Shown: piece after piece, positions 1 through 42,507 of the stretch
How the letters are laid out: the number at the start of each line of letters is the position of its first letter
Numbering within the stretch: position 1 is the first letter of the stretch
The notes under the pieces: generated by a model
What the model saw: the letters and a program-made list of their open reading frames with translations, nothing else
What the model was told of the DNA's origin: nothing
Databases searched by the model: none
Origin: Escherichia phage glasur
Strand: one strand, 5' to 3'
Sequence record: MN850583.1
Length of the DNA stretch: 42,507 nucleotides
Position numbers and translations under genes: made by a program

Positions 1-23
1 TATCACTATAGTCACTTTCATAA
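1..23 (-). promoter_or_regulatory. Inverted exact copy of the 23-nt phage-promoter-like element (TTATGAAAGTGACTATAGTGATA on the minus strand), ending exactly at the window boundary
   Basis: Reverse complement of 1-23 is identical over 23 nt to 20845-20867. It matches the T7 promoter core ACTATAG in the same register. Orientation points out of the window. Confidence 0.45.
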
Positions 24-29
24 TTATCT

Positions 30-128
30 AATGATTACAGTAACTTATAACCTATCTGATAACGGTATCTATCTTATGCAATAACCTATTCAATCAAATA
101 TTTATTCTCAATGATTACAGTAACTTAT
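30..128. repeat. Two copies of a 19-nt direct repeat AATGATTACAGTAACTTAT (30-48 and 110-128) in the AT-rich left terminal region
   Basis: Read directly from the sequence; the copies are 80 bp apart and lie upstream of the early promoters. Confidence 0.7.
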
Positions 129-160
129 CCACTATTTGAGCTATTCAGTGAAAATAATTC

Positions 161-190
161 TTGCAAGTCTGATTAGCTTTATGCTGTAAT
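161..190 (+). promoter_or_regulatory. Host sigma70-type early promoter (TTGCAA-N18-TGTAAT with TGn extended -10)
   Basis: -35 TTGCAA at 161-166, -10 TGTAAT at 185-190 preceded by TGc. First of four similarly built promoters, analogous to the T7 A1-A3 arrangement. Confidence 0.5.
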
Positions 191-263
191 TCATCTCGCC
201 GGGTAGCAGAACATCGCTACACGGTGGCAAGACGGTAACACTGCTCTTTAACAATCTGGTGTG

Positions 264-292
264 TTGACAAGGCAAGCTCACTATGCTGTAAT
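264..292 (+). promoter_or_regulatory. Host sigma70-type early promoter (TTGACA-N17-TGTAAT, extended -10)
   Basis: Consensus -35 TTGACA at 264-269, 17-nt spacer, TGcTGTAAT with -10 at 287-292. Confidence 0.65.
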
Positions 293-400
293 GCTTCCAG
301 TCAGCCAGACAAGCCAAACAGTCATGGATAAAGACGTTAAAACCCTCGCAGGCTAACTGGTACGGTTTAATCATCTCAGAACGGGCGCTGATTAAAACGG

Positions 401-429
401 TTGACAGGATGAAACGAGTATGCTGTAAT
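401..429 (+). promoter_or_regulatory. Host sigma70-type early promoter (TTGACA-N17-TGTAAT, extended -10)
   Basis: TTGACA at 401-406, 17-nt spacer, TGcTGTAAT with -10 at 424-429. Confidence 0.65.
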
Positions 430-479
430 GCACACCAGATTGACAGGCAGCAAGCCAGTCAGTCAGAAGTAAAAAGTAG

Positions 480-508
480 TTGACACGCTGAATACGATGT
501 GATGTAAT
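480..508 (+). promoter_or_regulatory. Host sigma70-type early promoter (TTGACA-N17-TGTAAT)
   Basis: TTGACA at 480-485, 17-nt spacer, TGaTGTAAT with -10 at 503-508. Confidence 0.65.
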
Positions 509-986
509 CAGCACCGAGTTGAAAGGTTGCAAAACAACCTGCTCTGAGTGAACGTAAACAGGCCACGTAGTGTCTCGGCCTCATGGGTATCCGGCGCAGC
601 TAGGAACTGGTGAGGGCATCGCTGAAAAGCAACGGTATCGCAACATTGCTAACGCCGTAGGGGTAGCGCCCGATGCAAGGGAACGGAGAAGCGCGATAGA
701 CGCAGCGCAGTATCAGCACAATCCCAAACGTCTTATAAGGCGCGGAGTATAGCGGGTAGGTAGTCAAACGGCTTGTTAGCTGGCAACGGTGAGCAAGATA
801 CGCGACGGACTGCTGGAAGACTCCTGAGAGTGGATGCAGACAATATCCATGGCGCGAAATGGGCGGGGCGATTTTTCAGGGTAGTGAATCCGACAAGCCA
901 ATCAATGCCACTGAGTGCAGACTGTACGGCGCGTCACAATGGGTTCACTATCCACCTGAAAATAGCCAACAACTGGAGAAATAACT

Positions 987-1379
987 ATGTACCGTATCTA
1001 TGCAAGCGCATACCGCCAGAACAATGCTGAGTGTGTTAATCTGGCGCTTCATTGCAAGGCACTGCGAACGGTGCAGGATATGTTCGGAGTGATTCCGGTC
1101 ACACTGACAGGCAAGTTCGACAATGCGTATGAGTTAAGCATGGTCTTCCCTGTCGATGGAATCTACGAAATCAGACAGGCTGTTAAGCTGTTCTGTAAAG
1201 CCTTTGAACAGGACTGCATCATGGTAGTGACCGACGACAATGATGCAATCTTCATGGATTCACCATATCCGGGCAAGCCTGCTGGCAAGTTTGTCAGCAA
1301 GACAGAAGCGGAGATGGAGGCCGGGCAGTTCACTGCTTGGACTTACGATGGTGAGCAATTTTGGGTAGTGGAGGCGTAA
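987..1379 (+). CDS. Early protein of unknown function (130 aa)
   Basis: ORF track 987..1379. ATG preceded by GGAG about 8 nt upstream. First gene after the roughly 470-nt leader. Confidence 0.7.
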   Translation: MYRIYASAYRQNNAECVNLALHCKALRTVQDMFGVIPVTLTGKFDNAYELSMVFPVDGIYEIRQAVKLFCKAFEQDCIMVVTDDNDAIFMDSPYPGKPAGKFVSKTEAEMEAGQFTAWTYDGEQFWVVEA

Positions 1380-1380
1380 T

Positions 1381-1452
1381 ATGTTCACTGCACTCTGTGT
1401 GATAGCGGCGGCGTGCTGGCTGATTGACCAGCGCCTGTCTAAGCGAGCCTGA
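1381..1452 (+). CDS. Possible small hydrophobic peptide (23 aa, MFTALCVIAAACWLIDQRLSKRA)
   Basis: Below the ORF-track size cutoff. ATG sits 1 nt after the upstream stop with GGAGG 7 nt upstream; the peptide is hydrophobic. Confidence 0.35.
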   Translation: MFTALCVIAAACWLIDQRLSKRA

Positions 1453-1453
1453 T

Positions 1454-1537
1454 ATGTGGGACTTACTGGTAGCGTTGTTCTGGTTCGTCTTTGCAGGCTT
1501 GTGGATTTACTGGTTGACTCGTCCCAAATTATGGTGA
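1454..1537 (+). CDS. Possible small membrane peptide (27 aa, MWDLLVALFWFVFAGLWIYWLTRPKLW)
   Basis: ATG 1 nt after the previous stop; one predicted transmembrane helix; only a weak ribosome-binding site. Confidence 0.3.
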   Translation: MWDLLVALFWFVFAGLWIYWLTRPKLW

Positions 1538-1543
1538 CTGCCT

Positions 1544-1565
1544 AATGCGTCTTGCGAGGCGCATT
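1544..1565 (+). promoter_or_regulatory. Intergenic RNA hairpin with TCTTGCGAGG loop (candidate RNase III or processing site)
   Basis: Stem AATGCG/CGCATT around loop TCTTGCGAGG. Same loop family as the hairpins near 2143, 2498, 2906, 5328, 5632 and 25635. Confidence 0.4.
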
Positions 1566-1601
1566 GTGAAGTAACCAACCAACAACCCGACGAGGTGTAT
1601 C

Positions 1602-2129
1602 ATGACTACTGTTAAATATACTGCATTCAAAGATGCTGCGGCGCTGGACAAAGCTATCGAAGCGACTGTCAAAAAGGCGCACTCACTCCGTAACGATATT
1701 CAGAACGTTGCGGTCGGTATTATCCTGCACGCTTACCATCACGGCGACTACACTCGTGCTGAGTCGTTCACTCACCAACTGGGTGATGGCGTCCGTGGTA
1801 AGGCGCTGGTTGACTGGTTCGTCCAGTTCGGCGGCCTGATTGTGGGTGAGCATGAAGATGGCAAATCCGGCTTCGTTGGCTGGAAGGGTGCCGACTTCAT
1901 CAAAGAGAACATCGACAAGGCGAAAGCCACGATGTGGTGGACTTGCAAGCCAGAAGCGGCCTTTGATGGCTTCGACCTGCAAGATGCGCTCGAAAAGCTG
2001 ATTGCCAAAGCTGAAAAGGCAATGAACAAGGCGAACGAGCTGCGCCACGAAGGGCGCGATGAGGATGCGAACAAGGTTGTCGTGCCTCAGAACGTGCTGG
2101 ACGGCCTGCGCAAGCTGAAAGCTGCGTAA
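1602..2129 (+). CDS. Early protein of unknown function (175 aa)
   Basis: ORF track. GAGGTG about 7 nt upstream of the ATG. Confidence 0.75.
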   Translation: MTTVKYTAFKDAAALDKAIEATVKKAHSLRNDIQNVAVGIILHAYHHGDYTRAESFTHQLGDGVRGKALVDWFVQFGGLIVGEHEDGKSGFVGWKGADFIKENIDKAKATMWWTCKPEAAFDGFDLQDALEKLIAKAEKAMNKANELRHEGRDEDANKVVVPQNVLDGLRKLKAA

Positions 2130-2142
2130 GCGGGATTGACTC

Positions 2143-2179
2143 AAGCCATCTTGCGAGGTGGCTTTATGGCAATTCTGCC
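2143..2179 (+). promoter_or_regulatory. Leader element: hairpin (loop TCTTGCGAGG) followed by GGCAATTCTGCC (copy 1 of 4)
   Basis: Stem AAGCCA/TGGCTT, then GGCA-N4-TGCC at 2168-2179. The same two-part element precedes the genes at 2561, 2965 and 3584. Confidence 0.5.
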
Positions 2180-2202
2180 CCAACAATTACGGAGTATCAT
2201 CC

Positions 2203-2487
2203 ATGACCACTAAAACTGTTCTGGCCTACGTCACCAAGAAAGGCGAAGAAGTGTACGGCTATGCTGTGTCTATCGACGGCGGCCAAAACTACCTGCATCA
2301 CGTTCGTGAAGAAGGTGAACCGACCGACCATGATGGCATTCTGGAAACGCTGAAAGGCATTCCGCTGCCGCACGAAATCATCTGTATGCTGGCTGGCCAG
2401 ACGGAAGATGACCTGCAACTGCGTCACGGCGATGACCTGACCATTCAGGGTATCGGCAGCTTCGAAGCTGACGTAGACGACGAATAA
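2203..2487 (+). CDS. Small acidic protein (94 aa), member 1 of the tandem acidic array (C-terminal SFEAD motif)
   Basis: Internal ATG of track ORF 2158..2487 chosen because GGAG lies 8 nt upstream. Acidic composition; ends GIGSFEADVDDE. Confidence 0.65.
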   Translation: MTTKTVLAYVTKKGEEVYGYAVSIDGGQNYLHHVREEGEPTDHDGILETLKGIPLPHEIICMLAGQTEDDLQLRHGDDLTIQGIGSFEADVDDE

Positions 2488-2497
2488 GCGTTGTCCT

Positions 2498-2535
2498 GCT
2501 GCATCCTTGCGAGGGTGCAGCGTGGCAATACTGCC
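2498..2535 (+). promoter_or_regulatory. Leader element: hairpin (loop TCCTTGCGAGGG) followed by GGCAATACTGCC (copy 2 of 4)
   Basis: Stem GCTGCA/TGCAGC, then GGCAATACTGCC at 2524-2535. Confidence 0.5.
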
Positions 2536-2560
2536 TTATTCCAATCTGAGGATTAATCCT

Positions 2561-2899
2561 ATGTCTACACTGAAACTGGTACTGATTTCTAACATCGCTG
2601 CTGACGCTTTCGACGCTGATGACGTGGCAGAACTGCAACCGCAGACCTTCGTTGGCTTCCAGCGTGATGGCGAACCGGGCGCACTGGTTGTTGGCCCGAC
2701 TGGTGGTGACGGCGCGGAAGAAGTGAAAGCGCACTTCCACGAGGGCAACCTGCCGCCTGCACTGCCGCTGCAACTGGTTGCCATGTTCGAAGGTCTGGCA
2801 TTCGTCAGCCCGGACAACCTGAAAGAAGCGACCATCGAAGTCATCGCTGAGTACGAGCAGGACGGCGACGACGATGATGACGTGGACTTCTCTGCGTGA
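2561..2899 (+). CDS. Small acidic protein (112 aa), member 2 of the tandem acidic array (poly-Asp C-terminus)
   Basis: ATG at 2561 with TGAGGA upstream, inside track ORF 2507..2899. Ends ...EQDGDDDDDVDFSA. Confidence 0.65.
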   Translation: MSTLKLVLISNIAADAFDADDVAELQPQTFVGFQRDGEPGALVVGPTGGDGAEEVKAHFHEGNLPPALPLQLVAMFEGLAFVSPDNLKEATIEVIAEYEQDGDDDDDVDFSA

Positions 2900-2905
2900 T
2901 ACCTT

Positions 2906-2943
2906 ACTGCCTCGTTGCGACGGGGCAGTGCGGCAATCATGCC
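2906..2943 (+). promoter_or_regulatory. Leader element: hairpin (loop TCGTTGCGACGG) followed by GGCAATCATGCC (copy 3 of 4)
   Basis: Stem ACTGCC/GGCAGT, then GGCAATCATGCC at 2932-2943. Confidence 0.5.
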
Positions 2944-2964
2944 CAACCTAACTGGAGATTTACC

Positions 2965-3246
2965 ATGGCTACAATCAACGTGTATTCCCTGAGCAACGGC
3001 GGTCTGGCATTCATCGCTGGTGATAAGGTAGACGAAGCGCCGTCGCTGGGCGTGACGCCGAAACCGGAAGCCAGCCGTGATGATGTTATCGCGGAAGTCA
3101 AGGGTGCGCTGGAAGACCTCGGCGGTCTGCTGTTCGTCCTGAATGGTGGCAAGCTGTCGGTTGAAAAGCTGGACGCGCTGGAACCTGTCTTTGTTGAGAG
3201 CTTCGAAGCTGACAACATCGACCTCGCTGCTTTCGCTGACGCCTAA
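2965..3246 (+). CDS. Small acidic protein (93 aa), member 3 of the tandem acidic array; clear paralogue of the gene at 3584
   Basis: ATG at 2965 with GGAG upstream. N-terminus MATINVYSL..., central LGGLLFVLNGG and C-terminal SFEAD match the 3584 product. Confidence 0.7.
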   Translation: MATINVYSLSNGGLAFIAGDKVDEAPSLGVTPKPEASRDDVIAEVKGALEDLGGLLFVLNGGKLSVEKLDALEPVFVESFEADNIDLAAFADA

Positions 3247-3284
3247 GCATAACCCGAAACCCACAACCAAAGAGGACAATCAAC

Positions 3285-3515
3285 ATGGCTAAGTTTGAAC
3301 TGGTACGCTTCATTGACCCGAACGATGGCGAAGAAACCTTCGCGCAGTTTGCTGATGACCGCTCGCTGGTCGCCATCTACAACACTGAGCGCACGGCGCG
3401 GCGCTGGTTCAAGGAAGATGAAGACATGGACAGCATCGAAGAAGCGCTGGCTATGCCGGGCTACGCTGAGGCTGTCGAGGCAGCACTGAAAGGCGAAGTC
3501 GTAGCGACTGCGTGA
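3285..3515 (+). CDS. Small acidic protein of unknown function (76 aa)
   Basis: ORF track. AGAGGA ribosome-binding site upstream of the ATG. Confidence 0.7.
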   Translation: MAKFELVRFIDPNDGEETFAQFADDRSLVAIYNTERTARRWFKEDEDMDSIEEALAMPGYAEAVEAALKGEVVATA

Positions 3516-3522
3516 TTTCTGT

Positions 3523-3561
3523 CAGCCCATCCATAGCGGTGGGCTGTAGGGCAATCATGCC
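3523..3561 (+). promoter_or_regulatory. Leader element: hairpin (7-bp stem CAGCCCA/TGGGCTG) followed by GGCAATCATGCC (copy 4 of 4)
   Basis: Hairpin at 3523-3546, then GGCAATCATGCC at 3550-3561. Confidence 0.5.
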
Positions 3562-3583
3562 ACAACAACTGAGGGTATACACC

Positions 3584-3892
3584 ATGGCAACTATCAACGT
3601 TTTCAAAACTATCACTGGCTCACTGGTATTCGTAGTGGGTGAACTGCGTGAAGATGCACCAATCGTTGGCGTGTCTCTGCGTGAAGGGGCAACCGAGGCT
3701 GACGCCATCGCTGAGATTCGTCAGAACATTGAGAACCTCGGCGGCCTGTTCTTCCTGCTGCAAGGTGGCAGCCTGAACCTCGCTAAGTTGCAGGAGCATG
3801 AGCCTGTGCTCGTGACCAGCTTCGAAGCGGAAGACGTAGACGCCAGTGACTTCGAAGCCAGCCGCGCTGACGAAGAAGAAGCAGGCGAGTAA
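3584..3892 (+). CDS. Small acidic protein (102 aa), member 4 of the tandem acidic array; paralogue of the gene at 2965
   Basis: ATG at 3584 with GAGGG upstream. MATINVFKT..., LGGLFFLLQGG, SFEAEDVDASDFEAS and an acidic tail. Confidence 0.7.
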   Translation: MATINVFKTITGSLVFVVGELREDAPIVGVSLREGATEADAIAEIRQNIENLGGLFFLLQGGSLNLAKLQEHEPVLVTSFEAEDVDASDFEASRADEEEAGE

Positions 3893-4001
3893 TGAGCGCC
3901 ATCGAGGTGGCACTGATGTTGGGCTGTCATGCAGGTATTGGCAGCCTCGTCATCTACATCGTTGGCGCGGCACGCAAATCATACGATAGGAGAACCAAGC
4001 T

Positions 4002-4178
4002 ATGAAACTTGCAGTATCGCGCAGCGGTGCAAGCCATGCGGCACACAAGTTGCACTTCCTGTTCCACTCGCTGTACCTTACAGCGGCTGCGATGGAGGGT
4101 CACTTGTTCTACAGCCTCATGGCTGGCGGCACCTTACTGTTCATGGTTGGCACGGCGGTGCTGGGCAATGAACATTAA
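4002..4178 (+). CDS. Possible small membrane protein (58 aa)
   Basis: ATG with strong AGGAGA 8 nt upstream and a hydrophobic C-terminal half. Alternative overlapping frames (3892..4005, 3929..4171, 4201..4341) cannot be excluded. Confidence 0.35.
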   Translation: MKLAVSRSGASHAAHKLHFLFHSLYLTAAAMEGHLFYSLMAGGTLLFMVGTAVLGNEH

Positions 4179-4405
4179 TCTGTTACAACGGGTCAAGGGT
4201 ATGGAGCGTCGGCACTGGGAGACGGCCATCATCCTTAAGGTAAGCATAAGCGCTGGACTTGCTGCTGCTTATTTCCTGCCAACCACCGCAGCAATAGCCG
4301 TTGGTATCAGCACCAACCTGCTATGGTTGTGGAAGTTGTAAGCAGTGGATTACTCAAGGCTGTCCAGCGGGTAACCTTTTTGAAATCCATTGACGAGAGG
4401 GGAGC

Positions 4406-4744
4406 ATGGCACTACATCGAGTGAAGGTAATGCGTGGGCCTGACTTCGAAGACGGACAAGAGATTGCTGCATTGCAGTACCGCTTGCCGTCAGGTCAGGA
4501 GGGGCTGGTCATCATCGACCAGATTGAAATCATGGGTGAGCACATGCTGATTGCTGATGCCACCGATGAGCAAATCATTGAGCGCTGCAAGGCATACGCC
4601 GGGGGCAGACCGTTCATCATCGACCTGATGAATGACCAGCACATCAATGCTGATGGTTCGCTGCTGTTCAAGGCGTGGCTTCATGCTCTCACAACAATCT
4701 ACGAAGGGGAGATGTATCTCTTTGGAGTAGGCACCGAGGGTTAA
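4406..4744 (+). CDS. Early protein of unknown function (112 aa)
   Basis: ORF track. Strong GAGAGGGGAG ribosome-binding site. Confidence 0.75.
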   Translation: MALHRVKVMRGPDFEDGQEIAALQYRLPSGQEGLVIIDQIEIMGEHMLIADATDEQIIERCKAYAGGRPFIIDLMNDQHINADGSLLFKAWLHALTTIYEGEMYLFGVGTEG

Positions 4745-4746
4745 TC

Positions 4747-5061
4747 ATGAAAGTAAGCAAAGGATATCTGTTCGTGCTGTTGATGCTGGCTACCCTGTAT
4801 CTCAGCACATGCCACATCGCACTGGCTGCTGATGTGGAGAAGGTGCATTTGGATGCGTATGACGTACCGCTGGGCGCACCTGATGGACAGGTGTACTCTG
4901 CTTGCGTCATTGACCTACGCAAAGGTGGCACTGTCAGCACACTGGCCTACGTTGGTGAGTGTGAGGATGTGCTGCCACACCTGAAAGAAAAGCTGGAGCA
5001 TGATGGCGTGACCACCATCGTGACTCTCTCAATCAACGGTCATAACATCAACCTAACGTGA
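4747..5061 (+). CDS. Predicted secreted small protein (104 aa) with N-terminal signal peptide
   Basis: ATG at 4747 with GAGGG upstream. N-terminus MKVSKGYLFVLLMLATLYLSTCHIALA-ADV has a hydrophobic core and an A-x-A cleavage site. Confidence 0.6.
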   Translation: MKVSKGYLFVLLMLATLYLSTCHIALAADVEKVHLDAYDVPLGAPDGQVYSACVIDLRKGGTVSTLAYVGECEDVLPHLKEKLEHDGVTTIVTLSINGHNINLT

Positions 5062-5069
5062 GGTTTTAA

Positions 5070-5321
5070 ATGAGCACTCAAGCTAAGATTGTAATTCTGC
5101 GCAACGACTATGGCCGTCCTACTCCGTTCGGCACCTTCTGTCCGTTCCTCGATACCATTGAGGGTAAAGAGTACGATGTACTCATCCTCGAACCGGGTGA
5201 GGTGGACGCCGAAGGGGATGAAGTTGACAAGCGCTCGGTCAGTTTCCGCGATGAAGTGGGTGACTTAGCTGGCGCACACATTGACTACCATGAAGGTAAG
5301 TCATTCAAGTTCGTCGAGTAA
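5070..5321 (+). CDS. Early protein of unknown function (83 aa), acidic
   Basis: ORF track. GAGG about 10 nt upstream. Confidence 0.65.
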   Translation: MSTQAKIVILRNDYGRPTPFGTFCPFLDTIEGKEYDVLILEPGEVDAEGDEVDKRSVSFRDEVGDLAGAHIDYHEGKSFKFVE

Positions 5322-5327
5322 TAATCT

Positions 5328-5351
5328 ACAGCCTCTGCTTGCGGGGGCTGT
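5328..5351 (+). promoter_or_regulatory. Intergenic RNA hairpin (stem ACAGCC/GGCTGT, loop TCTGCTTGCGGG)
   Basis: Lies directly after a stop codon and upstream of the next ribosome-binding site; same loop family as the other early hairpins. Confidence 0.4.
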
Positions 5352-5379
5352 GTCACTAACAAATAAACGAGAGGCAAAC

Positions 5380-5625
5380 ATGGCTAAGTATGACGTATAC
5401 AAAGACGGCGAAGGTGACTGGACTATCGTACCGGAAGGGCAGAAGATTGCAGCCCCGGTCGATGTGATTGCAATGAACGGCGCGGCGGCTGAGACACTGG
5501 CTGATGTGCAGCGCATCGCAACCACCAAGCGTGCAGGCTTCGAAGCTAACCGCACGCATGTCAAGTCGCAGGCTGTCATCAATCGCTTCGGCCCGTATGA
5601 ACTGGCCGGGACTATCGAAGTGTGA
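5380..5625 (+). CDS. Early protein of unknown function (81 aa)
   Basis: ATG at 5380 with GAGAGG upstream, inside track ORF 5281..5625. Confidence 0.65.
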   Translation: MAKYDVYKDGEGDWTIVPEGQKIAAPVDVIAMNGAAAETLADVQRIATTKRAGFEANRTHVKSQAVINRFGPYELAGTIEV

Positions 5626-5631
5626 TAAGCT

Positions 5632-5656
5632 ACTGCCCCTGCGTGCCGGGGGCAGT
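5632..5656 (+). promoter_or_regulatory. Intergenic RNA hairpin (8-bp stem ACTGCCCC/GGGGCAGT, loop TGCGTGCCG)
   Basis: Read directly from the sequence; sits between two genes. Confidence 0.4.
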
Positions 5657-5684
5657 GTCATTATCAAACGATGGAGGTAACATC

Positions 5685-5969
5685 ATGGTGCTGGCATCTG
5701 AATCAATCATTGAGCACGCTGCTGATATCCGGGCGGCGGTTGAAAAGCGCGGGGTCGCAGCTACCCGTGGTCATCTCTCTGGCAACGGTGGCCTGCGTGG
5801 TCACAGCGTAGGCGGTGTGTTCCCCTGCGTTATCTTTGCTCGTGGCAATCCTAATGTGAAGCTCGACTGGTGCTTCCTCACACCAGCGGGTGATGAGTTC
5901 GATGGCTTCATTAGTTATGAGGATGCGTATGCAGCCGCGCAAGAATGGCTGGAGAAAAGAGAGGTGTAA
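5685..5969 (+). CDS. Early protein of unknown function (94 aa)
   Basis: ATG at 5685 with GGAGG upstream, inside track ORF 5622..5969. Confidence 0.65.
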   Translation: MVLASESIIEHAADIRAAVEKRGVAATRGHLSGNGGLRGHSVGGVFPCVIFARGNPNVKLDWCFLTPAGDEFDGFISYEDAYAAAQEWLEKREV

Positions 5970-5970
5970 C

Positions 5971-6264
5971 ATGAGCAGAAGTGCTAAGTGGGATGCGCTG
6001 GTACAGTGGGTGAAGGATAGCTTTGGGCCACCGCCTACCCCTGACCACGATGACTCGCCGTTCCAATACGTCGAGAAGAAAACGCAGGAGCTTAAGCTGG
6101 GCGACTACGTTGTAGCATACGGTGGATACATCCAGCGCATCGGTGCCGTTGAGTATGATGGCAGCCGACTGGTTGTAACCAAGCTGGGGCATAGCCCTGA
6201 ACGTGAATGGCAGGCGTTTGAAGACGACGAGTTCACAATCCGCACACTGAAAGAAGGAAAGTAA
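5971..6264 (+). CDS. Early protein of unknown function (97 aa)
   Basis: ATG at 5971 with GAGAGG upstream, inside track ORF 5890..6264. Confidence 0.65.
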   Translation: MSRSAKWDALVQWVKDSFGPPPTPDHDDSPFQYVEKKTQELKLGDYVVAYGGYIQRIGAVEYDGSRLVVTKLGHSPEREWQAFEDDEFTIRTLKEGK

Positions 6265-6266
6265 TC

Positions 6267-6782
6267 ATGGCTATTGACTTTAAATTATTCAACGCCGAGC
6301 AACTTGAAACTGTCAAGTCTCTGGCTGAGTTCATCGACAACCACCCGGAGCTGAGCGAACTGGTTGAGTTCAAGGGTGGCTACCTGCCGAAGCAAAGTTA
6401 CATCGGCGCGGTGCGTAAAGGTCGTGAAGGTATGCTGGATATTATTCCGCAGACCAGAACCGGGGCGCTGCTGGCACGCAACGTCAGCGTGCTGATTGGC
6501 ATGAACGTGAAGCGTGCCAGTGAGCAGGGCAATGCGGCTGAGGTTGAGACGCTGCGCCTGACGGGTACGCTCGCAGCTAAGGCCATGTCGGAACCGGACA
6601 TTGCCGAGCGCTATCACGACTGGTACATGGCGTGCGCTAATGTGCCAAGCGATATCAGTGAGACGACGCTGGGCCTGCTGTTCGTCGGTGAGTTCATCGA
6701 CGCAACCATCCGTGCAGTCAGCGGTCAGGTGGGTGAATTAATTCAGGCAATGCAGCAGGCCAAGAATGCAACCCGTCACTAA
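6267..6782 (+). CDS. Protein of unknown function (171 aa), last gene of the early module
   Basis: ORF track. AGGAA ribosome-binding site. Confidence 0.75.
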   Translation: MAIDFKLFNAEQLETVKSLAEFIDNHPELSELVEFKGGYLPKQSYIGAVRKGREGMLDIIPQTRTGALLARNVSVLIGMNVKRASEQGNAAEVETLRLTGTLAAKAMSEPDIAERYHDWYMACANVPSDISETTLGLLFVGEFIDATIRAVSGQVGELIQAMQQAKNATRH

Positions 6783-6800
6783 GCTCACCGTAACCAAATC

Positions 6801-6824
6801 ACCCACCGGATTATTCTGGTGGGT
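6801..6824 (+). terminator. Hairpin at the early/middle module boundary (stem ACCCACC/GGTGGGT); possible terminator or processing site
   Basis: 7-bp stem with 10-nt loop just after the stop of the 6267 gene and upstream of the promoter-like element at 6971. There is no U-run, so this is not a canonical intrinsic terminator. Confidence 0.3.
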
Positions 6825-6970
6825 AGTTGATAAGCTGCAACCAAATAAACCTTTGGCTGTGCGTGATACAAAGTGGGAAGCCGAGAGTAAACTCGAAGAC
6901 CTTCAACGTATTATGCGGAATGTTATTCCAGCTTAGCCATCTACTCATGCCAGTTATTATTTAGCTGGCA

Positions 6971-6993
6971 TTATGAAGGTGACTATATTGGAC
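6971..6993 (+). promoter_or_regulatory. Phage-promoter-like element, variant copy (TTATGAAgGTGACTATAtTGgAc)
   Basis: 19/23 identical to the 20845-20867 element and contains GTGACTATA. Placed directly upstream of the first gene of the replication module. Confidence 0.5.
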
Positions 6994-7007
6994 AACCCGG
7001 AGGAAAT

Positions 7008-7208
7008 ATGTTTCGTGTATTAATGTTATTCGCACTTGTCGTTATATTGTGGGGCGCGTTATGGGTAGGTGTTGCCTATTTCATTCAGCCCTACATTGGC
7101 GAACAGCTTACCTCTGTAATTGGTACGCTGCTGGGCTTTGTTGTTGGCGCAGTTGGTATGACCAAGTGCATTGACATTGGCTGGAGTAAGGGGTGGGTGA
7201 AATGGTAA
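7008..7208 (+). CDS. Small membrane protein (66 aa, two predicted transmembrane helices)
   Basis: ORF track. GGAGG ribosome-binding site. Hydrophobic segments LMLFALVVILWGALWVGVAYFI and VIGTLLGFVVGAVGM. Confidence 0.65.
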   Translation: MFRVLMLFALVVILWGALWVGVAYFIQPYIGEQLTSVIGTLLGFVVGAVGMTKCIDIGWSKGWVKW

Positions 7209-7642
7209 AGCCAAAGTACAAAGTCGGTGATGAAATCGTGGGCGACGATGGCACTGGCACCCGGTCGGGTAAGCTGGGTATCATCGCATGGGTTAACCCT
7301 GACCGCCGAGCGTGGGAGCGCAGCGGGGAGACTCGTTACATCGTGAGCTGGATTGGTGAGCGCCTCAATGCGCAGCCGGATATCAGCCACTACAAATCTG
7401 ATTGGCTGGAGGACAACACCAGTCTGGTCAGCACGCCAGCAGAGAAGCGCGGTCGGTTCATGTGTCTGCTTGAGGGTGGCAGCACGCCGCCGAAGATTGA
7501 GCACATCACTGAACGTGAAGCGCGTGATGAAGCTGAGCGTCTGGCTGAGCGCCACGGTGGTACTGTCCGTGTGCTGCAAGTTGTAGCCAGCGTGAAGATG
7601 AAGAAGAAGATTCAGTACATACCGGACTGGGATAACGAATGA
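7202..7642 (+). CDS. Protein of unknown function (about 147 aa)
   Basis: Track ORF 7193..7642; the ATG at 7202 is preferred over the GTG at 7193. Confidence 0.65.
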   Translation: MVKPKYKVGDEIVGDDGTGTRSGKLGIIAWVNPDRRAWERSGETRYIVSWIGERLNAQPDISHYKSDWLEDNTSLVSTPAEKRGRFMCLLEGGSTPPKIEHITEREARDEAERLAERHGGTVRVLQVVASVKMKKKIQYIPDWDNE

Positions 7643-8349
7643 TGAAATCAGTGAGCAACGACGAGTGGCCGGAGCTGGCGAAGCGTCTGCCTGTAGGACA
7701 AAAGCGAAGGACGTTTCACAGTTGCTCGCGGTCATTCAACAAGACCAACTTCGAGTATGGCCGTGCGCCGGATTACATCTGGTGCAAGTGCCACCGCTGT
7801 GGGTACAGCCAGAAGCGTGACCTGACTCACGCTGTGTATGTGCCGCCAGCCGAGGTGCAGGTGAAGGTGCCGACTGATGTGGTGCCTATCACTGAGGTGA
7901 TTGCCAAGCAACCACGGCTGCTGCTGCCAGTGCTGGAGCGGGAGAACCTGATGCCACACCTGTCACTCCTGACTGCAAGCCCAACGTATGGCAGGCTGTA
8001 TCTGCCGGACGACACGGGCAGCTACTGTGGTCTGGACTACACGGGCAGGCAGTTCATCCCGTGGCGCTCGCCGCATAAGCATAGCTTGGCGATGAAGGTC
8101 AGTCCTCGTGGTGACGCGGAGACTAACTGCCTCTGGATTTATGGTGAGGTGGATGAGTATCTCCAGCAGGTGCGCGATGGTGGCAACTGTGCATTCGTTC
8201 CGAACGTGGATGATGCAACGTTGCAGGCTCTGGTCAGTGTGACGCTGGCGTATGGGTACAACCTCGTGGTCATCTGCCACCACCCAAGCGCCCAACGTAT
8301 CCGCAGGGAGCTGCGTATTGTGGGGCGTGTGCAAATCGTAGGAGAGTGA
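7639..8349 (+). CDS. Putative DNA primase (Cys-rich N-terminal zinc-binding region)
   Basis: Cysteine cluster HSCSRS...CKCHRC near the N-terminus and position immediately upstream of the helicase gene, as in phiKMV-like phages with separate primase and helicase. Assignment is mainly by position. Confidence 0.45.
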   Translation: MMKSVSNDEWPELAKRLPVGQKRRTFHSCSRSFNKTNFEYGRAPDYIWCKCHRCGYSQKRDLTHAVYVPPAEVQVKVPTDVVPITEVIAKQPRLLLPVLERENLMPHLSLLTASPTYGRLYLPDDTGSYCGLDYTGRQFIPWRSPHKHSLAMKVSPRGDAETNCLWIYGEVDEYLQQVRDGGNCAFVPNVDDATLQALVSVTLAYGYNLVVICHHPSAQRIRRELRIVGRVQIVGE

Positions 8350-8350
8350 T

Positions 8351-9616
8351 GTGCTTGACAAGCTGTTGTTAACGGTGATGCGCGAGCGCGGGAAGTTCAA
8401 CTCCCTGCGACACGCCATCCCGGAAGATACGATGAGCCAGACCACGAGCTATATGCTCAAGGCTTACGGCTCATACTTTGATGCGTTCCCGGACAGTGAC
8501 TACATTGACATTGACACGCTGGGTACACACGTTCGTTTAAAGACAGGCAGCACGCCTGAACAGATGGCAGCCTTTGATTCGTTGTGCTCGCAGCTTCGAG
8601 AGTACAAGCCAACGAAGGAACAGAAGGAAGGTGTGCTTGACCAGCTCGTCGAGTTGGATACCGCTGGCCGTGCTAACCTGCTAATGCAGAGGTACGACAA
8701 TGGTGAGGAACTGGATATTATCTATGAGCTGGGCCGTCTTGCTGAGGGCGCACGTCGCAGCCGGGGGCAGTCATCTGTCACTGATTACGTGGACGATGAT
8801 GTGGTTGATATTCTCAACCGGACGGATGATAATCACGGCCTCAAGTTCGGTCTGCTCTGCTTGCAAGACAGCGTTCGCGTACTTCTACCCGGCGACTCCG
8901 TTGCCATCGGTGCTCGACCTGACAGCGGAAAGACTTCCTTCATCGCGTTTAACCTTACGCGAATGGCGGCGACAGCAGCGAAGCTCTATCCGGGCAGGCC
9001 AATCCTCTGGTTCAACAACGAGGGGCAGGGCATCAACATCATCCCGCGCATCTACCAAGCGGCGCTCAACTGCACGCTCCCGGAACTGAAAGAGCTGGGA
9101 GAGGACAGGGCTAAGCTGCACGCTGCGTATGCCAAAGCGCTGGGTGCGCCAGCCAACATCATCCGTGTGAAGGATATGCACGGCGCGTCGCTGGCGAAAG
9201 CTGAGCAGGTTATCGAAGCGATGAACCCATGCGTTGTGGTGTGGGATATGTTGGCGAACTTCAAGCTGTCTGTCTCCGATGCCAACAGCAACAAGGCGTC
9301 GCAGGTTGAGCAGCTATGGCAGGAGGTACGTGAGCTGGCCGTGCGCCACGACTTCGTATCAATGGCCACGGTGCAGGTATCAGCCGATGGCAAGGATGAT
9401 ATGTTCCCTGCGCTGGATGCACTCAAGGATTCCAAGACTGGTATCCAAGGTGCGACTGATGTTATCGTCATGCTCGGCAGCGTGGATGACCCATCGCTGG
9501 CAGCGCGGCGCGGCGTCAGCACTCCGAAGAACAAACGCCAGATTGCTGGGCGTCCATCCAACGTGCGGTCGCAGGTTCACTTCTTTGCTGACCGCTGCCA
9601 ATTTGAGGATATGTAA
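8351..9616 (+). CDS. DnaB-like replicative DNA helicase (T7 gp4 helicase-domain type)
   Basis: Walker A GARPDSGKTSF and Walker-B-like VVVWDM; 421 aa. GTG start with GGAGAG upstream. Confidence 0.75.
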   Translation: MLDKLLLTVMRERGKFNSLRHAIPEDTMSQTTSYMLKAYGSYFDAFPDSDYIDIDTLGTHVRLKTGSTPEQMAAFDSLCSQLREYKPTKEQKEGVLDQLVELDTAGRANLLMQRYDNGEELDIIYELGRLAEGARRSRGQSSVTDYVDDDVVDILNRTDDNHGLKFGLLCLQDSVRVLLPGDSVAIGARPDSGKTSFIAFNLTRMAATAAKLYPGRPILWFNNEGQGINIIPRIYQAALNCTLPELKELGEDRAKLHAAYAKALGAPANIIRVKDMHGASLAKAEQVIEAMNPCVVVWDMLANFKLSVSDANSNKASQVEQLWQEVRELAVRHDFVSMATVQVSADGKDDMFPALDALKDSKTGIQGATDVIVMLGSVDDPSLAARRGVSTPKNKRQIAGRPSNVRSQVHFFADRCQFEDM

Positions 9617-9960
9617 TGAGCGTGATTAAGGTAGGCGACCGAGTTCGTAACTGTGACACCAAGAGCATACACCATGGCGCGACTGGTACTGTGGTTGATA
9701 TCGACAGCAAGTGTATCAGCATCAAGCGTGATGATGGCTCTCGCGGTTCCGGTATCTATGGCTCGTGGACTGCACGGCCTGAGTGCTGGGAGCTGCTGGT
9801 TGAGGTGCCGGAGCCGACGACCACCGATGAGGACTGGAGCTACGCTGAGGCTGAGCGTCTGTATCAGGCAGCGTGTGATGCCATGGCCAAGTACAATCAG
9901 TACGTTGAGCGTAAGCCTACGACCAGCTACCTGCCCGGCAGCAAGCCGAGTAAGTGGTGA
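9616..9960 (+). CDS. Protein of unknown function (114 aa), possible KOW/SH3-like N-terminus
   Basis: ORF track. N-terminal KVGDRVR...GATGTVVDID pattern. Confidence 0.6.
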   Translation: MSVIKVGDRVRNCDTKSIHHGATGTVVDIDSKCISIKRDDGSRGSGIYGSWTARPECWELLVEVPEPTTTDEDWSYAEAERLYQAACDAMAKYNQYVERKPTTSYLPGSKPSKW

Positions 9961-10124
9961 AGGGGCGCAGCTATCGCCGTTGCTCTTGCGGTGGGTGCCT
10001 GCTGGTTGAGCAGGTCAAGGGCAAAGCCACTGGCAAACCGCTGGTGATTTATGAATGTGAGAAGTGTGGAGCGAAGCAGTATGGAAGACAAGGTGTATCG
10101 AGCAGCACCCTTAACCCAGCGTGA
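9957..10124 (+). CDS. Possible zinc-ribbon mini-protein (about 55 aa; CSCGGC ... CEKC)
   Basis: GTG-initiated ORF below the track cutoff with two CxxC-type pairs. Overlaps the next ORF in another frame, so it is uncertain. Confidence 0.3.
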   Translation: MKGRSYRRCSCGGCLLVEQVKGKATGKPLVIYECEKCGAKQYGRQGVSSSTLNPA

Positions 10125-10272
10125 ACAAGACACCATCCGGGCGCAGTACCGGAAGGGTGATGCGTTCCGTGGTGAGGAAGCATTGGGTGAGCGTTACAAC
10201 GTGGCACCCGAAGATATCGTGGCTGTGGTTAACTTCACCTATCGTAAGGGGAAACAGAAGCATGATAAGTAA
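10081..10272 (+). CDS. Small protein of unknown function (63 aa)
   Basis: Internal ATG of track ORF 10051..10272 with GGAG about 10 nt upstream. Confidence 0.45.
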   Translation: MEDKVYRAAPLTQREQDTIRAQYRKGDAFRGEEALGERYNVAPEDIVAVVNFTYRKGKQKHDK

Positions 10273-10945
10273 TGCCGAAGCTAAGCGCGTGTGGGCAGAA
10301 GATATCTGCCGTCTGCTGCAATCCGAAGAACTGAACTTCGTGGTTGCCGGGGGAGGGGCAAGGGATACCGCGCTGGGTGTTGAGCCGAAGGACTACGACA
10401 TTGTAGTCTTTGGTTGGGGTGGTGATGTGAGCCGTGTGGCTGGCCGACTGGACTGGCTGGACTCCAGACTGGAGGACTACGCCAAGCAGAACGAGCTGGC
10501 GTATGAGTACATGCCGAGCTATCACGATGCAGCAGAGGGTGGCGACTTCGGCTCCCGTCTGTGGGGTGTGTATAAGATTGGCCCGGTCGATGTGATTATC
10601 AGTAAGTGCGGGTGCTGGTCGCAGGTACTGAACGAGTTCGACTTCAACCTGAACCAGTTCTACTTCCCGTCCAGCATCCCGCGTTACTCCGGCCAGTACA
10701 GCCGCGACCCCGGCGAGTTCATGGCGTACCCGTATGAGCCGAACCTGACTGCCGAAGATGTGCAGTGGTTCCCGGCGCTGGCCAGTCTGGTAGAAAGCTA
10801 CGATGACCTGCTGACTCTCCGTGTCTGCCGACCGGATGCCAGCCTGAGTCGTGTGGCCTACATGCTGGAGAAGCACGAGAAGTATCTGCCAGCCATTGAA
10901 GCATACGTTAATCGTATGCCCGACCACTTAGGTGGCAAAGCATAG
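10262..10945 (+). CDS. Nucleotidyltransferase with Pol-beta-type head domain of the CCA-adding/poly(A) polymerase class (227 aa)
   Basis: Motif FVVAGGGARDTALGVEPKDYDIVVFG matches the GGxxRDxxLGxxxxDxD signature of class II tRNA nucleotidyltransferases. ATG at 10262 with AAGGGGA upstream, inside track ORF 10121..10945. Confidence 0.6.
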   Translation: MISNAEAKRVWAEDICRLLQSEELNFVVAGGGARDTALGVEPKDYDIVVFGWGGDVSRVAGRLDWLDSRLEDYAKQNELAYEYMPSYHDAAEGGDFGSRLWGVYKIGPVDVIISKCGCWSQVLNEFDFNLNQFYFPSSIPRYSGQYSRDPGEFMAYPYEPNLTAEDVQWFPALASLVESYDDLLTLRVCRPDASLSRVAYMLEKHEKYLPAIEAYVNRMPDHLGGKA

Positions 10946-10955
10946 CGGGGGATTG

Positions 10956-13421
10956 ATGGCTATTCGAGCACAGATTATCGACGTTGAAACTGAGAACCAC
11001 GAGTGGTATGGGGAGCTGGCATCACCTCGCTGCCCTGACAACTACGTGGTGATGCAGGGACAGCGCGACTGTGTGCTGACCAAGGATGGCTGGGAGTTCT
11101 ACAAGCGTGAGGAATATCGGTACGCATCCCGTGAGGATTGGCTGGCGAACAAGAGCCTGCACCTCCACCCGGATACGAACATACTGGTTGCACACAACGC
11201 GCCGTATGAACTGAGCTGGTGGTTCGAGCATTACGGTGATGAGTTCAAGGCGTTCCTCTTACGAGGTGGCCGTGTATTCTGTACCGCGTATGCTGAGTAT
11301 CTGCTGACACACCAGCAATCCCAGTACCCATCCTTGAACGAGACAGCACCGAAGTATGGTGGTACTCACAAGGTGGATGCAGTCAAGGCAATGTGGGAGT
11401 CAGGTTATCTGACCAGCCAGATTGACGCTGAGCTGCTGAGCGAGTATCTGTCCGGGCCGTCCGGGGATATTGAGAACACGACCAAGCTGTTCGTTGGTCA
11501 GTGGGCAGAGCTGACGAAGCAGGGCATGTTGCAGATGGCACTGACCCGCTTCGAAGGTATGCTCATGTGGGCGTACATGATGCACTCCGGTCTACACGTT
11601 GACCGTGAGGTAGCAGAGCGTAACCGCCGTGAGTTGCAGGATTCAATCAGTGGGTTAACCGAGACACTGATGGGCTACCTGCCTGCCGACATGCCAAGTG
11701 AAGCGCGTGAGCAATTCAAGTTCACGTCTGCTTATCACATGAGCGCATTCGTGTTCGGCGGCGTGATGAAGTACAAGGCGCGAGTCGAGCGCCGGGATGG
11801 AGATGGCAATCTCATTTACGTGAAGGTGGATGCACCACTGTTCAAGCGTGGCAAGGACAAGTGGCTCAAGCATACCAGCGAGTGCGAGTGGGATGATGAG
11901 ACTGGGTTGTGGTATGACCCGGTTGAGAAGGTACACCAGACCATCTACTCCAGCGGGAAGAACAAGGGTGCGCCCAAGTTCGAGAAGTTGGCGACCGATG
12001 AGGTGGACACCAAGTGGGGTGAGGTACTGTTCCGGTTGCCCGGTCTGCTGCGTGTGCAGGACAGACGAGCGCGGGAGATTGCCGACAACCTTGAATGGGA
12101 AGACCCGAAGCGTCCGGGTGAATATCTCCGGCGCACTGGTGACTGGGTAGGTAAGCGCAAGCTGGCTGACGGTTCTCCTGTATTCAGTACGGCGGGTGAG
12201 GTGCTGGACATTCTGGCAGCTCGTAAGATTCCCGGCGTCGTGGAGATTGCTGACCGGGCCAAGGCGCAGAAAGACCTCGGCACCTACTACCTCAGCGAGA
12301 CGTTTGATGATGAGGGCAACGTGACTGGCCAGTCGGGGATGATGCAGTTCATCCAGCCGGACAGCATCGTACACCACACCATCAACATGACCGCGACTGA
12401 GACGACGCGATTGTCATCTCAGCGACCGAACAGCCAGAACCTGCCACGTAAAGGTACGAGTAAAGTTAAGCAGATGTTCACCTCTCGCTTTGGCGAAGGT
12501 GGCCGCATCGTTGAGGCTGACTACTCGGCACTGGAAGTGGTGGGGCTGGCCGGGTTCAGTAAGGACAAGAACCTGATTCGTGCATTGCTCGATGGTATCG
12601 ACATGCACTGTATGCGATTGTCTGCTCAACTCAATGAGCCATACGAGGACGTGCTTAAGAAGTGCAAGGATGAATCCCATCCTGACCATGCACGATACAG
12701 TCAGATGCGTACTGACATTAAGCCCAAGGCGTTCTCCTATCAGTATGGTGCAACAGCGCGAGGCATTGCCTACTCGACTGGTTGCTCGGAGGAAGAAGCA
12801 CAGGCGTTCATCGACAACGAGAAGGGTCTGTTCCCGGAAGTTGAAGAATGGTTCGACGCTGTAATCTTCCCCGCCGTTGAGCGTAGTGGACAGAGCAACG
12901 TGTTCAAGGAACAAGATGAGAACGGACGGTGGCAGGTGTATCGCCGTGGTCACTTCCGCTCGCCGGGTGGAACTTGTTATTCATTCCGTCAGTATGAGAA
13001 ATGGAACAAGGCGGCGCGTGCTTATCTGATGGAATACAAACCAACCCAAATGCGTAACTATCCTATTCAGGGTGAGACAGCGTTTTGGGTGCAGGGAATT
13101 GGTGGGCTGCTGTTCCGCTGGCTGCTGGCCAATGACTTCTTTGGTGGGCGTGTGGTTCCCATCAACCAAGTGCATGACGCATTCTATTTCGACGTGGCAC
13201 CTGACTGTCCTCACGAGTTCTTCGTTGGACTCAAGGCAATCATGGAATCCATCCCGGAATATTACAACCACATCTGGCCTGAATATAACCTGACAGTTCC
13301 GTTTCCGGCAGAGGTAGAAGCTGGGCCAAGCATGTACGAAAAGCATCACGTAGAGACGACAGCCGAAGAAGTGCTGGAGTTCAAACGTAACTTCCTGACG
13401 AGTAAGGGTATTAGCATATGA
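10956..13421 (+). CDS. Family A DNA polymerase (T7 gp5-like) with 3'-5' exonuclease domain
   Basis: Exo I motif IIDVETEN, polymerase motif A DYSALEVVG, motif B KAFSYQYGATARG and motif C VHDAFYFD. The ATG at 10956 is preferred; the track's GTG at 10932 is possible. Confidence 0.92.
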   Translation: MAIRAQIIDVETENHEWYGELASPRCPDNYVVMQGQRDCVLTKDGWEFYKREEYRYASREDWLANKSLHLHPDTNILVAHNAPYELSWWFEHYGDEFKAFLLRGGRVFCTAYAEYLLTHQQSQYPSLNETAPKYGGTHKVDAVKAMWESGYLTSQIDAELLSEYLSGPSGDIENTTKLFVGQWAELTKQGMLQMALTRFEGMLMWAYMMHSGLHVDREVAERNRRELQDSISGLTETLMGYLPADMPSEAREQFKFTSAYHMSAFVFGGVMKYKARVERRDGDGNLIYVKVDAPLFKRGKDKWLKHTSECEWDDETGLWYDPVEKVHQTIYSSGKNKGAPKFEKLATDEVDTKWGEVLFRLPGLLRVQDRRAREIADNLEWEDPKRPGEYLRRTGDWVGKRKLADGSPVFSTAGEVLDILAARKIPGVVEIADRAKAQKDLGTYYLSETFDDEGNVTGQSGMMQFIQPDSIVHHTINMTATETTRLSSQRPNSQNLPRKGTSKVKQMFTSRFGEGGRIVEADYSALEVVGLAGFSKDKNLIRALLDGIDMHCMRLSAQLNEPYEDVLKKCKDESHPDHARYSQMRTDIKPKAFSYQYGATARGIAYSTGCSEEEAQAFIDNEKGLFPEVEEWFDAVIFPAVERSGQSNVFKEQDENGRWQVYRRGHFRSPGGTCYSFRQYEKWNKAARAYLMEYKPTQMRNYPIQGETAFWVQGIGGLLFRWLLANDFFGGRVVPINQVHDAFYFDVAPDCPHEFFVGLKAIMESIPEYYNHIWPEYNLTVPFPAEVEAGPSMYEKHHVETTAEEVLEFKRNFLTSKGISI

Positions 13422-14305
13422 CCGCATCAGTATTGAACCGCATGAACTCCATCGTCGAACAGTATGTTGACGAGGAAGAACTTGACTTTAACGAAGCCAC
13501 GTCTGGTGGTGGTAAGCTCCTGCCGGAAGGTAAGGCGCTGGCCCGTCTGGTTGGCTACGTTGAGGTGGGGCCGCACGCCACTAAGCAGGCACCGGACAAA
13601 CCGCCAGTCAACAAGTTCTTCCTCCAGTTCGCACTGTGGGGCAAGGCCAAGAACGGCGAGACTTACCACGAAGTTGTCAATGGTAAGATGGTGCCGGGCA
13701 AAGTTCGCACGCAGTTCATCGCTGTGAAGAAAGACCTGAACAGTAAGTCCGGCGCTTACAAACTGTTCAAGCGCATGAACCCGGACAAGACTGCGAAGCA
13801 CTTCGCGCAGTTGCTGAACCATACCTTCATCGTTCCGATTACCCACAACGAATCTGGTGAGGGTGAGAACAAGAAGGTGTATGCGAACATCGACCTTGAG
13901 AACATCATGCTCGCTGTTGACCCGGTAACTGACCAGCCGTACCCGGTGCCGGAAGTCGAAGACGAGACGCTGTTCAAGCTGTTCCTGTGGAACCGTCCGA
14001 CCAAGGAAGACTGGGAATCGCTGTACATCGACGGCAAGAACGACGATGGCAAATCCAAGAACTGGATTCAGGACAAGCTGCTTGAGTCTCCTGAGTTCCC
14101 CGGCTCACCTCTTGACCTGCTGCTCAATGGCGCTGGCGCTGGCTCTGCCATCGCTGAGCTGCCGGAGCTGGGCGATGTAGGCCAGCCGGAGGAAGTGAAG
14201 GAAGTTAAGCAGGAAGTCGCTGAGCTTCCGGTGAAGGGTGAAGCCGACAGCAAGAAAGAGCCGGACGTGACTGGCGAAGCTGACTTCGGTTTGCCTAGCC
14301 TGTAA
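13418..14305 (+). CDS. Protein of unknown function with acidic low-complexity C-terminus (295 aa); possible ssDNA-binding protein
   Basis: ORF track. Start overlaps the DNA polymerase stop (ATGA). Acidic tail with EADF near the C-terminus is reminiscent of T7 gp2.5; this is speculative. Confidence 0.6.
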   Translation: MTASVLNRMNSIVEQYVDEEELDFNEATSGGGKLLPEGKALARLVGYVEVGPHATKQAPDKPPVNKFFLQFALWGKAKNGETYHEVVNGKMVPGKVRTQFIAVKKDLNSKSGAYKLFKRMNPDKTAKHFAQLLNHTFIVPITHNESGEGENKKVYANIDLENIMLAVDPVTDQPYPVPEVEDETLFKLFLWNRPTKEDWESLYIDGKNDDGKSKNWIQDKLLESPEFPGSPLDLLLNGAGAGSAIAELPELGDVGQPEEVKEVKQEVAELPVKGEADSKKEPDVTGEADFGLPSL

Positions 14306-14341
14306 GACTGGTGGCCACAGGGACGTGGCCGGAGGACAACG

Positions 14342-15316
14342 ATGAGTAGACTTCAACGCTTACTCCACAATGCAGAGGAACTTGATGACCAGTTTGATGG
14401 TTACGTGTCTGGTCGTATCTTGCTGTGCGATGCTGACTCCACGGTCTACGTCGCGGCAGCAACCACGAAGAACATCGAGACAGCGAAGACACGATTCTGT
14501 TCCGGGGTACTGACCGCCAAGTTCCTCGCCAATGCTCAGTCAGTTCGTATCGAGTTGACCGCTGCGGAGTGTACGAAAGCTGGACGGTACAAGCTGCGTG
14601 GGGCCAAGCTGTACCAAGGCAACCGAGACAAAGACCGCAAGCCCGGTCTGGTCGAGCCGTTGCGTAAAGCAATTGGCCGGAACATGTTCAACGTCCCGGA
14701 TGGTGAGGACTGGTACGTCCACCTGAACTTTGAGTTCGAGGCAGACGATACCTTAATCATGGATGCGTGGACGATTGGCATTAATGATGCAGTAATCTAC
14801 AGCGCGGATAAAGACCTGCGTTGTTGGCCGGGCAGATTCCTTGACCCGTATGACAACAAGGTGCTGGAGCCGTGCGTTGGTATTGGCAGGCTGTGGTGGC
14901 ATGAAACGAAAAGCGACAAGTCGCTGGTCGGCCACGGGCCTATCTTCTTTTGGGCACAGATGTTGATGGGCGACACCGCCGACAACATCGCTGGCGTGAA
15001 GAAGGTTGGGAAGCAGACTGCTTATGATATGCTGGTTGATTATCAAGAGATTGATGATGAATCAGTGGTTGCGGAATTGGTGCTGCGTGAATACATGCAG
15101 CGTGACCAGAACCCGTGGCCGGAGGCAGTGGCGCTGTGGCTGTACCGCACGCCGACCTACTCATTCGCAGCCCACTTGAACACGCTGACCTTGAGCAAGG
15201 AGCTGCGTGTCTGGCTGCATAATAAACTGGGTGAGGAATGGTATGCGGAAAGTGACTGGCGCGACTCTGTTGCAGCTACGGAAGAATGCGATGGGTTGCA
15301 ACTGCCCACTCTGTGA
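14342..15316 (+). CDS. 5'-3' exonuclease (FEN/T7 gp6-like)
   Basis: H3TH-type motif GDTADNIAGVKKVG and acidic clusters. Good GGAGGA ribosome-binding site. Confidence 0.85.
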   Translation: MSRLQRLLHNAEELDDQFDGYVSGRILLCDADSTVYVAAATTKNIETAKTRFCSGVLTAKFLANAQSVRIELTAAECTKAGRYKLRGAKLYQGNRDKDRKPGLVEPLRKAIGRNMFNVPDGEDWYVHLNFEFEADDTLIMDAWTIGINDAVIYSADKDLRCWPGRFLDPYDNKVLEPCVGIGRLWWHETKSDKSLVGHGPIFFWAQMLMGDTADNIAGVKKVGKQTAYDMLVDYQEIDDESVVAELVLREYMQRDQNPWPEAVALWLYRTPTYSFAAHLNTLTLSKELRVWLHNKLGEEWYAESDWRDSVAATEECDGLQLPTL

Positions 15317-15623
15317 TGAGCCGATGGTTGACCTCAAGCTCATGGTGGTTGACCACGACCATGTGACTGGGGAGATTCGCGGTGTCATCTGCCGCTGGTG
15401 TAATGCTCAGCTCGGTAAGGTGGAGAACTCTGCCAACCGAGCGAAGCGCCAGCGCACAGTGGATGACTGGTTGGATAGCGCCATCGAGTGGCGACGTAAG
15501 CAGCACACTGGTCTGATGTATCCGACACATAAGACAGAGGCTGAGAAGAAAGCGGCGGCAGCCGATAGACGTAAAAAGGCAGCAGCAGCTAAAGCGCGTG
15601 CCGTAATCACTAAGGGGAAATGA
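15243..15623 (+). CDS. Endonuclease VII-type Holliday junction resolvase
   Basis: CNCPLCDEP...DHDHVTGEIRGVICRWCN zinc-binding catalytic signature of the T4 endonuclease VII family. The ATG at 15243 (GAGGAA upstream) is preferred over the track's GTG at 15207 and overlaps the exonuclease gene end. Confidence 0.7.
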   Translation: MRKVTGATLLQLRKNAMGCNCPLCDEPMVDLKLMVVDHDHVTGEIRGVICRWCNAQLGKVENSANRAKRQRTVDDWLDSAIEWRRKQHTGLMYPTHKTEAEKKAAAADRRKKAAAAKARAVITKGK

Positions 15624-16747
15624 TGACGAAGTTAAGTAACGCACAGCTCAAGGCAGATATCGCTGAGGGTCTTGGCACCACTGAGATTGCTGAGAAGCAT
15701 GACATGACCACTGGTGCTATTCGATACCGAAAGCGCCAGCTTGCCAAGAGCGGCTGGAGTCCTGAGCACGACATGACCAAGGAAGTGCCGGAGCCATACG
15801 CGGTTAAGGGTACGTCCACGCTGTACGATAAGGACGGCAACGTGGTCATGCAGTGGGTGAAGACTGCGCTCGACCGTGAGCAGGAGCTGGCCCTGCTGCA
15901 AGAAGCTGTGGATGCAATCAGCGAAACCATTACCCCGGAAGTGGCCCGGCCATTCAACGGCGGCCCGGCACCTGCTGAGCTGCTGAACCTGTTCATCCTC
16001 ACTGACTACCACCTCGGTATGCTGGCGTGGTCGGAGGAAACTGGTGATGACTGGGATATGAAGATTGCCGAAGACCTGCTGGTCAAGTGGTTCGCGGCAG
16101 CCATTGCCAGTGCGCCGCCAGCGCAGGTTGCTATCTTCGGACAGCTCGGTGACTTCCTGCACTGGGATGGGTTGGATGCAGTGACACCATCGAGTGGGCA
16201 TGTGCTGGATGCAGACACGCGATTCCAGAAGCTGGTGCGTGTGGCTATCCGGGCGCAGCGCCGTATCATCTCCATGCTGTTGGAGAAGTTCCCGCAGGTT
16301 CACGTAGTGTGTGCCGAGGGCAACCACGATATGGCCAGCTCAATCTGGATGCGCGAGCTGCTGCACGTACTGTACGCCGACGAGCCGCGTGTCACTGTTG
16401 ACCGCAGCCCTGACCCGTACTACTGCTATGAGCATGGCGAGACGGCACTGTTCTTCCACCATGGTCACAAGCGTAAGGCTGAGCAACTGGAGACTGTACT
16501 GGTTGCGAAGTTCCGCGAAGTGTATGGCCGAACCAAACATGCGTATGCACACGTTGGCCACCTGCATCACAAGAAGGTGCTGGAGTCTGCCGTCATGATT
16601 GTCGAGCAGCACCAGACGCTGGCAGCTAAGGATGCCTATGCTTCTCGTGGTGGCTGGCTGAGCGAGCGCAGCGCGAGCGTGATTACTTATCATGCCCGGT
16701 ACGGTGAGGTCGCACGATTCACCATTAGCCCGGAGATGTTGGAGTGA
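15620..16747 (+). CDS. Calcineurin-like metallophosphoesterase (putative DNA exonuclease) with N-terminal helix-turn-helix
   Basis: Metallophosphoesterase motifs ILTDYHLG (DxH), GQLGDF (GD), AEGNHD (GNHD), FFHHGH and VGHLHH. N-terminal LGTTEIAEKHDMTTGAIRYRKRQL resembles a helix-turn-helix. Confidence 0.7.
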   Translation: MMTKLSNAQLKADIAEGLGTTEIAEKHDMTTGAIRYRKRQLAKSGWSPEHDMTKEVPEPYAVKGTSTLYDKDGNVVMQWVKTALDREQELALLQEAVDAISETITPEVARPFNGGPAPAELLNLFILTDYHLGMLAWSEETGDDWDMKIAEDLLVKWFAAAIASAPPAQVAIFGQLGDFLHWDGLDAVTPSSGHVLDADTRFQKLVRVAIRAQRRIISMLLEKFPQVHVVCAEGNHDMASSIWMRELLHVLYADEPRVTVDRSPDPYYCYEHGETALFFHHGHKRKAEQLETVLVAKFREVYGRTKHAYAHVGHLHHKKVLESAVMIVEQHQTLAAKDAYASRGGWLSERSASVITYHARYGEVARFTISPEMLE

Positions 16748-16968
16748 GTAGGACACTGTATGAAGACAGTGTAGTGGAGCTTAAGTCTGATGGCCTCTCG
16801 ATTGACTGGGAGGCCCGGACGCAGGTTCAGCTATACGACGATGGCACCGTCTGCATTTCACAGGACGGCGATGAGGTATGGCTCCCATGGGCCTATGTCA
16901 AAGATATCATCTTTGCTTTGGAGGAAGCGCACGATGCACATGAAAGACACCGTAGTAGTAGACCTTGA
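16744..16968 (+). CDS. Protein of unknown function (74 aa)
   Basis: Track ORF with GTG start overlapping the upstream stop. No internal Met; overlaps the next gene by about 35 nt. Confidence 0.4.
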   Translation: MSRTLYEDSVVELKSDGLSIDWEARTQVQLYDDGTVCISQDGDEVWLPWAYVKDIIFALEEAHDAHERHRSSRP

Positions 16969-17437
16969 CGGCACGCTGGCTGATGGCCGTTGGCGTCTGC
17001 ACCTGCTGCCTCCACCGGAGCGCAGGCATCTGGATGAAGCGTGGGCCGAGTTCAACTTGGCTGGCGCTGACGACCCAGCGTTTCAGGACACGATTGATAT
17101 TGTGAACGCACTGGCCCTCACGTATCGCATTATCATTCTGACCGGACGCGGGGCCGTGGCCCGTGAAGTAACCGAGCAGTGGCTCGACGATAATGGTGTG
17201 GTGTACGACAAGCTCATCATGCGTGAGATTGGCGACTGCCGCAAAGACACTGAGATGAAGCGTGCAGCGCTGGAAGACATTGGCATTGAGAACATCGTCT
17301 GTGCCTTTGATGACCTGCCGCACATCGTGGACTTTATGCGCAGCCTCGGCATCACAGTGTACGAAGTAACCCGGTATGAAGACAACCATGAGTATGTCCA
17401 TGCCAATGCAAAATACGATGGGGATAAAGATGAGTAA
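16934..17437 (+). CDS. HAD-superfamily phosphatase-like protein (167 aa)
   Basis: N-terminal VVVDLDGTLADG carries the HAD motif I DxDGT. ATG at 16934 with GGAGGAA upstream, inside track ORF 16790..17437. Confidence 0.55.
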   Translation: MHMKDTVVVDLDGTLADGRWRLHLLPPPERRHLDEAWAEFNLAGADDPAFQDTIDIVNALALTYRIIILTGRGAVAREVTEQWLDDNGVVYDKLIMREIGDCRKDTEMKRAALEDIGIENIVCAFDDLPHIVDFMRSLGITVYEVTRYEDNHEYVHANAKYDGDKDE

Positions 17438-17966
17438 ACGTGGCGACCACTTCTGCCTGTGCATCGAGCGCGACTACAAAGACGCGCTGCTTAATGAGCT
17501 GCGCGATGCTGGTGTAGTGCTGACATACGACGAGCCTTACGATGTGCCGAACGACAGTCGTGATTACTACACCTGCGTATACAATGGCAGTACCAAAGTG
17601 CTGGTGCTTGAACCATTCGAAGTGCAGGCCGTGGAGAAATCATTCATCCCGGTAGAGCCGGAAGCTGGGCCGGGCGGTATGAAGTATGACGGCGGTAAGC
17701 CACGCATGGCCCTGCTGCTCGACGGCTGCCCGAATGCACTGGAGGCTGTGGCCAGCGTGCTGACCTTCGGCGCTCAGAAGTACGCAGCTCACTCATGGCA
17801 GACTGTGCCGGAAGGTGAGGAACGTTACAAGTCAGCGCTGCTCCGGCACCTGACTGCGGTGGGTAAGGGTGAGGAACTCGACCCGGAATCTGGCCTGCAC
17901 CATCTGGCGCACGCTGCTTGCAATGCACTGTTCATTCTCGAACTGGCTTTAAGGAAAACTAAATGA
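17430..17966 (+). CDS. Putative MazG-like nucleotide pyrophosphohydrolase domain protein (178 aa)
   Basis: C-terminal half (KYDGGKPR...VLTFGAQKY...RYKSALLRHL...ESGLHHLAHAACNALFILE) resembles, from memory, the phage dATP/dGTP diphosphohydrolase (MazG-like) domain. N-terminal half is of unknown type. Confidence 0.45.
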   Translation: MSKRGDHFCLCIERDYKDALLNELRDAGVVLTYDEPYDVPNDSRDYYTCVYNGSTKVLVLEPFEVQAVEKSFIPVEPEAGPGGMKYDGGKPRMALLLDGCPNALEAVASVLTFGAQKYAAHSWQTVPEGEERYKSALLRHLTAVGKGEELDPESGLHHLAHAACNALFILELALRKTK

Positions 17967-18142
17967 CTGCTTTACTTTACGTGATTGCTCTGGCATGGTT
18001 TGTATACTTCACGCTGGCCTGCGTGAGCGCCTGTAAATCGTACAACCTAAGCCACTACCCGGAACGCGCTGGGTCTGCTGGCTTCGTGGTGTGGGTGCTG
18101 CTGGCTGTACTGCCAACGTGGTTCATTTGTTACTTGGCATAG
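17963..18142 (+). CDS. Small membrane protein (59 aa, two predicted transmembrane helices)
   Basis: Below the track cutoff. ATG with AAGGAAA upstream. Hydrophobic LLYVIALAWFVYFTLACV and FVVWVLLAVLPTWFICYLA. Confidence 0.5.
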   Translation: MTALLYVIALAWFVYFTLACVSACKSYNLSHYPERAGSAGFVVWVLLAVLPTWFICYLA

Positions 18143-18147
18143 GAGAT

Positions 18148-18384
18148 ATGATGAGCAGATACCAACGAGCCATTGAGGACACCGTGGTTGAGAAAGGTGT
18201 GTGCGGGGCGTGCCACGGCTGTGGCACATTCACCAGCATGACCATTCGACACGAGCTTGTCCAAACTGAATGTGAAGCCTGTGGTGGCACGGGCGTGACT
18301 GACCCGGCACTGCAACGCTCAGTGCTGCGGGAACAAGGTATGCGCTGCCAAGTGCAGCCGGGCTATGACCAACCAACGGAGTAA
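18148..18384 (+). CDS. Small zinc-finger protein with two DnaJ-type CxxCxGxG repeats (78 aa)
   Basis: CGACHGCG and CEACGGTG motifs. ATG with TAGGAGAT upstream, inside track ORF 18091..18384. Sits immediately upstream of the RNA polymerase gene. Confidence 0.6.
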   Translation: MMSRYQRAIEDTVVEKGVCGACHGCGTFTSMTIRHELVQTECEACGGTGVTDPALQRSVLREQGMRCQVQPGYDQPTE

Positions 18385-20819
18385 TGATGGACTTACTTGC
18401 TGAGCAGATTCGACTGGAAGAAGAAGCGCGAGCCAGACACCGCGAGGGCTGGCTGGATAATATCAGAGAGGCGTTGGCCGCTGGCCGGGCTGGTTCAGTA
18501 CCATTGCTCCAGCGTATGATGGTTGAGGCGTATCCTCAAGTTGAAGCTGCGATGCAAGAACTCCTGAATGAAACTGCCCGTGGTTATGGTGCGCAGTACC
18601 GGACATACATGCGTGAGCTGGGGCCGCGTGCCTGCGCCTCACTCGCATTGAGCATGGCTGTGTCTGGTGCTGCTGCTGAGCAGGCAGTGCTTAACTTGCT
18701 CAAGGATATGGGCAAGGCTCTGATGGCTGAGGTAGTGTACCTTCGGGCCAAGGCAGCCGGGCCTGTGCAGGCTGCTTACATGGCCAAGGTTAAGACTGAC
18801 GTTAAGCGCTCACGTTCCAAGTCAGCTAACCATGTGTACAACAAGGCGAAAGCGTCGGCGGCTAACGTTGGCGTTGAGCTGGATATCCTGCCGCAGCGTG
18901 CGCTCATCACCATTGGTAAGATGATGATGAAGTGCATTGAGCCTACTGGTCTGCTGGTCACTATGCGCGTTGGCGGCAACCACCGTCAGCGTGGCACTGC
19001 GCACTTCGCACTGCATGAAGATGTGCTGGCAACGATGAAAGATTGGATGGACTTGCCACGGGCAGACGGCCTGTGCTGTCCTCCAATGATTATCCCGCCA
19101 GCGCAGATTGCACGCGATGGTCGTAGCGGTATGTGGCACTCTCCGGGGCAGGCGGCCATGTACCGGGCAATCAGTCGCATGAATCACCGAGGCTATCGTG
19201 CGCTGGGTGTTGACCCACTGCCCATCATAGAGCCGTGTATGATGCTCAGCAGCGTTCCGTACCGAGTTAACCCAATGGTACTGGAGTTCCTGAGAACGAA
19301 CCGTACAGGCGTTATGGGGCTGCCTGTGCCACCGCGTGAGCCTAAGCTCCCGTTCACTATCCCGGCAGGCGTCAGCTTCGCACAGTACATTAGCAAGTTC
19401 CCACCCGAAATGCAGCAGCAGATGGAGTCGGAAGCGCACGAGTACAAGGTGAAGACCCGTCTGTATTACAACGAGCTGCGCAAGTTCACGTCACAGATGC
19501 TGGCGCTGAACGGTGCAGTCAAAGAGGCCGAGCGCTATGCGCCATACGATAGGGTATATCTCCCGACTTACGCCGATACGCGGGGCCGAATTTATTATTC
19601 TTCGACCCTTAACCCTCAGTCCATCGACGCGGTGCGAGCGCTGCTCGAACTTGCTGAACCAGTGGCTCTCGGAAGTGAGGGGCTGTTCTGGCTCAAGGTA
19701 CATGTTGCGAATTGTTTTGGATACGACGCCACAGACTTCGACGACCGGGCAGCGTGGACGGACAAAACACTCCCCAGACTACGTGAGGCGTGCCGTCTTC
19801 CAGAGGCATTTGATTCGTTCTGGTCAGAAGCCGATAGCCCTATCTCAGCGTGGGCTGCTGCTGTTGAACTCATTCGAGCTATCGACTCAGGAAGTCCTGA
19901 GACTTATCCCTGCCGAGTGGTTACGCAGTGGGACGCTACATGTTCAGGACTCCAGCACCTCAGTGCGATGCTACGAGATGAGGTTGGCGGTGCTGCTGTC
20001 AATCTTGTCGATAGCGTGGGAAGAAAAGCAGACATATATCTCAAGACGGCAGCAGCGGCGATGCAGGCTCTTGAAGAAAGTGAAGCGGCTGCGCCGACGA
20101 CAATGGGTTCGTGGCTTGTTTCCATCGGCATTGTTCGGGCTATGGCCAAGAAGCCAGTGATGACCTACGTGTATGGGGCAACCCGGCACGGCATGGTTGA
20201 TTACTACTGCCTGTACCTGCGCGAGAACCGGGTCAAGCTGCCGGAGGGCAAGAGCCTGCTGGAGTGTGCTCAGTTCATTGCTGAGTTTATGTGGGCTGCT
20301 ATCCCTCGCGTCGTGCCGAAAGCTGCTGAGCTTATGGCATGGTTGCAGGCTATCGCAGTAGAGGCTGCGAGCATGGGTGAGTACGTGGAGTTCACTGCGC
20401 CGTCAGGTCTGCGTGTGGTCAATCTGTATCAGGCCAGCAAAGAGATTGCGCTGAACAACATCAACCTCATGGGTATCCACGGCATCAAGCTGCGCGAGTA
20501 TCTGGATAAGCCAGACGGTCGCAAGTGTGCCGCTGCGATTGCTCCGAATTTTGTACACGCTATGGATGCCAGTCACATGATGAAGGTTCTGTGGGAGATG
20601 TGGAATAACGGGGTATACATGGTATCCATCCACGACTCGTTCGGTGTAGCGGCAGCTCATGCCGGGCTACTGCACAAGGTCATACGTGAAAAGTTTGTGC
20701 AGATGTATGAGGAATGCGACCCTATTCAGCAACTTGCGTCAGCATATAACCGTGAAGCTCCAGCTCGCGGTAATCTGGACATCCAGCTTGTGAAGAAATC
20801 AAGCAAGTTCTTCTGCTGA
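18384..20819 (+). CDS. Single-subunit DNA-dependent RNA polymerase (T7 RNAP family)
   Basis: 811 aa. [29 protein letters not shown] matches the T7 RNAP [20 protein letters not shown] region, and VSIHDSFG matches catalytic motif C. Located at the end of the DNA metabolism module. Confidence 0.93.
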   Translation: [811 protein letters not shown]

Positions 20820-20844
20820 TTAAAGCATTGTATTCCTTGCTTAT

Positions 20845-20867
20845 TTATGAAAGTGACTATAGTGATA
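20845..20867 (+). promoter_or_regulatory. Phage RNAP promoter-like element TTATGAAAGTGACTATAGTGATA (reference copy)
   Basis: 16/23 identical to the T7 promoter TAATACGACTCACTATAGGGAGA in the same register, including ACTATAG at -7 to +1. Lies between the RNA polymerase gene and the structural module. Predicted +1 is the G at 20862. Confidence 0.6.
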
Positions 20868-20926
20868 GAATCACGCTACCGGTAGCCCCGTCAGTGGCGG
20901 GGGTGCTGCCACTCAGAGAGGATTGT

Positions 20927-21112
20927 ATGGGTAAAGAATCTCCATTAGATAGAGTAACATTCACTAAAGCTCAGTTAGCTCTACTGGAAAAGCACTTCGG
21001 TACATGGGTACAGGTAGGCAGAACAGTAACACCTGACACTAACCTTCCTCTCATTAACAGAGAAGCTGGTAAGCAGGATGTACTGGACTTCATCCGTGAA
21101 AGAGTGATTTGA
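20927..21112 (+). CDS. Small protein of unknown function (61 aa) with atypical AT-rich codon usage; moron-like
   Basis: ATG at 20927 with GAGAGGA upstream, inside track ORF 20828..21112. Uses AGA Arg and TTA Leu codons and is visibly more AT-rich than neighbouring genes. Flanked by copies of the promoter-like element. Confidence 0.55.
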   Translation: MGKESPLDRVTFTKAQLALLEKHFGTWVQVGRTVTPDTNLPLINREAGKQDVLDFIRERVI

Positions 21113-21134
21113 AATGAAAGTGACTATTATGGGA
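21112..21134 (+). promoter_or_regulatory. Phage-promoter-like element, divergent copy (aaATGAAAGTGACTATtaTGggA) overlapping the start codon of the next gene
   Basis: 14-nt core ATGAAAGTGACTAT is identical to the reference copy, but -1 and +1 differ (T and A instead of A and G), so function is doubtful. Confidence 0.3.
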
Positions 21135-21533
21135 AATACAACGCACACGACTATGCCTCTTGACATTCGGCGTGCGGTGGCCGAGGGCATACAAGCCGAG
21201 CGGCCTTGGTCAGACCTATCTCCCGATGTGATAGTCGAACGCATGTACGAGGCTACTGCCGCTGGTTGCGTTGACGTTTACATTACTGCTGACGACGATG
21301 GCCTCATGGCCGTTGCTCACATCGGCAGGTTATTCGATATTCATGTGGGCGAGATGGTGGTCGTTATGGCCTCATACGTCTGGCCCCAGTACAGAAACCG
21401 TGGAGTGATGCGTGCCATCCTCCGTGTACTCAAAGACGTGGCCCGTTCCGAGGGTGTACGTTGGTGCGGTTACTCCCACATGGTGCGGCCTTACGTTCAG
21501 GAGTACCGCTTCATAGATTTGGAGAAACCGTAA
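21114..21533 (+). CDS. Protein of unknown function (139 aa); weak GNAT-acetyltransferase-like motif
   Basis: ORF track. QYRNRGVMRAIL loosely resembles the acetyl-CoA-binding motif A. Start codon lies inside the promoter-like repeat, so the start is uncertain. Confidence 0.55.
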   Translation: MKVTIMGNTTHTTMPLDIRRAVAEGIQAERPWSDLSPDVIVERMYEATAAGCVDVYITADDDGLMAVAHIGRLFDIHVGEMVVVMASYVWPQYRNRGVMRAILRVLKDVARSEGVRWCGYSHMVRPYVQEYRFIDLEKP

Positions 21534-21793
21534 TGGGTAGCGTAGGTAAAGTTTTCAAGGGGATTGGCTCGGTCTTTGGACTCGGCAGCCAGAAACCCCA
21601 GTACACGATTAAGACTGACCCGAATCAGGTCAAGGCTGAAACCTTGAATGCGAACTTGCAGGCTGATTTGGCGAACGATAACACCCCAACGATTCAGGCA
21701 GGTGGTCAGGTTACTTCGGCCTCCGACACTTTATCGAGCCGACGCCGCCGCACCGGAACGGGTGTAGCAAGCAACCTCGGCATCGGGAGTTAA
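21533..21793 (+). CDS. Small protein (86 aa), probably a virion-associated protein upstream of the portal gene
   Basis: ATG at 21533 with GGAGAAA upstream, inside track ORF 21461..21793. Gly/Ser-rich; assignment is by position. Confidence 0.55.
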   Translation: MGSVGKVFKGIGSVFGLGSQKPQYTIKTDPNQVKAETLNANLQADLANDNTPTIQAGGQVTSASDTLSSRRRRTGTGVASNLGIGS

Positions 21794-21796
21794 CGA

Positions 21797-23362
21797 ATGG
21801 CATACGACGCGCAGAACGTCAGCTATGAATCGCTCTGGCAAAAGTACCGGGACAGTAACGTAGTCACCAAGGCTCGTGAGTACAGTCGTTACACGTTGGC
21901 CAAGCTGGTCAGTGAATACGACCGCGCCGAAGTAGACGACATGAACCGCCAGCAGATTACTCGTGACTACCAATCTGTCGGCGCTCTGCTCGTTAACAAC
22001 CTCGTCGCTCGACTGGGTGAGTTCCTGTTCCCGGCATCAGCCCGGTTCGTAAAGCTGAAACTCGATAAGGTGTCTGACCAACAGCGGCAGCAAATGTCCA
22101 AGGTTAATCAGGCACTCATCACTATTGAAAAGGGCATCGTAGACAAAGCCAAAGAGAATGGCGGCTACGCTGACCTGTTAATGACCATTGCCCAACAAGC
22201 AGTCACTGGTAACGCCGCGCTGTACCGCGATATGGAAACTGGAACGTACCGAGTGTACGGGCTGGAATCCTTCGTGGTGCAGCGCGACGGTCGTGGCGTT
22301 GTTACGGACGCCGTGGTCAAAGAACGCATCCAGTGGGATTCCCTCGACAAAGCGTTTCAGGACATGCTGAACGCCAAGGGCTTCCGCTGTGGTGGTAACA
22401 AACGTGTGTGGCTGTACACTCGCGTCCTCCGGGTTCGGAAGGACAGTGGGCTGTATGGCTATGAAGTAACGCAGCAGGTGGGCAACTACCAAGGCTGTGT
22501 CTACACCCCCGGTAAAGATTACTACCCTGAAAAAGTCTGCCCTTGGATTTTCCCAGTGTGGTCTTTGAAGTCTGGCGAGCATTATGGTCGCGGGATTGTC
22601 GAAGACCACGCTGGGGATTTCGCACGTCTGTCGATGCTGTCCGAGCACTCTGCTCTGTACATGCAAGAGGCGCTGCGTGTCCTGTGGATGCTGACTGGTT
22701 CTGGCGGCAACGTCGATGACATTGAATCCGCGCAGACCGGGCAGGTCGTACCTCTCCAGAATGGCACCACGCTGTCTGGTCTTGAGGTCGGGGATTACCA
22801 GAAAGTTCAACAGGCCCGTGACGAAATTAACCAGATTGTGCAGCGACTCGCGCAGGCGTTCATGTACACTGGTGAGTTCCGTGACTCGGAGCGTACCACC
22901 GCAACCGAAGTGCAGCAGGTAGCAACCAGCGCCGAACGTGGGCTGGGCGGCCCGTACTCGATGCAGGCAAAGACCCTCCAGATTCCTCTGGCATATGTCT
23001 TGCTCGCAGAGATTGACGAGTCCTCCGTACCTGACATTGTGGGTGATATCCTGACGCTTCAAGTTGAAGCTGGTCTGGATGCCCTCGGTCGCAGCATCGA
23101 AGCTGAGACGCTGATTCGTGCGCTCTCGGATTCGCAGGCAGCAATGGTTGCTGTCCAAAACATTAACGGCGTTGCCAACGTCATTGACCCGCAGAAGGTC
23201 ATTGAGGTTATCTTCGCTTCCAACGGCGTCGCGCTTGATGACTATCGTAAGTCAGCGCAAGACCTCGCAAATGAAGGTCAGCAAATCGACAGAGCAGCAG
23301 CCGCTGCCGCAGGCGTACAGCCGGGCGCAGTCGATGTAGCGCCGAACGTCGCTCAGATTTAA
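21797..23362 (+). CDS. Head-tail connector (portal) protein, T7 gp8-like
   Basis: 521 aa, at the canonical position before scaffold and capsid genes. GGGAG ribosome-binding site. Confidence 0.8.
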   Translation: MAYDAQNVSYESLWQKYRDSNVVTKAREYSRYTLAKLVSEYDRAEVDDMNRQQITRDYQSVGALLVNNLVARLGEFLFPASARFVKLKLDKVSDQQRQQMSKVNQALITIEKGIVDKAKENGGYADLLMTIAQQAVTGNAALYRDMETGTYRVYGLESFVVQRDGRGVVTDAVVKERIQWDSLDKAFQDMLNAKGFRCGGNKRVWLYTRVLRVRKDSGLYGYEVTQQVGNYQGCVYTPGKDYYPEKVCPWIFPVWSLKSGEHYGRGIVEDHAGDFARLSMLSEHSALYMQEALRVLWMLTGSGGNVDDIESAQTGQVVPLQNGTTLSGLEVGDYQKVQQARDEINQIVQRLAQAFMYTGEFRDSERTTATEVQQVATSAERGLGGPYSMQAKTLQIPLAYVLLAEIDESSVPDIVGDILTLQVEAGLDALGRSIEAETLIRALSDSQAAMVAVQNINGVANVIDPQKVIEVIFASNGVALDDYRKSAQDLANEGQQIDRAAAAAAGVQPGAVDVAPNVAQI

Positions 23363-23374
23363 TTTGGAGATTAC

Positions 23375-24610
23375 ATGTCTGGTGAATACCAACCTACTGC
23401 CGCACCCGCTCCCCAAAACGTACCCGCTGGCCCGACCTATGCTCCCTCTGGTCACAGCGGTAATGATTATGGTGGAAGCCCACAGGTGGTACAGAACCCA
23501 GCGCTCGGACGCTTAGGCACGCCGATTGAACTGCCGCGAGGTGGTGCAACTCCGCAGCCGCAACAGCCGTTCGGTCAACAGCCGGGCCTGATTCCAAATC
23601 AGGAGTACAACCCGTATGCCCAACCGCAGCAGGGAAACCCAAGCCCTTACGCACCCGTACCTCAGCAGAACCCGTATGGTGCTCCGCAACCGCAAAGCCC
23701 GTTTGCGGCACCACCTATTCCGATTAATGGGTATCCGCAACAGGGCTACACGCCTCCGGGCCAAGCGGCTCCGGCACAGCAGCCGGGCTTAGCACCGAAC
23801 AACCCTGCGTATGGCTTCAACCCTTATGGGCAGCAGCCTCAGCAGCAGCAGCAACCACAACAGCAGGCACCTCAGCAGCCGCAGCAGCCTTTCCAGCAGT
23901 TGCAGCAGCAGCATGGCCAGCCTCCGCAGCAGTTCCAGAATCCTAACCTGACAGCAGATAAGCTGGCGGCGCAGGAAGGTGGGCTGACCGCAGAGCAGGT
24001 TGCTCAGATTTTCCCGGACGACACCAGCCGCGCAGTGTTCCAAGGTATGGACACCATTGCCCGTGGCCAGAACATCGACCTGCTTACAGCGTTCGGTTCT
24101 GCCTACGAGCGTCGTGACCCTACTCTGGTGAACGAGCGCTATCTGGCACAGTTCGACCCTCAGACTGTATCCATCCTCAAAGGTCAATTCGGCGCACTGG
24201 TTGCCGCTGGTCAGCAGCGCGATGCTGCAATCGAACAGCAGGTTTACCAGATGGCTGGTGGTCAAGAGCGTTGGGGTCTGGCAGTTCAGGCATTCAACAC
24301 CGCTGCCGACAAAGGCACGATTGATGCTGTAGTAGCGGCTGTGAACTCCGGCGACCCTAATCAGGTACGTCTGGCAGTGAACACCATTCTCCAGTTTGCT
24401 GGTTCCCAAGGGAATATGATTCAGCGTTCTGGACAAAGTTTGACGCCTAATGGTGGCGGTCAAGCACCTCGTGACGTTATGACTAACGAGGCATTCCGTC
24501 AGCATCTTGGCTGGCTTGAGCAGGCGCATCCTGTTGGTTCCCCGGAATACAACAAGCATTACGCCGTACTGGTAGAGCAGCGCCGTCAGGCCAAAGCTCA
24601 AGGTTATTAA
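23375..24610 (+). CDS. Capsid assembly scaffolding protein with an unusually long N-terminal Gln/Pro/Tyr-rich low-complexity domain
   Basis: Position between portal and major capsid genes. C-terminal half looks helical; the N-terminal roughly 190 residues are PQ-rich (QQPQQQQQPQQQAPQQPQQPFQQLQQQHGQPPQQFQ) and encoded by CAG/CCG-rich DNA. Confidence 0.6.
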   Translation: MSGEYQPTAAPAPQNVPAGPTYAPSGHSGNDYGGSPQVVQNPALGRLGTPIELPRGGATPQPQQPFGQQPGLIPNQEYNPYAQPQQGNPSPYAPVPQQNPYGAPQPQSPFAAPPIPINGYPQQGYTPPGQAAPAQQPGLAPNNPAYGFNPYGQQPQQQQQPQQQAPQQPQQPFQQLQQQHGQPPQQFQNPNLTADKLAAQEGGLTAEQVAQIFPDDTSRAVFQGMDTIARGQNIDLLTAFGSAYERRDPTLVNERYLAQFDPQTVSILKGQFGALVAAGQQRDAAIEQQVYQMAGGQERWGLAVQAFNTAADKGTIDAVVAAVNSGDPNQVRLAVNTILQFAGSQGNMIQRSGQSLTPNGGGQAPRDVMTNEAFRQHLGWLEQAHPVGSPEYNKHYAVLVEQRRQAKAQGY

Positions 24611-24631
24611 TTTCTTTCGTAAGGACTTCCC

Positions 24632-25624
24632 ATGGCCGACAACTACTATCAGCCGAATCAGTTCCGTCCACACTGGGGTGGTGCGAACTCTGATAACGAC
24701 ATTCACCTTGAGGTGTATGACCGTGATGTGCAGACCCAGTTCATCTACAACTCCATCTTCCGCAGCGGCCTGACCAACTTCAAGTCTGTTGCGAACCAGT
24801 CCAACACTTGGCGTGGCGACCGTCTCGGCTCCGTGTCTGTGAAGGGCCGTAAGTCTGGTCAGTCTCTGGACAACCAGCCTGTTCGCTCTGAGAAGCTGAT
24901 TGTCACTGTGGATACCGTGTCTTACATCCGTATCCCGATTGACTATCAGGACGACTGGACTGCGCCGGACTTCCGTGCTGAGCTGACCCGTAACATGGGT
25001 ACTGCACAGGCGAAAGCGTTCGACCAAGCGCACGTCATCCAGCTCCAGAAGTCTGCTGACTTCGTTCCTCCGACCTCTCTGGCAGGCGCGTTCAACTCCG
25101 GTATCAAGGAGAAAGTAACGCTGACTGGCACCGTGGCTTCTGAGGAAGACGATGCAAGCGCACTGGTGCATGGTCACAAGAAAGTCATTGAGGCGTTCAT
25201 TCGCCGCGATGCCGACCTTGGCCGTCTGGTAACGCTGATTGACCCGGCGTGGTTCAGCATCCTGCTGGAGCACAAGAAACTGATGAACGTTGAGTTCACT
25301 GGTGGTCGTGGTGTGAACGACTTCGCTATGCGTCGTGTTGCTTACGTGAACGGTATCCGTATCATCGAGAGCAACGCATTCCCGCAGGCAGCAATCACCA
25401 ACCACATCCTCGGTGCCGACTTCAACGTCACCGCCGAAGAAATCAAGCGTAAGATGATTATCTTCGACCCGTCTCTGGCTCTGGTCACTGTCGAAGCCCA
25501 ACCGCTGTTCAACCGCGTGTGGGATGACGAACGTGAACTGACCAACGTTCTGGACAGCTTCCACATGTACACCGTGGGTCAGCGTCGTCCTGACGTGGTA
25601 GGCGTGGTTACTACCGAAGCCTAA
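24632..25624 (+). CDS. Major capsid protein (T7 gp10-like)
   Basis: 330 aa, strong ribosome-binding site, canonical position, and followed by a hairpin as in T7-like phages. Confidence 0.85.
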   Translation: MADNYYQPNQFRPHWGGANSDNDIHLEVYDRDVQTQFIYNSIFRSGLTNFKSVANQSNTWRGDRLGSVSVKGRKSGQSLDNQPVRSEKLIVTVDTVSYIRIPIDYQDDWTAPDFRAELTRNMGTAQAKAFDQAHVIQLQKSADFVPPTSLAGAFNSGIKEKVTLTGTVASEEDDASALVHGHKKVIEAFIRRDADLGRLVTLIDPAWFSILLEHKKLMNVEFTGGRGVNDFAMRRVAYVNGIRIIESNAFPQAAITNHILGADFNVTAEEIKRKMIIFDPSLALVTVEAQPLFNRVWDDERELTNVLDSFHMYTVGQRRPDVVGVVTTEA

Positions 25625-25634
25625 TGGCAAACTC

Positions 25635-25658
25635 GAAGCCCTTCTCACGAGGGGCTTC
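25635..25658 (+). terminator. Hairpin downstream of the major capsid gene (stem GAAGCCC/GGGCTTC, loop TTCTCACGAG); putative late terminator or processing site
   Basis: 7-bp GC-rich stem directly after the capsid stop codon, the position of T-phi in T7. Downstream CTATGATTG is only weakly U-rich. Confidence 0.45.
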
Positions 25659-25680
25659 TATGATTGTCACTGGAGGTTTT

Positions 25681-26229
25681 ATGACTTTACTCGAAGCAGT
25701 TAACATTGTTCTTCGGGCATTGTCGGAGCACACCGTATCCTCGACTGAGATTCGAAACCCGTCCGTTACCCTTGCACTTGACAAGATTAATGTGGCGACG
25801 GAAGAAGTCCTCACCGATGGCTGGTGGTTCAACAATATCCGAATCACCATTCCACGCGAGTCGGATGGTCGAGTCAAATATCCCGCAGACGCACTGAGCT
25901 TCATCCCCGATGGGTTTGAGTGTATTGTGCGAGGCGGGTATCTTTACAACGCGCAATCCCAAACCTTTGTTTTTACTGAGGATGTTCCGGGATTGGTTAC
26001 TTATGATTTGGGGTGGGATGACTTACCGAGTCCTGTTCAACGACTCATTGCATATCAAGCAGCTATCTCAGCTTACGCCGACGACATTGGGGATAACCCT
26101 CCGGCCAGCGTGACAGGCGGCTATGCTATGGCGTTGCAGCAGTGCCAGTCAATCCATACCCGTCAACGTCGATTCAATGCACGCCAGCGTCAGAGCTGGT
26201 GGCGATATGAGAGTGCTCGGAGAGGATAA
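25681..26229 (+). CDS. Tail tubular protein A (T7 gp11-like)
   Basis: ATG at 25681 with GGAGG upstream, inside track ORF 25624..26229. 182 aa; assignment by position and size. Confidence 0.65.
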   Translation: MTLLEAVNIVLRALSEHTVSSTEIRNPSVTLALDKINVATEEVLTDGWWFNNIRITIPRESDGRVKYPADALSFIPDGFECIVRGGYLYNAQSQTFVFTEDVPGLVTYDLGWDDLPSPVQRLIAYQAAISAYADDIGDNPPASVTGGYAMALQQCQSIHTRQRRFNARQRQSWWRYESARRG

Positions 26230-28673
26230 TGCCAGTATACCAAGGCGCTTATAAATCCATCCTCGGCGGCGTGAGCCAGCAGGTCTATACTGACCGCCAG
26301 CTATCGCAGGTTGAGGAACAGGTCAATATGACCTCTGATACCGTGCGTGGCCTGCGTAAACGCCCCGGCACCCGCGACACTAAACTGGTGGACTCCACCA
26401 ACGCCAGTGTCTGGAGCCTTGGTAACTTTGGCCACCTGCGCTTTTACACAACCAACCTTGGATGGGGTGTCACTACCTTCGTGGTCAATACGCTGACCGG
26501 GTACGTCACCTCATTCGTTGAGACTGAGACTGTCCAATTCATGGGGCAGTCCAACTACCTGATTACCTCCAACCCTGACGACATTGTATTCACGACCGTA
26601 GGCAACACGATGTATGTGGCCAACTGTTCGAAGCTACCTGTTTTGCTTGAGAACGAAACGCGAATGAATCCGGGTCGCCGGGGTTACTTTTTCGTTTTGG
26701 CTGGTGCCTACGGCAAGCAGTACACTGTTCGCATTGAGACGAGCGGCGGCGCATACAGCGCCTCGTACACCACCCCGGACGGCACTACCGCTGGTGATGC
26801 TACCAAGGCCACTGCCGAGTACATCATTGGTCAGTTGAAGACTCAGCTCGACACTGCCATTGGCGGCTCTACCGGGCTTGAGGTTGTGCAGACGGACGGG
26901 GCGTACATGTACCTCCAGACGACTGCCGCGTACACAGACCTGAACGTATCCACGAACACTGGCTCAACGTATGCCATCGCATCCAACACCCACAGGGTTG
27001 ACCTGACCACCAAGCTCCCGGCACGTCTGCCGACTCAGGCTGGTGGCTTCATCATGACAGTGGGTGATGACAGCTTTGCGCAATACTTCCAGTGGGATTA
27101 CGCCAATTCGCGCTGGGTGGAGAAGGGTGCCTACGGCTCACCGACCGGGATTAACCCAAGCGGTATGCCGCTGGTATTCAACACGACCAGCACGCTCAAT
27201 CAGCACTCGTTCGCTCAAGGCTCTTGGCCGGGGCGTACTGCTGGCGATGACAAGACCAACGCTATCCCTGCATTCACCGACGCCAATGGCGTGGGCATCA
27301 CTGGGCTGGCATCGTTCCAAGGTCGCCTGATTATCTTCTCTGGCCCGTACATCACCATGGGTTCCAGCGATAAGGATGACCGGACTAACTTCTTCCGCAC
27401 CACTGTGACCCAGTTGCTGGAGAGTGACCGCATTGAGTTCACCGCGTCGAGCTTCGCTGGCGCATCGTTCCGGTATGGCATCCCGTTCAACTCTGACCTG
27501 ATTCTGGCCAGTGAAGAACATCAGGCCGTCATCCCCGGACGTAACCAGATTCTGTCACCGAGCAACGCCACGGCTGTACTCACCTCGACGTACCAGATGG
27601 ACACTGGCGTAGCACCGACCACCTCTGGCCGCAGCCTGTATTATTCGTACCCGCGCTCGAACAGCTCGTTCTCCATCAAGGAGATGCTGCCGTCCGGCTA
27701 CACGGATTTGCAGTATGTGAGTCAGGACGTGACCGACCATCTACCAACCTATCTGGAAGGGGCAAACAGCTACATCTCTGCCAGCACCACGAACAACATC
27801 GTCGTGTTTGGCTCGACCACTGAGCGCTCGACGCTGTACGTGAACGAGTACCTCTGGTCGGGGGATGAGAAGGTAATGTCCTCGTGGCATCGCTGGGAGC
27901 TGTACGGCACCATCCACGCAGCGTGGTTCGTCCGTGAGGTTCTGGTAGCGCTGGTTGAGCAGAATGGCCACATGCACATGCTCACGCTGTCTATGCGTGA
28001 TTCACCAGACCCAACTGACCCAGCACGATTCCTGCCTGCGATGGACTATGCGCAGAACATGACCGTGACCAACCCAAGCACGGATAGCTCGTACATCCAG
28101 TTCGCTGCCGATGGCGTGCAGAAAGCGCTATGGGATATTATTCAGGCCCGGTATCTGGCCGCTGGCAATACTGACTTCATGACCACGGTTGTGCCGTCCG
28201 GCAACTACATTGGTGCCGAGGTGGGTATCAAGTCAGTGGACACCACGAACCGCCGCCTGTACCTGCAACCGTCTTATGGCTCCACCACCCTGTGGGTTGG
28301 CCTGCGCTTCACCGCGCTGTTCAGTCCGACGCCGCCGCGCATCTTCAATGGTGACGGCTCGTACATGGACGTGAACAAGATGGTCGTGATGTTCTACAAC
28401 TTCACCCTGCGGTACACCAGCCTGTTCAATATCACGGCGACTGACCGGGGAGCATACGACGCCTACAACATTGAGTCCAGCCCGATTCGTTACACCAGTA
28501 AGGAACTCGGATTGGAATCTGCAATGTTGGCGAAACGTGCGCACCTGAAAGTTCGCATGGGCCTTGAGGTCGAATCCAGCAGCATGGTCGTTGATTCGTC
28601 TACGGCTGGCGACCTGAATATTCAGGGGCTGGGTTATTACGTCAAGTTCTACAATCGCACTCGGAGAATTTAA
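26229..28673 (+). CDS. Tail tubular protein B (T7 gp12-like)
   Basis: 814 aa at the canonical position. GGAGAGGA ribosome-binding site. Confidence 0.75.
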   Translation: MPVYQGAYKSILGGVSQQVYTDRQLSQVEEQVNMTSDTVRGLRKRPGTRDTKLVDSTNASVWSLGNFGHLRFYTTNLGWGVTTFVVNTLTGYVTSFVETETVQFMGQSNYLITSNPDDIVFTTVGNTMYVANCSKLPVLLENETRMNPGRRGYFFVLAGAYGKQYTVRIETSGGAYSASYTTPDGTTAGDATKATAEYIIGQLKTQLDTAIGGSTGLEVVQTDGAYMYLQTTAAYTDLNVSTNTGSTYAIASNTHRVDLTTKLPARLPTQAGGFIMTVGDDSFAQYFQWDYANSRWVEKGAYGSPTGINPSGMPLVFNTTSTLNQHSFAQGSWPGRTAGDDKTNAIPAFTDANGVGITGLASFQGRLIIFSGPYITMGSSDKDDRTNFFRTTVTQLLESDRIEFTASSFAGASFRYGIPFNSDLILASEEHQAVIPGRNQILSPSNATAVLTSTYQMDTGVAPTTSGRSLYYSYPRSNSSFSIKEMLPSGYTDLQYVSQDVTDHLPTYLEGANSYISASTTNNIVVFGSTTERSTLYVNEYLWSGDEKVMSSWHRWELYGTIHAAWFVREVLVALVEQNGHMHMLTLSMRDSPDPTDPARFLPAMDYAQNMTVTNPSTDSSYIQFAADGVQKALWDIIQARYLAAGNTDFMTTVVPSGNYIGAEVGIKSVDTTNRRLYLQPSYGSTTLWVGLRFTALFSPTPPRIFNGDGSYMDVNKMVVMFYNFTLRYTSLFNITATDRGAYDAYNIESSPIRYTSKELGLESAMLAKRAHLKVRMGLEVESSSMVVDSSTAGDLNIQGLGYYVKFYNRTRRI

Positions 28674-28675
28674 AT

Positions 28676-29410
28676 ATGGGTTGGGCAGCTTTTGCTAAAG
28701 CTGGTGCCGACGCCACGAACTCTTTCATCACCACCTATGCTCAGGGACGAGCAGAACGTGCGCAGATGAAAGCTGTGCAGGCAGAGAACGAACGCCTGAA
28801 CAAGCAGACGTGGCAGGCAATGGGCCAGCGCATCAACACCGTCAATCTCCAGCGTGGCCTACTCCGGCAGCAAACTGGCACCGACCTGTACAACATCAAC
28901 AAGGAAGCTAACCGGGCAGCAGGTGCCAGCATCAACAACGCCGCCGCCGCTGGTATTGAAGGTGCGTCGGTTGACGAATCAGTCAACGATATCAGTCGTC
29001 AGAATCAGGAAAGCCAAGCGCAGACCCGGTTCAATGAGCAGATTCAGGAGATGAATCTGGACACGAGCATTGAGGATATTGTGAACACGGCAGTCGCCGC
29101 GCAGCGATACTCTCAGAAACCTGCGAGCAACAGCATGATTGTTGGCCGCGCCATCGGCGTGTCTGCAATGCAGTTCGCTTCCAGCCTCGCGCAGACCAGC
29201 TTCGACTACATGCCTACTGAGGGTGCCAAAGGCACAGGTACTCAGGGTGGTAGCGGATTGGGTGGCCTGTCCGGGAACACTGGTGCGAGCACGGTTCAGC
29301 TCGGCACTACCAATTGGATGCAGAAAGCTGGGGAGTTTGACCCGGTTCCTGCTCAGTACAGTTCTAATCGCTACACGGGCTACAGCTCCGGTAGCTTGTT
29401 TGGGGGCTAA
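28676..29410 (+). CDS. Internal virion (core) protein, small
   Basis: 244 aa, Gln/Asn/Ala-rich with Gly-rich C-terminus. Position corresponds to T7 gp13/gp14. Confidence 0.6.
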   Translation: MGWAAFAKAGADATNSFITTYAQGRAERAQMKAVQAENERLNKQTWQAMGQRINTVNLQRGLLRQQTGTDLYNINKEANRAAGASINNAAAAGIEGASVDESVNDISRQNQESQAQTRFNEQIQEMNLDTSIEDIVNTAVAAQRYSQKPASNSMIVGRAIGVSAMQFASSLAQTSFDYMPTEGAKGTGTQGGSGLGGLSGNTGASTVQLGTTNWMQKAGEFDPVPAQYSSNRYTGYSSGSLFGG

Positions 29411-29412
29411 TC

Positions 29413-32109
29413 ATGCCAATTATGCGTGACCAGCGTGGCGCTAATCTCAACGCTGCGCAACAGGGCGTACCGAATGTGCAGCAGGCTCAGACTCCGTTTA
29501 GTCTCGCAGGCCGCGATACTCGCATCGACACGTTCCCTACTGAGTCCATCCAGCGCGTACTCAACATGGCCAGCGCACTTGCTGGCCGTGTCACTGAGCG
29601 TGCTAACGAGGAAGAATACCTCAAAGGTGCCAACGCCGCCGCGAGCGGCAAGGCTGTTGAGGATTTGGATTCGAACTGGCTGACAGCTCAGTTCCAGAAA
29701 GCTGGTTATAACGACCAATACAAGCGTATGCAGATGGCTGGTGTGGCCTCTGATATCTCGGCCAACATGACCGAGTACGCGAAAATGTCTCCGCAGGACT
29801 TCCTCAAAGTCATTGACGAGAAGACTACCGGGCTGTTCGACAACACTGATGGCATGACCCTTCGTGGTCGCCAGTCACTGCTGGAGAACCAGCTCACGTT
29901 CAGCAACACCCTGATTCGCACGCAGGCTGCCCAGCACGGTAAGTATCTGGTTGAGCAGCGTGCAGCAATGTACAACTCACAGGGTAACACTCTGGTTACT
30001 CTGGCGGCTCAGGCCAAGGCTTCCGGCGACGGCGGTGCGTATGCAAACGCCACGGCTGCGACCATGGCATGGGCTAAGTCCATTCTGGCCGACGACAAGC
30101 TGCCGCTGGAAACCCGGCGCACGCAGGTCACTTCCATGATGGGCCTGATGCTTTCTCAGGATTTGCGTACTCCGGTCGAGACTGCTGTTAACTCCGGCCT
30201 GTTCAACGACCTGCCTGCCGATGACTTGGCCAAGCTGCAAGGTCAGATTCGTGAATCCAAATCTCGTACCGAGGTGCAGGATAACATGGGTCTGCTGGAG
30301 GCGAAGGGCCAGCTTGATGCTCGTCAGGCTGTGTTTGGAGACGTTACGCCGGGCCAGTACGGTCAGGTGCTCCAGCAGTTGGTGGACAACAAGCTCATCA
30401 CTGCTTCCGGGTACAGCTCGGCTATCGAGTCCTTCTACAAGGATTACGCCAAGCAAGCCAAGGCCAGCCAGCTCGGTCAGGCGTATGCCACCGGGAACCA
30501 GACGTACATGCTCCAGCAGGGCGCAAGTGAGCAGGATGGTGCTGACGCATTCATCAAAGCTCGTATGAAGCAGCCGGGCGCTACGGCCAGCTCTGTGGCA
30601 TTCGACCTGCTGCAAGTTGGCGCACAGACTGGCTTCCCGTCTGCGTACAAATCCGCAGCCAAACTGATTGAGCCATCCCTGTCGAACTTCGGCACCGTGG
30701 ATGAGATGAACCCGGATGCTGCCCGTACCGTCACTGGTCTGATTGACCGTGTGACTGTGGCAGAAAATCAGGGTGACAAGACCGCGTGGACTAAGCTCCT
30801 GTCTGGTCTGTCAGAGGAAAACCAAGAGAAGATGGTGTACATGCGCGAGCAGATTAAAGCTGGCCGCACCATCGACCAAGCTGGTCAGGGTTACATCAAG
30901 CAGCAGCAGGACTATGCTGGCTTAACTCCTGCTCAGAAGTCCCAAATCTTAACACAGCGTCAATCTGACGTGAACAGTGTAGTCAACTCACTTGAGTCCC
31001 AAGGCTTCTTATCTCGCACTTGGCAGGGCTTAGCTGGTCTGTTCTCAGACACTCAGCAGAACCTGTTCCAAGCTCGCGTCGCATCTGGTGACATTACTGC
31101 TGCGCAGGAAATGTCGGAGGTGTCTGCCGCGTACCGCGAGGAACTGCAAGCTGTTGTCCTCAAGAACCCGAACATCACGAAAGACGGTATGGAAGCGCTC
31201 GCGTCTGCGAAGCTGGCCAACCGCGTGCTGCGCGTCGGGGAGACTACGTTCAGTCCCGGCTCTGTGCTTATCGCTCCGAGAAACCAAACTGTTCAGTCTA
31301 TGCTTGGCTTGCCTGCTGACGTGGCACCCGACCGTATCGGTCGCGCCATCGCCTCACTTGACCAGAGCAAGGCACCAGAAGGTTTCGAATCGTCCTACTC
31401 GTTTATGCCCGATGGCTCACTGAACGTTCAGTTCTTCAACAAGACGGGTGACGTTTCCCCGAACAGCTACCGGATTACGCCGCAGGCTATTCAGGAACGT
31501 ATCCGTGAAGACGACCGTGCAGCCGCCACCGCAAATAACGAAGTCTATGGCGATGGGAAACTCTTTGTCGATAAGTCCAGCAACATCGGGATTCGCGTCA
31601 ACGGCGTGAATACTGCTGGGGTTGATGAGCAGCGTATGCTCTACGCCCGTGGCAAGCTGATTGACTTCGAAGGTATCCGCAACACCACCTACCGCGACTC
31701 CACTGGTGTCAGCACCAACGGCATCGGTATCTCTGACCGCAGCCCGTACTTTGCGGAAGGTCAGGCATCCGGTATGCGCGGCGGTACTGAGTGGTCGCCT
31801 CGAACCATTCATGACACGTTCGTTAACCACACCAACATGGTGGCCCGGCAGATGCCCGGTACTGCTGCTGCGCTGGGCTGGAGTCGTGACAACGACGCTC
31901 AGTTCCAGTTCATGATGCAGATGGGCTATCAGGCAGGTTCAAGCTGGTATCGTGCCGAGGGTGCGTACAGCAAGCTGGCTGATGCTATCCGTGTTGGCGA
32001 CCGTGACAAGGCTGTTCAGGCTCTGGCTGCGACTCCGGCTTACAAGCTATCGCAGGATGAGCGCAAGCAGTATTACGTCCAAACTCTACTCGCAGGTATG
32101 CAGGAATGA
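29413..32109 (+). CDS. Internal virion (core) protein, T7 gp15-like
   Basis: 898 aa, position and size. Confidence 0.7.
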   Translation: MPIMRDQRGANLNAAQQGVPNVQQAQTPFSLAGRDTRIDTFPTESIQRVLNMASALAGRVTERANEEEYLKGANAAASGKAVEDLDSNWLTAQFQKAGYNDQYKRMQMAGVASDISANMTEYAKMSPQDFLKVIDEKTTGLFDNTDGMTLRGRQSLLENQLTFSNTLIRTQAAQHGKYLVEQRAAMYNSQGNTLVTLAAQAKASGDGGAYANATAATMAWAKSILADDKLPLETRRTQVTSMMGLMLSQDLRTPVETAVNSGLFNDLPADDLAKLQGQIRESKSRTEVQDNMGLLEAKGQLDARQAVFGDVTPGQYGQVLQQLVDNKLITASGYSSAIESFYKDYAKQAKASQLGQAYATGNQTYMLQQGASEQDGADAFIKARMKQPGATASSVAFDLLQVGAQTGFPSAYKSAAKLIEPSLSNFGTVDEMNPDAARTVTGLIDRVTVAENQGDKTAWTKLLSGLSEENQEKMVYMREQIKAGRTIDQAGQGYIKQQQDYAGLTPAQKSQILTQRQSDVNSVVNSLESQGFLSRTWQGLAGLFSDTQQNLFQARVASGDITAAQEMSEVSAAYREELQAVVLKNPNITKDGMEALASAKLANRVLRVGETTFSPGSVLIAPRNQTVQSMLGLPADVAPDRIGRAIASLDQSKAPEGFESSYSFMPDGSLNVQFFNKTGDVSPNSYRITPQAIQERIREDDRAAATANNEVYGDGKLFVDKSSNIGIRVNGVNTAGVDEQRMLYARGKLIDFEGIRNTTYRDSTGVSTNGIGISDRSPYFAEGQASGMRGGTEWSPRTIHDTFVNHTNMVARQMPGTAAALGWSRDNDAQFQFMMQMGYQAGSSWYRAEGAYSKLADAIRVGDRDKAVQALAATPAYKLSQDERKQYYVQTLLAGMQE

Positions 32110-35100
32110 TTACACAAGAATCGCTCGACAAGTTCATGGCTCCCAAGCAGGGGGCCAATGCCCCTACGCTGGTGATTCCAGCTCCCGTAAAAGCTGAGAC
32201 GCTCAGCACTCCACTGCAAGACGCCACTCGTCAGGGTGCCGTTGAGCAGTTCGATAAGATGCAGGAACTGGAAGCGACACCAATTGCCACGGCTTTGAGC
32301 GCTTCTGTGAAGAACTGGGATACAACTCAGCTCTTTGATGCGGCATTCAACAAGCCTGTGTTTCAGGCTGACCCTGACTTCCATCCGAACGAGGCATTGC
32401 AGAATGTCCAGTTCCCGGTGACTGAGGATGACCGCACGTTCCTGTTCAAGTCCAAATCAATGGATGAGTTCAACTGGCGTACACAGCAGCTCCAAGAGAT
32501 GCGCGAACGTACCCAGTTGGCTCACACTGCGCCAGTGATGAACGCAGTGCTGCAATTCGCTGACCCGCTGTACCTCGCCACTGACCTGCTCTCGATGGGA
32601 GCAGGCACTGCCCTGAAACTTGGTCGCCTCGGAACCGCCGCTGTCGGTGCAGCTTCAACTGCTGCCACTATGACAGCGGTGGGTAACGAAGCACGCCCAG
32701 TGTCTCAGAACGAGATTATCTTTGCGGCTGCCCTGCATGGGGCGGCCACCACTGCATTCTATCGCCCCGCCGCTGCGCCAGCCCGTCGCCTTGATGAGCT
32801 GTCGCCGGAGGAATTTGCGGCAGAGATGCAGCGCCGTAACGGTATCGACCCGAACAACCCGCCGCAGTTCGACCCGAACAATGCCATGTCTCCGCTGGCA
32901 ATGTCACTGGGCTTCGGGCGTCGTGGTGCCATGGAGACTGATGAGGTTCCTGAATCCATCCGGGCTGCGGCTCAGCGTGGACTCGACCTCGCTCGCCGTG
33001 GTGAGCAGACCAACCCTAAGCGCCCGTTCCTTGAGTGGTCACTGTTCAAGTCGTTCAGTCAGCATTCTGATGAAGCCAGTGCTCTGGCCGGGCGTCTGCT
33101 GGATGACCCGCTGAATCCGAACATGACCTCTGCTGCTGCAATCCAGCGCGAGACTCAGGCTCGCTTCGGCGTGCTGCTGAACCAGTATGAAGACACTCTG
33201 CGTCATGCCCTGACCACTGACGGTTGGAGTAACATCCGACGCTTCCGTGACCCGGTTGGCTATCGCCGGGCGCAGCAGGAGTTCGAAGCTGCTGTTCGTC
33301 TTGAGCTGGACAAGCGCATGATTGACAATAACTTCCGTGGCGCTAACCCGAATGTGGCTAATGCTGCTGACCGACTGGGCGAATACTCTCGCGCTGTGGG
33401 CCGGGAGCTGGAGCGCAAGGGTATGGTTGAGCCGGGCTTCGTGGAGAAGAACCCGTACTACTACCCTCGCCGGATGAACGTGACTAAGGTTGAGCAGGCT
33501 GAGCAGTTGCTCGGCAAGAAGCCATTCATGAAGCAGATGACGACTGCTGTGCAGCGCGGTATCGGTACTGACCGTCCGACTGCCAACGTCATTGCCCATG
33601 CCATGGTTGAGCGTGCTCGCCGTAAGGGTTACGGTATCGACAACTCCGGTATGATTATCAACAAGGAGGGCCGCGATGAGCTGCTCGAAATCATTGAGAA
33701 CTCGAAAGGACTTGACGAGGCTGCCAAGGCCCGTGCTTCCGCACTCCTTCGTGAATCTGGCTCGGACGCTGGCCGACCGTCGATGCTTAAGAGCCGTATC
33801 AACATCGACATGATGCACCAGCTTGGCCCTAACTTGCAGGTGCGTGACCTGTTCGATGACAGTATCACCAGCATGATGGATGCGTACAACCGCCGCATTA
33901 CCGGGCGACTGGCGCTGCATGAGGCTGGACTGGGTACTGACGCCGAACGCGCTGCTGCTCGTGAGGCTCTGGCCAAATCCATCAAGGATGGTATGGCACG
34001 ACGCCAAGCATTGGAGCAGTATGACAACATCATGGCCTATTATCAGGGTTCCCCGGTCGGTGAGGAAATGCCGCAGTTCATGCGCCAGCTCTCTGCACTG
34101 ACTCAGGCTACTGGTCTGGCTGCATCCGGTCTGTGGCAGTTGGTGGAATACGGCACGATGATGCAACGTTTCGGGGCGGTCAATACATTTCGCGCCATGA
34201 TGCGCACAATCCCGGAAGCACGCGCATTATTTAAGCAGATGAGAGTGACTACTAAGGAAGGTCGTCAGTTGGCCTTGGATGCTGAGGAAGCTCTGACCGC
34301 TGCTGTGGCAAGTGATATCCGTATGCGCCCAATCATGCAGCACTATGAAGACATGTTCTCTGCTGACAAGTCACCGTGGGTTATGCGTCTTGAGCACGCC
34401 CGTGACGCCACGATGTTCATCAACATGCAGAAATACATCCACTTCCACCAGACTCGAACCAATGCTGCGCTCGTGATGCAGACGCTGCGTAAGGCAGCCG
34501 AAGGTGATGCCAAGGCTATTGCAGCCATGAAAACCTACGGTGCCAATGACGCGCTGCTGGCTGACATTCGCAAGCAGGTTGGTACTCATGGCACCAAGCC
34601 CGACGCTTGGGATGAAGGGGTGTTCAATCGCTCTCGCATTGTCATGATGAATGCCATGGATGACGCTATTGTTCGCGCTCGTGTAGGTGAGCTGCCTGCA
34701 TTCGCAGAGTTCAGCACGCTGGGCAAGTTCCTGTTTACGTTCCGTCGATTCGTCGCGGCTACGCACAACAAGACTCTGGTGGGTACATGGAATCGTGAGG
34801 GTGCGCGTGGTATGGCTACGCTCATGGCGTACCAGTACCCGCTGGCAATGATGGCCACTGCCGCCAACAACGTGATTTCCGGTAAAGCATTCTCCGACCC
34901 GGAAACCATGGCACCTAATAAGCTGGCTGGCCAAGCGCTGAATTATCTTGGTGCTATCGGCTTTGCCTCTGAGTTCACTGGTGTCCTGACTGGGCAGCAG
35001 CGTAGCTTCGGTGCGCCGGGCTTGCTGTTCCTTGACCGCGCTTACGGTGTGGCAGGCGCAGCTACCAGTGCTGCTGGCGGCGTGCTGACTGGTGATACCG

Positions 35101-35213
35101 AGCAGGCAGTGTCCGGCGCTCGTAAAACGGCAGGTAACATCATCCAAGCTATCCCACTCATCTCAATCGTGCCGGGCGTCCGAGCACTCAACGAAGCAGT
35201 TAAGGGTGAATAA
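32106..35213 (+). CDS. Large internal virion (core/ejection) protein, T7 gp16-like
   Basis: 1035 aa, position and size. I could not confirm a lytic transglycosylase motif by eye. Confidence 0.7.
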   Translation: MITQESLDKFMAPKQGANAPTLVIPAPVKAETLSTPLQDATRQGAVEQFDKMQELEATPIATALSASVKNWDTTQLFDAAFNKPVFQADPDFHPNEALQNVQFPVTEDDRTFLFKSKSMDEFNWRTQQLQEMRERTQLAHTAPVMNAVLQFADPLYLATDLLSMGAGTALKLGRLGTAAVGAASTAATMTAVGNEARPVSQNEIIFAAALHGAATTAFYRPAAAPARRLDELSPEEFAAEMQRRNGIDPNNPPQFDPNNAMSPLAMSLGFGRRGAMETDEVPESIRAAAQRGLDLARRGEQTNPKRPFLEWSLFKSFSQHSDEASALAGRLLDDPLNPNMTSAAAIQRETQARFGVLLNQYEDTLRHALTTDGWSNIRRFRDPVGYRRAQQEFEAAVRLELDKRMIDNNFRGANPNVANAADRLGEYSRAVGRELERKGMVEPGFVEKNPYYYPRRMNVTKVEQAEQLLGKKPFMKQMTTAVQRGIGTDRPTANVIAHAMVERARRKGYGIDNSGMIINKEGRDELLEIIENSKGLDEAAKARASALLRESGSDAGRPSMLKSRINIDMMHQLGPNLQVRDLFDDSITSMMDAYNRRITGRLALHEAGLGTDAERAAAREALAKSIKDGMARRQALEQYDNIMAYYQGSPVGEEMPQFMRQLSALTQATGLAASGLWQLVEYGTMMQRFGAVNTFRAMMRTIPEARALFKQMRVTTKEGRQLALDAEEALTAAVASDIRMRPIMQHYEDMFSADKSPWVMRLEHARDATMFINMQKYIHFHQTRTNAALVMQTLRKAAEGDAKAIAAMKTYGANDALLADIRKQVGTHGTKPDAWDEGVFNRSRIVMMNAMDDAIVRARVGELPAFAEFSTLGKFLFTFRRFVAATHNKTLVGTWNREGARGMATLMAYQYPLAMMATAANNVISGKAFSDPETMAPNKLAGQALNYLGAIGFASEFTGVLTGQQRSFGAPGLLFLDRAYGVAGAATSAAGGVLTGDTEQAVSGARKTAGNIIQAIPLISIVPGVRALNEAVKGE

Positions 35214-37585
35214 TGGCGAACAGCTACAACACTTACGTGGCGAACGGCTCGCAGACCGCGTTCCTCGTTACGTTTGAGCAGCGCGTGTTCACACAGATTC
35301 AGGTGTACCTCAACTCCGAACTCCAGACGAGCGGGTACACCTACAACTCTGTGACCAAACAGATTGTCTTTGACACCGCCCCGCTCGCCGGGGTGATTGT
35401 CCGTTTGCAACGCTATACCTCTGAGACTCTGCTGAACAAGTTCGGACAGGACGCTGCCTTTACAGGCAGCAACCTCGACGAGAACTTCGAGCAGATTCTG
35501 TTCAAGGCTGAGGAAACTCAGGAAGCATGGCTCGCGCCGCTTGACCGCGCCGTCCGTGTCCCGAACTCCGAAGTCTCCATCAACGCATTACCGAACGTCG
35601 CTGGCCGCCGCAACAAGGCACTGGGCTTTGACAGCAATGGCCAGCCGTTCATGATTCCTCTGGTTGATATCCCTGACTCCGCGCTGGCTATCGCACTTGC
35701 GATGAATGACGGCGGTAAGTGGATTGGTACACTGGGCGGCGGCACGTTCCTCGACCGTCAGGATACCGTGTGCCTGTCAGAGTTCACCAACAACACCGGG
35801 TACGCCTCTATCGCCGCTGCGGTACAAGCGTGCTTTGATTATGCCAAGGCTAACCACAAGACTGTGGATGCCCGTGGCTGGGTCGGTACTGTCAACTCCA
35901 CTGTCCTGATGGACGGCATTGAGGTTGTCGGCGGCACTTGGAACGGTACGGCTGATATCCGACTGCTGGACTCCACGTTCCGCGACTTCAAAGCCTCGAC
36001 TGTCCGTGTCTGCTACTGGGGTGGTAAGGTTCGCATCTCTGATTATGAGTTCACTGGTGCGCCATCGAACTCCAAAGTAGCGAGCATTCTGTTCCAAGGC
36101 AACATCGCCGGGGGCAGCTATGTCATTGAGAACGGTATCCACCGCAATGGCAAGTTCGGTATTCTCCAGCAGGGTACTGGTGAGGCTATCGAGAACGGCG
36201 TTATCCGCAACATCGCTATGATGAATATGCTGGGTGACGGCATTGAGATGAACGTAATCAACAAGCACTATGATGGTGGCCTGCTGATTGAGAACATCTA
36301 CCTCGAAGACCTCGACGGTACGACTGCGCCTATCCCCCTGTCCAACTGGGGTATCGGCATCGGTATTGCTGGCCAAGGCCCGTTCGGTTGGGATGCTGCT
36401 GAAACGCAGTACGCCAAGAACGTGGTCGTCCGTAACGTCCATGCTCCGCGTGGCGTGCGTCAGGTTGTCCACTTCGAAGTTACCCGCGATAGCGTGTGTG
36501 AGAACGTGTTCTGTAACCCTGACCTCGCTGTGTCCACTGGTACTGGCCTAACGGCGGCAGGTGTAATCACCTACGGCTGTAAGCGCATGACCATTGACGG
36601 CGTGGCTGGTGAGCCAATCAACACTGGCGCAACCTCCCCTAACGCGATTCGTCTCGTTATGTTGGAGTGGGGTGCGAACCAAGCAGGTGCAGGCGGCACG
36701 CCGGGCGCGGCATGTCCTTCGTTTGATATGACTGTGCGTAACGTGCAGACCCGTACCGGACGCTTCTACGCTGGTGTTGGCTCCGACGACACGAACAACA
36801 ACACGTATCATCTGGAAAACATCCACTGCCATACGATGAGTCTGTTCGGCGTGGCGACGCTGCTGAATATGACAAACGTGACTGGGGTGGTGTTCGATGC
36901 TGTAGGCGATGACTCCAGCGGCGGCACCCCATCCAATGGTCTGTACCCGCGTAAGAAGACTGTTCTCAACATGGTGAACGTGAACTTCTACGGGCCGGGC
37001 ATGACTGAGGGTGCGCTGTACAGTAAGGCTCGCTACTCGGATATCAGCACGCTGAACTCCAACGTGCGTGCTATCCCGTACACCAACATCCAAGGTAACG
37101 TAGGCGTCGTCCTGTCTCCGGTCAACCGCATGTACACGCTGCCGAATAACCTTGCAACCTTGACTGGTGGGGAGTTCCCGACTGGTAAAGAGTTCTGCGA
37201 GGGGACGGTGCTGTTTAAGACTGACGGCTCTGGTGGCAACTTCATCGTGACTGGCTTCGGTGCGTATATCCCGGATGACGGGAACAACTTCAAGGTACGT
37301 GCTGCTGCCGCTGGCCAGACGTATCTTGAGCAGAACCTGACTCCGGCTGGTACTCAGGCTTCCACCTCGTGGTTGTACCATAAGCCTATCTCGGCTGGTA
37401 CTCGTCTACAGGTGCCGGGCGCTGGTGCTGGCGGTGCAACACTGACGGTTACGGTGGTTCGTGCGCCTTATCAGGTGGACAACAACATCGGGAACCCGGT
37501 ACGCATCGACATTACCCCGGCGCTCGTGACGGCTATCCCTGCTGGGACTCAGCTCGCCGCGACGTACCCGGTCACTTACATCTAA
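35213..37585 (+). CDS. Tail fibre/tailspike with T7 gp17-like N-terminal anchor and probable beta-helix receptor-binding or depolymerase domain
   Basis: N-terminus MANSYNTYVANGSQTAFLVTFEQ... resembles the conserved tail-attachment domain. Central region has G/N/I-rich repeats typical of right-handed beta-helices. Confidence 0.75.
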   Translation: MANSYNTYVANGSQTAFLVTFEQRVFTQIQVYLNSELQTSGYTYNSVTKQIVFDTAPLAGVIVRLQRYTSETLLNKFGQDAAFTGSNLDENFEQILFKAEETQEAWLAPLDRAVRVPNSEVSINALPNVAGRRNKALGFDSNGQPFMIPLVDIPDSALAIALAMNDGGKWIGTLGGGTFLDRQDTVCLSEFTNNTGYASIAAAVQACFDYAKANHKTVDARGWVGTVNSTVLMDGIEVVGGTWNGTADIRLLDSTFRDFKASTVRVCYWGGKVRISDYEFTGAPSNSKVASILFQGNIAGGSYVIENGIHRNGKFGILQQGTGEAIENGVIRNIAMMNMLGDGIEMNVINKHYDGGLLIENIYLEDLDGTTAPIPLSNWGIGIGIAGQGPFGWDAAETQYAKNVVVRNVHAPRGVRQVVHFEVTRDSVCENVFCNPDLAVSTGTGLTAAGVITYGCKRMTIDGVAGEPINTGATSPNAIRLVMLEWGANQAGAGGTPGAACPSFDMTVRNVQTRTGRFYAGVGSDDTNNNTYHLENIHCHTMSLFGVATLLNMTNVTGVVFDAVGDDSSGGTPSNGLYPRKKTVLNMVNVNFYGPGMTEGALYSKARYSDISTLNSNVRAIPYTNIQGNVGVVLSPVNRMYTLPNNLATLTGGEFPTGKEFCEGTVLFKTDGSGGNFIVTGFGAYIPDDGNNFKVRAAAAGQTYLEQNLTPAGTQASTSWLYHKPISAGTRLQVPGAGAGGATLTVTVVRAPYQVDNNIGNPVRIDITPALVTAIPAGTQLAATYPVTYI

Positions 37586-37594
37586 GGAGAAACC

Positions 37595-37900
37595 ATGGCA
37601 TCCGTGAACAAGCAGCTCGATGGGCTGCACCGGATGCTGGTGGAGTATCTGTCCGACCGCTTGGCCGACGCCCGTAGAAAAGATGAGAACGGTAATATCA
37701 TCGAACCTATGGCGGCGGCTGAGCTGTCCGTGCTTCGCCAGTTCCTGAAAGACAACGGCATTCAGGCTGATAAAGACCACGCTGACGACCTGCTCGCGCT
37801 GCAAGAACAGCTCAACAACGAGAAGACCGAGGCTGGCCGCAAGGATATCATGACTGCTGCCATCAACTCAATCGCAGAAGATAGCGGGATGATGCACTAA
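37595..37900 (+). CDS. Terminase small subunit (T7 gp18-like)
   Basis: 101 aa helical protein immediately upstream of the large terminase, overlapping it by TAATG. Confidence 0.55.
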   Translation: MASVNKQLDGLHRMLVEYLSDRLADARRKDENGNIIEPMAAAELSVLRQFLKDNGIQADKDHADDLLALQEQLNNEKTEAGRKDIMTAAINSIAEDSGMMH

Positions 37901-39660
37901 TGGATTTACAACGCCGCATGGTGATGGCAGGAATCGTTCGCGCTCACTACGAGAACAACTTCCCGCTGTTCCTGCACGACTACTTCGCATGGCTGGGCTT
38001 TGACCTCACTGAAATGCAGCTCGACATTGGCCGCTACATGGCCGACCGGACGCTCAAGAACAAGTGCGTCATGGCGCAGCGCGGTGAGGCTAAGTCCACC
38101 ATCGGCATTGCTCGCGCTCTGTACGAATTTGTGCAGATGCCGAACGCTACTGTCCTGCTCGTATCCGGTTCCGACGACTATGCTGGTACGCTGTCGCACG
38201 CTATCGTGTCGGCTATCATGCAATGGGACAGGTTGGAATGGTTACGCCCGGAGACTCGCGCTGGCGCACGTACATCGTACACCGATGGCTTCGACGTGCA
38301 TCACGCATTCCGTATCCCTGATAAACAGCCCTCTGTAAAAGCGGTCGGTATCTTCGGCCAGTTGCAGGGGAACCACGTATCGCTGTTGATTGCCGATGAC
38401 GTGGAGACTACCAGTAACGGTAGCTCTCCTGCCAACCGCGCCCGTATCAATACCCTGACCAAAGAGTTCGCGGCTATCGCCAATGACGGTGCAGAGATTC
38501 TGTACCTCGGTACACCGCAGACTCAAGACTCCATCTATAACACGCTCCCGCAGCGTGGCTTTGATGTTCGCATCTGGCCCGGTCGTTTCCCAACGGTTGA
38601 GGAAGAAGAACGCTACGGAGGCTGTCTGGCCCCGTGGATTAAGCAGAAGATGGAGGGCCACCCGGAACTTCGCACAGGTTATGGTATCCTTGGGAACCGT
38701 GGTGCGCAGACCGACCCGCAACGCTACTCCGAAGAAAAGCAGTTGCAGAACGAACGAGACTACCAGCAGGCAGGCTTCCAGTTGCAGTTCATGCTGGACA
38801 CTTCTCTGTCGGATGCTCTCAAACAGACCTTGCATCTCAAGGACTTAATCTTCTTCCACGGCTCGCCTATCTCCGCGCCGGAAGTCTTGCATTGGTCGAA
38901 TCACCCACGGCACGCCGCCGAGCTGCCACTGGATTTCCCACTCGCTCGTGCGCAGCTATTCTTGGCTGCTGATTTCTCGGACACTTATGTACCATTCGAA
39001 AATGCCTCGGCGTTTCTTGACCCTGCTGGTGGTGGGTCGGATGAATCAGTTATCATCGTCACCGCTTCTATCGGCCCGTTTATCCACGTCCTTGGTATGC
39101 ACGTCTACCACGGCGGCCAGACGGAGGAAAACATCCAGACGGCGGTGTCGTGGCTAGGTGAGCTGGGCTGCAAACGTCTCGTCATTGAGGACAACATGGG
39201 CCACGGCACCGTGACCAACATGTACCGAGGTGAGATTAAGCGGCAGAAGCTGACCATGGGCTGCGAGGGTGTGTACTCGTCCGGCCAGAAAGAGGTGCGT
39301 ATCATCAACCGCCTCGGCCCAATCATGCAGCGCCACCGTGTGGTTGTCCACTGGAGCGTTGTTGAAGAAGACCTGCGGTTATGCCGGGGTATGGCCAACG
39401 GTGGTCGTGAGTACAGCCTGTTCTGGCAGCTCCAGAACCTGACTCAAGACCGTCAATCCATCCCGCATGATGACCGAATTGAAACCTTAGCCGCTGCCGT
39501 GTACCTCCACGCCGAGGTGTTGCAGCAAGACGAAAACGAAGAAGCGGAGCGCCGTGCAGTCGCTGTGGCCAAAGAGTTCATCGCCAACCCTATGGGGTAT
39601 GATGACCCGAAATGGCGCAGCCACAAGCCTGTACGCGGTACGCGACGGAGAATTAGATAA
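37900..39660 (+). CDS. Terminase large subunit (T7 gp19-like)
   Basis: 586 aa, the same length I recall for T7 gp19. Walker-B-like LLIADDVETT; canonical position. Confidence 0.85.
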   Translation: MDLQRRMVMAGIVRAHYENNFPLFLHDYFAWLGFDLTEMQLDIGRYMADRTLKNKCVMAQRGEAKSTIGIARALYEFVQMPNATVLLVSGSDDYAGTLSHAIVSAIMQWDRLEWLRPETRAGARTSYTDGFDVHHAFRIPDKQPSVKAVGIFGQLQGNHVSLLIADDVETTSNGSSPANRARINTLTKEFAAIANDGAEILYLGTPQTQDSIYNTLPQRGFDVRIWPGRFPTVEEEERYGGCLAPWIKQKMEGHPELRTGYGILGNRGAQTDPQRYSEEKQLQNERDYQQAGFQLQFMLDTSLSDALKQTLHLKDLIFFHGSPISAPEVLHWSNHPRHAAELPLDFPLARAQLFLAADFSDTYVPFENASAFLDPAGGGSDESVIIVTASIGPFIHVLGMHVYHGGQTEENIQTAVSWLGELGCKRLVIEDNMGHGTVTNMYRGEIKRQKLTMGCEGVYSSGQKEVRIINRLGPIMQRHRVVVHWSVVEEDLRLCRGMANGGREYSLFWQLQNLTQDRQSIPHDDRIETLAAAVYLHAEVLQQDENEEAERRAVAVAKEFIANPMGYDDPKWRSHKPVRGTRRRIR

Positions 39661-40331
39661 TGTCCCTGATTACCATCACCGATGCTCAGCGTTACGATAT
39701 CGGTTATCGCTGCAACATCGCAGCAAACCTCACCCAGCGGTTCGTGAATGATACCCGGACGGTGACGGCAGCTCAGGCTGCTGCTATTGATACAGCCATC
39801 GAGAACCTCATGACGGCGTTGGAAGCCGCAGGCTATAGTTCCGTACCGGATGGGTCTGCCATCGTCGCAGACGGCGCTGCAATCAACGTGGTGAACTTCA
39901 ATGGTACGGTCACTAAGGCTGGTACTGTTGACGTTACTGACGGTGTTGCTTCGGTCAACTTCCCTGTCACCATCGGTATGAAAGCCAATGGCGAAACTAT
40001 CTCTGTTCAGAACGTGTCCGGTGCCAATGGCATTGGCTCCACTGCATTCGTTGACTCCAACGGTGTGCTGCTGGCTGCCCGGCTCCCGGCTACCGCCGCC
40101 ACGCTCCAGAACAACGCTACGATTCAGATTCGCAACTCTGCGGGTACTGCTATCGGCAACGCCACCTTCAACGTGGCCTCTGGTGCCATCACCTACGGTT
40201 CGCTTCCGGCTACCATTGCTGGCGTAACCAACGGTCAGGCACTCACTGGTGTTGCGCCGACTGGCACGTACACCAACACTGTAACCTTCACTGTAGCTGG
40301 CGGCGTCATCACAGCTATCACATTGTCTTAA
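39660..40331 (+). CDS. Thr/Gly/Ala/Asn-rich beta-type protein of unknown function (223 aa); possible accessory fibre or adhesin-like virion protein
   Basis: ORF track. Imperfect internal repeats (NGTVTKAGTVDVTDGVASVNF, IGNATFNVASGAITYGSL, TGTYTNTVTFTVAGGVITAITLS). Unusual placement between terminase and lysis genes. Confidence 0.6.
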   Translation: MSLITITDAQRYDIGYRCNIAANLTQRFVNDTRTVTAAQAAAIDTAIENLMTALEAAGYSSVPDGSAIVADGAAINVVNFNGTVTKAGTVDVTDGVASVNFPVTIGMKANGETISVQNVSGANGIGSTAFVDSNGVLLAARLPATAATLQNNATIQIRNSAGTAIGNATFNVASGAITYGSLPATIAGVTNGQALTGVAPTGTYTNTVTFTVAGGVITAITLS

Positions 40332-40342
40332 TAGGAGTTCTT

Positions 40343-40528
40343 ATGGCCTTATCTGCATCTACCGCAGCCGAACGCGCCGAGTTCGTGGCAGCCTGTAATA
40401 TGGCAGCCAAGTACCTGAACGTTTGGGTTGAGGACGGTTACTTCGACACGACCAACACTGCTCTGATTGCCTACTATCAGACCTTCGTTACCCGTGTCTC
40501 TAACGCCCTTACTGCGCTGACGAACTAA
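40343..40528 (+). CDS. Small protein of unknown function (61 aa)
   Basis: ORF track. AGGAG ribosome-binding site. Confidence 0.6.
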   Translation: MALSASTAAERAEFVAACNMAAKYLNVWVEDGYFDTTNTALIAYYQTFVTRVSNALTALTN

Positions 40529-40539
40529 CGGAGTAACAT

Positions 40540-41028
40540 ATGAAACTGTCTCGGCTTATGGCCGGGGCAGTCTTGTCTCTGTCCTTGACATTGACGGGCT
40601 GCTCCGCAACAAGCGCACTGTCTGCTGTAACCTCGGCTGTCTCTCCCAATAAGCCGGAACTAACGGCACAGGTTGGCGCAGAGAACACGAAACAAGGCAT
40701 CGGCTTGACTGCGAAACAGTCCGACGAAACGAAGGTCGGTGACGTATCTGGTAACGCGCAAGTGGATACCGCTAAACAGGGTAGTGATTCGACGACTGTG
40801 AAGGACGTCACAGGAGGCTCTGTAAACGCTTCTAAGCAGGGGTCGCAAATGACCCAAGGGAACGTACAGGCTAAAACTGTTGTCATCTCACAGAGCGACC
40901 CACGCAGCCTCCTATGGGCTTTCGGCATGGGTCTGACCTGTATCTTAGGCTTGGTAATGTGGTTTGTACCATCTCCGTGGAAAAAGAAGGTGAAAGATGA
41001 CGGAAGCAAAGAAGGAGCCAGCTCCTAA
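40540..41028 (+). CDS. Putative unimolecular spanin (N-terminal lipoprotein signal plus C-terminal transmembrane helix)
   Basis: Lipobox LTLTGC at the N-terminus, Thr/Ser/Lys-rich periplasmic region, C-terminal helix LLWAFGMGLTCILGLVMWFV followed by basic PWKKKVKD. Adjacent to the endolysin gene. Confidence 0.5.
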   Translation: MKLSRLMAGAVLSLSLTLTGCSATSALSAVTSAVSPNKPELTAQVGAENTKQGIGLTAKQSDETKVGDVSGNAQVDTAKQGSDSTTVKDVTGGSVNASKQGSQMTQGNVQAKTVVISQSDPRSLLWAFGMGLTCILGLVMWFVPSPWKKKVKDDGSKEGASS

Positions 41029-41380
41029 CATCCACTCGCGTATGGGCGCTGTGGAGGCTCGTATGCAATCCGTAGAAACTCGCCTCGACAAACACGAGAT
41101 TCAAATTGCCAACCTTGAGAAAGGTGACGCTGCTATGCTGGCCAAGCTATCGGAGAACGACTCCCGGTGGCTGGAGATTCAGCAGCAGCTCCGTGTCGTC
41201 GAGCAAATTCAGGACATTCAAAAGACTATGAGCCACATTGGTAAGCTGTTTACTTACGCGGCTCACGCCGTCAAGTGGTGTCTCCTGACCGCTTCACTCG
41301 TTAGCGGTATCTATCTTGCGGTCAAGGCTGGCGACCTCACGGCGCTCCAGTCCTTTATCACAACGATTATGGGGATGTAA
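40997..41380 (+). CDS. Holin-like or lysis-regulator membrane protein (127 aa; coiled coil plus C-terminal transmembrane helix)
   Basis: ORF track. AAGAAGG ribosome-binding site; hydrophobic WCLLTASLVSGIYLAVKAG near the C-terminus. Assignment mainly from position immediately upstream of the endolysin. Confidence 0.35.
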   Translation: MTEAKKEPAPNIHSRMGAVEARMQSVETRLDKHEIQIANLEKGDAAMLAKLSENDSRWLEIQQQLRVVEQIQDIQKTMSHIGKLFTYAAHAVKWCLLTASLVSGIYLAVKAGDLTALQSFITTIMGM

Positions 41381-41916
41381 TGACTAACTTTGAAATCTGT
41401 ATGAAGTTCACCGGGCTGGCCGAGGGTGGGTACACCAAGCTGCCCGGTGACACTGGAGGGGAAACCAACCATGGAATTAGTGACGCTCGTGATGGGAAGC
41501 TGGATGGCAGAGCTTGTGGTGTCCCTACTGGGCTTGGCGGCACTGTGTGCGTGCCTATTAAACAGCTCACCAAAGAGCAAGCCGAAGCAATCTATCGCCG
41601 GGACTACTACAGCCCCATCAGAGGTGACGAGCTTCACCCTGCGATTGCATGTGCCGTGTTTGACTACGGCGTCAACTCCGGCGTCTCCCGTGCTGCTAAG
41701 GCTCTACAGCGGGTATGCGGGGTTGCACAAGACGGGGTTATCGGCCCTGCTACCGTGGCAGCAGCCAAACGTCTGGAACCTCACTCCGCAGCAGCATCCA
41801 TCTGTGACCTTCGTATTGCGTTCCTAGAGGCTTCTACGGCCACGACAGTGGTTCGCTATAGGGATGCCTTGGTTGCTCGTGCAAAACGCTGTAGCGCTTA
41901 CTGTGCGACGCTGTAG
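41380..41916 (+). CDS. Endolysin: GH108-type N-acetylmuramidase with C-terminal peptidoglycan-binding domain
   Basis: N-terminal signature FTGLAEGGYTKLPGDTGGETNHGI (the EGGY...D.GG.T.HGI family motif) and C-terminal AKALQRVCGVAQDGVIGPATVAAAKRL typical of peptidoglycan-binding repeats. No signal anchor. Confidence 0.8.
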   Translation: MTNFEICMKFTGLAEGGYTKLPGDTGGETNHGISDARDGKLDGRACGVPTGLGGTVCVPIKQLTKEQAEAIYRRDYYSPIRGDELHPAIACAVFDYGVNSGVSRAAKALQRVCGVAQDGVIGPATVAAAKRLEPHSAAASICDLRIAFLEASTATTVVRYRDALVARAKRCSAYCATL

Positions 41917-41999
41917 GGGTATCCGAAAGCTGACACAATGAACAGGCCGTGGGTGCAATACCCCGGCTTGAAAATTGAACGTTTATGCGTGGGCCTCCC

Positions 42000-42507
42000 T
42001 CGACCCAAATGACCGCGCGTACCCCCATGACGTGTGCGCGGATTAGCCTCGCGACGTGCGCGATATTGCTCGCGTGCGCTGCGCGGCGCGTCAAGAGGAT
42101 TGCCTGCGTGCGGTATAGCTCGTGCGTGTCGCGTTTCATCGTCTGCCGTGTGGCGTGCTGTGCGCTGTCCTGCTGGCTGTGCTGTGCGGTGCTGTCCTAT
42201 GGGGACGCTCTGCGCTGGCTGTGCTGTGCTGTGTGCTGCGCTCGGTCGTGCGGGTATCTGTCTCTTTTCGTCGTGCGCCGTGGTGCTGTGTGGTGGTGTG
42301 GTGTAGCGGTGGTGCTGCCGTGGTGCTGTCCTGTCTGCTGGTCTACTGTCTGCGCCGCCAGCTCTGCGCGTCATGCTCTGCTACTGTGTCACCTGTCCTA
42401 CTGCGTTCACTGGCTGCCGCCTGTCATCCTGTCGGATTCCATCCGTTGCCGTTCCGCGCTCGCTTGTTTCGGCTGCGCCGCGCTCGCTCTGCGTATCTAG
42501 CGATACA
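42000..42507. repeat. GC-rich, strongly strand-skewed (A-depleted) right terminal region with short degenerate GTGCTGT/GCTGTCC repeats
   Basis: About 6 A residues in roughly 230 nt (42130-42360) on the + strand. Recurring GGCTGTGCTGTGC and GTGCTGTCC units. Only Cys/Arg-rich ORFs with no ribosome-binding site. Confidence 0.6.
42255..42270 (+). promoter_or_regulatory. Candidate T7-RNAP class II pause/termination (concatemer-junction-like) motif TATCTGTCTCTTTTCG
   Basis: Resembles the T7 class II signal ATCTGTT followed by a U-rich tract, with one mismatch. In T7 this signal lies in the terminal repeat. Confidence 0.35.

Follow-up and report, generated by a model that had tools for sequence, protein, structure and literature searches.

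A five-copy element in Escherichia phage glasur: probable cognate promoters of the phage RNA polymerase in a phiKMV-like layout

Introduction

The genome of Escherichia phage glasur (MN850583.1) carries a short repeated element both ahead of its replication module and just behind the single-subunit RNA polymerase (RNAP) gene, which raises the question of which protein reads this element and whether the phage RNAP could be expressed from a promoter of its own. A first-pass annotation of the sequence regarded the element as a T7-type promoter in a genome with phiKMV-like placement of the RNAP gene. In this study, the whole stretch of 42,507 nucleotides, a complete Bonnellvirus genome (hereafter the window), was analyzed and compared with related phages, which provides a probable transcription map for Bonnellvirus, a genus on which two papers make no mention of promoters.

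Results

An element of 19–23 bp is present in five copies in MN850583.1, designated here as sites A to E. Site A (positions 1–23, minus strand) is an exact inverted copy of the 23-mer TTATGAAAGTGACTATAGTGATA, which also forms site C, the reference copy (20845–20867, plus strand), located in the gap behind the RNAP gene. Site B (6971–6993, plus strand; TTATGAAGGTGACTATATTGGAC, with the motif ATGAAGGTGACTATATTGGAC) marks the boundary between the early genes and the replication module. Site D (21112–21134, plus strand; AAATGAAAGTGACTATTATGGGA) covers a stop/start junction and the first six codons of a GNAT gene, and site E (34237–34259, plus strand; ATGAGAGTGACTACTAAGGAA) is a divergent copy lying in frame within the gene for an internal virion protein. 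Sites B to E share the orientation of the genes, and site A has the opposite one.

Copy number, positions, orientation, and non-randomness of the element can be read directly from the sequence. The consensus ATGARRGTGACTAYWDWGR matches these five sites only and has no match in shuffled sequences; a 19-nt degenerate consensus with one mismatch allowed still retrieves the same five sites and no other (none in the shuffles), and the 14-mer ATGAARGTGACTAT has four exact occurrences compared with none in 100 shuffles. The three forward copies reported in the first-pass annotation (6971, 20845, and 21112) were recovered, whereas the minus-strand copy at 1–23 and the forward copy at 34237–34259 had been overlooked. 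Near-matches at 4747, 5218, 16940, and 33474 are within chance expectation, and the one at 33474, which shows no covariation between lineages, was rejected and serves as a negative control. The idea that the ATG of the motif starts a minus-strand open reading frame at site A was also set aside, since the motif is followed by just 12–16 codons at sites B and C and coding cannot explain the concerted changes described below. A direct-repeat pair (30–59 and 110–139) adjoins site A, and the genome also has a TATCTGTCTCTTTT signal.

Identity to the T7 23-mer amounts to 15/23 for the copy at 20845, where 16/23 had previously been counted, and to 11/23 and 13/23 for the copies at 6971 and 21112, respectively. 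Simulated genomes of the same composition contain on average 2.3 positions with at least 15/23 identity to T7, and 93% of the simulations have at least one, so the T7 resemblance is not statistically meaningful and identity to the T7 consensus TAATACGACTCACTATAGGGAGA does not rise above chance. A search of the window with the T7 consensus allowing up to three mismatches gave no matches. The ACTATAG core, described earlier as shared, is found only in the copy at 20845 and in the inverted copy, whereas the copies at 6971 and 21112 read ACTATAT and ACTATTA. The label "T7-type" is therefore not retained; as a set, the sites resemble those of phiKMV-like phages instead.

The base right after CACTATA, where a T7-type promoter has its conserved initiating G, is G in sites A and C, T in site B, and A in sites D and E, whereas the position 2 nt further downstream holds an invariant G at every site of the window and in most relatives. 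The suggestion that a difference at +1 (T in the 6971 copy, A in the 21112 copy) may set promoter strength presumes the T7 register. Because the T7-register +1 is variable and the downstream G is not, the true start may lie 2 nt further downstream and may be G everywhere. From these two registers, which place the start at 20862, 6988, 21129, and 34254 or at 20864, 6990, 21131, and 34256, we infer that transcription would begin 15 to 17 nt past the first base of the ATG in the motif (a T at the T7-register +1 of site B would be a poor initiating base). A close experimentally characterized RNAP was sought, and the enzymes of CD23823, KP34, and LUZ19 are all merely ~30% identical, so their +1 position is not directly transferable.

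The RNAP gene (18384–20819, plus strand) encodes 811 amino acids with a PF00940 domain (282.6 bits). In a phmmer comparison, T7 RNAP matches this protein with E=3e-57 and the equivalents of T7 D537, K631, Y639, H811, and D812 are all conserved, which places the enzyme in the T7 family of single-subunit RNAPs. According to a gene order mapped from the annotations of forsur and J8-65, the gene ends the DNA-metabolism module and precedes the structural genes, and the phiKMV-like placement proposed at first holds. Likewise, the reference copy does sit just downstream of the RNAP gene, site C beginning 26 nt past the stop codon at 20819. Codons 20439–20501 (plus strand; KEIALNNINLMGIHGIKLREY), corresponding to RNAP residues 686–706, align with T7 ~741–760, the specificity loop, and the equivalents of T7 R746/N748/R756/Q758 are N/N/K/R. 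The RNAP region is 97.6% identical to that of phage forsur. The RNAPs of the window and usur are 90% identical, with the loop as the densest patch of substitutions (9/20 residues).

Promoter cores were compared among 20 related genomes or contigs and read at the sites that each record covers. The core is GTGACTAT in the window, forsur, ROV85, and RZ4, GCTACTAT at all five sites of usur and Kc261, and GTGTCTAT at all five sites of megetsur and altidsur. Five further genomes and one IMG/VR contig, all six compared over the RNAP-C-D stretch, have GTGTCTAT at sites C and D; J8-65 and smaasur have GTAACTGT, and two IMG/VR contigs and LIMEzero display further variants. In each of ten full-length Bonnellvirus genomes, the genome's own 9–10-mer core occurs in exactly four copies, in the same four syntenic places and orientation, while J8-65 has three exact copies and one off by a single base, and LIMEzero has five.

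These cores change together with the RNAP specificity loop between relatives: eight promoter types pair with eight loop types, with no exceptions among the 20 genomes or contigs. A scan of the proteome (54 ORFs) identified seven alignment columns that are fixed within each of three promoter classes and differ among all three, six of which are in RNAP (three of them in the loop) and one in a small early protein. Residues encoded by sites D and E also track promoter class, while the flanking protein is 98–99% identical. Such covariation proves that the sites share a trans-acting reader and does not tell which protein this is; judging from the association scan and from analogy, the reader is very probably the RNAP.

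Site A points left, away from every gene and toward the left terminal repeat. It sits between the predicted direct terminal repeat (DTR; ~41995–42250, placed by homology to the annotated DTR of J8-65) and three sigma70 early promoters (263–510) at which host RNAP would start, and is conserved and covarying in every full-length Bonnellvirus genome examined. Directly 5′ of site B, a hairpin (6947–6971, plus strand) has a 10-bp stem (ATGCCAGTTA/TAGCTGGCAT) that is kept in megetsur and altidsur through a compensatory change (CCAG/CTGG to CCTG/CAGG) and survives complete sequence turnover in J8-65 and Lidtsur. Early transcripts made by host RNAP probably end or are processed at this hairpin. Downstream of site B follow genes for a small membrane protein and, further on, primase, helicase, DNA polymerase, and finally RNAP, so the copy at 6971–6993 indeed precedes a replication module that includes the RNAP gene. 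Being conserved and covarying like the other copies, site B is probably functional.

Behind site C come a conserved 5′-UTR hairpin and a gene for a 61-aa protein, and after these the GNAT gene and the structural genes. The GNAT (Rac-like) gene (21114–21533, plus strand; 139 aa; PF00583, 22.5 bits against a cut-off of 20.7) starts with MKVTIM within site D, and these codons vary with promoter class (MKVTIM, MKATTM, or MKVSTM). Its counterparts in the two IMG/VR contigs with new promoter classes also start with each contig's own promoter sequence. Site E occupies codons M712-R-V-T-T-K-E of the internal-virion-protein gene (32106–35213, plus strand), upstream of the tailspike, terminase, and lysis genes. 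At this site, the window class encodes VT, usur and Kc261 encode AT, and megetsur and altidsur encode VS; the replacement in usur is the sole amino-acid change within a 100-aa stretch. J8-65 and smaasur have a degenerate site E, and the copies in Lidtsur are heterogeneous.

No terminator-like hairpin with a T tail was found between site B and the RNAP gene, which makes autogenous expression of RNAP a reasonable expectation. A simple consensus scan for sigma70 promoters and terminators returned fewer sites than shuffled sequences and nothing useful in this interval; its sigma70 part missed the evident early promoters. Transcription from site B is assumed to read through to the RNAP gene, T7-type terminators for phage RNAP not being reliably predictable. 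On this sequence evidence, a positive feedback loop, in which RNAP would be expressed from its own promoter at site B, appears slightly more probable than its absence.

Discussion

The five sites are very likely cognate promoters of the phage's own single-subunit RNAP, because their cores covary in concert with the specificity loop of this enzyme, and their layout matches one already known for phiKMV-like phages. Concerted change by itself demonstrates only a common reader, which might be another sequence-specific phage protein such as a regulator, a replication initiator, or a packaging factor; site A does lie near the genome end beside the direct repeats 30–59 and 110–139, where origins or packaging signals could sit. 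We regard this explanation as highly improbable, given that six of the seven class-discriminating columns are in RNAP and only one elsewhere, that substitutions concentrate in the loop by which T7 RNAP reads its promoter, that four of the five sites are oriented with the genes, and that RNAP promoters of LUZ19 and KP34 have been mapped experimentally at matching places. A narrower alternative holds that only the intergenic sites A, B, and C are promoters and that D and E look alike through coding constraints or chance. Both lie within ORFs, their 3′ halves depart from the consensus (ACTATTATGG and ACTACTAAGG), and the degeneration of site E in J8-65 and smaasur would fit. However, D and E track the class-specific core even though this entails amino-acid replacements in proteins otherwise 98–99% identical locally, the GNAT gene opens with a quite different promoter of its own in LIMEzero and two IMG/VR contigs, and the second mapped promoter of LUZ19 is also within a coding sequence (gp27), all of which makes this restriction improbable.

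The cognate promoters could alternatively be genuine T7-family promoters that derive from TAATACGACTCACTATAG or have converged on it and are read in the T7 register, with the base after ACTATA as +1 setting their strength. The RNAP is a T7-family enzyme, two copies have ACTATAG with 15/23 identity, and site D has ACTATTA, which we take to be the core of the A-initiating phi2.5 promoter of T7. We nevertheless find this reading doubtful: an identity of 15/23 is expected by chance ~2.3 times per genome, the +1 base varies (G/T/A/A) while the G two bases on is invariant (LIMEzero has CACTAA|GGAG), and the upstream TATG common to the promoters of KP34, LUZ19, and CD23823 is absent from T7. The covarying bases would moreover lie at −8, −7, and −6 in the T7 register and at −10, −9, and −8 with a start 2 nt downstream; the latter positions fall inside the zone read by the specificity loop in T7, and by analogy the same would apply here.

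With the five sites as cognate RNAP promoters, a model of infection can be proposed in which we infer RNAP binding, the exact start, the transcript extents, the feedback, and any role of site A. Host RNAP would start at the three sigma70 promoters and transcribe the early genes up to the hairpin at 6947–6971; part of this transcription would pass the hairpin and reach the RNAP gene at 18384, which would supply the first phage RNAP. The phage enzyme would then start at all five sites. Site B would drive the replication module including the RNAP gene and in this way amplify RNAP synthesis, and site C would drive the structural genes together with the small gene and the Rac-like GNAT gene ahead of them. 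From its position within the first GNAT codons, site D may give rise to extra structural-gene transcripts that lack the GNAT start codon, and site E, within the internal-virion-protein gene, may boost the tailspike, terminase, and lysis genes. Site A would fire leftward over the non-coding left end and the terminal repeat, and on concatemers its transcription would be antisense into the right end of the preceding genome; that it has any specific role is a tentative idea, which we rate as rather unlikely.

Natural switches of promoter specificity, as between T7 and T3, accompany few loop substitutions, e.g., at N748. In the Bonnellvirus/Waewaevirus clade, RNAP-promoter specificity may form a natural series of graded classes, at least eight in number, in which switches embedded in coding sequence forced protein changes, a reading for and against which we see evenly balanced chances. 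Some RNAP pairs in this clade are ~90% identical overall and differ by 3–9 loop residues and 1–2 promoter bases. In such a series, each switch would have been carried through all five promoters at once, two of them embedded in coding sequence, and would have forced amino-acid replacements in the Rac-like acetyltransferase and the internal virion protein. If the classes truly discriminate, they would constitute minimal natural specificity switches and ready-made orthogonal RNAP-promoter pairs, and would show clearly how a regulatory code can constrain protein sequence. Matched pairs of loop and promoter variants offer natural starting points to study and engineer RNAP specificity, and site B renders the idea of an autocatalytic RNAP testable in a phage of E. 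coli K-12.

Comparison With Known Phage Systems

The phage shares with T7 the enzyme family and a promoter of ~20 bp that is AT-rich at its upstream end, has a TATA-like stretch ahead of the start, and is read by a specificity loop in the form of a beta-hairpin. It differs in promoter number (five here versus 17 in T7) and in direction (one leftward promoter here versus all rightward in T7). The T7-type arrangement of an early RNAP gene with no promoter of its own ahead is not found: the RNAP gene here is late in the gene order and downstream of its own promoter, whereas gene 1 of T7 is transcribed by host RNAP only.

An autogenous loop has been considered for LUZ100, in which a phage-specific promoter (phi1) is located upstream of the phage RNAP gene and host transcription was hypothesized to read through a terminator first, with a positive feedback loop setting in afterwards (Putzeys et al., 2023; PMC10134795), the same model as that of the first-pass annotation. 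The LUZ100 promoter, linked to a MarR-like repressor and lysogeny, immediately precedes the RNAP gene (PMC10134795), whereas site B lies 11.4 kb upstream of the RNAP gene, before the whole replication module, in a strictly lytic-looking genome.

Predicted promoters are also annotated in LIMEzero, a Pantoea phage of the genus Waewaevirus (NC_015585), whose RNAP is 70% identical. Its record annotates just two copies, a "putative phage specific promoter" at 7294–7313 after an annotated terminator, syntenic with site B, and another at 20330–20349, syntenic with site C. The motif aligns gap-free with that of the window (AAGGCAAKCACTAWGG versus ARGTGACTAYWDWGR) and differs in the core. We identified unannotated equivalents of site A (652, minus strand), of site D at the start of ORF36, which begins with LIMEzero's own promoter consensus, and of site E (~33867–33870), where the copy at ~33867 fits the LIMEzero consensus.

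KP34, a Klebsiella phage, has a strong promoter T(A/G)ATGTTACAGGAGTA verified in vitro (Lu et al., 2019; PMC6834552), with copies near the left end (475–490), immediately past the RNAP gene, and among the structural genes (33721–33736) (PMC6834552). These three strong copies occupy places comparable to those in the window, and the upstream (A/T)ATG is also alike; KP34 transcription begins at a G (PMC6834552), as may that of the window. The core differs, initiation occurs 14 nt past the A of the ATG versus the 15–17 nt proposed here, an unrelated weak promoter lies inside the KP34 RNAP gene, and the RNAPs are ~31% identical.

A further correspondence is with LUZ19, whose promoters were mapped by ONT-cappable-seq (Putzeys et al., 2024; PMC10914365). 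Two of them follow the RNAP gene, one (P009) lies among the structural genes, and one at the left end, P001, is antisense and experimentally active (PMC10914365). In both phages, the RNAP gene ends the replication module, between DNA-metabolism and structural genes, and four to five copies of a ~20-bp motif beginning with TATG are present. One copy comes right after the RNAP gene (21118 in LUZ19, equivalent to site C), and another a few hundred nt further on within a coding sequence close to the GNAT/Rac gene. A further copy, like site E, lies among the structural genes, and one on the other strand (748, minus strand, in LUZ19, equivalent to site A) is flanked by the terminal repeat and the early promoters for host RNAP. 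LUZ19 has no reported phage promoter before the replication module and RNAP gene, where this genome has site B, and its sites are experimentally mapped, whereas those of glasur are known from sequence. Apart from the upstream TATG, the motif of the window is unrelated to those of LUZ19 (GgtTATGTCACacACAnnGG) and KP34; the resemblance is one of architecture and not of motif sequence. The LUZ19 layout also holds in enterobacterial phages with an RNAP merely ~32% identical and an unrelated promoter sequence, and that it is shared despite such divergence suggests that the layout itself is functional.

The repeated element and its genomic setting

The phage genome carries a repeated element of about 23 nucleotides which, as judged from sequence, is very probably the promoter of its single-subunit RNA polymerase (RNAP) and is present in five copies. 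The three forward copies of the first-pass annotation were recovered at 6971-6993, 20845-20867 and 21112-21134, and its count of three rises to five with two copies that had been missed. Site A (1-23, minus strand) is an exact inverted 23-mer at the left end, directed away from the genes; site B (6971-6993, plus) lies upstream of the replication module; site C (20845-20867, plus) follows immediately after the gene for RNAP; site D (21112-21134, plus) overlies the first codons of the GNAT gene; and site E (34237-34259, plus), a divergent copy within an internal-virion-protein gene, was detected through LIMEzero (Pantoea phage, Waewaevirus, NC_015585) and syntenic comparison. ATGAARGTGACTAT occurs exactly four times in the window and never in 100 shuffles, and the octamer GTGACTAT is absent elsewhere on both strands. 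A consensus scan with the 19-nt ATGARRGTGACTAYWDWGR and one mismatch allowed returned exactly sites A-E and gave no match in shuffles.

The first-pass annotation had described the element as T7-type, sharing 16/23 positions and an ACTATAG core with the T7 promoter. Identity is 15/23 for the best copy (20845) and 11/23 and 13/23 for the other forward copies, and the core is present in the best copy and its inverted twin but not in the remaining copies. Because matches of at least 15/23 arise on average 2.3 times per genome in composition-matched simulations, this resemblance is at chance level and carries no statistical weight, leaving the label unsupported.

All long ORFs are on the plus strand. 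Early genes are followed by primase, helicase, DNA polymerase and nucleases, the RNAP gene (18384-20819, plus; PF00940, 282 bits), a 61-aa gene and the GNAT gene (assigned by PF00583), and then by portal, scaffold, capsid, tail and internal virion proteins, tailspike, terminase and lysis genes. RNAP thus lies between the replication and structural genes, which bears out the phiKMV-like placement proposed for it. About 20 Bonnellvirus records match the window (the forsur RNAP region is 97.6% identical), and only 21 records contain an RNAP sharing 60% or more identity with that of the window.

Concerted change of the probable promoters and the polymerase

The comparison drew on the complete genomes of eleven relatives, on RNAP-region fragments from five others and on fragments of three new IMG/VR contigs. 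Sites A-E recur clade-wide, with the core varying in step at whichever sites each record covers. It reads GTGACTAT in the window, forsur, ROV85 and RZ4; GCTACTAT in usur and Kc261; GTGTCTAT in megetsur, altidsur, aldrigsur, mellemsur, LF82-23, HHU8, BHUENT7 and one IMG/VR contig; and GTAACTGT in J8-65 and smaasur, with other variants in Lidtsur, two IMG/VR contigs and LIMEzero. In each of ten full-length Bonnellvirus genomes, that genome's core was found exactly four times, at sites A, B, C and D; J8-65 has three exact copies and one with a single-base difference, and LIMEzero has five copies of its own core. Four positions separate the window from usur over a 150-nt alignment at site A, and two of them are core changes. 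The encoded residues track the promoter core by class at site D (MKVTIM, MKATTM or MKVSTM) and at site E (MRVTTK, MRATTK or MRVSTK), and the protein around both sites is 98-99% identical between lineages. A near-match at 33474, used as a control, was rejected as a site: it keeps GTGACC in every lineage and therefore shows no covariation.

Residues 686-706 of the window RNAP align with the T7 specificity loop, and the counterparts of T7 R746, N748, R756 and Q758 are N, N, K and R. The loop reads KEIALNNINLMGIHGIKLREY in the window class, KESPM-HLHLMGVHQIKLREY in the usur class, KETMLNNINLMGIHSIKLREY in the megetsur class and KETTM-GIKLMGVHAIKLREY in the J8-65 class, with additional types in Lidtsur and LIMEzero. 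Two uncultivated contigs, L022 (IMG/VR UViG_3300030930_000003, RNAP 71% identical) and L024 (IMG/VR UViG_2228664000_000004, RNAP 78% identical), add two promoter classes, seen at their sites C and D, with the sequences ATGAACATCCGTACTA(C/A)GGAG and ATGAA(A/G)ACTACTAT.., each paired with a new loop type (KEMRVGLNLMGVHRVQIQEP and KDTIMKLQLMGIHGIKVREY, respectively). Among 20 genomes or contigs, no case was found in which loop type and promoter type disagreed. A polymerase and its cognate promoter would be expected to covary in this way.

That another DNA-binding protein acts as the reader is unlikely. A proteome-wide scan of 54 ORFs for columns fixed within each of three promoter classes and different among all three returned only seven, six of them in RNAP (residues 125, 138, 688, 689, 700 and 805) and three of these six inside the loop, which argues against such a protein and for RNAP. 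Between the RNAPs of the window and usur, which are 90% identical, substitutions are packed most densely in the loop. Residues 125 and 138 (nt ~18756 and 18795) fall in a poorly alignable N-terminal domain and residue 805 (nt ~20796) near the C terminus; these columns outside the loop may be additional promoter contacts. The most interesting by-product is that loop and promoter variants form a natural series of matched pairs, and that promoters embedded in coding sequence drag amino-acid changes along.

Transcription start

The first-pass annotation held that +1 differs between copies (T or A) and may set promoter strength, which is unproven. The T7-register +1, the base after ACTATA, is G, T, A and A across sites, and the G two bases downstream is invariant in 5/5 window sites and in most relatives. 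From this G, the sequence is GATA at site C, GGAC at B, GGGA at D and GGAA at E; the LIMEzero counterpart has CACTAA followed by GGAG, and LIMEzero site C has CACTAT followed by GATA. The T7 specificity loop reads a promoter zone covering -10 to -8, and a start at the invariant G would place the covarying bases at these positions, by analogy within the zone so read. In KP34, transcription begins 14 nt past the A of the motif's ATG (PMC6834552), and in CD23823, by our own reading, 16 nt past it. The variable T7-register base, the invariant G and these spacings together would confine +1 to a 3-nt window.

Predicted transcription scheme

Early genes would be driven from three strong sigma70-type promoters (263-294, 400-431 and 478-510, plus; TTGACA, spacer, TGCTGTAAT or TGATGTAAT), which a simple consensus scan missed but which are legible directly in the sequence and show as repeat family D19. 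A hairpin with a 10-bp stem (6947-6971, plus) abuts site B. Its structure survives a compensatory paired substitution in megetsur and altidsur, and J8-65, smaasur and Lidtsur retain it with a wholly different sequence; it is without a U-rich tail in Bonnellvirus, and LIMEzero annotates a terminator there. Read-through of this hairpin would yield the first RNAP, followed by firing at the five sites. The small gene directly upstream of RNAP (18091-18384, plus) matches PHROG 6060 'anti-termination protein Q-like' (E=2.9e-13), bears the same name in the J8-65, Lidtsur and LIMEzero records, and could bear on the route of host RNAP to the RNAP gene.

Site B would serve the entire replication module and the RNAP gene. 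Since it lies upstream of that gene with no terminator-like structure between them, the earlier suggestion of positive feedback of RNAP on its own expression gains support and is plausible; the same model has been published for LUZ100 (PMC10134795).

Sites C and D would both feed the structural genes. Only site C transcripts could encode GNAT, because the start at D falls downstream of the GNAT ATG; the LIMEzero counterpart of this gene is listed as a Rac homologue (PMC7552054). Site E would boost the tailspike, terminase and lysis genes. The leader downstream of site C holds a GC-rich hairpin (20868-20920, plus; GCTACCGGTAGC CCCGTCAGTGGCGGGG), which is unchanged between lineages with differing promoter flanks. 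Late transcription is probably attenuated at another hairpin (25629-25660, plus; AAGCCCCTTCTCACGAGGGGCTT), which immediately follows the major capsid gene at a place annotated as a terminator in LIMEzero.

Site A and the genome ends

Leftward transcription from site A would cross an A-poor stretch (2-7% A over ~400 bases of the plus strand, 42100-42500) and then an inferred terminal repeat (~41995-42250). ORF 41985-42500, whose counterpart is annotated 'hypothetical protein' in forsur, spans both the repeat and this non-coding stretch and is therefore probably no gene. Near the right edge of the repeat, GGGTATCTGTCTCTTTTCG (42253-42271, plus) is kept in all relatives within a variable, A-depleted region, and its J8-65 counterpart CTATCTATCTTTTTT begins 11 nt beyond the annotated DTR. 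The window sequence is similar to the T7 class II or concatemer-junction pause signal TATCTGTT, which sits at the edge of the T7 terminal repeat. Between site A and the early promoters, and close to the former, a direct repeat (30-59 and 110-139, plus; AATGATTACAGTAACTTAT..; 87% identical across 30 nt) could represent an operator or an origin element.

The LUZ19 antisense promoter equivalent to site A is active, with transcripts reaching the right genome end, and its authors suggested that it blocks read-through into early genes (PMC10914365). By analogy, a similar role is our leading, low-confidence guess for site A.

Comparison with known systems

Promoters are unmentioned in the genus-level Bonnellvirus literature searched. 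The LIMEzero GenBank record already annotates promoters at the counterparts of sites B and C; further copies with consensus AAGGCAAGCACTAAGG, absent from that annotation, lie antisense at the left end (652, minus), where ORF36 (the Rac homologue) begins (20741-20761), and within ORF45 (33867-33887). The motif sequence is specific to the clade, and only the upstream TATG is common with LUZ19, KP34 and CD23823. The layout matches that of KP34, and also that of LUZ19, whose motif occurs at 21118, within gp27 at 21315 and, on the minus strand between the DTR and the sigma70 promoters, at 748.

Follow-up and report, generated by a model that had tools for sequence, protein, structure and literature searches.

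Class II tRNA nucleotidyltransferases and bacterial PAP I, the close relatives of the phage protein described here, all transfer an NMP from an NTP onto an RNA 3'-OH, and do so without a template. Their motifs are considered here as defined by Hoffmeier et al. 2010 (PMC2910056) and Tomita and Yamashita 2014 (PMC3925840). Motif A comprises the GGxxRD turn, which binds the NTP triphosphate, and the DxD metal-binding carboxylates; motif B has the consensus RRD[FL]TIN, and the arginines of its RRD (motif B DxxRRD) take part in ribose recognition (PMC2910056). In the neck, the EDxxR template pairs in a Watson-Crick-like manner with CTP or ATP (PMC3925840, PMC2910056). PAP I is marked by the PAP signature [LIV][LIV]G[RK][RK]Fx[LIV]h[HQL][LIV], located after motif A and ahead of the flexible loop (PMC2910056). 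Contact with the tRNA, by binding of the acceptor/T-arm and anchoring of the elbow, is the task of the helical body and tail domains (PMC3925840). For the fold as a whole, the Aravind and Koonin / Kuchta patterns (quoted in PMC7291057) give the criteria hG[GS], [DE]h[DE]h and h[DE]h.

Relatives of such enzymes have been described in phages. A separate section in Evseev et al. 2020 deals with a putative CCA-nucleotidyltransferase, which the authors found in 37 of 46 Pectobacterium autographiviruses, compared to only 60 of more than 500 others, and whose phylogeny crosses subfamilies (PMC7693777). Spruit et al. 2020 showed that Gp22 of phage fHe-Kpn01 (182 aa) is toxic in E. coli upon arabinose induction, and noted in it the three nucleotidyltransferase (NTase) patterns, with h[DE]h at residue 114 (PMC7291057). 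No biochemical characterization of any member of the family was found in the literature.

The window, i.e. the whole 42.5-kb stretch of Escherichia phage glasur DNA analyzed here, is essentially the complete genome of a Bonnellvirus-type autographivirus. Its positions 9000-14000, used as a 5-kb query, are 98% identical to Escherichia phage usur and 97.8% identical to forsur, and the identity to RZ4, Kc261, ROV85, LF82-23 and J8-65 is 83-94%. All genes of the replication region are on the + strand. The primase (7639-8349) and the DnaB-like helicase (8351-9616) are followed by three small ORFs, the NTase gene (10262-10945) and the family A DNA polymerase (10956-13421, with the start as annotated in LF82-23; phrog_17, E 8e-130, and phrog_9556, E 4e-125). 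Further downstream, in the order of the sister phage, are exonuclease, endonuclease VII and other DNA-metabolism genes, with the RNA polymerase being the last. No promoter- or terminator-like sites above background are present between the helicase and the DNA polymerase. The window contains no tRNA genes, which rules out a role in the maturation of phage tRNAs. It encodes a stand-alone Pnkp-type 3'-phosphatase (16790-17437; PF25109, E 3.8e-15), the phage protein annotated as polynucleotide kinase having the HAD 3'-phosphatase domain only. An RNA-repair operon involving this protein was considered and rejected, given this domain content and the fact that most of the 1299 phage records with the phosphatase lack the NTase.

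The NTase gene, a 227-aa ORF on the + strand, starts with ATG 10262 and ends with TAG 10943-10945. The candidate Shine-Dalgarno sequence AAGGGGA (10246-10252) is located about 10 nt upstream of the ATG, where it would serve as the ribosome-binding site. The start of the gene overlaps by 11 nt, in a translational overlap, with the 3' end of a 73-aa ORF of unassigned function (10051-10272, + strand; phrog_31596). Small ORFs of this type precede the NTase only in Bonnellvirus and LIMEzero-type lineages, and thus the 73-aa protein is not a family-wide partner. The ATG of the DNA polymerase (10956) is 10 nt past the NTase stop and has its own Shine-Dalgarno sequence GGGGGA (10947-10952). Comparison of the NTase with three orthologues (LF82-23, L005 and J8-65) yielded dN/dS of 0.07-0.16 at dS of 0.27-0.78, which, together with the match to PHROG 1614 described below, shows that this is a real, constrained gene and not a chance ORF. 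A 230-aa ORF on the opposite strand (10235-10927) was rejected as a shadow ORF. The first-pass annotation, made from the sequence alone, had given the size of the protein as about half of a bacterial CCA-adding enzyme, and indeed 227 aa is 55% of the length of E. coli CCA (412 aa). With a pI of 4.6 and a net charge of -14, the protein is strongly acidic, as is the family (pI 4.4-7.6, at most 5.9 in 54 of the 55 aligned sequences).

The family and the identity of the gene are already known: it has its own PHROG, it is annotated in sister phages and it is discussed in the two papers cited above. The protein matches PHROG 1614 'nucleotidyltransferase' with E 2.4e-41 (143 bits, residues 7-224 against profile positions 16-206 of 268), and the orthologues in LF82-23 and in the RefSeq genomes of J8-65, Lidtsur and LIMEzero carry the annotation 'nucleotidyltransferase'. 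It is a direct member of this family together with Gp22 of fHe-Kpn01, F4N9S5 of LIMEzero, gp28 of PP47, and the proteins of LKD16 and fHe-Yen3-01, with which it shares the motifs, the size range and the location in the middle region. In particular, Gp22 was assigned to PHROG 1614 by hhalign (probability 99.6%, E 1e-24) and by BLASTP (3e-11, 32% identity). A feature of the clade formed by Bonnellvirus and LIMEzero proteins is an insertion of about 45 residues (~136-185), modeled with lower confidence, between motif B and the C-terminal helix. Structure matches in BFVD include proteins of LIMEzero (TM 0.75/0.84), PP2, fHe-Yen3-01, LKD16, RSB3, Cd1, fBenAci002 and others.

By tblastn, relatives were found in 186 of 50,697 phage records, with the hosts being Pseudomonas (109), Vibrio (25), Escherichia (16), Klebsiella (13), as well as Yersinia, Pantoea, Pectobacterium and others; many of these 186 records label the gene as nucleotidyltransferase, tRNA nucleotidyltransferase or poly(A) polymerase. 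Homologues are present at 71 IMG/VR loci. A scan of 185,579 prokaryotic species genomes (one per species) with a single peptide pattern, FD[FYC]N[IL]NQ[FW], retrieved only five loci, all of them complete T7-like modules in Pseudomonas assemblies, and no free-standing cellular homologue. There are no informative domain fusions: the 325-aa ORF at locus L044 results from faulty ORF calling, and all that the remaining long forms add is a C-terminal tail with no annotation. PHROG 1614 is a phage-restricted accessory family, spread horizontally within the middle (DNA-metabolism) block of T7-like and phiKMV-like podophages.

The relationship to class II enzymes is barely seen with the glasur sequence alone. 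The match to PolyA_pol (PF01743) expected by the first-pass annotation is limited in the Pfam search to residues 28-50 and to 14.2 bits (E 0.057), below the gathering score of 23; the PcnB/CCA models of NCBIfam yield E of 7.5e-4 to 0.12, and phmmer against PDB yields E of about 1. As all these matches are sub-threshold and confined to residues ~12-53, a family profile was needed. An exhaustive search of 1.84 billion representatives identified 54 relatives, 53 of which were taken as the family (53-273 aa, the 53-aa entry being a fragment); the sole long relative (P0049, 762 aa) is a spurious repeat protein. The resulting alignment comprises 55 sequences, with members of 145-273 aa, and PF01743 is detected in 23 of the 55 (best E 5.4e-7). 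PF26128 is precomputed for several homologues.

With the family profile, all significant matches in PDB are to class II enzymes, either CCA-adding, A-adding or PAP. These are the psychrophilic CCA-adding enzyme (6ibp, E 1.8e-9), E. coli PAP I (3aqm, E 2.6e-8), and the human, Thermotoga, Aquifex and Bacillus enzymes (E from 1e-6 to 5e-5). The PAP I match spans profile positions 7-143 and includes motif B, with kFDfNiNqfy of the profile aligned opposite RRDFTINSLY. Alignment by hhalign to E. coli CCA covers 139 columns, from residues 26-~218 of the query to residues 3-155 of CCA (probability 85.6%, E 5.6e-6), and that to PAP I covers residues 7-49 (probability 96%, E 4.5e-9). The protein was modeled by AF2 (pLDDT 88.5, pTM 0.87) and shows the patterns of the fold, with the hG[GS] turn and the [DE]h[DE]h and h[DE]h carboxylates on a mixed beta-sheet. 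Class II enzymes and PAP I are its best structural as well as its best sequence-profile matches. The next structural neighbors, TENT5 and MenT1, are RNA 3'-end tailers too. Thus, the product of 10262-10945 is almost certainly a single-domain NTase of the Pol-beta superfamily with a class II-derived head fold, and it is most closely related to the head, together with the first helix of the neck, in class II tRNA nucleotidyltransferases and in bacterial PAP I.

The class II head signature at the N-terminus, GGGARD followed by DYD, which had been recognized from the single sequence, is contained in the peptide FVVAGGGARDTALGVEPKDYDIVVFG (residues 26-51, encoded at 10337-10414). The first half of motif A, G30-G31-G-A-R34-D35 (10349-10366, + strand), is aligned with GGAVRD of E. 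coli CCA and GGGVRD of PAP I, and its G30, G31, R34 and D35 are invariant in all 55 sequences. The second half, D44-Y-D46 (10391-10399, + strand), is opposite DRD of E. coli CCA and DFD of PAP I; both carboxylates are retained in 55/55, and thus the catalytic aspartates are in place on formal alignment. The candidate for the third catalytic carboxylate is D110 in V-D110-V-I (10586-10597, + strand; predicted strand E109-114), with Asp being found in this position in 54 of the 55 members. By its h[DE]h context D110 may correspond to the class II third carboxylate (equivalent to Tm D99 and Aa E74), in a region (residues ~80-115) where profile alignments are unreliable. In the same unreliably aligned segment, F96-G-S falls opposite R62-T-E64, the BxA (basic-x-acidic) motif of E. 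coli CCA, in the hhalign alignment.

Motif B is degenerate. In F126-D127-F-N-L-N131-Q (10637-10657, + strand), aligned with RRDLTINA of E. coli CCA and RRDFTINS of PAP I, both arginines are replaced, yielding x-F. The Asp of this motif (D127) is found in 55/55 sequences, and F126 and N131 in 53/55 each; overall, D110, F126, N129 and N131 are conserved in at least 90% of the alignment, and D127 and R197 are invariant. In-register matches to [RK][RK]D or [RK][RK]D[FYLC]x[ILV]N are found in none of the 55 members. If D110 is the equivalent acid, its distance to motif B is about 16 residues, compared to about 27 in E. coli CCA, and the flexible-loop region would be about 11 residues shorter.

Residues R190-P-D192-A-S-L-S-R197 (10829-10852, + strand) start the C-terminal helix of the AF2 model (H195-218), a region whose place in the topology is that of the motif D/neck helix. 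Here R197 (55/55) is placed by hhalign opposite the second Arg of GEDPLRVLR in E. coli CCA, while D192 is present in 32/55. EDxxR is absent from the aligned motif D position (0/55 in register), the sole EDxxR string of the protein being E13-D-I-C-R in the N-terminal helix; the invariant R197 may be an analogue of EDxxR. The PAP signature, searched as a regular expression, is also absent (0/55). [quoted passage not shown] The fold and class proposed in the first-pass annotation (CCA-adding enzyme/poly(A) polymerase) are supported, with the qualification that, since RRD, EDxxR, the PAP signature and the body/tail are all lost, the protein is a class II-derived head with a neck stub and not a CCA-adding enzyme or PAP proper. 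As the RRD arginines and EDxxR are the lost elements, sugar and base specificity cannot be read from the sequence.

To sum up the comparison with the class II enzymes and PAP I, the phage protein shares with them the Pol-beta head, motif A, the Asp-x-Asn-x-Asn core of motif B and a helix at the motif D position; it differs in its half size, the putatively shortened segment ahead of motif B, the xFD in place of RRD, the lack of EDxxR, of the PAP signature and of the body and tail, and, taken alone, it is below the Pfam threshold. A cellular stand-alone 'CCA-adding enzyme head domain', NP_344798.1 (PDB 2LA3), is only 11% identical to it and scores below the full-length class II enzymes. ANT(2'')-Ia, Lnu(A) and LinB resemble it in size class, acidity and the N-terminal motif of the GG...D...DxD type, but these similarities are weak, much weaker than the similarity to class II RNA enzymes. 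The protein is also not a member of the MenT/AbiEii toxins, which extend tRNA acceptor ends: there is no sequence-level match and the set of motifs is different. Moreover, MenT and AbiEii belong to host toxin-antitoxin and abortive-infection modules, whereas the glasur NTase is phage-encoded and has no evident antitoxin partner. Defence-system profiles (PADLOC; MenT/AbiEii, CD-NTases and others) yielded no match for the NTase.

Genomic neighbors were mapped at 75 loci (71 from IMG/VR and the reference phage records), with a family member present in 73. At 45 of the 75 loci the order is of the T7 type, i.e. SSB, endonuclease I, amidase, NTase, primase-helicase and then DNA polymerase (these neighbors were confirmed by Pfam in L020). 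Elsewhere, the NTase precedes the DNA polymerase at ten loci, follows it at one, follows an exonuclease at four, and has other neighbors at nine, with four loci unmapped. The T7-type slot, between amidase and primase-helicase, is the place of the dispensable gene 3.8 in T7 itself. The family occupies at least five genomic slots, and these differ between lineages: in Bonnellvirus and LIMEzero the NTase is 5' of the DNA polymerase; in Drulisvirus it is directly 3' of it, with the stop and start overlapping, and in fHe-Kpn01 it is likewise directly downstream of the DNA polymerase; and in T7-like phages it lies in the gap between amidase and primase-helicase and overlaps the start of the latter. 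The gene of glasur is indeed just upstream of the DNA polymerase, with a 10-nt gap, but this placement, thought notable at first, is not conserved. Functional coupling to the DNA polymerase was rejected on the basis of the neighbor map. The constant feature is the middle DNA-metabolism transcription block, with no particular partner, and the adjacency to the DNA polymerase in glasur is lineage-specific and incidental.

The best explanation of the data as a whole, with a probability of about 0.55, is that the gene encodes a catalytically competent class II-type head, belonging to an accessory phage family and acting as a host-directed RNA 3'-end enzyme. The chemistry proper, untemplated nucleotidyl transfer to RNA 3' ends, is tentatively suggested by the retained motifs, at somewhat less than even odds. 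In such an enzyme, D44, D46 and D110 would hold two metals, and an NMP would be moved from an NTP onto a 3'-OH without a template, the acceptor most probably being the 3' end of a host RNA (the tRNA acceptor end or another RNA). The outcome would be that of an effector of host takeover or counter-defence, and not of a housekeeping CCA-adding enzyme or a replisome subunit. A working enzyme is expected, as none of the metal- and NTP-binding residues varies among the 55 members, which are 25-40% identical. A defined CCA is not expected, since without the body and tail there is no measuring of the tRNA as in CCA-adding enzymes. MenT, of ~190 aa and also devoid of body and tail, acts on tRNA acceptor ends and is toxic.

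The toxicity of Gp22, the phage restriction of the family, its patchy, host-linked spread and its variable genomic slots all argue for an accessory host-directed enzyme and not for a part of the replisome, the most likely role being probably that of a host-directed accessory effector. The toxicity fits an enzyme hitting a conserved host molecule, although toxicity upon over-expression is unspecific evidence. Autonomous binding of polyanionic RNA is not obvious for this protein, as it is strongly acidic and lacks the RNA-binding body and tail. However, the head of E. coli CCA is acidic too (pI 5.3; that of PAP I is basic, pI 9.8), which weakens the acidity argument. A more specific version, in which a body-less class II head would act on host RNA 3' ends by a mode of recognition that differs from those of all CCA-adding enzymes, seems rather unlikely in either of its forms, an effector similar to MenT that tails or blocks selected host tRNAs or other RNAs in the course of takeover, or a minimal counter-defence enzyme that rebuilds tRNA tails clipped by immunity, perhaps together with the Pnkp-type 3'-phosphatase.

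Repair of tRNA was the first function put forward in the first-pass annotation, next to the tailing of RNAs and the synthesis of a nucleotide signal. The closest homologues being CCA-, CC- and A-adding enzymes, the protein could perform genuine tRNA 3'-end repair, restoring C, CC or A on tails clipped or blocked by host immunity or toxins, which would be a counter-defence function. Immunity directed at tRNA 3' ends does exist, examples being MenT, toxSAS and a Cas12a3 effector with collateral tRNA cleavage. The sporadic, host-linked distribution suits an anti-defence gene, and the 3'-phosphatase of the phage (16790-17437) could heal 3'-phosphate ends before extension. Moreover, if D110 is indeed the third carboxylate, the flexible loop would be short, at ~16 residues, and a short loop is given as characteristic of CC-adding enzymes (PMC3925840). 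On the other hand, both the in-register EDxxR, needed for CTP/ATP selection, and RRD are found in 0/55 members, the tRNA-binding body and tail are missing, the host already has a full CCA enzyme and the phage has no tRNA genes. Toxicity, as seen for Gp22, is not expected of a repair enzyme, and the 3'-phosphatase, mostly found in phage records without the NTase, has no specific linkage to it. We consider tRNA repair unlikely. Equally improbable is that the enzyme nucleotidylates a protein or a small molecule, as do ANT(2'')/Lnu or the AMPylating antitoxins of the MNT type, with the possible role of neutralizing a cationic antiphage compound or a host defence or metabolic protein. It is consistent with the strong acidity of the family (pI 4.6 in glasur) and with weak matches to NTases of the same size (ANT(2'')-Ia with Foldseek E 0.014; PF10706 in two members with E 3e-4), but the class II signal is far stronger and, again, the E. 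coli CCA head is likewise acidic.

Genomic context brings in a further candidate, an accessory function in DNA replication, i.e. a dNTP terminal transferase or a modifier of DNA ends or primers working with the adjacent primase/helicase and DNA polymerase. The gene is always inside the DNA-metabolism block and tightly packed with replication genes; in glasur it lies between the helicase and the DNA polymerase without a separating promoter or terminator signal, and start/stop overlaps occur with the DNA polymerase in Drulisvirus and with the primase-helicase in T7-like phages. The loss of RRD, a ribose-2'-OH sensor (PMC2910056), could possibly relax the discrimination against dNTPs. As the argument for dNTPs or DNA consists of location and the lost ribose sensor, we rate this function as very unlikely. 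Finally, the protein might be a dead remnant acting by binding alone, e.g. a decoy or inhibitor of the host CCA-adding enzyme or PAP I. Truncation relative to all characterized relatives and acidity agree with that, and the toxicity could come from sequestration; the complete invariance of metal- and NTP-binding residues in 55 members at ~25-40% identity, a signature of retained catalysis, makes the probability of a remnant almost negligible.

PHROG 1614, found in 186 phage records, is thus a widespread family whose members are class II heads of half the usual size, catalytically intact by sequence, that lack the known elements of tRNA binding and nucleotide choice. The proteins are small, soluble-looking and easy to assay, which makes the question of their substrate directly testable. 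Its identification would reveal the capabilities of a class II head on its own, and whether autographiviruses use tailing or repair of RNA 3' ends for host takeover or counter-defence.

Two small conserved ORFs on the plus strand are placed between the helicase and nucleotidyltransferase (NTase) genes of the window, one of 114 aa (9616-9960, phrog_19629) and one of 73 aa (10051-10272, phrog_31596), the latter showing translational coupling with the NTase. Only the Bonnellvirus and LIMEzero-type lineages have ORFs of 67-81 aa, likened to those of the window by size alone, upstream of the NTase. On the minus strand, an ORF of 230 aa (10235-10927) covers nearly the whole NTase gene; it was rejected as a gene, being a shadow ORF with no supporting evidence.

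The primase-helicase junction differs between the window and the sister phage LF82-23, where an additional gene of a 132-aa "endonuclease" (10964-11362 of its locus, L001), probably a mobile homing endonuclease, separates the two genes. The window has no such gene, and its primase directly abuts the helicase (8349-8351).

Several proteins of the NTase family (P0017, P0018, P0020, P0022, P0023, P0025-P0027 and P0029) carry the precomputed Pfam accession PF26128.2. This accession, of which no mention was found in the literature searched, possibly belongs to a recent Pfam entry covering exactly the NTase (PHROG 1614) family.

Further downstream, a plus-strand gene of the Pnkp 3'-phosphatase type (16790-17437, phrog_415) is labeled "polynucleotide kinase" in relatives. 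Since its match to Pnkp is limited to the HAD phosphatase domain (PF25109, E 3.8e-15, residues 53-194), the product is a 3'-phosphatase standing alone, without the kinase domain. Its homologues were found in 1299 phage records, with the NTase absent from most of them. The end of this gene overlaps the start region of the next one (17376-17966, plus strand), encoding a 196-aa protein with an N-terminal dATP/dGTP diphosphohydrolase domain (PF18909, E 4e-34); some PHROG labels on this product ("endolysin; inhibits RNA polymerase") seem to be in error.

Among the five loci identified in the scan of 185,579 prokaryotic species genomes, those from Pseudomonas rubra, P. fontis and Pseudomonas sp. SID14000 (L076, L078 and L079, respectively) comprise a whole T7-like module in the order SSB-endonuclease I-amidase-NTase-primase/helicase-DNA polymerase. 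The location of these complete modules within large bacterial contigs (121-262 kb) suggests either that T7-like phages are temperate and have integrated there as prophages or that the assemblies are chimeric.

What the first reader, a model, noticed from the sequence alone, without database searches (positions are those of the whole stretch)
13418..14305. Protein after the DNA polymerase with acidic tail containing EADF, possibly a gp2.5-like single-stranded DNA-binding protein
No obvious ssDNA-binding protein was recognised elsewhere. This 295-aa protein ends in a long acidic low-complexity tail with an aromatic residue near the end (...GEADFGLPSL), reminiscent of the acidic C-terminal tails of T7 gp2.5 and gp4 that dock on the DNA polymerase. 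Its start overlaps the polymerase stop (ATGA), implying coupled expression.
Basis: inference. Interest (0 to 1): 0.35.

Follow-up and report, generated by a model that had tools for sequence, protein, structure and literature searches.

The report
Likely phage single-stranded DNA-binding protein
The gene after the DNA polymerase most likely encodes this phage group's missing single-stranded-DNA-binding protein, but it belongs to an uncharacterised family (that of LUZ19 Gp21) and not to the T7 gp2.5 family.

Summary
ORF 13418-14305 (+) encodes 295 aa, its ATG overlaps the polymerase stop (ATGA), and it ends in a net-acidic disordered tail, ...GEADFGLPSL.

The window is about 99.7% identical in this protein to Escherichia phage usur (Bonnellvirus, Autographiviridae), where the gene is annotated 'hypothetical'. 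The protein belongs to phrog_862 (function unknown). That family includes Pseudomonas phage LUZ19 Gp21, a very abundant, toxic late-early protein of unknown function.

AlphaFold2 gives four parts:
- an acidic N-terminal helix;
- a basic domain with OB-fold strand order (residues 33-165, pLDDT 91);
- a family-specific conserved sub-domain (166-236);
- a disordered tail.

Foldseek returns almost only SSB, PriB and RPA OB-fold proteins, but the scores are marginal. Phage DUF669 models match at E about 1e-5.

No sequence or profile similarity to T7 gp2.5, N4 SSB or E. coli SSB was found, and the genome contains no homologue of any of the three.

The strongest new evidence comes from orthologues at the same locus. 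Nine to 13 of 211 family representatives end in the canonical bacterial SSB tip, and one ends in DFDDDIPF, identical to the E. coli SSB C-terminus.

Verdict: probable replicative SSB (about 0.7). It is a functional analogue of gp2.5, not a member of its family. No biochemistry exists for this family.

The parts
13418..14305 (+). Gene for the 295-aa protein (orthologue of usur_29 and LUZ19 gp21; phrog_862)
   Evidence: ORF. 99.7% identical to Escherichia phage usur. phrog_862 at E 7.7e-77. 35% identical to LUZ19 gp21, E 5e-39.
13404..13421 (+). Translation start region: AAGGG Shine-Dalgarno-like motif (13404-13408) and the ATGA overlap with the DNA polymerase stop (13418-13421)
   Evidence: Sequence. 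Coupled translation is inferred, not shown.
13418..13513 (+). Residues 1-32: acidic amphipathic N-terminal helix (5-20) followed by a Gly-rich linker (SGGG)
   Evidence: AF2 helix 5-20 with pLDDT 73-79; linker residues 27-31 fall below 50. pI 4.05. Family consensus is M...L....ALA....E....DM.EA..GGGG.
13514..13912 (+). Residues 33-165: basic domain with OB-fold strand order (b1 38-53, b2 64-74, b3 85-103, helix 112-120, b4 136-146, b5 153-158)
   Evidence: AF2 model of this domain alone: pLDDT 90.7, pTM 0.82. pI 9.76. Foldseek top hits are SSB, PriB and RPA.
13913..14125 (+). Residues 166-236: family-specific conserved sub-domain holding most invariant residues (F189, W191, W199, G211-K-S-K-N215, Q218, G229-S230, L236)
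   Evidence: Conservation. AF2 pLDDT 84-94. No structural or family assignment. Only a weak profile match to ribosomal protein eL24, E 0.035.
14126..14281 (+). Residues 237-288: disordered, net-acidic low-complexity linker
   Evidence: pLDDT 33-43. Composition. Length and composition vary widely across the family: 18-196 aa, acidic or Pro/Ala/Val-rich.
14282..14302 (+). Residues 289-295: C-terminal tip D-F-G-L-P-S-L, a putative docking motif
   Evidence: F.LP[STA][LIV]$ is conserved in 14 of 211 family representatives, the Bonnellvirus/LIMEzero clade. P293 is at least 90% conserved in alignment A1.
10932..13421 (+). Context: family A DNA polymerase immediately upstream (the annotated start in phage usur corresponds to 10956)
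14342..15316 (+). Context: 5'-3' exonuclease immediately downstream, followed by endonuclease VII (up to 15623)
   Evidence: phrog_107 'exonuclease', E 9e-59. Annotation of phage usur.

Best explanation
The gene encodes the replicative single-stranded-DNA-binding protein of this phiKMV-like (Bonnellvirus) phage.

Proposed mechanism (all steps inferred):
- The basic OB-like domain (residues 33-165) coats ssDNA exposed at the fork and at recombination intermediates.
- The conserved sub-domain (166-236), and possibly the N-terminal helix, mediate self-association or extend the DNA-binding surface.
- The disordered acidic tail holds the protein off DNA or in solution until needed.
- The short C-terminal tip (DFGLPSL) docks on partner proteins, most plausibly the phage DNA polymerase, the helicase or the neighbouring exonuclease.

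This would be the role T7 gp2.5 plays, carried out by an unrelated or very distantly related protein family.

Shown here: gene, family, predicted fold class, domain charges, tail disorder, tip motifs, synteny, and the absence of other SSB families from the genome.

Inferred: ssDNA binding, the partners of the tip, and the role of the sub-domain.
For: 1. Fold. AF2 gives b1-b2-b3-helix-b4-b5 order with high confidence. Nearly all of the top 50 PDB neighbours in two searches are OB-fold ssDNA binders: bacterial and mitochondrial SSB, PriB, RPA and editosome OB proteins. The best is 4dam at E 5.8e-4, probability 0.97.

2. Viral structure library. Predicted structures of DUF669 proteins match at E 2.4e-5 to 5.7e-5, and a 'single stranded DNA binding protein' model matches at 6e-5. 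DUF669 and N4 SSB are divergent OB-fold SSBs (PMC4889955). The HK620 protein assigned to DUF669 binds ssDNA in vitro (PMC5928155).

3. Charge layout typical of SSBs. The OB domain has pI 9.8 and the tail pI 4.1.

4. Tips on orthologues. Among 211 family representatives, 9 (strict pattern) to 13 (loose pattern) end in the bacterial SSB tip (DDDIPF, DDIPY, DDDIPW, DVPF). P0193 ends in DFDDDIPF, identical to the last 8 residues of E. coli SSB. By my rough estimate, fewer than 0.02 such endings are expected by chance. P0193 is encoded directly after a family A DNA polymerase and before an endonuclease VII gene, the same locus as here. These members are scattered among clades.

5. Context. The gene lies between the DNA polymerase and the exonuclease/endonuclease VII pair here and in LUZ19; in a KP34-like Klebsiella phage several small genes separate it from both.

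6. Complementary distribution. The whole T7 genome has gp2.5 and no member of this family. The window, phage usur, LUZ19 and the KP34-like locus have this family and no gp2.5 or N4-type SSB.

7. Abundance. [quoted passage not shown] That fits a protein needed in stoichiometric amounts.

8. Existing annotation. At least two recent GenBank records among those listed already call the orthologue 'single strand DNA binding protein'.
Against: - The structural matches are individually weak: E 6e-4 to 0.3, TM-scores 0.25-0.47, rmsd 6-9 A. The OB assignment rests on the consistency of the hit list and on strand order, not on one strong match.
- No sequence or profile link to any characterised SSB family was found.
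- This protein's own tip (DFGLPSL) is not a known SSB tip.
- The most conserved part of the family (residues 166-236) has no assigned function.
- Induced LUZ19 Gp21 lowered host transcription and translation by 20-25% but left thymidine incorporation unaffected (PMC3604761). That neither supports nor excludes an SSB.
- No member of the family has been tested for DNA binding.
Confidence: 0.7

Rival explanations
1. It is a true, divergent homologue of T7 gp2.5 (PF21265/DUF2815 family). It would bind ssDNA and dock on the polymerase through an acidic tail with an aromatic residue.
For: - Same virus family (Autographiviridae), and the genome has no gp2.5.
- OB-fold strand order with a helix between b3 and b4.
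- Net-acidic tail containing one Phe.
Against: - None of 209 family members matches PF21265, even at E up to 10, whereas all 120 listed gp2.5 relatives carry it.
- hhalign of the two family alignments gives E 0.69.
- gp2.5 (1JE5) is absent from the top 50 structural hits of both PDB searches.
- The C-terminal residue is Leu, not an aromatic.
- The acidic tail is not conserved across the family.
- gp2.5 has no counterpart of the conserved 166-236 sub-domain.
Confidence: 0.08
2. It is mainly a recombination protein: a single-strand annealing or mediator partner of the downstream 5'-3' exonuclease, like the lambda Exo/Beta pair. It would not be the replicative SSB.
For: - It lies immediately upstream of the exonuclease and endonuclease VII genes here, in LUZ19 and on contig L089.
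- T7 gp2.5 and the HK620 SSB both take part in annealing (annotation; PMC5928155).
Against: - No Rad52, Red-beta, ERF or Sak4-type fold or family appears in any search.
- The structural neighbours are SSBs, not annealases.
- The genome would then lack any SSB.
- The two roles do not exclude each other.
Confidence: 0.1
3. Its main role is host takeover or regulation. It would be a toxic protein that interferes with host transcription or translation, or an N4-SSB-like activator or regulator of transcription. The OB-like fold would serve RNA or protein binding.
For: - Induced LUZ19 Gp21 stops P. aeruginosa growth at once and lowers transcription and translation by 20-25% without lowering DNA synthesis (PMC3604761).
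- N4 SSB doubles as an activator of host RNA polymerase (reference cited in PMC3604761).
- The sub-domain gives a weak profile match to rRNA-binding ribosomal protein eL24, E 0.035.
Against: - Toxicity is expected when any abundant nucleic-acid binder is over-produced.
- The gene sits in the replication module, not among the early host-takeover genes.
- Bacterial SSB tips on orthologues point to replication and repair partners.
- The eL24 match is not significant.
Confidence: 0.08
4. It is an accessory or processivity subunit of the phage DNA polymerase, translationally coupled to it, and not a free SSB.
For: - ATGA overlap with the polymerase gene here and on L089.
- No processivity factor was identified for these polymerases in the annotations seen here.
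Against: - In LUZ19 and KP34-like phages the gene is separated from the polymerase gene. In LUZ19 it has its own promoter.
- Its very high abundance in LUZ19 (PMC3604761) does not fit a 1:1 polymerase subunit.
- Start/stop overlaps occur between several other neighbouring genes in this genome.
Confidence: 0.04

Closest known systems
LUZ19 Gp21 / phrog_862 / NCBI PHA02030 (conserved hypothetical protein of phiKMV-like, KP34-like and Fri1-like podophages)
   Same: True homologue: 35% identity, E 5e-39, and the same PHROG. Same place in the replication module, upstream of the exonuclease and endonuclease VII genes. Same layout of core plus long low-complexity tail.
   Different: The LUZ19 protein has a Pro/Val/Ala-rich tail ending in ...VPAVPQV and its own phage promoter. 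Here the tail is acidic, ends in DFGLPSL, and the gene overlaps the polymerase stop. The function of Gp21 is unknown; only its abundance and toxicity have been reported (PMC3604761).
T7 gp2.5 (PF21265; PDB 1JE5)
   Same: Probably the same job in a related virus family. Shares an OB-type core and an acidic C-terminal tail used for docking. It is essential for replication and recombination in T7 (annotation). The two families replace each other in the genomes checked.
   Different: - No sequence, profile or top-ranked structural similarity.
- gp2.5 ends in a C-terminal Phe; here F290 is sixth from the end.
- gp2.5 lacks the N-terminal helix and the 166-236 sub-domain.
- Different genome position: gene 2.5 lies well upstream of the polymerase gene in T7.
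N4 SSB and HK620 SSB (Pfam DUF669 group; divergent OB-fold phage SSBs)
   Same: Closest annotated structural neighbours in the viral library: DUF669 models at E 2e-5 to 6e-5 with TM 0.5-0.55 on the target. Similar size. Like this family, they are undetectable as OB folds by sequence (PMC4889955). The N-terminus of N4 SSB also reads as a short helix-like stretch, then GGG, then the first strand (sequence; my reading).
   Different: No profile-profile link could be shown. My control comparison, N4 against HK620, was itself barely detectable (E 0.023), so that test is weak. Those SSBs usually sit next to a Sak4 recombinase gene (PMC5928155). No such gene is annotated here.
E. coli-type SSB (PF00436)
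   Same: Top PDB structural neighbours. Same three-part logic of OB core, disordered linker and short tip. Nine to 13 of 211 family members carry the very tip of bacterial SSB, D-D-D-I-P-F.
   Different: No Pfam match. Low TM-scores (0.47 or less). The OB strands are much longer, and there is an extra N-terminal helix and C-terminal sub-domain. This protein's own tip is DFGLPSL.

Membership tests
phrog_862 / PHA02030 (LUZ19 Gp21 family) | Significant match to the family profile over most of its length | tested here: met
   E 7.7e-77, residues 6-275 on profile positions 4-261 of 276. LUZ19 gp21 and the KP34-like orthologue hit the same PHROG.
phrog_862 / PHA02030 (LUZ19 Gp21 family) | Pairwise homology to LUZ19 Gp21 | tested here: met
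   BLASTP: 35% identity over 219 residues, E 5e-39.
phrog_862 / PHA02030 (LUZ19 Gp21 family) | Location in the replication module between the DNA polymerase and the exonuclease/endonuclease VII genes | tested here: met
   Window, phage usur, LUZ19, metagenomic contig L089. In the KP34-like phage several small genes intervene.
T7 gp2.5 family (Pfam PF21265 / DUF2815) | Match to Pfam PF21265 | tested here: not met
   No hit for the protein at E up to 1, nor for 69 + 140 family members at E up to 10. Positive control: all 120 listed gp2.5 relatives carry PF21265.
T7 gp2.5 family (Pfam PF21265 / DUF2815) | Profile-profile similarity to a gp2.5 alignment | tested here: not met
   hhalign E 0.68 and 0.69, probability below 0.1%. 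The alignments have low diversity, so a very remote link is not excluded.
T7 gp2.5 family (Pfam PF21265 / DUF2815) | Acidic C-terminal tail ending in an aromatic residue (F232 in gp2.5) | tested here: not met
   The tail is net acidic (14 D/E against 5 K/R), but the last residue is Leu and the only aromatic, F290, is sixth from the end.
T7 gp2.5 family (Pfam PF21265 / DUF2815) | Structural similarity to the gp2.5 crystal structure (1JE5) | tested here: inconclusive
   1JE5 is not among the 50 best PDB matches listed for either the full model or the OB-only model. Lower ranks are not shown, and no direct superposition was possible.
T7 gp2.5 family (Pfam PF21265 / DUF2815) | ssDNA binding, homodimer, binding to the polymerase and helicase through the tail | not testable with these tools
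   Needs biochemistry.
N4 SSB / DUF669 group | Sequence or profile similarity to N4 SSB or the HK620 SSB | tested here: inconclusive
   hhalign E 0.25-0.41, and the N4 HMM finds nothing in the window. The control comparison N4 against HK620 reached only E 0.023, so the test has little power.
N4 SSB / DUF669 group | Structural similarity to DUF669 proteins | tested here: met
   Foldseek against BFVD: DUF669 models at E 2.4e-5 and 5.7e-5, probability 1.00, TM on target 0.53-0.55. Both sides are predicted models.
N4 SSB / DUF669 group | Neighbouring Sak4-type recombinase gene (frequent, not universal) | tested here: inconclusive
   No such gene is annotated in phage usur, and none appeared among the 10 neighbouring proteins scanned. 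No dedicated Sak4 search was run.
Bacterial SSB (Pfam PF00436) | Match to the SSB Pfam model | tested here: not met
   No hit. tblastn with E. coli SSB against the window gave E of 0.88 or worse.
Bacterial SSB (Pfam PF00436) | OB fold superposable on SSB | tested here: inconclusive
   SSB, PriB and RPA dominate both hit lists, but with E 6e-4 to 0.3 and TM 0.25-0.47.
Bacterial SSB (Pfam PF00436) | Disordered linker ending in the acidic tip D-D-D-I-P-F | tested here: not met
   This protein ends in DFGLPSL. The feature is met by 9-13 of 211 other family representatives, for example P0193 ending in ...DFDDDIPF.

The most novel reading that the evidence does not exclude
phrog_862 is a distinct, widespread phage SSB family (at least 1,278 clusters at 50% identity). 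Its C-terminal tip would be an exchangeable address label.
- Some lineages carry an exact copy of the host SSB tip (DDDIPF). That tip could recruit the host's SSB-binding replication and repair proteins, or compete for them.
- Other lineages carry tips not described before: F-x-L-P-S-L here, LPKV, and DPLAG/LAxLGL. These would dock on phage-specific partners, or on another host hub such as the beta clamp. I recall DFGLPSL as loosely resembling Hda's QLSLPL clamp motif; this was not tested.

The invariant 166-236 sub-domain would be a new DNA-binding or oligomerisation module added to a divergent OB fold.
Probability: 0.3. Interest if true: 0.55.

Novelty: new member of a known kind. Interest (0 to 1): 0.4.

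Why it matters
phiKMV-like, KP34-like and Fri1-like podophages are among the phages most used in therapy work against Pseudomonas, Klebsiella and Acinetobacter. In most of the 40 database records listed here this gene is annotated as hypothetical, and in two as 'large tegument protein'.

Assigning it as the SSB would have three consequences.
- It would complete the minimal replisome of these phages: helicase, primase, polymerase and SSB.
- It would offer an explanation for the abundance and toxicity of LUZ19 Gp21.
- It would add another phage SSB family to those that could be examined as possible triggers of bacterial defence systems or as possible recombineering and amplification reagents (my suggestion, not tested here).

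The variety of tips on one conserved core is a natural experiment. It shows how an SSB can be rewired to different partner proteins.

Tried and rejected
- Sequence searches against Pfam found nothing informative.
- Searches of PDB sequences with the single protein and with two profiles found nothing significant.
- hhalign against T7 gp2.5, N4 SSB and HK620 SSB, as single sequences and as family alignments, gave no significant similarity. The N4-against-HK620 control shows these local comparisons lack power.
- Building a diverse DUF669 alignment from HK620 SSB failed. The viral-contig scan returned only relatives 87-100% identical, and HK620 SSB itself does not hit Pfam in this copy.
- The OB-only model did not improve the PDB matches. 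E-values became slightly worse and the hit list stayed the same.
- The annotations 'large tegument protein' and 'Fe-S oxidoreductase' on homologues are rejected. I attribute them to low-complexity tail matches.
- The hairpin at 14313-14331, between this gene and the exonuclease gene, is no more stable than shuffled sequence (z = -0.37).
- No sigma-70-like promoter lies near the gene, and the one terminator-like site found (inside the polymerase gene) is within chance expectation.
- Literature searches found no paper characterising this family as an SSB.
Full report
**Observation.** The ORF at 13418-14305 on the + strand exists and encodes 295 aa. Its ATG shares the tetranucleotide ATGA with the stop codon of the upstream 829-aa family A DNA polymerase ORF, which ends at 13421. 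An AAGGG motif lies 9 nt upstream. The last 59 residues hold 14 acidic and 5 basic residues (pI 4.1). They contain a single aromatic residue, F290, sixth from the end in the motif D-F-G-L-P-S-L. Only about 1% of 59-aa windows in the long + strand reading frames of the window are as acidic. Start/stop overlaps occur between several other neighbouring genes in this genome. The overlap therefore suggests, but does not single out, co-expression with the polymerase.

**Identity of the window and the gene.** The protein is 99.7% identical to a 'hypothetical protein' (usur_29) of Escherichia phage usur, genus Bonnellvirus, family Autographiviridae. The gene order around it is primase, helicase, nucleotidyltransferase, DNA polymerase, this gene, 5'-3' exonuclease, endonuclease VII, Mre11-like phosphoesterase, polynucleotide kinase, RNA polymerase.

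- tblastn finds relatives in 1,017 phage records. They are mostly phiKMV-like Pseudomonas phages, KP34-like Klebsiella phages, Fri1-like Acinetobacter phages, and Pectobacterium, Xanthomonas, Vibrio and Ralstonia podophages.
- A profile search of 1.84 billion representative proteins finds 1,278 clusters at E of 0.001 or better.
- The family is phrog_862, 'unknown function' (E 7.7e-77). It has no Pfam model: none of 209 members hits anything consistent.
- Most of the 40 listed records call it hypothetical. Two call it 'large tegument protein', which I take to be an artefact of the low-complexity tail. At least two recent records call it 'single strand DNA binding protein'. That name does not come from the PHROG HMM, because the same protein also falls in phrog_862.

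**Link to the literature.** LUZ19 gp21 is a homologue: 35% identity, E 5e-39, same PHROG, and the same position just before the exonuclease and endonuclease VII genes. Lavigne et al. 2013 (PMC3604761) reported four things about Gp21.
- It is one of the two most abundant early and late-early LUZ19 proteins.
- It is conserved (PHA02030) and of unknown function.
- Single-copy expression stops P. aeruginosa growth immediately.
- It lowers transcription and translation by 20-25% without affecting thymidine incorporation.

I found no later paper assigning a function.

**Structure.** AlphaFold2 with 69 sequences gives a confident core (pLDDT 84-97 for residues 33-240). The tail, residues 240-295, is fully disordered (pLDDT 33-43). 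The order of elements is:
- helix 5-20, then a Gly-rich linker;
- strands 38-53, 64-74 and 85-103;
- helices 112-120 and 129-132;
- strands 136-146 and 153-158.

This is the b1-b2-b3-helix-b4-b5 order of an OB fold. A further sub-domain (166-236) follows and carries most of the invariant residues: F189, W191, W199, G211-K-S-K-N215, Q218, G229-S230. Modelled alone, residues 33-165 reach pLDDT 90.7 and pTM 0.82. That domain is basic (pI 9.8), while the N-terminal helix, the sub-domain and the tail are all acidic (pI about 4.1).

**Structural neighbours.** Nearly all of the top 50 Foldseek matches in the PDB are OB-fold ssDNA binders, for both the full model and the OB-only model. They include bacterial, mitochondrial and Plasmodium SSBs, PriB, RPA, editosome OB proteins and lactococcal phage p2 SSB. 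Each match is weak on its own: best E 5.8e-4 (4dam, probability 0.97), TM-scores 0.25-0.47, rmsd 6-9 A. T7 gp2.5 is not in either top-50 list. Against predicted viral structures, the strong hits after the family itself (E down to 7e-25) are mostly unnamed or uncharacterised. DUF669 proteins match at E 2.4e-5 and 5.7e-5 (TM on target 0.53-0.55), and a 'single stranded DNA binding protein' model matches at 6e-5. Kazlauskas et al. 2016 (PMC4889955) linked the experimentally characterised N4 SSB to DUF669 and argued that both are highly evolved OB folds. Hutinet et al. 2018 (PMC5928155) showed that the HK620 protein they assign to DUF669 is an SSB in vitro. I read the fold evidence as consistent with a divergent OB-type SSB, possibly a distant branch of that group, but not as proof.

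**Tests of family membership by sequence.** Nothing links the family to gp2.5, N4 SSB, HK620 SSB or E. coli SSB.
- There are no Pfam hits, whereas all 120 listed gp2.5 relatives carry PF21265.
- hhalign E-values are 0.25-0.7.
- Profile searches of PDB sequences find nothing significant.
- My own control, N4 SSB family against HK620 SSB, reached only E 0.023. The negative result for DUF669/N4 is therefore weak. The negative result for the Pfam gp2.5 model is solid.

**The tails and tips.** I aligned 211 family representatives and cut each after the position equivalent to L236.
- Tails are 18-196 aa long (median 72).
- They are net acidic in 95 members, Pro/Ala/Val-rich in 71, and mixed in 45.
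- What recurs is a short motif at the very end, and it falls into classes. F-x-L-P-[STA]-[LIV] occurs in 14 (this protein, its Bonnellvirus relatives and Pantoea phage LIMEzero). LPK[VI] occurs in 10. DPLAG or LAxLGL occurs in 24.
- Nine (strict pattern) to 13 (loose pattern) end in the canonical bacterial SSB tip: ...DDDIPF, ...DDIPY, ...DDDIPW, ...DVPF. P0193 ends in DFDDDIPF, which equals the last eight residues of E. coli SSB (MDFDDDIPF; established knowledge). By my rough estimate from residue frequencies, fewer than 0.02 such endings would occur by chance in 211 sequences.
- P0193 is encoded directly after a family A DNA polymerase gene, with the same kind of overlap. A 346-aa gene and an endonuclease VII gene follow it. 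It is therefore a positional orthologue of the window gene.
- The SSB-tipped members share only 30-52% core identity with each other. Their nearest relatives mostly carry other tips. Tips have therefore been gained, lost or swapped repeatedly.

An OB-like basic core followed by a disordered linker and an SSB tip is the defining layout of bacterial SSBs. I regard this as the strongest single argument that the family consists of SSBs.

**Complementary distribution.** HMMs built from the three family alignments were run on six-frame translations. The complete T7 genome contains gp2.5 and no phrog_862 member. The window (a whole genome of this phage type), phage usur, and the LUZ19 and KP34-like replication regions contain phrog_862 and no gp2.5 or N4-type SSB. 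tblastn with gp2.5, N4 SSB and E. coli SSB finds nothing in the window. Ten other early or middle proteins gave no SSB family. This covers only a handful of genomes and is not a census.

**Most likely mechanism.** The protein is the phage's replicative SSB (confidence about 0.7). The steps below are inferred.
- The basic OB-like domain binds ssDNA.
- The conserved sub-domain, with two near-invariant Trp and the GKSKN motif, either extends the binding surface or mediates oligomerisation and cooperativity.
- The acidic tail competes with DNA for the basic surface and keeps the tip available.
- The tip docks on partners.

Because the tip here (DFGLPSL) differs from that of E. coli SSB, the host's own SSB, its partner is more likely a phage protein (polymerase, helicase or exonuclease) than the host SSB interactome. 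In the DDDIPF-tipped relatives the host interactome is the obvious target. Over-production toxicity of LUZ19 Gp21 is compatible with a promiscuous nucleic-acid binder but does not prove it.

**Rivals.**
- True gp2.5 homology: about 0.08.
- Primary role as annealing partner of the exonuclease: about 0.1; not exclusive of an SSB role.
- Host-takeover or transcription factor role: about 0.08.
- Polymerase accessory subunit: about 0.04.

**Novelty and verdict.** The kind of protein is well known: an OB-fold SSB with a disordered tail and a docking tip. The family is known as a conserved hypothetical, and a few automated annotations already call it an SSB. What is not established is any experimental function. 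The tip classes, including exact mimicry of the host SSB tip in scattered lineages, do not appear in the literature I could search. I rate it a new member of a known kind, of moderate interest (0.4). The gp2.5 family label is not.

Noticed in passing
window 13964-14137 (residues 183-240); PDB chain 7oyc_W1: A profile of 140 family members gives a weak match (E 0.035) between the conserved sub-domain (PTKExWDSL...GKSKN.IQ...GSPL) and ribosomal protein eL24, deposited as 'TRASH domain-containing protein'. eL24 is an rRNA-binding protein. The match is probably chance, but it is the only hint about this sub-domain.
   Followed up: no
related proteins P0077-P0215 (alignment A3): Besides phrog_862, 73 of 140 diverse members also hit phrog_6599 and 52 hit phrog_2544. 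Both are of unknown function and are probably sister families in other phage groups. Xanthomonas phage Xp10 37L is a structural relative at E 6e-12.
   Followed up: partly
related proteins, e.g. P0162, P0178, P0183, P0205: A third recurrent tip class, D-P-L-A-G-[LIV] or L-A-x-L-G-L, occurs in 24 of 211 representatives. P0183 carries both DPLADLAG and a terminal DDDIPF. I recall no known motif like it.
   Followed up: partly
L008 4484-5068 (-) and L005 6322-7116 (+): The HK620 SSB ends in ...NDYPPF, reminiscent of the bacterial ...IPF tip. N4 SSB ends in a basic ...SLFGKK. Neither protein hits any Pfam model in this copy of Pfam, although the literature places HK620 SSB in DUF669.
   Followed up: no
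window 14313-14331: A GGCCAC-N6-GTGGCC hairpin sits between this gene and the exonuclease gene, just before the GGAGG ribosome-binding site. It is no more stable than shuffled controls (z = -0.37).
   Followed up: yes
window 6267-6782 (+): A 171-aa early-region ORF (usur_39 equivalent) has no PHROG match at E of 0.001 or better. It was the only one of ten proteins scanned with no family.
   Followed up: no
window 10932-10956 and 15207-15324: The mechanical ORF list starts the DNA polymerase at GTG 10932 and the endonuclease VII at GTG 15207. The phage usur annotation corresponds to starts at 10956 and 15324. The true starts are unverified.
   Followed up: no
whole window vs MN850624: The window (42,507 bp) is about 600 bp longer than the phage usur record (41,906 bp) and runs in the opposite orientation. 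The extra length could be terminal repeat sequence missing from the record, or a different isolate.
   Followed up: no
L004 5414-5433 (LUZ19): LUZ19 has an annotated phage-specific promoter directly upstream of gp21 and an extra small gene (gp20) between the polymerase gene and gp21. In the window the gene abuts the polymerase gene. The family is expressed through different arrangements in different genera.
   Followed up: no

Follow-up and report, generated by a model that had tools for sequence, protein, structure and literature searches.

An out-of-frame overlap of 74 nucleotides joins an exonuclease gene to the probable start of an endonuclease VII gene in a Bonnellvirus coliphage

The locus and its genes

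The stretch of DNA considered here, referred to throughout as the window, comprises 42,507 nucleotides of Escherichia phage glasur (MN850583.1), a T7-like coliphage of the genus Bonnellvirus (Autographiviridae), which at the locus under study is 98.6% identical to Escherichia phage forsur. Two nuclease genes meet at this locus on the plus strand. The upstream gene, delimited from the list of open reading frames and by its match to PHROG 107, occupies 14342..15316, encodes a 5'-3' exonuclease of 324 amino acids and terminates at a TGA at 15314-15316, and the same end is annotated in forsur, usur, J8-65 and other relatives. The downstream gene, recognised by PF02945, PHROG 423 and T4 gp49, encodes endonuclease VII and lies at 15243..15623, a protein of 126 amino acids when read from its best-supported start, the ATG at 15243. 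Its frame, +1 with respect to that of the exonuclease, is open from a GTG at 15207 to the TGA at 15621-15623, with in-frame ATGs at 15243, 15291 and 15324.

Depending on the start chosen, the two genes would share 74 nt (ATG 15243), 26 nt (ATG 15291) or 110 nt (GTG 15207). With the first of these, the last 24 codons of the exonuclease and its stop are common to the endonuclease VII gene, and the stretch 15243..15316 on the plus strand reads YAESDWRDSVAATEECDGLQLPTL* in the exonuclease frame and MRKVTGATLLQLRKNAMGCNCPLC(D) in the endonuclease frame. The T-G of the endonuclease frame mirrors the D-W of the exonuclease frame. The first pair of zinc-ligand cysteines of endonuclease VII is encoded within the shared stretch, by the codons for Cys21-Pro-Leu-Cys24 at 15303..15314, such that the exonuclease stop takes the third base of the Cys24 codon and the first two of Asp25. 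The preliminary description of this DNA had placed ATG 15243, preceded by GAGGAA, 74 nt inside the exonuclease frame and in a different frame, and these coordinates are confirmed here. It had also offered ATG 15291 as an alternative with a smaller overlap, which amounts to 26 nt; the comparative evidence presented below makes that codon the weaker candidate.

Downstream, the start of the next plus-strand gene, at 15620..16747 (375 amino acids, annotated in relatives as a phosphoesterase or a DNA repair exonuclease), joins the endonuclease VII stop through an ATGA overlap. Two open frames on the minus strand, 15161..15388 and 15157..15309, were considered and set aside as lacking support, the annotated genes of the relatives being all on the plus strand.

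Nature of the two proteins

As judged from its sequence, the downstream protein is a junction-resolving nuclease of the T4 gp49 type. It scores 52.7 bits against PF02945 (cut-off 23.6), matches PHROG 423 with E = 1.2e-31 and the PDB chains of T4 gp49 with E = 1.2e-5, and is aligned with T4 gp49 by hhalign with a probability of 98.9%, reliably so only from residue 13 onwards. All 126 residues are also encoded at the corresponding locus of phage usur (100% protein identity). The putative zinc ligands C21, C24, C50 and C53 align with C23, C26, C58 and C61 of T4 gp49; C21, C24 and C53 are invariant in two alignments (A3, which includes T4 gp49, and A4), and the third cysteine position is a histidine in several relatives. 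Likewise invariant in both alignments is a putative active-site cluster of D37, H38, H40 and N54, aligned with D40, H41, H43 and N62 of T4 gp49, which we take to be the catalytic or functional residues of that enzyme.

The upstream protein is assigned as an exonuclease because of its match to PHROG 107 ('exonuclease', E = 9.1e-59, covering residues 11-292 only) and the annotation of its relatives. Its score of 34.9 bits against PF01367, the C-terminal domain of the 5_3_exonuc family in Pfam, falls short of the cut-off of 40, and a profile built from 10 homologues matched no PDB chain at E <= 0.01.

The start of the endonuclease VII gene

It is highly probable that the endonuclease VII gene starts at ATG 15243 in the +1 frame, that both frames of the overlap are translated, and that ribosomes enter by way of the gene's own Shine-Dalgarno sequence as the likeliest route. 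Several lines of evidence point to 15243 as the codon that would be used in vivo. The GAGGAA at 15233..15238 on the plus strand, embedded in the exonuclease codons for G-E-E, lies with its GAGG core 6 nt from the ATG, and its predicted duplex with the 3' end of 16S rRNA has an energy of -7.5 kcal/mol, as compared with a median of -6.05 for 36 gene starts in the window and a background mean of -2.86 kcal/mol. A purine-rich sequence is kept at this position in J8-65 (GGAG), in Pantoea phage LIMEzero (AAGGAG) and in two uncultivated lineages, L044 (AAGGAA) and L045 (GAGGA), with energies of -5.4 to -7.7.

Further evidence comes from the peptide itself. The 16 codons from 15243 to 15291 encode a stretch that is conserved in distant genera, where the alignments show an N-terminal M-R-K-(V/L)-T, and tblastn matches to phages of Vibrio, Pectobacterium, Aeromonas, Ralstonia, Klebsiella and Cronobacter reach back to residue 1-2 of the protein read from 15243. 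The aligned methionine is the annotated start in Koot, Aeromonas P2, RSB3 and Dev-CD-23823, and in the last of these the endonuclease frame opens at the aligned Met codon itself. From Met1 to the first cysteine there are 20 residues, as against 22 in T4 gp49. In the T4 structure a strand-helix element precedes the zinc site; a single-sequence AlphaFold2 prediction of the 126 residues gave a strand at 2-5 and a helix at 6-16 with pLDDT 43-47, in a model too poor overall (mean 53.4) to count as evidence that residues 1-16 form such an element. The start at 15243 predicts MRKVTGATLLQLR as the N-terminal peptide, with or without Met1.

The internal ATG at 15291..15293, encoding Met17, would yield a protein of 110 amino acids and leave 15243-15290 untranslated in that frame. 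This start is annotated in 7 public Bonnellvirus records, Met17 is invariant in 17 Bonnellvirus genomes, and both cysteine pairs would be kept, the four-cysteine feature being complete only if the start lies at or upstream of 15291. However, its Shine-Dalgarno energy of -3.5 is weak and near the background mean, and the start would omit the 16 codons that carry the conserved N terminus, into which the profile matches extend (from residue 7 for PHROG 423, 11 for Pfam and 13 for hhalign). Beyond the genus the codon is lost: Met1 and its Shine-Dalgarno sequence are present in LIMEzero, L044 and L045, whereas Met17 is missing in two of these three (LIMEzero and L045, both with Leu), and distant genera have Gly there. 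Double coding explains the invariance of Met17 within the genus, since it overlaps the exonuclease codons GAT-GGG. A start at Met17 alone is thus quite unlikely.

Use of both codons, giving a full-length and a nested shortened protein, would resemble T4 gene 49, for which Barth et al. (1988; cited in PMC2988021) reportedly described two nested products. Both in-frame ATGs (15243 and 15291) are invariant within the genus, but the second is not conserved beyond it and has a weak Shine-Dalgarno sequence; given the invariance of Met17 within the genus a minor nested product may arise from it, and regular use of the two starts appears very unlikely.

Initiation further upstream, at the GTG at 15207..15209, would give 138 amino acids. 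It opens the longest open reading frame in the endonuclease frame and has an AAGGAG 4 nt upstream (-7.7 kcal/mol), and the frame is open at this codon in the window and in 6 of 16 relatives. Yet 10 of 17 Bonnellvirus genomes carry a TGA in this frame (equivalent to 15228-15230 of the window) between the GTG and the ATG at 15243, which excludes the GTG for those genomes. No relative has anything resembling the 12 additional residues, the spacing of 4 nt is short, and the exonuclease frame, in which AAG GAG encodes the invariant residues K-E, suffices to explain the AAGGAG. Occasional initiation at this GTG may occur in the window and in the 6 relatives of 16 with an open frame, but it is unsupported as the start of the gene and is most improbable in that role.

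Placing the start at the ATG just past the exonuclease stop (15324..15326) would abolish the overlap altogether, and this is how the gene is annotated in usur, Kc261, RZ4, HHU8, Lidtsur RefSeq and LIMEzero RefSeq. Such a start would give a protein of 99 amino acids, has no Shine-Dalgarno sequence (-1.9), leaves out 27 conserved upstream codons and removes the invariant Cys21/Cys24 pair corresponding to C23/C26 of T4 gp49, and is hardly conceivable as the true one.

A programmed +1 frameshift fusing the exonuclease to the endonuclease was also considered and rejected, given that no slippery or shifty motif was found and that the downstream gene has its own conserved ATG and Shine-Dalgarno sequence; the room for such a shift is further restricted by the in-frame TGA that 10 of 17 genomes have upstream.

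Constraint on both reading frames

The pattern of variation among the Bonnellvirus genomes indicates that an open frame extending by chance does not suffice to explain the overlap and that both frames are under constraint. Only 3 of 24 exonuclease wobble sites vary within the overlap, as compared with 172 of 244 elsewhere in the gene (Fisher p = 3e-8), and the minimum count for any 24-codon window of the exonuclease outside the overlap is 12. The segment 15246-15290 is informative for the choice between ATG 15243 and ATG 15291, as it would be coding in the endonuclease frame only with the former. Here 2 of 15 exonuclease wobble sites vary (15247 and 15286), against about 70% elsewhere, and of the 12 alleles 8 leave only the endonuclease residue unchanged, 2 only the exonuclease residue, and 2 alter both; both the alleles and the largely fixed wobble positions argue against a start at 15291. 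Alleles that are nonsynonymous in both frames were found at 3 of 93 opportunities, and those synonymous in one frame at 14 of 94. The bias of substitutions toward the endonuclease frame within Bonnellvirus (10 versus 4, p = 0.19) is not significant on its own. Moreover, diversity is already low from about 60 nt before ATG 15243, where 7 of 20 exonuclease wobble sites vary and pi is 0.029 at 15182-15211, so that the reduction in synonymous variation is not wholly attributable to the second frame.

What the shared stretch encodes is, for the exonuclease, a C-terminal tail that is poorly conserved and lies past the conserved domain, and, for endonuclease VII, the N terminus with the first zinc-ligand pair. 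The 'LP.L' seen in the exonuclease tail of four lineages is the out-of-frame shadow of the CP.C of the endonuclease. Overall, the locus constitutes a small and clean case of a stable out-of-frame terminal overlap, located in the least constrained ends of both proteins. The preference of the preliminary description for ATG 15243 is thereby borne out, with the conservation of the N-terminal peptide, the upstream TGA, the loss of Met17 in relatives and the constraint on wobble positions all in agreement.

Initiation of translation and the question of coupling

On a polycistronic mRNA, ribosomes would initiate at 15243 through the gene's own GAGGAA, and reinitiation after termination of exonuclease translation would be the less likely route. 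Termination-reinitiation typically involves spacings of -4, -1 or -8 nt, a geometry not found here, where the spacing is -74 nt. According to a 2025 review (PMC12548453), coupling by reinitiation declines steeply as overlaps lengthen, and one systematic study found none at -25 nt. The spacing of -74 nt makes termination-reinitiation coupling unlikely, and initiation led by the Shine-Dalgarno sequence, independent of exonuclease translation, is consequently the best reading.

Coupling through the unfolding of RNA was likewise considered, and no stable conserved structure hiding the ribosome-binding site was found. The segment 15180-15340 folds with a minimum free energy of -44.8 kcal/mol, where shuffled sequences average -48.3 kcal/mol (z = +0.87), and thus shows no excess of structure. 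The AUG can pair with 15215-15221 in a small stem, but T15220C disrupts this pairing in 5 of 17 genomes without compensation. A scan of the whole window against Rfam at gathering thresholds gave no match. Between 13300 and 16900, a scan for sigma-70 promoters returned no promoter-like site, and one for terminators returned a single terminator-like site on the minus strand, within chance expectation. These results neither demonstrate nor favour the suggestion in the preliminary description that the overlap may couple expression of the two nucleases, given the spacing of -74 nt, the absence of excess structure and a normal Shine-Dalgarno sequence.

One could nevertheless imagine that the long overlap, of 74-83 nt across lineages, is a selected regulatory device and not a frozen accident, acting through ribosome traffic or through a nested isoform from Met17. 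In the first variant, ribosomes on the exonuclease tail, crossing the ribosome-binding site of endonuclease VII, would throttle its synthesis and so keep an enzyme that cleaves junctions and may be toxic at a set proportion of the exonuclease; in the second, Met17 would give rise to a shortened product nested in the longer one, like that reported for T4 gene 49. Such a selected role is unlikely.

Annotation of the gene in public records

The 74-nt overlap is already known, being annotated in the RefSeq record of J8-65, and is an ordinary gene overlap that opens no new question. Its main practical value lies in the quality of annotation, as most public records of related phages start endonuclease VII too short. 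The start-site ambiguity raised in the preliminary description is real in this sense, since near-identical genomes carry three different annotated starts, among which comparison favours 15243. In 14 annotated Bonnellvirus records, the equivalent of 15243 is used in 2 (J8-65 RefSeq and ROV85), that of 15291 in 7 and that of 15324 in 5. Half of these records (7 of 14) would therefore lose the first 16 residues of the protein, and a further 5 of 14, together with LIMEzero RefSeq, begin past the exonuclease stop and lose the first zinc-ligand pair. The match to phrog_11865 begins only at residue 35 of endonuclease VII, a pattern which suggests that short annotations of this kind have spread into family libraries.

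Comparison with related phages and known systems

At least two genera, Bonnellvirus and Waewaevirus, and the two uncultivated lineages have kept an overlap of 74-83 nt between these two genes. It measures 80 nt in LIMEzero, 83 nt in L044 and 77 nt in L045, whose endonuclease VII proteins are 56-61% identical in the alignment and whose start ATG is placed within the exonuclease codons TGG-TAT-G. The overlap lengths of these key lineages were read by hand; the automatic overlap caller took spurious short open reading frames at some loci. The closest parallel is gp21/gp22 of J8-65 (NC_025445), where the same gene pair (13228..14205 and 14132..14512) shares the same start codon and the same 74-nt overlap at a nucleotide identity to the window of about 82-83% at the locus. 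The differences from the window are minor: in J8-65 a TGA in the endonuclease frame, absent from the window, directly precedes the region of the ATG, and the Shine-Dalgarno sequence is GGAG instead of GAGG. Pantoea phage ROV85 is annotated in the same manner as J8-65.

More distant homologues with the same MRKLT N terminus include phiKMV gp23, Koot, RSB3, Aeromonas P2, Dev-CD-23823 and JG068 gp22. In these phiKMV-like Autographiviridae, too, endonuclease VII starts within the end of a preceding gene of the same orientation, but the two share only 4-29 nt, very often as an 8-nt ATGnnnnTGA, and the upstream gene is often a small open reading frame and not an exonuclease. Some of these relatives have weak Shine-Dalgarno sequences (RSB3 -3.0, Dev-CD -2.1, Bertil -1.5). 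The overlap of JG068 gp21/gp22 is 20 nt (PMC3765740).

With T4 gp49 (PDB 1EN7, 1E7D, 1E7L and 2QNC) the protein of the window shares membership of the PF02945 family, the aligned Cys, His, Asp and Asn residues, and a start in which hydrophobic residues precede T-G (MRKVTG in the window and MLLTG in T4 gp49). It differs in its length of 126 amino acids as against 157, in being without most of the C-terminal domain, in its Lys/Ala-rich tail and in having L57 where T4 gp49 has E65, and overall identity is only about 20%. Finally, the coat/lysis overlap of MS2, at -50 nt, offers a known instance of an out-of-frame downstream start lying tens of nucleotides before the upstream stop (PMC12548453). 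Expression of the MS2 lysis gene depends on translation of the coat gene, whereas the endonuclease VII gene described here has a normal Shine-Dalgarno sequence and no predicted inhibitory structure.

The exonuclease and endonuclease VII frames

The region that carries the two nuclease genes (14342-15623) shares 98.6% identity with Escherichia phage forsur, 98.0% with phage usur and 81-93% with about 15 further members of Bonnellvirus, a genus of Autographiviridae, among them J8-65, Lidtsur, ROV85 and Kc261. The genes at the locus, all on the plus strand, run in the order DNA polymerase, a 295-aa protein, exonuclease, endonuclease VII, a 375-aa homologue of phosphoesterases/DNA-repair exonucleases, and polynucleotide kinase. 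The exonuclease starts 36 nt past the end of the 295-aa gene in the window, forsur, usur, ROV85 and Kc261. A 65-aa ORF (198 nt) directly 5' of the exonuclease, overlapping its start, is annotated in RZ4, mellemsur, megetsur, J8-65, Lidtsur, LF82-23 and smaasur (147-344 in the compared sequences L024, L025 and L027; 1270-1467 in L003); it is unannotated in forsur, usur, ROV85 and Kc261, and the window's ORF list holds nothing comparable there (14306-14341).

The exonuclease ORF occupies 14342..15316 on the plus strand. The endonuclease VII frame, on the same strand and +1 relative to it, stays open between GTG 15207 and its stop codon (15621-15623) and holds in-frame ATGs at 15243, 15291 and 15324; the overlap would be 110 nt from the GTG and 74, 26 and 0 nt from the three ATGs. 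The preliminary description had placed the most plausible start at ATG 15243, behind GAGGAA (15233-15238) and 74 nt inside the exonuclease ORF in another frame, with ATG 15291 as an alternative of lesser overlap, and the sequence contains all these elements. PHROG 107 aligns to the exonuclease (E = 9e-59) only up to residue 292, and the overlap begins at residue 301, in a C-terminal tail whose length is highly variable between genera.

The start of endonuclease VII

Six lines of sequence evidence make it highly probable that endonuclease VII starts at ATG 15243, the start preferred in the preliminary description; N-terminal homology, Shine-Dalgarno (SD) pairing, a conserved Cys pair and profile matches all support it. 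In tblastn with the 15243 protein, matches in phages of other genera (Vibrio DE18, Pectobacterium Koot, Aeromonas P2, Ralstonia RSB3, Klebsiella KPPK108.1 and Cronobacter Dev-CD-23823) start at residue 1 or 2 of the query. For Koot, P2, RSB3 and Dev-CD-23823 the annotation itself starts the gene at the aligned Met, and since the Dev-CD-23823 frame opens at exactly that codon, other starts are impossible there. M-R-K-(L/V)-T recurs as the N-terminal motif among cultured and metagenomic relatives. Profile matches also reach 5' of Met17, the codon of ATG 15291: to residue 11 for Pfam, 7 for PHROG 423 and 13 for hhalign to T4.

The competing starts fare less well. GTG 15207 is ruled out in 10 of the 17 Bonnellvirus sequences, as an in-frame TGA four codons 5' of ATG 15243 makes it an impossible start for those genomes. 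In place of Met17, Pantoea phage LIMEzero and the uncultivated lineage L045 have Leu, and distant genera have Gly. A start at 15324 would lose Cys21-Pro-Leu-Cys24 (codons 15303-15314), which lie 5' of it; this Cys pair, aligned to C23/C26 of T4 gp49, is invariant in every relative. With the 15243 start, 20 residues precede the first Cys, as compared with 22 in T4 gp49 (sequence verified against PDB 1E7D/1EN7). The SD of 15243 pairs with the 16S 3' end at -7.5 kcal/mol, as compared with -3.5 at 15291 and -1.9 at 15324, against a median of -6.05 over 36 gene starts in the window and a background mean of -2.86. In J8-65, LIMEzero, L045 and a second uncultivated lineage, L044, the homologous ATG likewise has an SD of similar strength ahead of it.

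The suspected start-site ambiguity is real in public records, where three different starts are annotated among near-identical genomes, yet it is resolvable. The 15243 equivalent (74-nt overlap) is annotated in J8-65 RefSeq and ROV85, the 15291 equivalent (26 nt) in forsur, LF82-23, mellemsur, megetsur, aldrigsur, altidsur and smaasur, and the 15324 equivalent (no overlap) in usur, Kc261, RZ4, HHU8 and Lidtsur RefSeq, and also in LIMEzero RefSeq. A useful correction follows: the gene is truncated in 12 of the 14 annotated Bonnellvirus records examined and in LIMEzero RefSeq. The 95-position family phrog_11865 ('endonuclease VII') matches the window (15345-15602) only from residue 35 (M-V-V-D-H-D-H) on, which suggests that the family derives from gene calls lacking the N-terminus.

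Because J8-65 RefSeq already carries the overlap (gp21 13228..14205, gp22 14132..14512) alongside other long ones in its gp20-gp27 module (gp20/gp21 44 nt, gp24/gp25 50 nt, gp25/gp26 68 nt, gp26/gp27 26 nt), the feature is known and ordinary for the group. Some of these other overlaps may be start-site miscalls too. Equivalent ORF overlaps lie at 16744-17966 in the window (ORFs 16744..16968, 16790..17437 and 17376..17966), the last two sharing 62 nt.

Dual coding and conservation of the overlap

Across 17 distinct Bonnellvirus sequences, aligned gap-free over 15150-15420, only 3 of 24 exonuclease wobble positions vary in the overlap, as against 172 of 244 in the exonuclease-only part (Fisher p = 3e-8); elsewhere in the exonuclease the minimum over 24-codon windows is 12. 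Over 15246-15313, observed alleles relative to opportunities number 10/49 for those synonymous in the endonuclease frame only, 4/45 in the exonuclease frame only, 2/3 in both and 3/93 in neither. Changes in the first 16 endonuclease codons are mostly endonuclease-silent (T8, L9, L10) and cause replacements in the tail of the exonuclease (S to T/L, V to I/A, A to P/D, T to S/A); the 10:4 bias to the endonuclease frame is alone not significant (p = 0.19).

A further caveat is that diversity is already low over about 60 nt 5' of ATG 15243 (7/20 wobble sites variable; pi 0.029 at 15182-15211); this may reflect the ribosome-binding region or chance. This segment, 30-60 nt 5' of the endonuclease VII start and inside the exonuclease, has conserved synonymous sites despite a single known coding frame; its pi is the second-lowest of the exonuclease-endonuclease region in the 17 genomes, the lowest being 0.021 at 15332-15361. 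It is variable in the outgroups LIMEzero, L044 and L045.

The same arrangement is kept in three lineages outside Bonnellvirus, namely LIMEzero (genus Waewaevirus; endonuclease VII identity to the window 61%, overlap 80 nt), L044 (61%, 83 nt) and L045 (56%, 77 nt), with the ATG each time inside the exonuclease codons TGG-TAT-G (Trp-Tyr). Codon-sized indels within the overlap are common to both frames, and across these lineages both proteins are less conserved in the overlap than outside it: identity is 42-48% in the exonuclease tail versus 66-81% in the core, and 44-48% at the endonuclease N-terminus versus 59-66% in the remainder. The frames imprint each other. Out of frame, the endonuclease C-P-x-C reads as L-P-x-L in the exonuclease tail, and the exonuclease D-W as T-G at endonuclease positions 5-6; genera that lack the long overlap have T-R at these positions. 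One more lineage (L051, L056, L057) has a 65-nt overlap. In more distant relatives the endonuclease start overlaps whichever gene precedes it by 4-29 nt, very often in an 8-nt ATGnnnnTGA form, and the JG068 gp21/gp22 overlap is 20 nt (PMC3765740).

Initiation of the second cistron

Most likely, the two genes are independently initiated cistrons on a polycistronic mRNA, the second of which would use its own SD and a start within the dispensable tail of the first. Coupled expression of the two nucleases, raised as a possibility in the preliminary description, finds no support from the -74 nt spacing or from RNA stability. Unfolding-type coupling requires inhibitory RNA structure; around the start the RNA has no excess stability relative to shuffled sequence (z = +0.87), and in 5 of 17 genomes the sole stem touching the AUG is disrupted with no compensating change. 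Rfam and promoter scans gave no matches. Brown and Wade (2025; PMC12548453) propose unfolding-type coupling in MS2, where the coat and lysis genes are spaced at -50 nt. According to the same review, over 80% of overlapping pairs share less than 30 bp, and coupling peaks between -4 and +3 nt and was absent at -25 nt in one systematic study; on these figures, reinitiation-type coupling at -74 nt is unlikely.

The SD is strong in all long-overlap lineages (-5.4 to -7.7 kcal/mol), and relatives with 4-8-nt overlaps often lack one (-1.5 to -3.0; sequences L036, L039 and L035 at 1481-1503 set against window 15223-15245); it is very weak in RSB3 (-3.0), Dev-CD (-2.1) and Bertil (-1.5). This is suggestive, in a small sample, of two initiation modes, short overlaps relying on reinitiation and long ones on the SD; Koot and Aeromonas P2 do not fit, with 8-nt overlaps and an SD of -6.4. 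A nested isoform has reportedly been described for T4 gene 49. That Met17 likewise gives such an isoform, or that the conserved long overlap tunes the endonuclease:exonuclease ratio, appears quite improbable.

Comparison with T4 endonuclease VII

The window protein scores 52.7 bits against PF02945 (cut-off 23.6) and matches PHROG 423 (E = 1e-31) and the T4 gp49 PDB chains (E = 1e-5). With profile thresholds exceeded and the ligands and D-H-x-H/N aligned, it is a bona fide endonuclease VII family member. Residues 50-61 (15390-15425) read C-R-W-C-N-A-Q-L-G-K-V-E-N. The third zinc ligand is His, not Cys, in several other genera (L-H-R-S-C-N). Most relatives have Glu at the T4 E65 position, and LIMEzero and the L010/L051 lineage have Leu, as in the window. 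Like T4 gp49, the window protein carries the four zinc ligands, and its D-H-x-H and N align to T4 D40/H41/H43/N62; it differs from T4 gp49 in having Leu57 in place of E65 and in being shorter, at 126 as against 157 aa.

Follow-up and report, generated by a model that had tools for sequence, protein, structure and literature searches.

Three genes for phosphohydrolase-type enzymes stand close together in Escherichia phage glasur, and they raise the question of what each enzyme does and whether the three serve one purpose. The window, that is, the whole 42,507-nt stretch of DNA that was analysed (MN850583.1), is an almost complete Bonnellvirus genome (Autographiviridae), and a relative, Escherichia phage usur, is about 95% identical to it. 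The trio occupies the span between the endonuclease VII and phage RNA polymerase genes, and is adjoined by the genes for a 5'-3' exonuclease and endonuclease VII. The ORF list contains all three on the plus strand: a metallophosphoesterase gene (15620-16747), a HAD phosphatase gene (16934-17437) and a gene for a DUF5664 protein (17430-17966). Shine-Dalgarno sequences precede them (AAGGGG before 15620, GAGGAAG 6 nt before 16934 and GGGGA 5 nt before 17430), and the annotated starts in usur and aldrigsur agree with these start sites. PHROG and Pfam profile searches gave family matches far above chance for all three proteins, placing them in phrog_704, HAD_PNKP and PF18909, respectively. The genes evolve under purifying selection, the differences between orthologues being concentrated at third codon positions; against aldrigsur the counts at positions 1, 2 and 3 are 18, 17 and 92 for the metallophosphoesterase gene and 6, 2 and 47 for the HAD gene.

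The initial annotation described three consecutive genes. Its coordinates were confirmed, but the genes are not strictly consecutive, as a conserved 74-aa ORF (16744-16968, plus strand; annotated in usur, aldrigsur and J8-65) had been overlooked. The GTG start of this ORF overlaps the metallophosphoesterase stop codon, and its end overlaps the HAD gene by 35 nt. It shares 84% amino acid identity with its orthologue, with 10, 3 and 28 differences at the three codon positions, again a third-position bias, and gives a sub-threshold Pfam match to the SH3-like IN_DBD_C family (20.6 bits, cut-off 21). The idea that it partners the metallophosphoesterase elsewhere was rejected, as it has no homology to the flanking small ORFs in SE479, VLCpiM12a and Skenny. 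Overlapping stop and start codons chain the genes from endonuclease VII, whose stop overlaps the metallophosphoesterase start (ATGA), through a hydrophobic 59-aa ORF into one operon. The latter ORF (17963-18142, plus strand) is in the ORF list, is annotated in usur and aldrigsur at 78-90% amino acid identity, and belongs to the same operon because the DUF5664 stop codon runs into its start codon (ATGA). No promoter- or terminator-like sites were found on the plus strand between 15.0 and 18.4 kb.

The first protein (375 aa) matches phrog_704, 'DNA repair exonuclease', with an E value of 7e-145. It has more than 5000 homologues, and its family is found in about 4% of sequenced phages; literature searches found no experimental papers on a phiKMV-type or T1-type member. 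An AlphaFold2 model (pLDDT 80.7) places a three-helix helix-turn-helix (HTH) at residues 7-43 (15638-15748, plus strand; helices 7-15, 20-26 and 31-43), followed by a beta-hairpin (residues 60-84) and a linker helix, and homologues match the Pfam families HTH_23, HTH_8, HTH_1, GerE and Sigma70_r4_2. Residues 121-375 (15980-16744, plus strand) form the binuclear metallophosphoesterase core, which has the beta-sandwich fold of such enzymes in the model and carries five catalytic motifs, all invariant across 60 homologues: D129xH131, G177D178xxH181, G234N235H236D237, H280-H283 and G313H314xH316. These fit the motif set of the calcineurin-like family PF00149 (DxH, GDxxD/H, GNH[DE], H, GHxH). The protein itself gave no match to Pfam Metallophos (PF00149) at E <= 1, whereas 28 of the 60 close homologues do match it (best E 2.7e-5), and searches of PDB sequences, profile search included, returned no match. 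In fold, the model comes closest to Mre11, SbcD and the PolD-DP1 nuclease; nothing follows the metallophosphoesterase core in it, all extra domains are N-terminal, and an Mre11 capping domain is absent. The annotation of this gene as a metallophosphoesterase with an HTH was thus borne out, and the protein is a predicted DNA-binding binuclear metallophosphoesterase with an N-terminal HTH fusion.

The second protein (167 aa), originally called a HAD phosphatase with a DLDGT motif, could be assigned more specifically to the PNKP phosphatase family. Its match to PF25109 (HAD_PNKP; E 1.5e-15) scores 58.0 bits against a gathering cut-off of 27.6 and covers profile positions 2-139 of 143, and it falls in phrog_415 (E 1e-55). 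The motifs D10-L-D12-G-T14, T70-G-R72, K109 and D126-D127 fit the HAD set (DxDxT nucleophile, motif II S/T, motif III K and motif IV DD) and are invariant in 16 diverse homologues, except that position 70 is Thr or Ser. The protein consists of the phosphatase domain alone. The P-loop 5'-kinase domain is absent, so the label "polynucleotide kinase" carried by relatives is overstated, and the sole convincing Walker A motif in the window is that of the helicase. We also considered a split PNKP, in which the P-loop gene that follows the HAD gene in siphoviruses would be the polynucleotide kinase. This was rejected because PHROGs assign that gene to dNMP kinases (E 1e-41 to 4e-47); a PDB search was uninformative, and the window holds no homologue of the gene.

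The relatives of the HAD protein bring up RNA repair. The metallophosphoesterase could open 2',3'-cyclic phosphates, as CthPnkp and lambda-phosphatase-type enzymes do, the HAD enzyme could remove the resulting 3'-phosphate, and the nucleotidyltransferase (10121-10945) or a host ligase could restore tRNAs that host nucleases have cut at the anticodon or the 3' end, as a form of counter-defence. The best solved-structure match of the HAD protein is indeed the phosphatase domain of Pnkp1 (4xrp, 4e-8), from a bacterial RNA-repair system, and the next is that of T4 PNK, which repairs PrrC-cut tRNA; end healing by 2',3'-cyclic phosphodiesterases of metallophosphoesterase type is well established (PMC2190708, PMC3675462), and the CCA/poly(A)-polymerase-like nucleotidyltransferase, with its class-II GGGARD...PKDYD head motif, is encoded in the same operon. 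However, that gene is 4.7 kb away beside the DNA polymerase gene, the window holds no 5'-kinase, RNA ligase or DNA ligase, the HTH of the metallophosphoesterase is of DNA type, and in phages other than podoviruses the cassette is joined by a dNMP kinase and not by a ligase or nucleotidyltransferase. We consider tRNA healing improbable.

The third protein joins two domains. Residues 1-67 (17430-17630, plus strand) form a lineage-restricted SH3/KOW-like beta-barrel, a disordered linker spans residues 68-83, and residues 84-178 (17679-17966, plus strand) form the four-helix DUF5664 domain (PF18909, also dGTP_diPhyd_N), the predicted dNTP pyrophosphohydrolase module, which scores 116.9 bits against a gathering cut-off of 27. 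The family alignment has 40 invariant columns, among them K85, K90, R92, FGAxKY, HSW, RH and DxESGxxHLAH. This protein had been described as a MazG-like pyrophosphohydrolase-type domain fused to an N-terminal domain of no known kind. The pyrophosphohydrolase type and the separate N-domain were upheld, but by sequence the protein is not MazG: no match to Pfam MazG (PF03819) was obtained at E <= 1, and the invariant residues depart from the canonical EExxE...ExxD metal motif of the MazG superfamily. PDB sequence searches, profile search included, found no match; the best fold match of the DUF5664 domain is AF0060, of the all-alpha NTP pyrophosphohydrolase superfamily, which also comprises MazG, dimeric dUTPase and HisE. 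Compared with 1.84 billion representatives, the N-domain retrieved only its own cluster and a spurious low-complexity match to Ig repeats. A role as endolysin or RNA-polymerase inhibitor, suggested by PHROG 5033/2252 and GenBank labels, was rejected as an annotation artefact, PF18909 being the sole domain found, and an NCBIfam search gave no useful names. The DUF5664 protein of Arthrobacter phage Wayne (ALY10775.1) converts dATP, dUTP and dGTP to dNMP and PPi, rNTPs not being substrates (NAR 2026, PMC12884076), an activity shown only for this protein and the SH-Ab 15497 fusion protein (PMC12884076). The glasur protein is 46% identical to ALY10775.1 over the conserved core (E 8e-13). By analogy it is predicted to be a dNTP pyrophosphohydrolase with an orphan SH3-like N-domain, which lends support to the dNTP-pool role proposed initially. 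No PurZ, DatZ or dUTPase homologue had a PHROG match among the scanned ORFs of the window, and tblastn of Wayne PurZ0 and DutZ-DmtZ against the window reached at best E 0.18. The possibility that glasur is a Z-genome (2-aminoadenine) phage was rejected on the absence of these homologues.

The DUF5664 protein and the metallophosphoesterase could also act against host defences. The former might destroy alarmones, or chain terminators such as the ddhNTPs of viperin, which are toxic to the phage RNA polymerase encoded just downstream, and the metallophosphoesterase might, together with it or instead, cut the cyclic (oligo)nucleotide messengers of CBASS, Pycsar, Thoeris or type III CRISPR systems. 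All-alpha NTP pyrophosphohydrolases are 'house-cleaning' enzymes (PMC2238974), the DUF5664 gene lies immediately upstream of the RNA polymerase gene in Autographiviridae, and the metallophosphoesterase behaves like a mobile accessory gene, being inserted among tail genes in Jersey-like phages. However, the characterised DUF5664 enzyme is inactive on ribonucleoside triphosphates (PMC12884076), none of the sequence or fold matches pointed specifically to known anti-signalling enzymes, a small-molecule phosphodiesterase would not be expected to carry an HTH fusion, and the neighbours are consistently DNA- and nucleotide-metabolism genes. This explanation appears very unlikely, and nothing in the analysis supports the alarmone or cyclic-nucleotide degradation named in the initial annotation.

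Whether the three genes belong together at all was judged from their neighbourhoods in other phages. The metallophosphoesterase gene lies directly upstream of the HAD gene on the unrelated backbones of Bonnellvirus and LIMEzero-like phages, of Jedunavirus and of T1-like Webervirus. Among 80 viral loci anchored on HAD, 36 have the pair. DUF5664 comes next after HAD in 19 of the 80, a common arrangement in Autographiviridae (17 of these 19 have a homologue of the phage RNA polymerase), and in 38 a dNMP kinase gene (phrog_139) follows within 1.2 kb. The metallophosphoesterase is often found without HAD, as in Jersey-like phages and in the nin region of lambdoid phages, and HAD and DUF5664 also occur without the metallophosphoesterase. 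The members thus occur apart and in other combinations, so their coupling is facultative and they form no obligate unit. It could even be that they are unrelated passengers, adjacent only because phiKMV-type phages pack their middle genes into one operon, with the metallophosphoesterase acting as a protein phosphatase or as a DNA-bound regulator like lambda NinI. In line with this, neither partner gene was present in 62 of 80 DUF5664 loci or in about 60 of 84 metallophosphoesterase loci, and the lambdoid metallophosphoesterase gene lies just upstream of the Q antiterminator. We nevertheless regard it as unlikely. The metallophosphoesterase-HAD order, tightly spaced or overlapping, recurs on at least three unrelated backbones at about 50% protein identity, a pattern that is difficult to account for unless linkage is under selection. 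Moreover, some lambdoid loci hold a separate NinI-like phosphatase beside the metallophosphoesterase (cluster 20), whose glasur relative has the motifs GDFLH/GNHD and not the PPP-type GDxVDRG/GNHE.

On balance, the genes probably encode three separable accessory enzymes of the middle DNA-metabolism operon of a phiKMV-type podovirus, and the likeliest role of the trio is DNA-end processing together with nucleotide salvage and pool control. The metallophosphoesterase would be a Mn2+-type binuclear phosphodiesterase tethered to DNA by its HTH and could act as an Mre11/SbcD-like nuclease on DNA ends or host DNA. The HAD enzyme, a putative polynucleotide/nucleotide 3'-phosphatase of T4-PNKP type working through an aspartyl-phosphate intermediate, may take over 3'-phosphate ends from it and convert these, or 3'-phosphorylated nucleotides, to 3'-OH, unblocking them for polymerase, ligase or further exonucleolysis. 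A metallophosphoesterase nuclease in need of a 3'-phosphatase has a precedent in P. putida MPE, which generates a mixture of 3'-PO4 and 3'-OH ends (PMC7826289). The DUF5664 protein would hydrolyse selected dNTPs to dNMP and PPi and so clean or rebalance the pool, and its swappable SH3-like N-domain is probably a targeting module. The PNKP-phosphatase and Mre11-like matches also favour the nucleic-acid end repair that had been suggested at the outset. Counted against this explanation are the lack of a Rad50/SbcC partner and capping domain, the missed Pfam Metallophos threshold and the facultative gene coupling; a dNTP-destroying enzyme also seems at odds with salvage.

A tentative, rather unlikely variant puts the first two genes at the centre. 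The HTH-metallophosphoesterase and the kinase-less phosphatase would form a widespread two-enzyme cassette in which the nuclease makes on purpose, or handles, 3'-phosphate or 2',3'-cyclic phosphate ends and the phosphatase heals them, either to feed host nucleic acid to dNMP kinase and pool control or to undo nicks made by defence nucleases; the DUF5664 protein may then remove a toxic nucleotide made by a defence system and not canonical dNTPs. This variant covers T1-like, Jedunavirus and Bonnellvirus phages.

The glasur trio, conserved and already annotated, consists of real but ordinary accessory enzymes of phage DNA and nucleotide metabolism, and current understanding is not overturned by it. 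For each family, its study does correct the labels of hundreds to about two thousand phage records in GenBank: relatives of the HAD protein called "polynucleotide kinase" are phosphatases only, and DUF5664 proteins called "Endolysin; inhibits RNA polymerase" or "putative phosphodiesterase" are better described as predicted dNTP pyrophosphohydrolases. Many phages of Klebsiella, E. coli and Salmonella that are candidates for therapy carry these enzymes, and the recurrent metallophosphoesterase-phosphatase cassette, whose third member switches between dNMP kinase and dNTP pyrophosphohydrolase, offers a concrete way to test how small lytic phages reuse the DNA of the host and adjust dNTP pools.

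Compared with known systems, the metallophosphoesterase is only 13-17% identical to Mre11, SbcD and PolD-DP1 and has an N-terminal HTH and beta-hairpin where Mre11 and SbcD carry a C-terminal capping domain. Their partner is a Rad50/SbcC ATPase, whereas ORF and PHROG scans of the window found neither such an ATPase nor an SMC-like ORF. The HAD protein resembles the phosphatase domains of T4 PseT and bacterial Pnkp1 in being a DxDxT acyl-phosphatase of the HAD_PNKP family with all catalytic motifs intact, and differs in a family-specific cap segment, RLHLLP...W..FN. Unlike T4 PseT, a bifunctional 5'-kinase/3'-phosphatase, it lacks the P-loop kinase, and glasur lacks a partner ligase. The DUF5664 proteins of Wayne and glasur both have a variable N-terminal extension, unrelated between the two, and a C-terminal PF18909 domain, and both genes lie inside a replication/nucleotide-metabolism region. 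However, Wayne makes Z-DNA, with PurZ0 and DutZ-DmtZ encoded beside the DUF5664 gene, and glasur has no PurZ or dUTPase homologue, so that the physiological substrate and purpose of its protein must differ from those in Wayne. Newly seen here is the metallophosphoesterase-HAD cassette common to glasur and to T1-like (Drexlerviridae) and Jedunavirus siphoviruses. Its first two genes are orthologous to those of glasur at 41-50% identity (49% and 50% in Jedunavirus) and share their order and tight spacing, the 74-aa ORF being an extra insertion in glasur. The third gene differs: a dNMP kinase (phrog_139) in the siphoviruses, a predicted dNTP pyrophosphohydrolase in glasur. Since both act on dNMP/dNTP, the third position points to nucleotide metabolism.

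The window is essentially the whole genome, 42.5 kb, of a phiKMV-type podovirus. Megablast of 15207-18400 matched Escherichia phage usur (94.9% identity) and also RZ4, ROV85, Kc261, J8-65, Lidtsur and the remaining 'sur' phages. Of these, the records of usur, aldrigsur, J8-65 and Lidtsur were inspected, and all four are Autographiviridae of the genus Bonnellvirus. Every gene in the first half of the window lies on the + strand, in the order primase, helicase, nucleotidyltransferase, DNA polymerase, phrog_862, 5'-3' exonuclease and endonuclease VII, then the three genes studied here, two small ORFs and the single-subunit RNA polymerase (18384-20819, + strand). The nucleotidyltransferase (10121-10945, + strand; 274 aa, phrog_1614) has the head motif GGGARD...PKDYD of class-II CCA-adding enzymes and poly(A) polymerases, with weak PcnB/PolyA_pol matches; the end of its gene overlaps the DNA polymerase start (10932), and it is kept in Bonnellvirus and LIMEzero-like relatives. 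GC skew was consistently positive (about +0.1) over the early and middle genes, to about 22-23 kb, and near zero over the structural genes (23000-42507), although all major genes share one strand.

An ORF check bore out the coordinates first given for the three genes, all on the + strand: a metallophosphoesterase (15620-16747, 375 aa), a HAD phosphatase (16934-17437, 167 aa) and a DUF5664 protein (17430-17966, 178 aa). The genes are present but not strictly consecutive as the initial annotation had it, since an overlooked conserved ORF of 74 aa (16744-16968, + strand), with its GTG start inside the metallophosphoesterase stop, separates the first two. The start site of each of the three has a Shine-Dalgarno sequence. 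Endonuclease VII overlaps the metallophosphoesterase gene by ATGA, which overlaps the 74-aa ORF by GTGA; the latter overlaps the HAD gene by 35 nt, the HAD gene overlaps the DUF5664 gene by 8 nt, and this in turn overlaps a 59-aa ORF by ATGA. No promoter- or terminator-like site was found on the + strand interrupting 15.0-18.4 kb, so the genes form one translationally coupled operon. In every gene, differences from usur, aldrigsur and J8-65 were concentrated at codon position 3, indicating real genes under purifying selection. The 74-aa ORF gave a sub-threshold match to the SH3-like IN_DBD_C family (20.6 bits, cut-off 21), and no homologue of it was found beside the metallophosphoesterase in other phage groups. 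The hydrophobic 59-aa membrane ORF (17963-18142, + strand) shares about 50 nt with a 97-aa CxxC zinc-ribbon ORF (18091-18384, + strand; phrog_6060 'anti-termination protein Q-like', E 3e-13), and the pair lies immediately upstream of the RNA polymerase gene. A Q antiterminator also lies just downstream of the same metallophosphoesterase family in lambdoid phages.

The first gene was confirmed as a metallophosphoesterase with a helix-turn-helix (HTH). It matched phrog_704 'DNA repair exonuclease' (E 7e-145) and, more weakly, phrog_284 'exonuclease' (2e-14). Pfam Metallophos was not significant for the protein itself, and 28 of 60 close homologues matched PF00149. The protein has all five metallophosphoesterase motifs, each of them invariant (D129xH131, GD178xxH181, GN235H236D237, H280-H283 and GH314xH316). 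The AlphaFold2 model (pLDDT 80.7) predicts a three-helix HTH at 7-43, a beta-hairpin at 60-84, a helix and the metallophosphoesterase sandwich at 121-375, and homologues match many HTH Pfam families. Neither a capping domain in the protein nor a Rad50/SbcC gene in the window was found. The family is very large (>5000 database clusters; 2041 of 50,697 GenBank phage records) and spans phage backbones at 40-65% identity, including T1-like Drexlerviridae, Jedunavirus and Jersey-like phages, as well as Vibrio and Campylobacter phages. In high-GC lambdoid contigs it sits in the nin region, flanked by NinB/DUF6378/NinG-like genes on one side and the Q antiterminator on the other; 26 lambdoid loci encode, about 1 kb upstream of it, a roughly 136-residue DUF6378 protein (at 1852-2286 in surveyed locus L046). 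Jersey-like siphoviruses carry the HTH-metallophosphoesterase gene, along with two small ORFs, as an island on the opposite strand within the tail-gene cluster (Salmonella phage SE479, 3097-4846, surveyed as L169), a placement that resembles that of a moron.

The HAD assignment of the second gene also held, with Pfam HAD_PNKP at 58 bits (cut-off 27.6), phrog_415 at E 1e-55 and PDB sequence matches to the phosphatase domains of Pnkp1 (4xrp, 4e-8) and T4 polynucleotide kinase (5uj0, 1ltq). The motifs D10-x-D12-G-T14, T70-G-R72, K109 and D126-D127 are kept in 16 homologues from different phage groups, with Thr or Ser at position 70, as is a family-specific RLHLLP...W..FN segment. The protein has no kinase domain, and no P-loop kinase or ligase was found elsewhere in the window. 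Judged by its sequence, the product is a stand-alone 3'-phosphatase-type enzyme, for which GenBank's 'polynucleotide kinase' and '5' kinase/3' phosphatase' claim too much.

For the third gene, the proposed domain behind an unassigned N-terminal domain was found, as residues 84-178 match PF18909 (dGTP_diPhyd_N, formerly DUF5664; 116.9 bits); by sequence it is not MazG, no MazG match being seen in Pfam. Sequence searches detected no solved structure, also when a 65-sequence profile was used. The model (pLDDT 86) starts with a beta-barrel (1-67), followed by a disordered linker and a C-domain of four helices. A full HMMER scan of 1.84 billion representatives with the N-domain returned nothing beyond its own cluster except a single spurious match to a repeat, and on this basis the domain is an orphan. 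Relatives carry other small beta domains in its place or lack it (proteins of 102-240 aa), and their C-domain remains 75-95% identical; the N-domain seems to be exchanged between closely related phages. The N-domain and linker diverge far faster than the remainder: relative to usur, whose protein is 16 aa longer, the N-domain is 77% and the C-domain 99% identical (17430-17680 against 8224-8523 of usur locus L001), and in J8-65 and Lidtsur the N-domain is different or missing. Many DUF5664 proteins carry the label 'endolysin' or 'endolysin; inhibits RNA polymerase' (PHROG 5033/2252, GenBank records). The example checked, from Vibrio phage K133 (surveyed locus L167, 6911-7282), contained PF18909 only, and the label looks like a propagated mis-annotation. 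Two DUF5664 fragments deposited as Cutibacterium acnes (database proteins P0026 and P0031; contigs of 512-552 bp), 88-89% identical to the third protein, are probably phage contamination of assemblies.

Neighbourhoods were surveyed in IMG/VR, anchored on each gene in turn. Among 84 metallophosphoesterase-anchored loci (80 from IMG/VR and four GenBank relatives), HAD and DUF5664 genes followed in the same order in nine and HAD only in two, a DUF5664 gene lay within 1.4 kb in seven lambdoid contigs, and the remaining loci had neither partner. With DUF5664 as anchor, the metallophosphoesterase and HAD genes were both present in 3/80, and HAD was immediately upstream without the metallophosphoesterase in 8/80, these eight being other Autographiviridae with an RNA polymerase only about 30% identical. 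A further 62 of the 80 DUF5664 loci were in unrelated contexts. The HAD-anchored loci (n = 80) had the metallophosphoesterase directly upstream in 36, DUF5664 as the downstream gene in 19 (17 of which also had a phage RNA polymerase homologue) and a P-loop kinase at most 1.2 kb downstream in 38, and farther downstream in others. The order metallophosphoesterase, HAD, dNMP kinase (phrog_139 'deoxynucleoside monophosphate kinase') was found in the annotated genomes of Klebsiella phage Skenny (T1-like) and VLCpiM12a (Jedunavirus), whose first two proteins share 41-50% identity with their counterparts in the window. Taken together, the surveys and this gene order indicate that the metallophosphoesterase and HAD genes, in that order, form a mobile two-gene cassette, with the third slot taken by an enzyme acting on dNMP or dNTP; the metallophosphoesterase and DUF5664 can each work alone too.

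All three families were already known, and GenBank relatives annotate them, imprecisely. Added here are the precise assignments and the absence of a kinase, the orphan, swappable, SH3-like N-domain of the third protein, a suggested fold link of that protein's DUF5664 domain to AF0060, and the cassette pattern recurring across phage families. As the likeliest mechanism, we propose that the metallophosphoesterase cuts or resects DNA ends, either of host DNA, alongside the adjoining endonuclease VII and 5'-3' exonuclease, or of replication and recombination intermediates, and that the HAD enzyme would strip 3'-phosphates from DNA ends or released nucleotides. Less probably, the enzymes could heal tRNA or RNA ends together with the CCA/PAP-like nucleotidyltransferase, or degrade defence signals or toxic nucleotides, or the three genes might be unrelated and simply co-located. 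For DNA-end processing, a precedent is P. putida MPE, a metallophosphoesterase nuclease that leaves mixed 3'-PO4 and 3'-OH ends (PMC7826289). The DUF5664 enzyme may trim particular dNTPs, such as dUTP or an excess purine dNTP, to dNMP and PPi. DUF5664 activity was published in 2026 (PMC12884076): the purified protein of Arthrobacter phage Wayne converts dATP, dUTP and dGTP to dNMP (kcat 0.48 s-1 for dATP), a DUF5664-DUF550 fusion from Acinetobacter phage SH-Ab 15497 acts as a dATP/dGTP pyrophosphohydrolase, and every enzyme assayed on ribonucleoside triphosphates was without activity on them. The window, in contrast to Wayne, lacks PurZ and dUTPase homologues, so that the enzyme encoded here would work in a phage with ordinary DNA. 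The Wayne protein is 46% identical to it (E 8e-13) and is built in the same way, with an N-terminal extension followed by PF18909 (Wayne residues 98-195).

What the first reader, a model, noticed from the sequence alone, without database searches (positions are those of the whole stretch)
18148..18384. DnaJ-type zinc-finger mini-protein immediately upstream of the RNAP gene, and other small zinc-ribbon ORFs
The 78-aa protein has two CxxCxGxG repeats (CGACHGCG, CEACGGTG) typical of DnaJ cysteine-rich domains and is translationally coupled to the RNAP gene. A second possible zinc ribbon (9957-10124, CSCGGC...CEKC) overlaps neighbouring genes. Small zinc-binding proteins in T7-like phages often act as host-takeover factors, for example inhibitors of host RNAP or other enzymes.
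Basis: inference. Interest (0 to 1): 0.4.

Follow-up and report, generated by a model that had tools for sequence, protein, structure and literature searches.

The report
Zinc-ribbon mini-protein before phage RNA polymerase

Summary
ORF 18148/18151-18384 is a genuine gene under purifying selection. Its two CxxCxGxG motifs are the only two in the window's whole six-frame translation. The four metal-ligand cysteines are invariant across the family; the extra Cys and His of the first motif are not. The window is a Bonnellvirus, probably Escherichia phage glasur.

The family is tiny: 8 clusters among 1.84 billion representatives. Every member lies 0-13 nt upstream of a phiKMV-type single-subunit RNA polymerase (RNAP) gene and carries that gene's Shine-Dalgarno sequence in its last codons.

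It is not a DnaJ, a Q antiterminator or a Gp2 homologue. It shares only one zinc hairpin with DnaJ zinc centre II and with the lambda Q "arm". The RefSeq label "anti-termination protein Q-like" rests on that hairpin alone.

In phiKMV the same slot holds Gp25.1, the tested Gp2-like host-RNAP inhibitor, and this window has no detectable Gp2 homologue. My best guess (about 0.35) is an acidic, non-homologous host-RNAP shut-off factor made together with the phage RNAP. A phage-RNAP partner is the main rival (about 0.25). Nothing here tests binding.

The second ORF (9954/9957-10124) is also a real, often unannotated gene, but its zinc ribbon is only partly conserved.

The parts
18151..18384 (+). Zinc-ribbon mini-protein gene. 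It encodes 77 aa from ATG 18151, or 78 aa if ATG 18148 is used. Member of PHROG 6060.
   Evidence: ORF and sequence. dN/dS 0.07-0.39. PHROG 6060, E=1.5e-13, full length. Homologue in 21/21 related phage records.
18142..18145 (+). GGAG Shine-Dalgarno for the mini-protein. It overlaps the TAG stop (18140-18142) of the upstream 59-aa ORF.
   Evidence: Read directly from the sequence.
18202..18225 (+). First zinc knuckle, CGACHGCG (CxxCxGxG). C19, C22, G24 and G26 are invariant in the family; H23 and C25 are not.
18271..18294 (+). Second zinc knuckle, CEACGGTG (CxxCxGxG). C42, C45, G46, G47, T48 and G49 are invariant.
   Evidence: hhalign to the lambda Q arm, residues 113-154, probability 82%.
18304..18381 (+). 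C-terminal module: a predicted helix (residues 53-69) followed by QPGYDQPTE. L55, V59, G64, R66, P71 and Y73 are invariant or nearly so. This part is family-specific.
   Evidence: AF2 model, helix 53-69. Conservation. A zinc-less 50-aa ORF in the same slot of locus L025 matches residues 54-78, hhalign 77%.
18378..18389 (+). Junction with the RNAP gene: GGAG (18378-18381, RNAP Shine-Dalgarno inside the last codons), TAA stop (18382-18384), and ATG 18384 / ATG 18387.
   Evidence: The same arrangement occurs in 12 relatives, with stop-to-start distances of 0 to 13 nt.
18387..20819 (+). Single-subunit, phiKMV-type phage RNA polymerase gene (810 aa from ATG 18387, 811 aa from ATG 18384). It is always the immediate downstream neighbour.
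   Evidence: PF00940 on the neighbours. Annotations in relatives.
17376..17966 (+). dATP/dGTP diphosphohydrolase-like gene. It is the upstream landmark of the slot and corresponds to phiKMV gp25.
   Evidence: PF18909, E=4e-34. phiKMV gp25 annotation.
17963..18142 (+). Variable 59-aa hydrophobic ORF between the landmark gene and the mini-protein. Present in only some relatives.
   Evidence: No family hit.
9957..10124 (+). Second small Cys-rich ORF (55-56 aa; GTG 9954 or 9957, the latter overlapping the upstream stop as GTGA). It is basic and has CxC...CxxC. Its last 44 nt overlap the next gene, which starts at 10081.
   Evidence: AF2 model with four strands, pLDDT 66. Annotated in ROV85, Lidtsur and Kc261; missing from the J8-65, LIMEzero, megetsur, altidsur and RZ4 annotations.

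Best explanation
The gene encodes a small acidic protein with two parts. The N-terminal part is a single Cys4 zinc ribbon built from two DnaJ-type CxxCxGxG knuckles. The C-terminal part is a family-specific helix followed by a PGY(D/S)xP tail. It is expressed from the same transcript as the phage's single-subunit RNA polymerase, probably with coupled translation.

My preferred mechanism is that it binds the host multisubunit RNA polymerase and shuts it down at the moment the phage polymerase appears. That would make it a non-homologous functional replacement for T7 Gp2 / phiKMV Gp25.1.

Shown here: the gene is real and under selection; the motif and the four Cys are invariant; adjacency to the RNAP gene is strict; the slot is the same as that of phiKMV Gp25.1; there is no homology to Gp2; the zinc hairpin is of the lambda Q arm type.

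Inferred: zinc binding, translational coupling, host RNAP as the target, and inhibition.
For: (1) Slot equivalence. In phiKMV the 48-aa Gp25.1 lies between the dGTP pyrophosphohydrolase-like gp25 and RNAP gp26. [quoted passage not shown] The mini-protein occupies the same position between the PF18909 gene and the RNAP gene.
(2) The niche looks vacant. No Gp2 or Gp25.1 homologue exists in any frame of the window (best E=0.5). None of 20 early ORFs, nor the ORFs flanking the RNAP gene, hits an RNAP-inhibitor PHROG, whereas Gp25.1 hits phrog_1307.
(3) Strict linkage. All 21 isolates and every member looked up on metagenomic or assembly contigs, including the two most distant members, have the gene 0-13 nt before an RNAP gene of about 810 aa.
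(4) Charge. The family is acidic, pI 4.6-6.7 and net charge 0 to -8, like Gp2 (pI 4.6) and Gp25.1 (pI 4.8). That fits a protein-binding role better than a DNA-binding one.
(5) Zinc hairpin. It aligns with the lambda Q arm at 82% hhalign probability. In the Q-loading complex that arm contacts the RNAP beta' zinc-binding domain (PMC9388147).
(6) Modular parallel. A zinc-less ORF in the same slot of a distant phage keeps only the C-terminal module. This resembles the Gp2-like proteins, whose variable N-terminal extensions precede a conserved C-terminal part.
Against: There is no direct evidence of any interaction. The slot argument is weak on its own: in 64 phiKMV-like loci the slot holds at least four unrelated small-protein families, most of unknown function.

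The phage also carries a Rac-like GNAT at 21114-21533; the LIMEzero counterpart of this gene is listed as a Rac homologue in PMC7552054. That gene could cover host-RNAP shut-off by itself.

There is no sequence similarity to Gp2 (hhalign 0.1%) and no significant structural match to anything in the libraries searched. The similarity to the Q arm is largely carried by the metal-binding scaffold. A Gp2 homologue too diverged for HMMER cannot be excluded.
Confidence: 0.35

Rival explanations
1. It is a partner of the phage's own RNA polymerase: an assembly or folding helper, or a regulator, made in fixed ratio with the enzyme through coupled translation.
For: Adjacency to the RNAP gene is invariant, and the RNAP ribosome-binding site is embedded in its last codons. 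The family occurs only with one RNAP clade, 69% identity or more to this RNAP where measured. DnaJ-type zinc centres bind client polypeptides (established knowledge of DnaJ, not tested here). HMO-2011-type phages carry the same two-repeat module inserted in their DNA polymerase (PMC9038755), which shows an affinity of this module for phage polymerases.
Against: In the loci surveyed, related phiKMV-type RNAP genes outside this clade are not accompanied by any such protein. The one tested occupant of the slot (Gp25.1) targets host RNAP, not the phage enzyme. Tight gene linkage is equally expected for a factor that merely needs the same timing.
Confidence: 0.25
2. It is a host-takeover factor aimed at another host protein, for example a mimic of DnaJ zinc centre II that engages DnaK, or an anti-TRAP-like plug for some host regulator.
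For: It has exact DnaJ-type motifs, and the profile aligns with the DnaJ zinc centre II hairpin (1exk residues 29-62) and with Ydj1. The best NCBIfam hit, far below threshold, is anti-TRAP RtpA. Anti-TRAP is a 53-aa stand-alone two-knuckle zinc protein solved in complex with TRAP (2zp8/2zp9); that it carries a C-terminal helix and acts purely by binding TRAP is from my own knowledge.
Against: All these matches are below threshold and confined to the Cys/Gly scaffold: Pfam 15.7 bits against 32.7, RtpA 15.2 against 65, hhalign 26%. Nothing explains the strict RNAP linkage.
Confidence: 0.15
3. It is a nucleic-acid-binding regulator. It would either repress early sigma70 promoters by binding DNA or act on the RNAP mRNA.
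For: The lambda Q arm, the closest module, contacts the DNA major groove at the QBE through residues next to the zinc ligands (PMC9388147). Zinc-finger segments of UvrA chains also match weakly.
Against: The protein is acidic in almost every member. It has no basic patch apart from single conserved Arg residues and no HTH.
Confidence: 0.1
4. It is a Q-like transcription antiterminator, as the RefSeq/PHROG label says.
For: PHROG 6060 is labelled 'anti-termination protein Q-like'. hhalign to lambda Q gives 82%.
Against: The match covers only 39 of Q's 207 residues, namely the zinc ribbon. The four-helix body with its HTH, the N-terminal nozzle-forming segment and the flap-tip-helix contacts that define Q function (PMC9388147) have no counterpart in a 77-aa protein. 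There is no hit to Pfam Antiterm PF03589, which lambda Q hits at 6e-58. PHROG 6060 is this family itself (profile 61 positions, full-length match), so its label is not independent evidence. By analogy with phiKMV (PMC7552054), late genes here are presumably read by the phage's own RNAP.
Confidence: 0.03

Closest known systems
DnaJ/Hsp40 cysteine-rich domain (Pfam PF00684), specifically zinc centre II formed by repeats 2 and 3
   Same: There are two exact CxxCxGxG repeats separated by a short beta-hairpin. The profile aligns to E. coli DnaJ 29-62 and Ydj1 55-91.
   Different: It has only two repeats (one metal site) instead of four. It has no J domain, G/F region or C-terminal client-binding domains. 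The score is half the Pfam cut-off. It has an unrelated C-terminal helix and PGY tail.
Lambda Q antiterminator 'arm' (zinc ribbon, residues 114-152; PDB 4mo1, 7ubj-7ubn)
   Same: It has the same CxxCxGxG...CxxCxGxG hairpin, with hhalign 82% over 39 columns. Lambda Q itself hits the DnaJ model below threshold over the same profile region. It is phage-encoded and transcription-related.
   Different: It lacks the Q body, HTH, N-terminal torus and flap-tip contacts. It is 77 aa against 207 aa, and acidic.
T7 Gp2 / phiKMV Gp25.1 host-RNAP inhibitors (Pfam PF16857, PHROG 1307)
   Same: Comparable size (48-64 aa against 77), acidic charge, and the identical genomic slot to Gp25.1, directly upstream of the phage RNAP gene and after the dGTP pyrophosphohydrolase-like gene.
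   Different: No sequence relationship (hhalign 0.1%). Gp2 has no Cys motif or metal site. The predicted order of secondary-structure elements in the mini-protein, helix-strand-strand-strand-helix, is not the Gp2 fold as I recall it.
Anti-TRAP (RtpA) of Bacillus subtilis (PDB 2bx9, 2zp8)
   Same: It is a stand-alone mini-protein with a single zinc site built from two DnaJ-like knuckles, followed by a C-terminal helix. It works purely as a protein-binding inhibitor. It is the best (weak) NCBIfam hit.
   Different: The score is far below the family cut-off (15.2 bits against 65) and hhalign gives only 26%. The spacer between knuckles is 15 residues here against about 9. Anti-TRAP's oligomerisation and TRAP-binding residues are not recognisable.
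Partial DnaJ central domain inserted in HMO-2011-type phage DNA polymerases
   Same: It is the same two-repeat CXXCXGXG half-domain, used by a phage next to or inside a polymerase (PMC9038755).
   Different: There it is an internal insertion in a DNA polymerase. Here it is a separate protein next to an RNA polymerase gene. Homology was not tested.

Membership tests
PHROG 6060 (the family itself; labelled 'anti-termination protein Q-like') | Full-length match to the family profile | tested here: met
   E=1.5e-13; residues 2-64 match profile positions 1-61 of 61. Membership says nothing about function, because the label is inferred.
DnaJ central cysteine-rich domain (PF00684) | Score at or above the Pfam gathering threshold | tested here: not met
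   15.7 bits against a cut-off of 32.7, E=0.018.
DnaJ central cysteine-rich domain (PF00684) | Four CxxCxGxG repeats forming two zinc centres | tested here: not met
   There are only two repeats in the protein, and only two in the whole window.
DnaJ central cysteine-rich domain (PF00684) | Exact CxxCxGxG motif with conserved Cys and Gly | tested here: met
   C19, C22, G24, G26 and C42, C45, G47, G49 are invariant in 17-18 sequences.
DnaJ/Hsp40 co-chaperone | J domain with HPD motif | tested here: not met
   No J-domain hit, and a 77-aa protein has no room for one.
Lambda-type Q antiterminator (PF03589) | Match to the Antiterm model covering the zinc ribbon plus the C-terminal body | tested here: not met
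   No PF03589 hit at E<=1. Lambda Q scores 6e-58.
Lambda-type Q antiterminator (PF03589) | Zinc-ribbon arm | tested here: met
   hhalign 82%; residues 14-52 align with Q 113-154.
Lambda-type Q antiterminator (PF03589) | Four-helix body with HTH that binds the QBE, and the N-terminal segment that forms the exit-channel nozzle | tested here: not met
   The alignment stops at the arm. The model has only one short and one 17-residue helix.
Lambda-type Q antiterminator (PF03589) | Antitermination activity at a late promoter with a sigma-dependent pause | not testable with these tools
   This needs in vivo or in vitro transcription assays.
Gp2-type host RNAP inhibitor (PF16857 / PHROG 1307) | Sequence homology to Gp2 or Gp25.1 | tested here: not met
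   hhalign 0.1%. No PF16857 or PHROG 1307 hit. Gp25.1 does hit both.
Gp2-type host RNAP inhibitor (PF16857 / PHROG 1307) | Gene directly upstream of the phage RNAP gene in phiKMV-like genomes | tested here: met
   literature.
Gp2-type host RNAP inhibitor (PF16857 / PHROG 1307) | Binds the beta' jaw and inhibits the sigma70 holoenzyme | not testable with these tools
   This needs biochemistry or genetics.
Anti-TRAP RtpA (NCBIfam NF058604) | Score at or above the equivalog cut-off | tested here: not met
   15.2 bits against 65; hhalign 26%.
Zinc ribbon in general (second ORF, 9957-10124) | Four conserved metal ligands on two knuckles flanking beta-hairpins | tested here: inconclusive
   C10, C12, C35 and C38 are conserved in Bonnellvirus, but LIMEzero keeps only three Cys. 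The AF2 model has four strands but pLDDT 66 from three sequences. No family hit is significant.

The most novel reading that the evidence does not exclude
The mini-protein would be the founding member of a new class of host-RNAP inhibitors unrelated to Gp2. [quoted passage not shown] If so, the slot upstream of the phage RNAP gene in phiKMV-like phages would be a general 'switch-factor' locus, filled by several unrelated inhibitor families: PHROG 6060, 1307, 16324 and 1312.
Probability: 0.2. Interest if true: 0.6.

Novelty: new variant of a known kind. Interest (0 to 1): 0.35.

Why it matters
How phiKMV-type phages of enterobacteria switch off host transcription is not known, because no Gp2 homologue is detectable in them. 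This protein is the best-placed candidate and its host is E. coli K-12, so the question can be tested directly with standard RNAP tools.

If it binds host RNAP, it adds a zinc-ribbon class to the small set of phage RNAP inhibitors. It would also show that the gene slot before the phage RNAP is a predictive marker for such factors. If instead it binds the phage RNAP, it would be the first accessory factor for a phiKMV-type single-subunit polymerase, which matters for using these enzymes as tools.

The work also corrects a propagating database label ("anti-termination protein Q-like") that rests on a 39-residue metal-binding hairpin. It also shows that a second small gene is missing from many annotations.

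Tried and rejected

PDB sequence and profile searches gave only non-significant scaffold matches: UvrA, DnaJ, Ydj1, lambda Q and cytochrome c5.

The word-indexed search with the single sequence found only 3 near-identical proteins. The profile search and the exhaustive search were needed to reach the full family, and they show it is tiny.

Homology to Gp2 or Gp25.1 is rejected. Membership in DnaJ, Q or anti-TRAP is rejected.

Programmed frameshift or read-through fusing the mini-protein to the RNAP is rejected. The junction spacing and frame relation vary among relatives, and each has its own Shine-Dalgarno sequence and start codon.

No sigma70-like promoter or intrinsic terminator separates the gene from its neighbours; counts were at or below shuffled expectation.

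Literature searches for LIMEzero, Bonnellvirus, Gp25.1 and CXXCXGXG+phage found no functional study of this protein.

A candidate phage promoter motif after the RNAP gene is shared exactly only with forsur among the fetched loci, so I did not build on it.

Complex prediction with host or phage RNAP could not be run, because the structure tool takes single chains made only of window or search-derived sequences.

Full report
**Context.** The window is a complete phage genome of the genus Bonnellvirus, with a phiKMV-like gene layout. The tested stretch 17000-21000 is 95.7% identical to Escherichia phage forsur and 76-91% identical to the other bonnellviruses. Its length of 42,507 bp equals that listed for Escherichia phage glasur, MN850583 (PMC7552041). 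This identification rests on length and similarity only. All genes read on the + strand.

- The ORF runs from ATG 18148 or ATG 18151 to TAA 18382-18384.
- Its product contains CGACHGCG and CEACGGTG. These are the only two CxxCxGxG motifs in the complete six-frame translation of the window.
- It is a gene. Against ten relatives with measurable dS, dN/dS is 0.07-0.39, and synonymous sites are near or at saturation against all relatives except the near-identical forsur.
- tblastn finds a homologue in all 21 related phage records.
- Homologues begin MSRYQ, and ATG 18151 is 5 nt from GGAG 18142-18145. The real product is therefore probably 77 aa.
- The RNAP most likely starts at ATG 18387 (MDLLAEQ, as in relatives).
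- In every relative the last codons of the mini-gene (..GGAG/AGGAG/GGGAG + TAA/TAG) form the RNAP Shine-Dalgarno, and the RNAP start lies 0-13 nt beyond the stop. Translational coupling is plausible but not shown.

**Anatomy.**
- Alignments of 10-18 sequences show invariant C19, C22, G24, G26 and C42, C45, G46, G47, T48, G49. The third Cys and the His of the first motif in this window are not conserved.
- Downstream of the hairpin comes a family-specific segment, LQRxVLxDLGxRxxxQPGYxxP, with R66, P71 and Y73 invariant.
- AlphaFold2 (17 sequences, pLDDT 72) predicts a short helix, three strands carrying the two knuckles, and a helix at residues 53-69.
- The proteins are acidic, pI 4.6-6.7.

**How big is the family and where does it live?**
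- An exhaustive HMMER scan of 1.84 billion cluster representatives found six clusters below 1e-10. It also found two more distant full-length members, P0021 and P0023. Everything else was a motif-level match to multi-repeat CxxCxGxG proteins.
- Every member I could place lies immediately upstream of a single-subunit RNAP gene of about 810 aa. In nearly all, a dGTP-diphosphohydrolase-like gene lies just before it; one short contig, L016, is cut off there.
- In a survey of 64 phiKMV-like RNAP loci, the family occurs only with RNAPs at least 70% identical to this one. The distant member P0023 sits beside a 69%-identical RNAP.

**What it is not.**
- DnaJ: the Pfam model scores 15.7 bits against a cut-off of 32.7. 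There are two repeats rather than four, and there is no J domain.
- Q antiterminator: RefSeq and pharokka-style annotations call relatives "anti-termination protein Q-like" because PHROG 6060 carries that label. PHROG 6060 is this family itself.
  - hhalign to lambda Q gives 82% probability, but only for residues 14-52 against Q 113-154, the zinc-ribbon "arm".
  - Lambda Q's arm itself hits the DnaJ model below threshold.
  - The Q body, the HTH and the nozzle-forming N-terminus (PMC9388147) have no counterpart here, and Pfam Antiterm does not match.
- Gp2: hhalign probability is 0.1%.
- Anti-TRAP, the best NCBIfam hit, scores far below threshold, and hhalign gives 26%.
- Fold searches returned nothing meaningful.

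**What the surroundings say.**
- In phiKMV the gene directly upstream of the phage RNAP encodes Gp25.1, a Gp2-like protein shown to bind beta' and inactivate host transcription (PMC7552054; PMC5537680 citing Klimuk et al. 2013).
- I located Gp25.1 (48 aa) between gp25, a dATP/dGTP pyrophosphohydrolase, and gp26, the RNAP. This is exactly the slot of the zinc mini-protein.
- The window has no detectable Gp2 homologue in any frame. No early ORF and no ORF flanking the RNAP gene matches an RNAP-inhibitor PHROG.
- The slot is a hot spot. Across the 64 loci it holds the zinc family, Gp2-like proteins with or without N-terminal extensions, PHROG 16324, PHROG 1312 and others.
- In locus L025 (RNAP 38% identical) the slot holds a 50-aa zinc-less ORF. 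Its residues 18-42 match the C-terminal 25 residues of the zinc family (hhalign 77%, 40% identity). This suggests a two-module protein in which the C-terminal module is the slot-specific part.

**Most likely mechanism.** I commit, at about 0.35, to a host-RNAP shut-off factor that is analogous but not homologous to Gp2/Gp25.1 and is produced together with the phage RNAP.
- Supporting points are the slot equivalence, the vacant niche, the acidic character, and the Q-arm-type hairpin. In the Q-loading complex that hairpin contacts the beta' zinc-binding domain.
- Against it: nothing tests binding. The slot also hosts families of unknown function. The phage has a Rac-like GNAT just downstream (21114-21533; PF00583 22.5 bits). 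LIMEzero ORF36, listed as a Rac homologue in PMC7552054, sits at the equivalent position after the RNAP gene, and Rac might suffice for shut-off.
- Rivals:
  - a partner or chaperone of the phage RNAP, favoured by the strict linkage and clade restriction (0.25);
  - another host target such as DnaK, acting in an anti-TRAP-like way (0.15);
  - a nucleic-acid-binding regulator, disfavoured by the acidity (0.1);
  - a true Q-like antiterminator, rejected on architecture (0.03).

**The second ORF.** ORF 9954/9957-10124 is also a real gene.
- In the stretch not overlapped by neighbours, pN/pS is 0.09-0.30 in its own frame and 0.9-4.7 in the other two. Substitutions concentrate at its third codon positions, 46 against 14 and 11.
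- tblastn finds it in 20 of 21 relatives. In LIMEzero it lies largely in an unannotated gap. Many records do not annotate it.
- The start GTG 9957 overlaps the upstream stop as GTGA.
- The product is basic (pI 9.5). C10, C12, C35 and C38 are conserved within Bonnellvirus, but LIMEzero keeps only three Cys.
- A shallow AF2 model shows a four-stranded, ribbon-like fold at pLDDT 66.
- There are no homologues outside the clade. 'Zinc ribbon' is possible but not established.

**Novelty and verdict.** The ORF has been in databases since LIMEzero (2011) as a hypothetical protein. I found no functional study. The module is a known kind: a stand-alone or embedded two-repeat DnaJ-type zinc hairpin, as in anti-TRAP, the lambda Q arm and the HMO-2011 DNA polymerase insertion. 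Three things are new: its combination with a family-specific C-terminal module, its obligate position before a phage RNAP gene, and its coincidence with the Gp2 slot. I rate it a new variant of a known kind, of moderate interest (0.35). It is a well-defined, easily testable candidate rather than a surprise.

Noticed in passing
window 21114-21533 (+): A GNAT acetyltransferase gene lies two genes after the RNAP gene (PF00583, 22.5 bits against a cut-off of 20.7). It is in the position of Rac, the phiKMV-group protein that triggers cleavage of the host RNAP alpha subunit. LIMEzero ORF36, at the equivalent position, is listed as a Rac homologue in PMC7552054. This gives the phage a second possible host-RNAP shut-off route.
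   Followed up: partly
window 20850-20865 (+); also 3-18 (-), 6976-6991 (+), 8493-8508 (+), 21117-21132 (+): The motif AAAGTGACTATAGTGA lies just after the RNAP stop codon, with an exact inverted copy at the left genome end and three 3-mismatch copies. That is 5 matches against 0.15 expected. It resembles a T7-type promoter core (ACTATAG) and may be a phage-RNAP promoter. Among the fetched loci only forsur shares the exact 12-mer.
   Followed up: partly
window 263-294 and 400-431 (+): A repeated element GTTGACA...TGCTGTAATGC looks like a pair of strong sigma70 early promoters with an extended -10 region, at the left end of the genome (family D14).
   Followed up: no
window 17963-18142 (+): A 59-aa hydrophobic ORF is wedged between the dGTP-diphosphohydrolase-like gene and the zinc mini-gene. 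It is present in forsur, aldrigsur, megetsur and one metagenomic contig, and absent in J8-65, Lidtsur and LIMEzero. It has no family hit.
   Followed up: partly
loci L019-L095 (slot directly upstream of the RNAP gene): Across 64 phiKMV-like RNAP loci, the slot in front of the RNAP gene holds at least four unrelated small-protein families: PHROG 6060 (zinc), Gp2-like PHROG 1307/18213, PHROG 16324 and PHROG 1312. Only the Gp2-like family has been characterised. The slot may be a general locus for transcription-switch factors.
   Followed up: partly
L025 2315-2467 (+): A 50-aa ORF without zinc knuckles lies in the same slot of a phage whose RNAP is 38% identical. It matches only the C-terminal 25 residues of the zinc family (..ELDIRCKRCPGYDQP..; hhalign 77%). 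This suggests that the C-terminal module can stand alone.
   Followed up: partly
window 9957-10124 (+) and the equivalent positions in J8-65, LIMEzero, megetsur, altidsur and RZ4: The second small ORF is under purifying selection but is missing from the annotation of several related genomes. In LIMEzero it lies largely in an unannotated 126-nt gap between ORF19 and ORF20.
   Followed up: yes
window 18202-18213 compared with forsur L002: In phage forsur the first knuckle reads CGEC instead of CGAC. This is the only amino-acid difference from this window's protein, and it lies between the two ligand cysteines.
   Followed up: no
window 17376-17966 (+): PHROGs matching the dGTP-diphosphohydrolase-like gene include two labelled 'endolysin; inhibits RNA polymerase' (phrog_5033, phrog_2252). 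This label does not fit the Pfam assignment (PF18909) and looks like another propagated mis-annotation.
   Followed up: no
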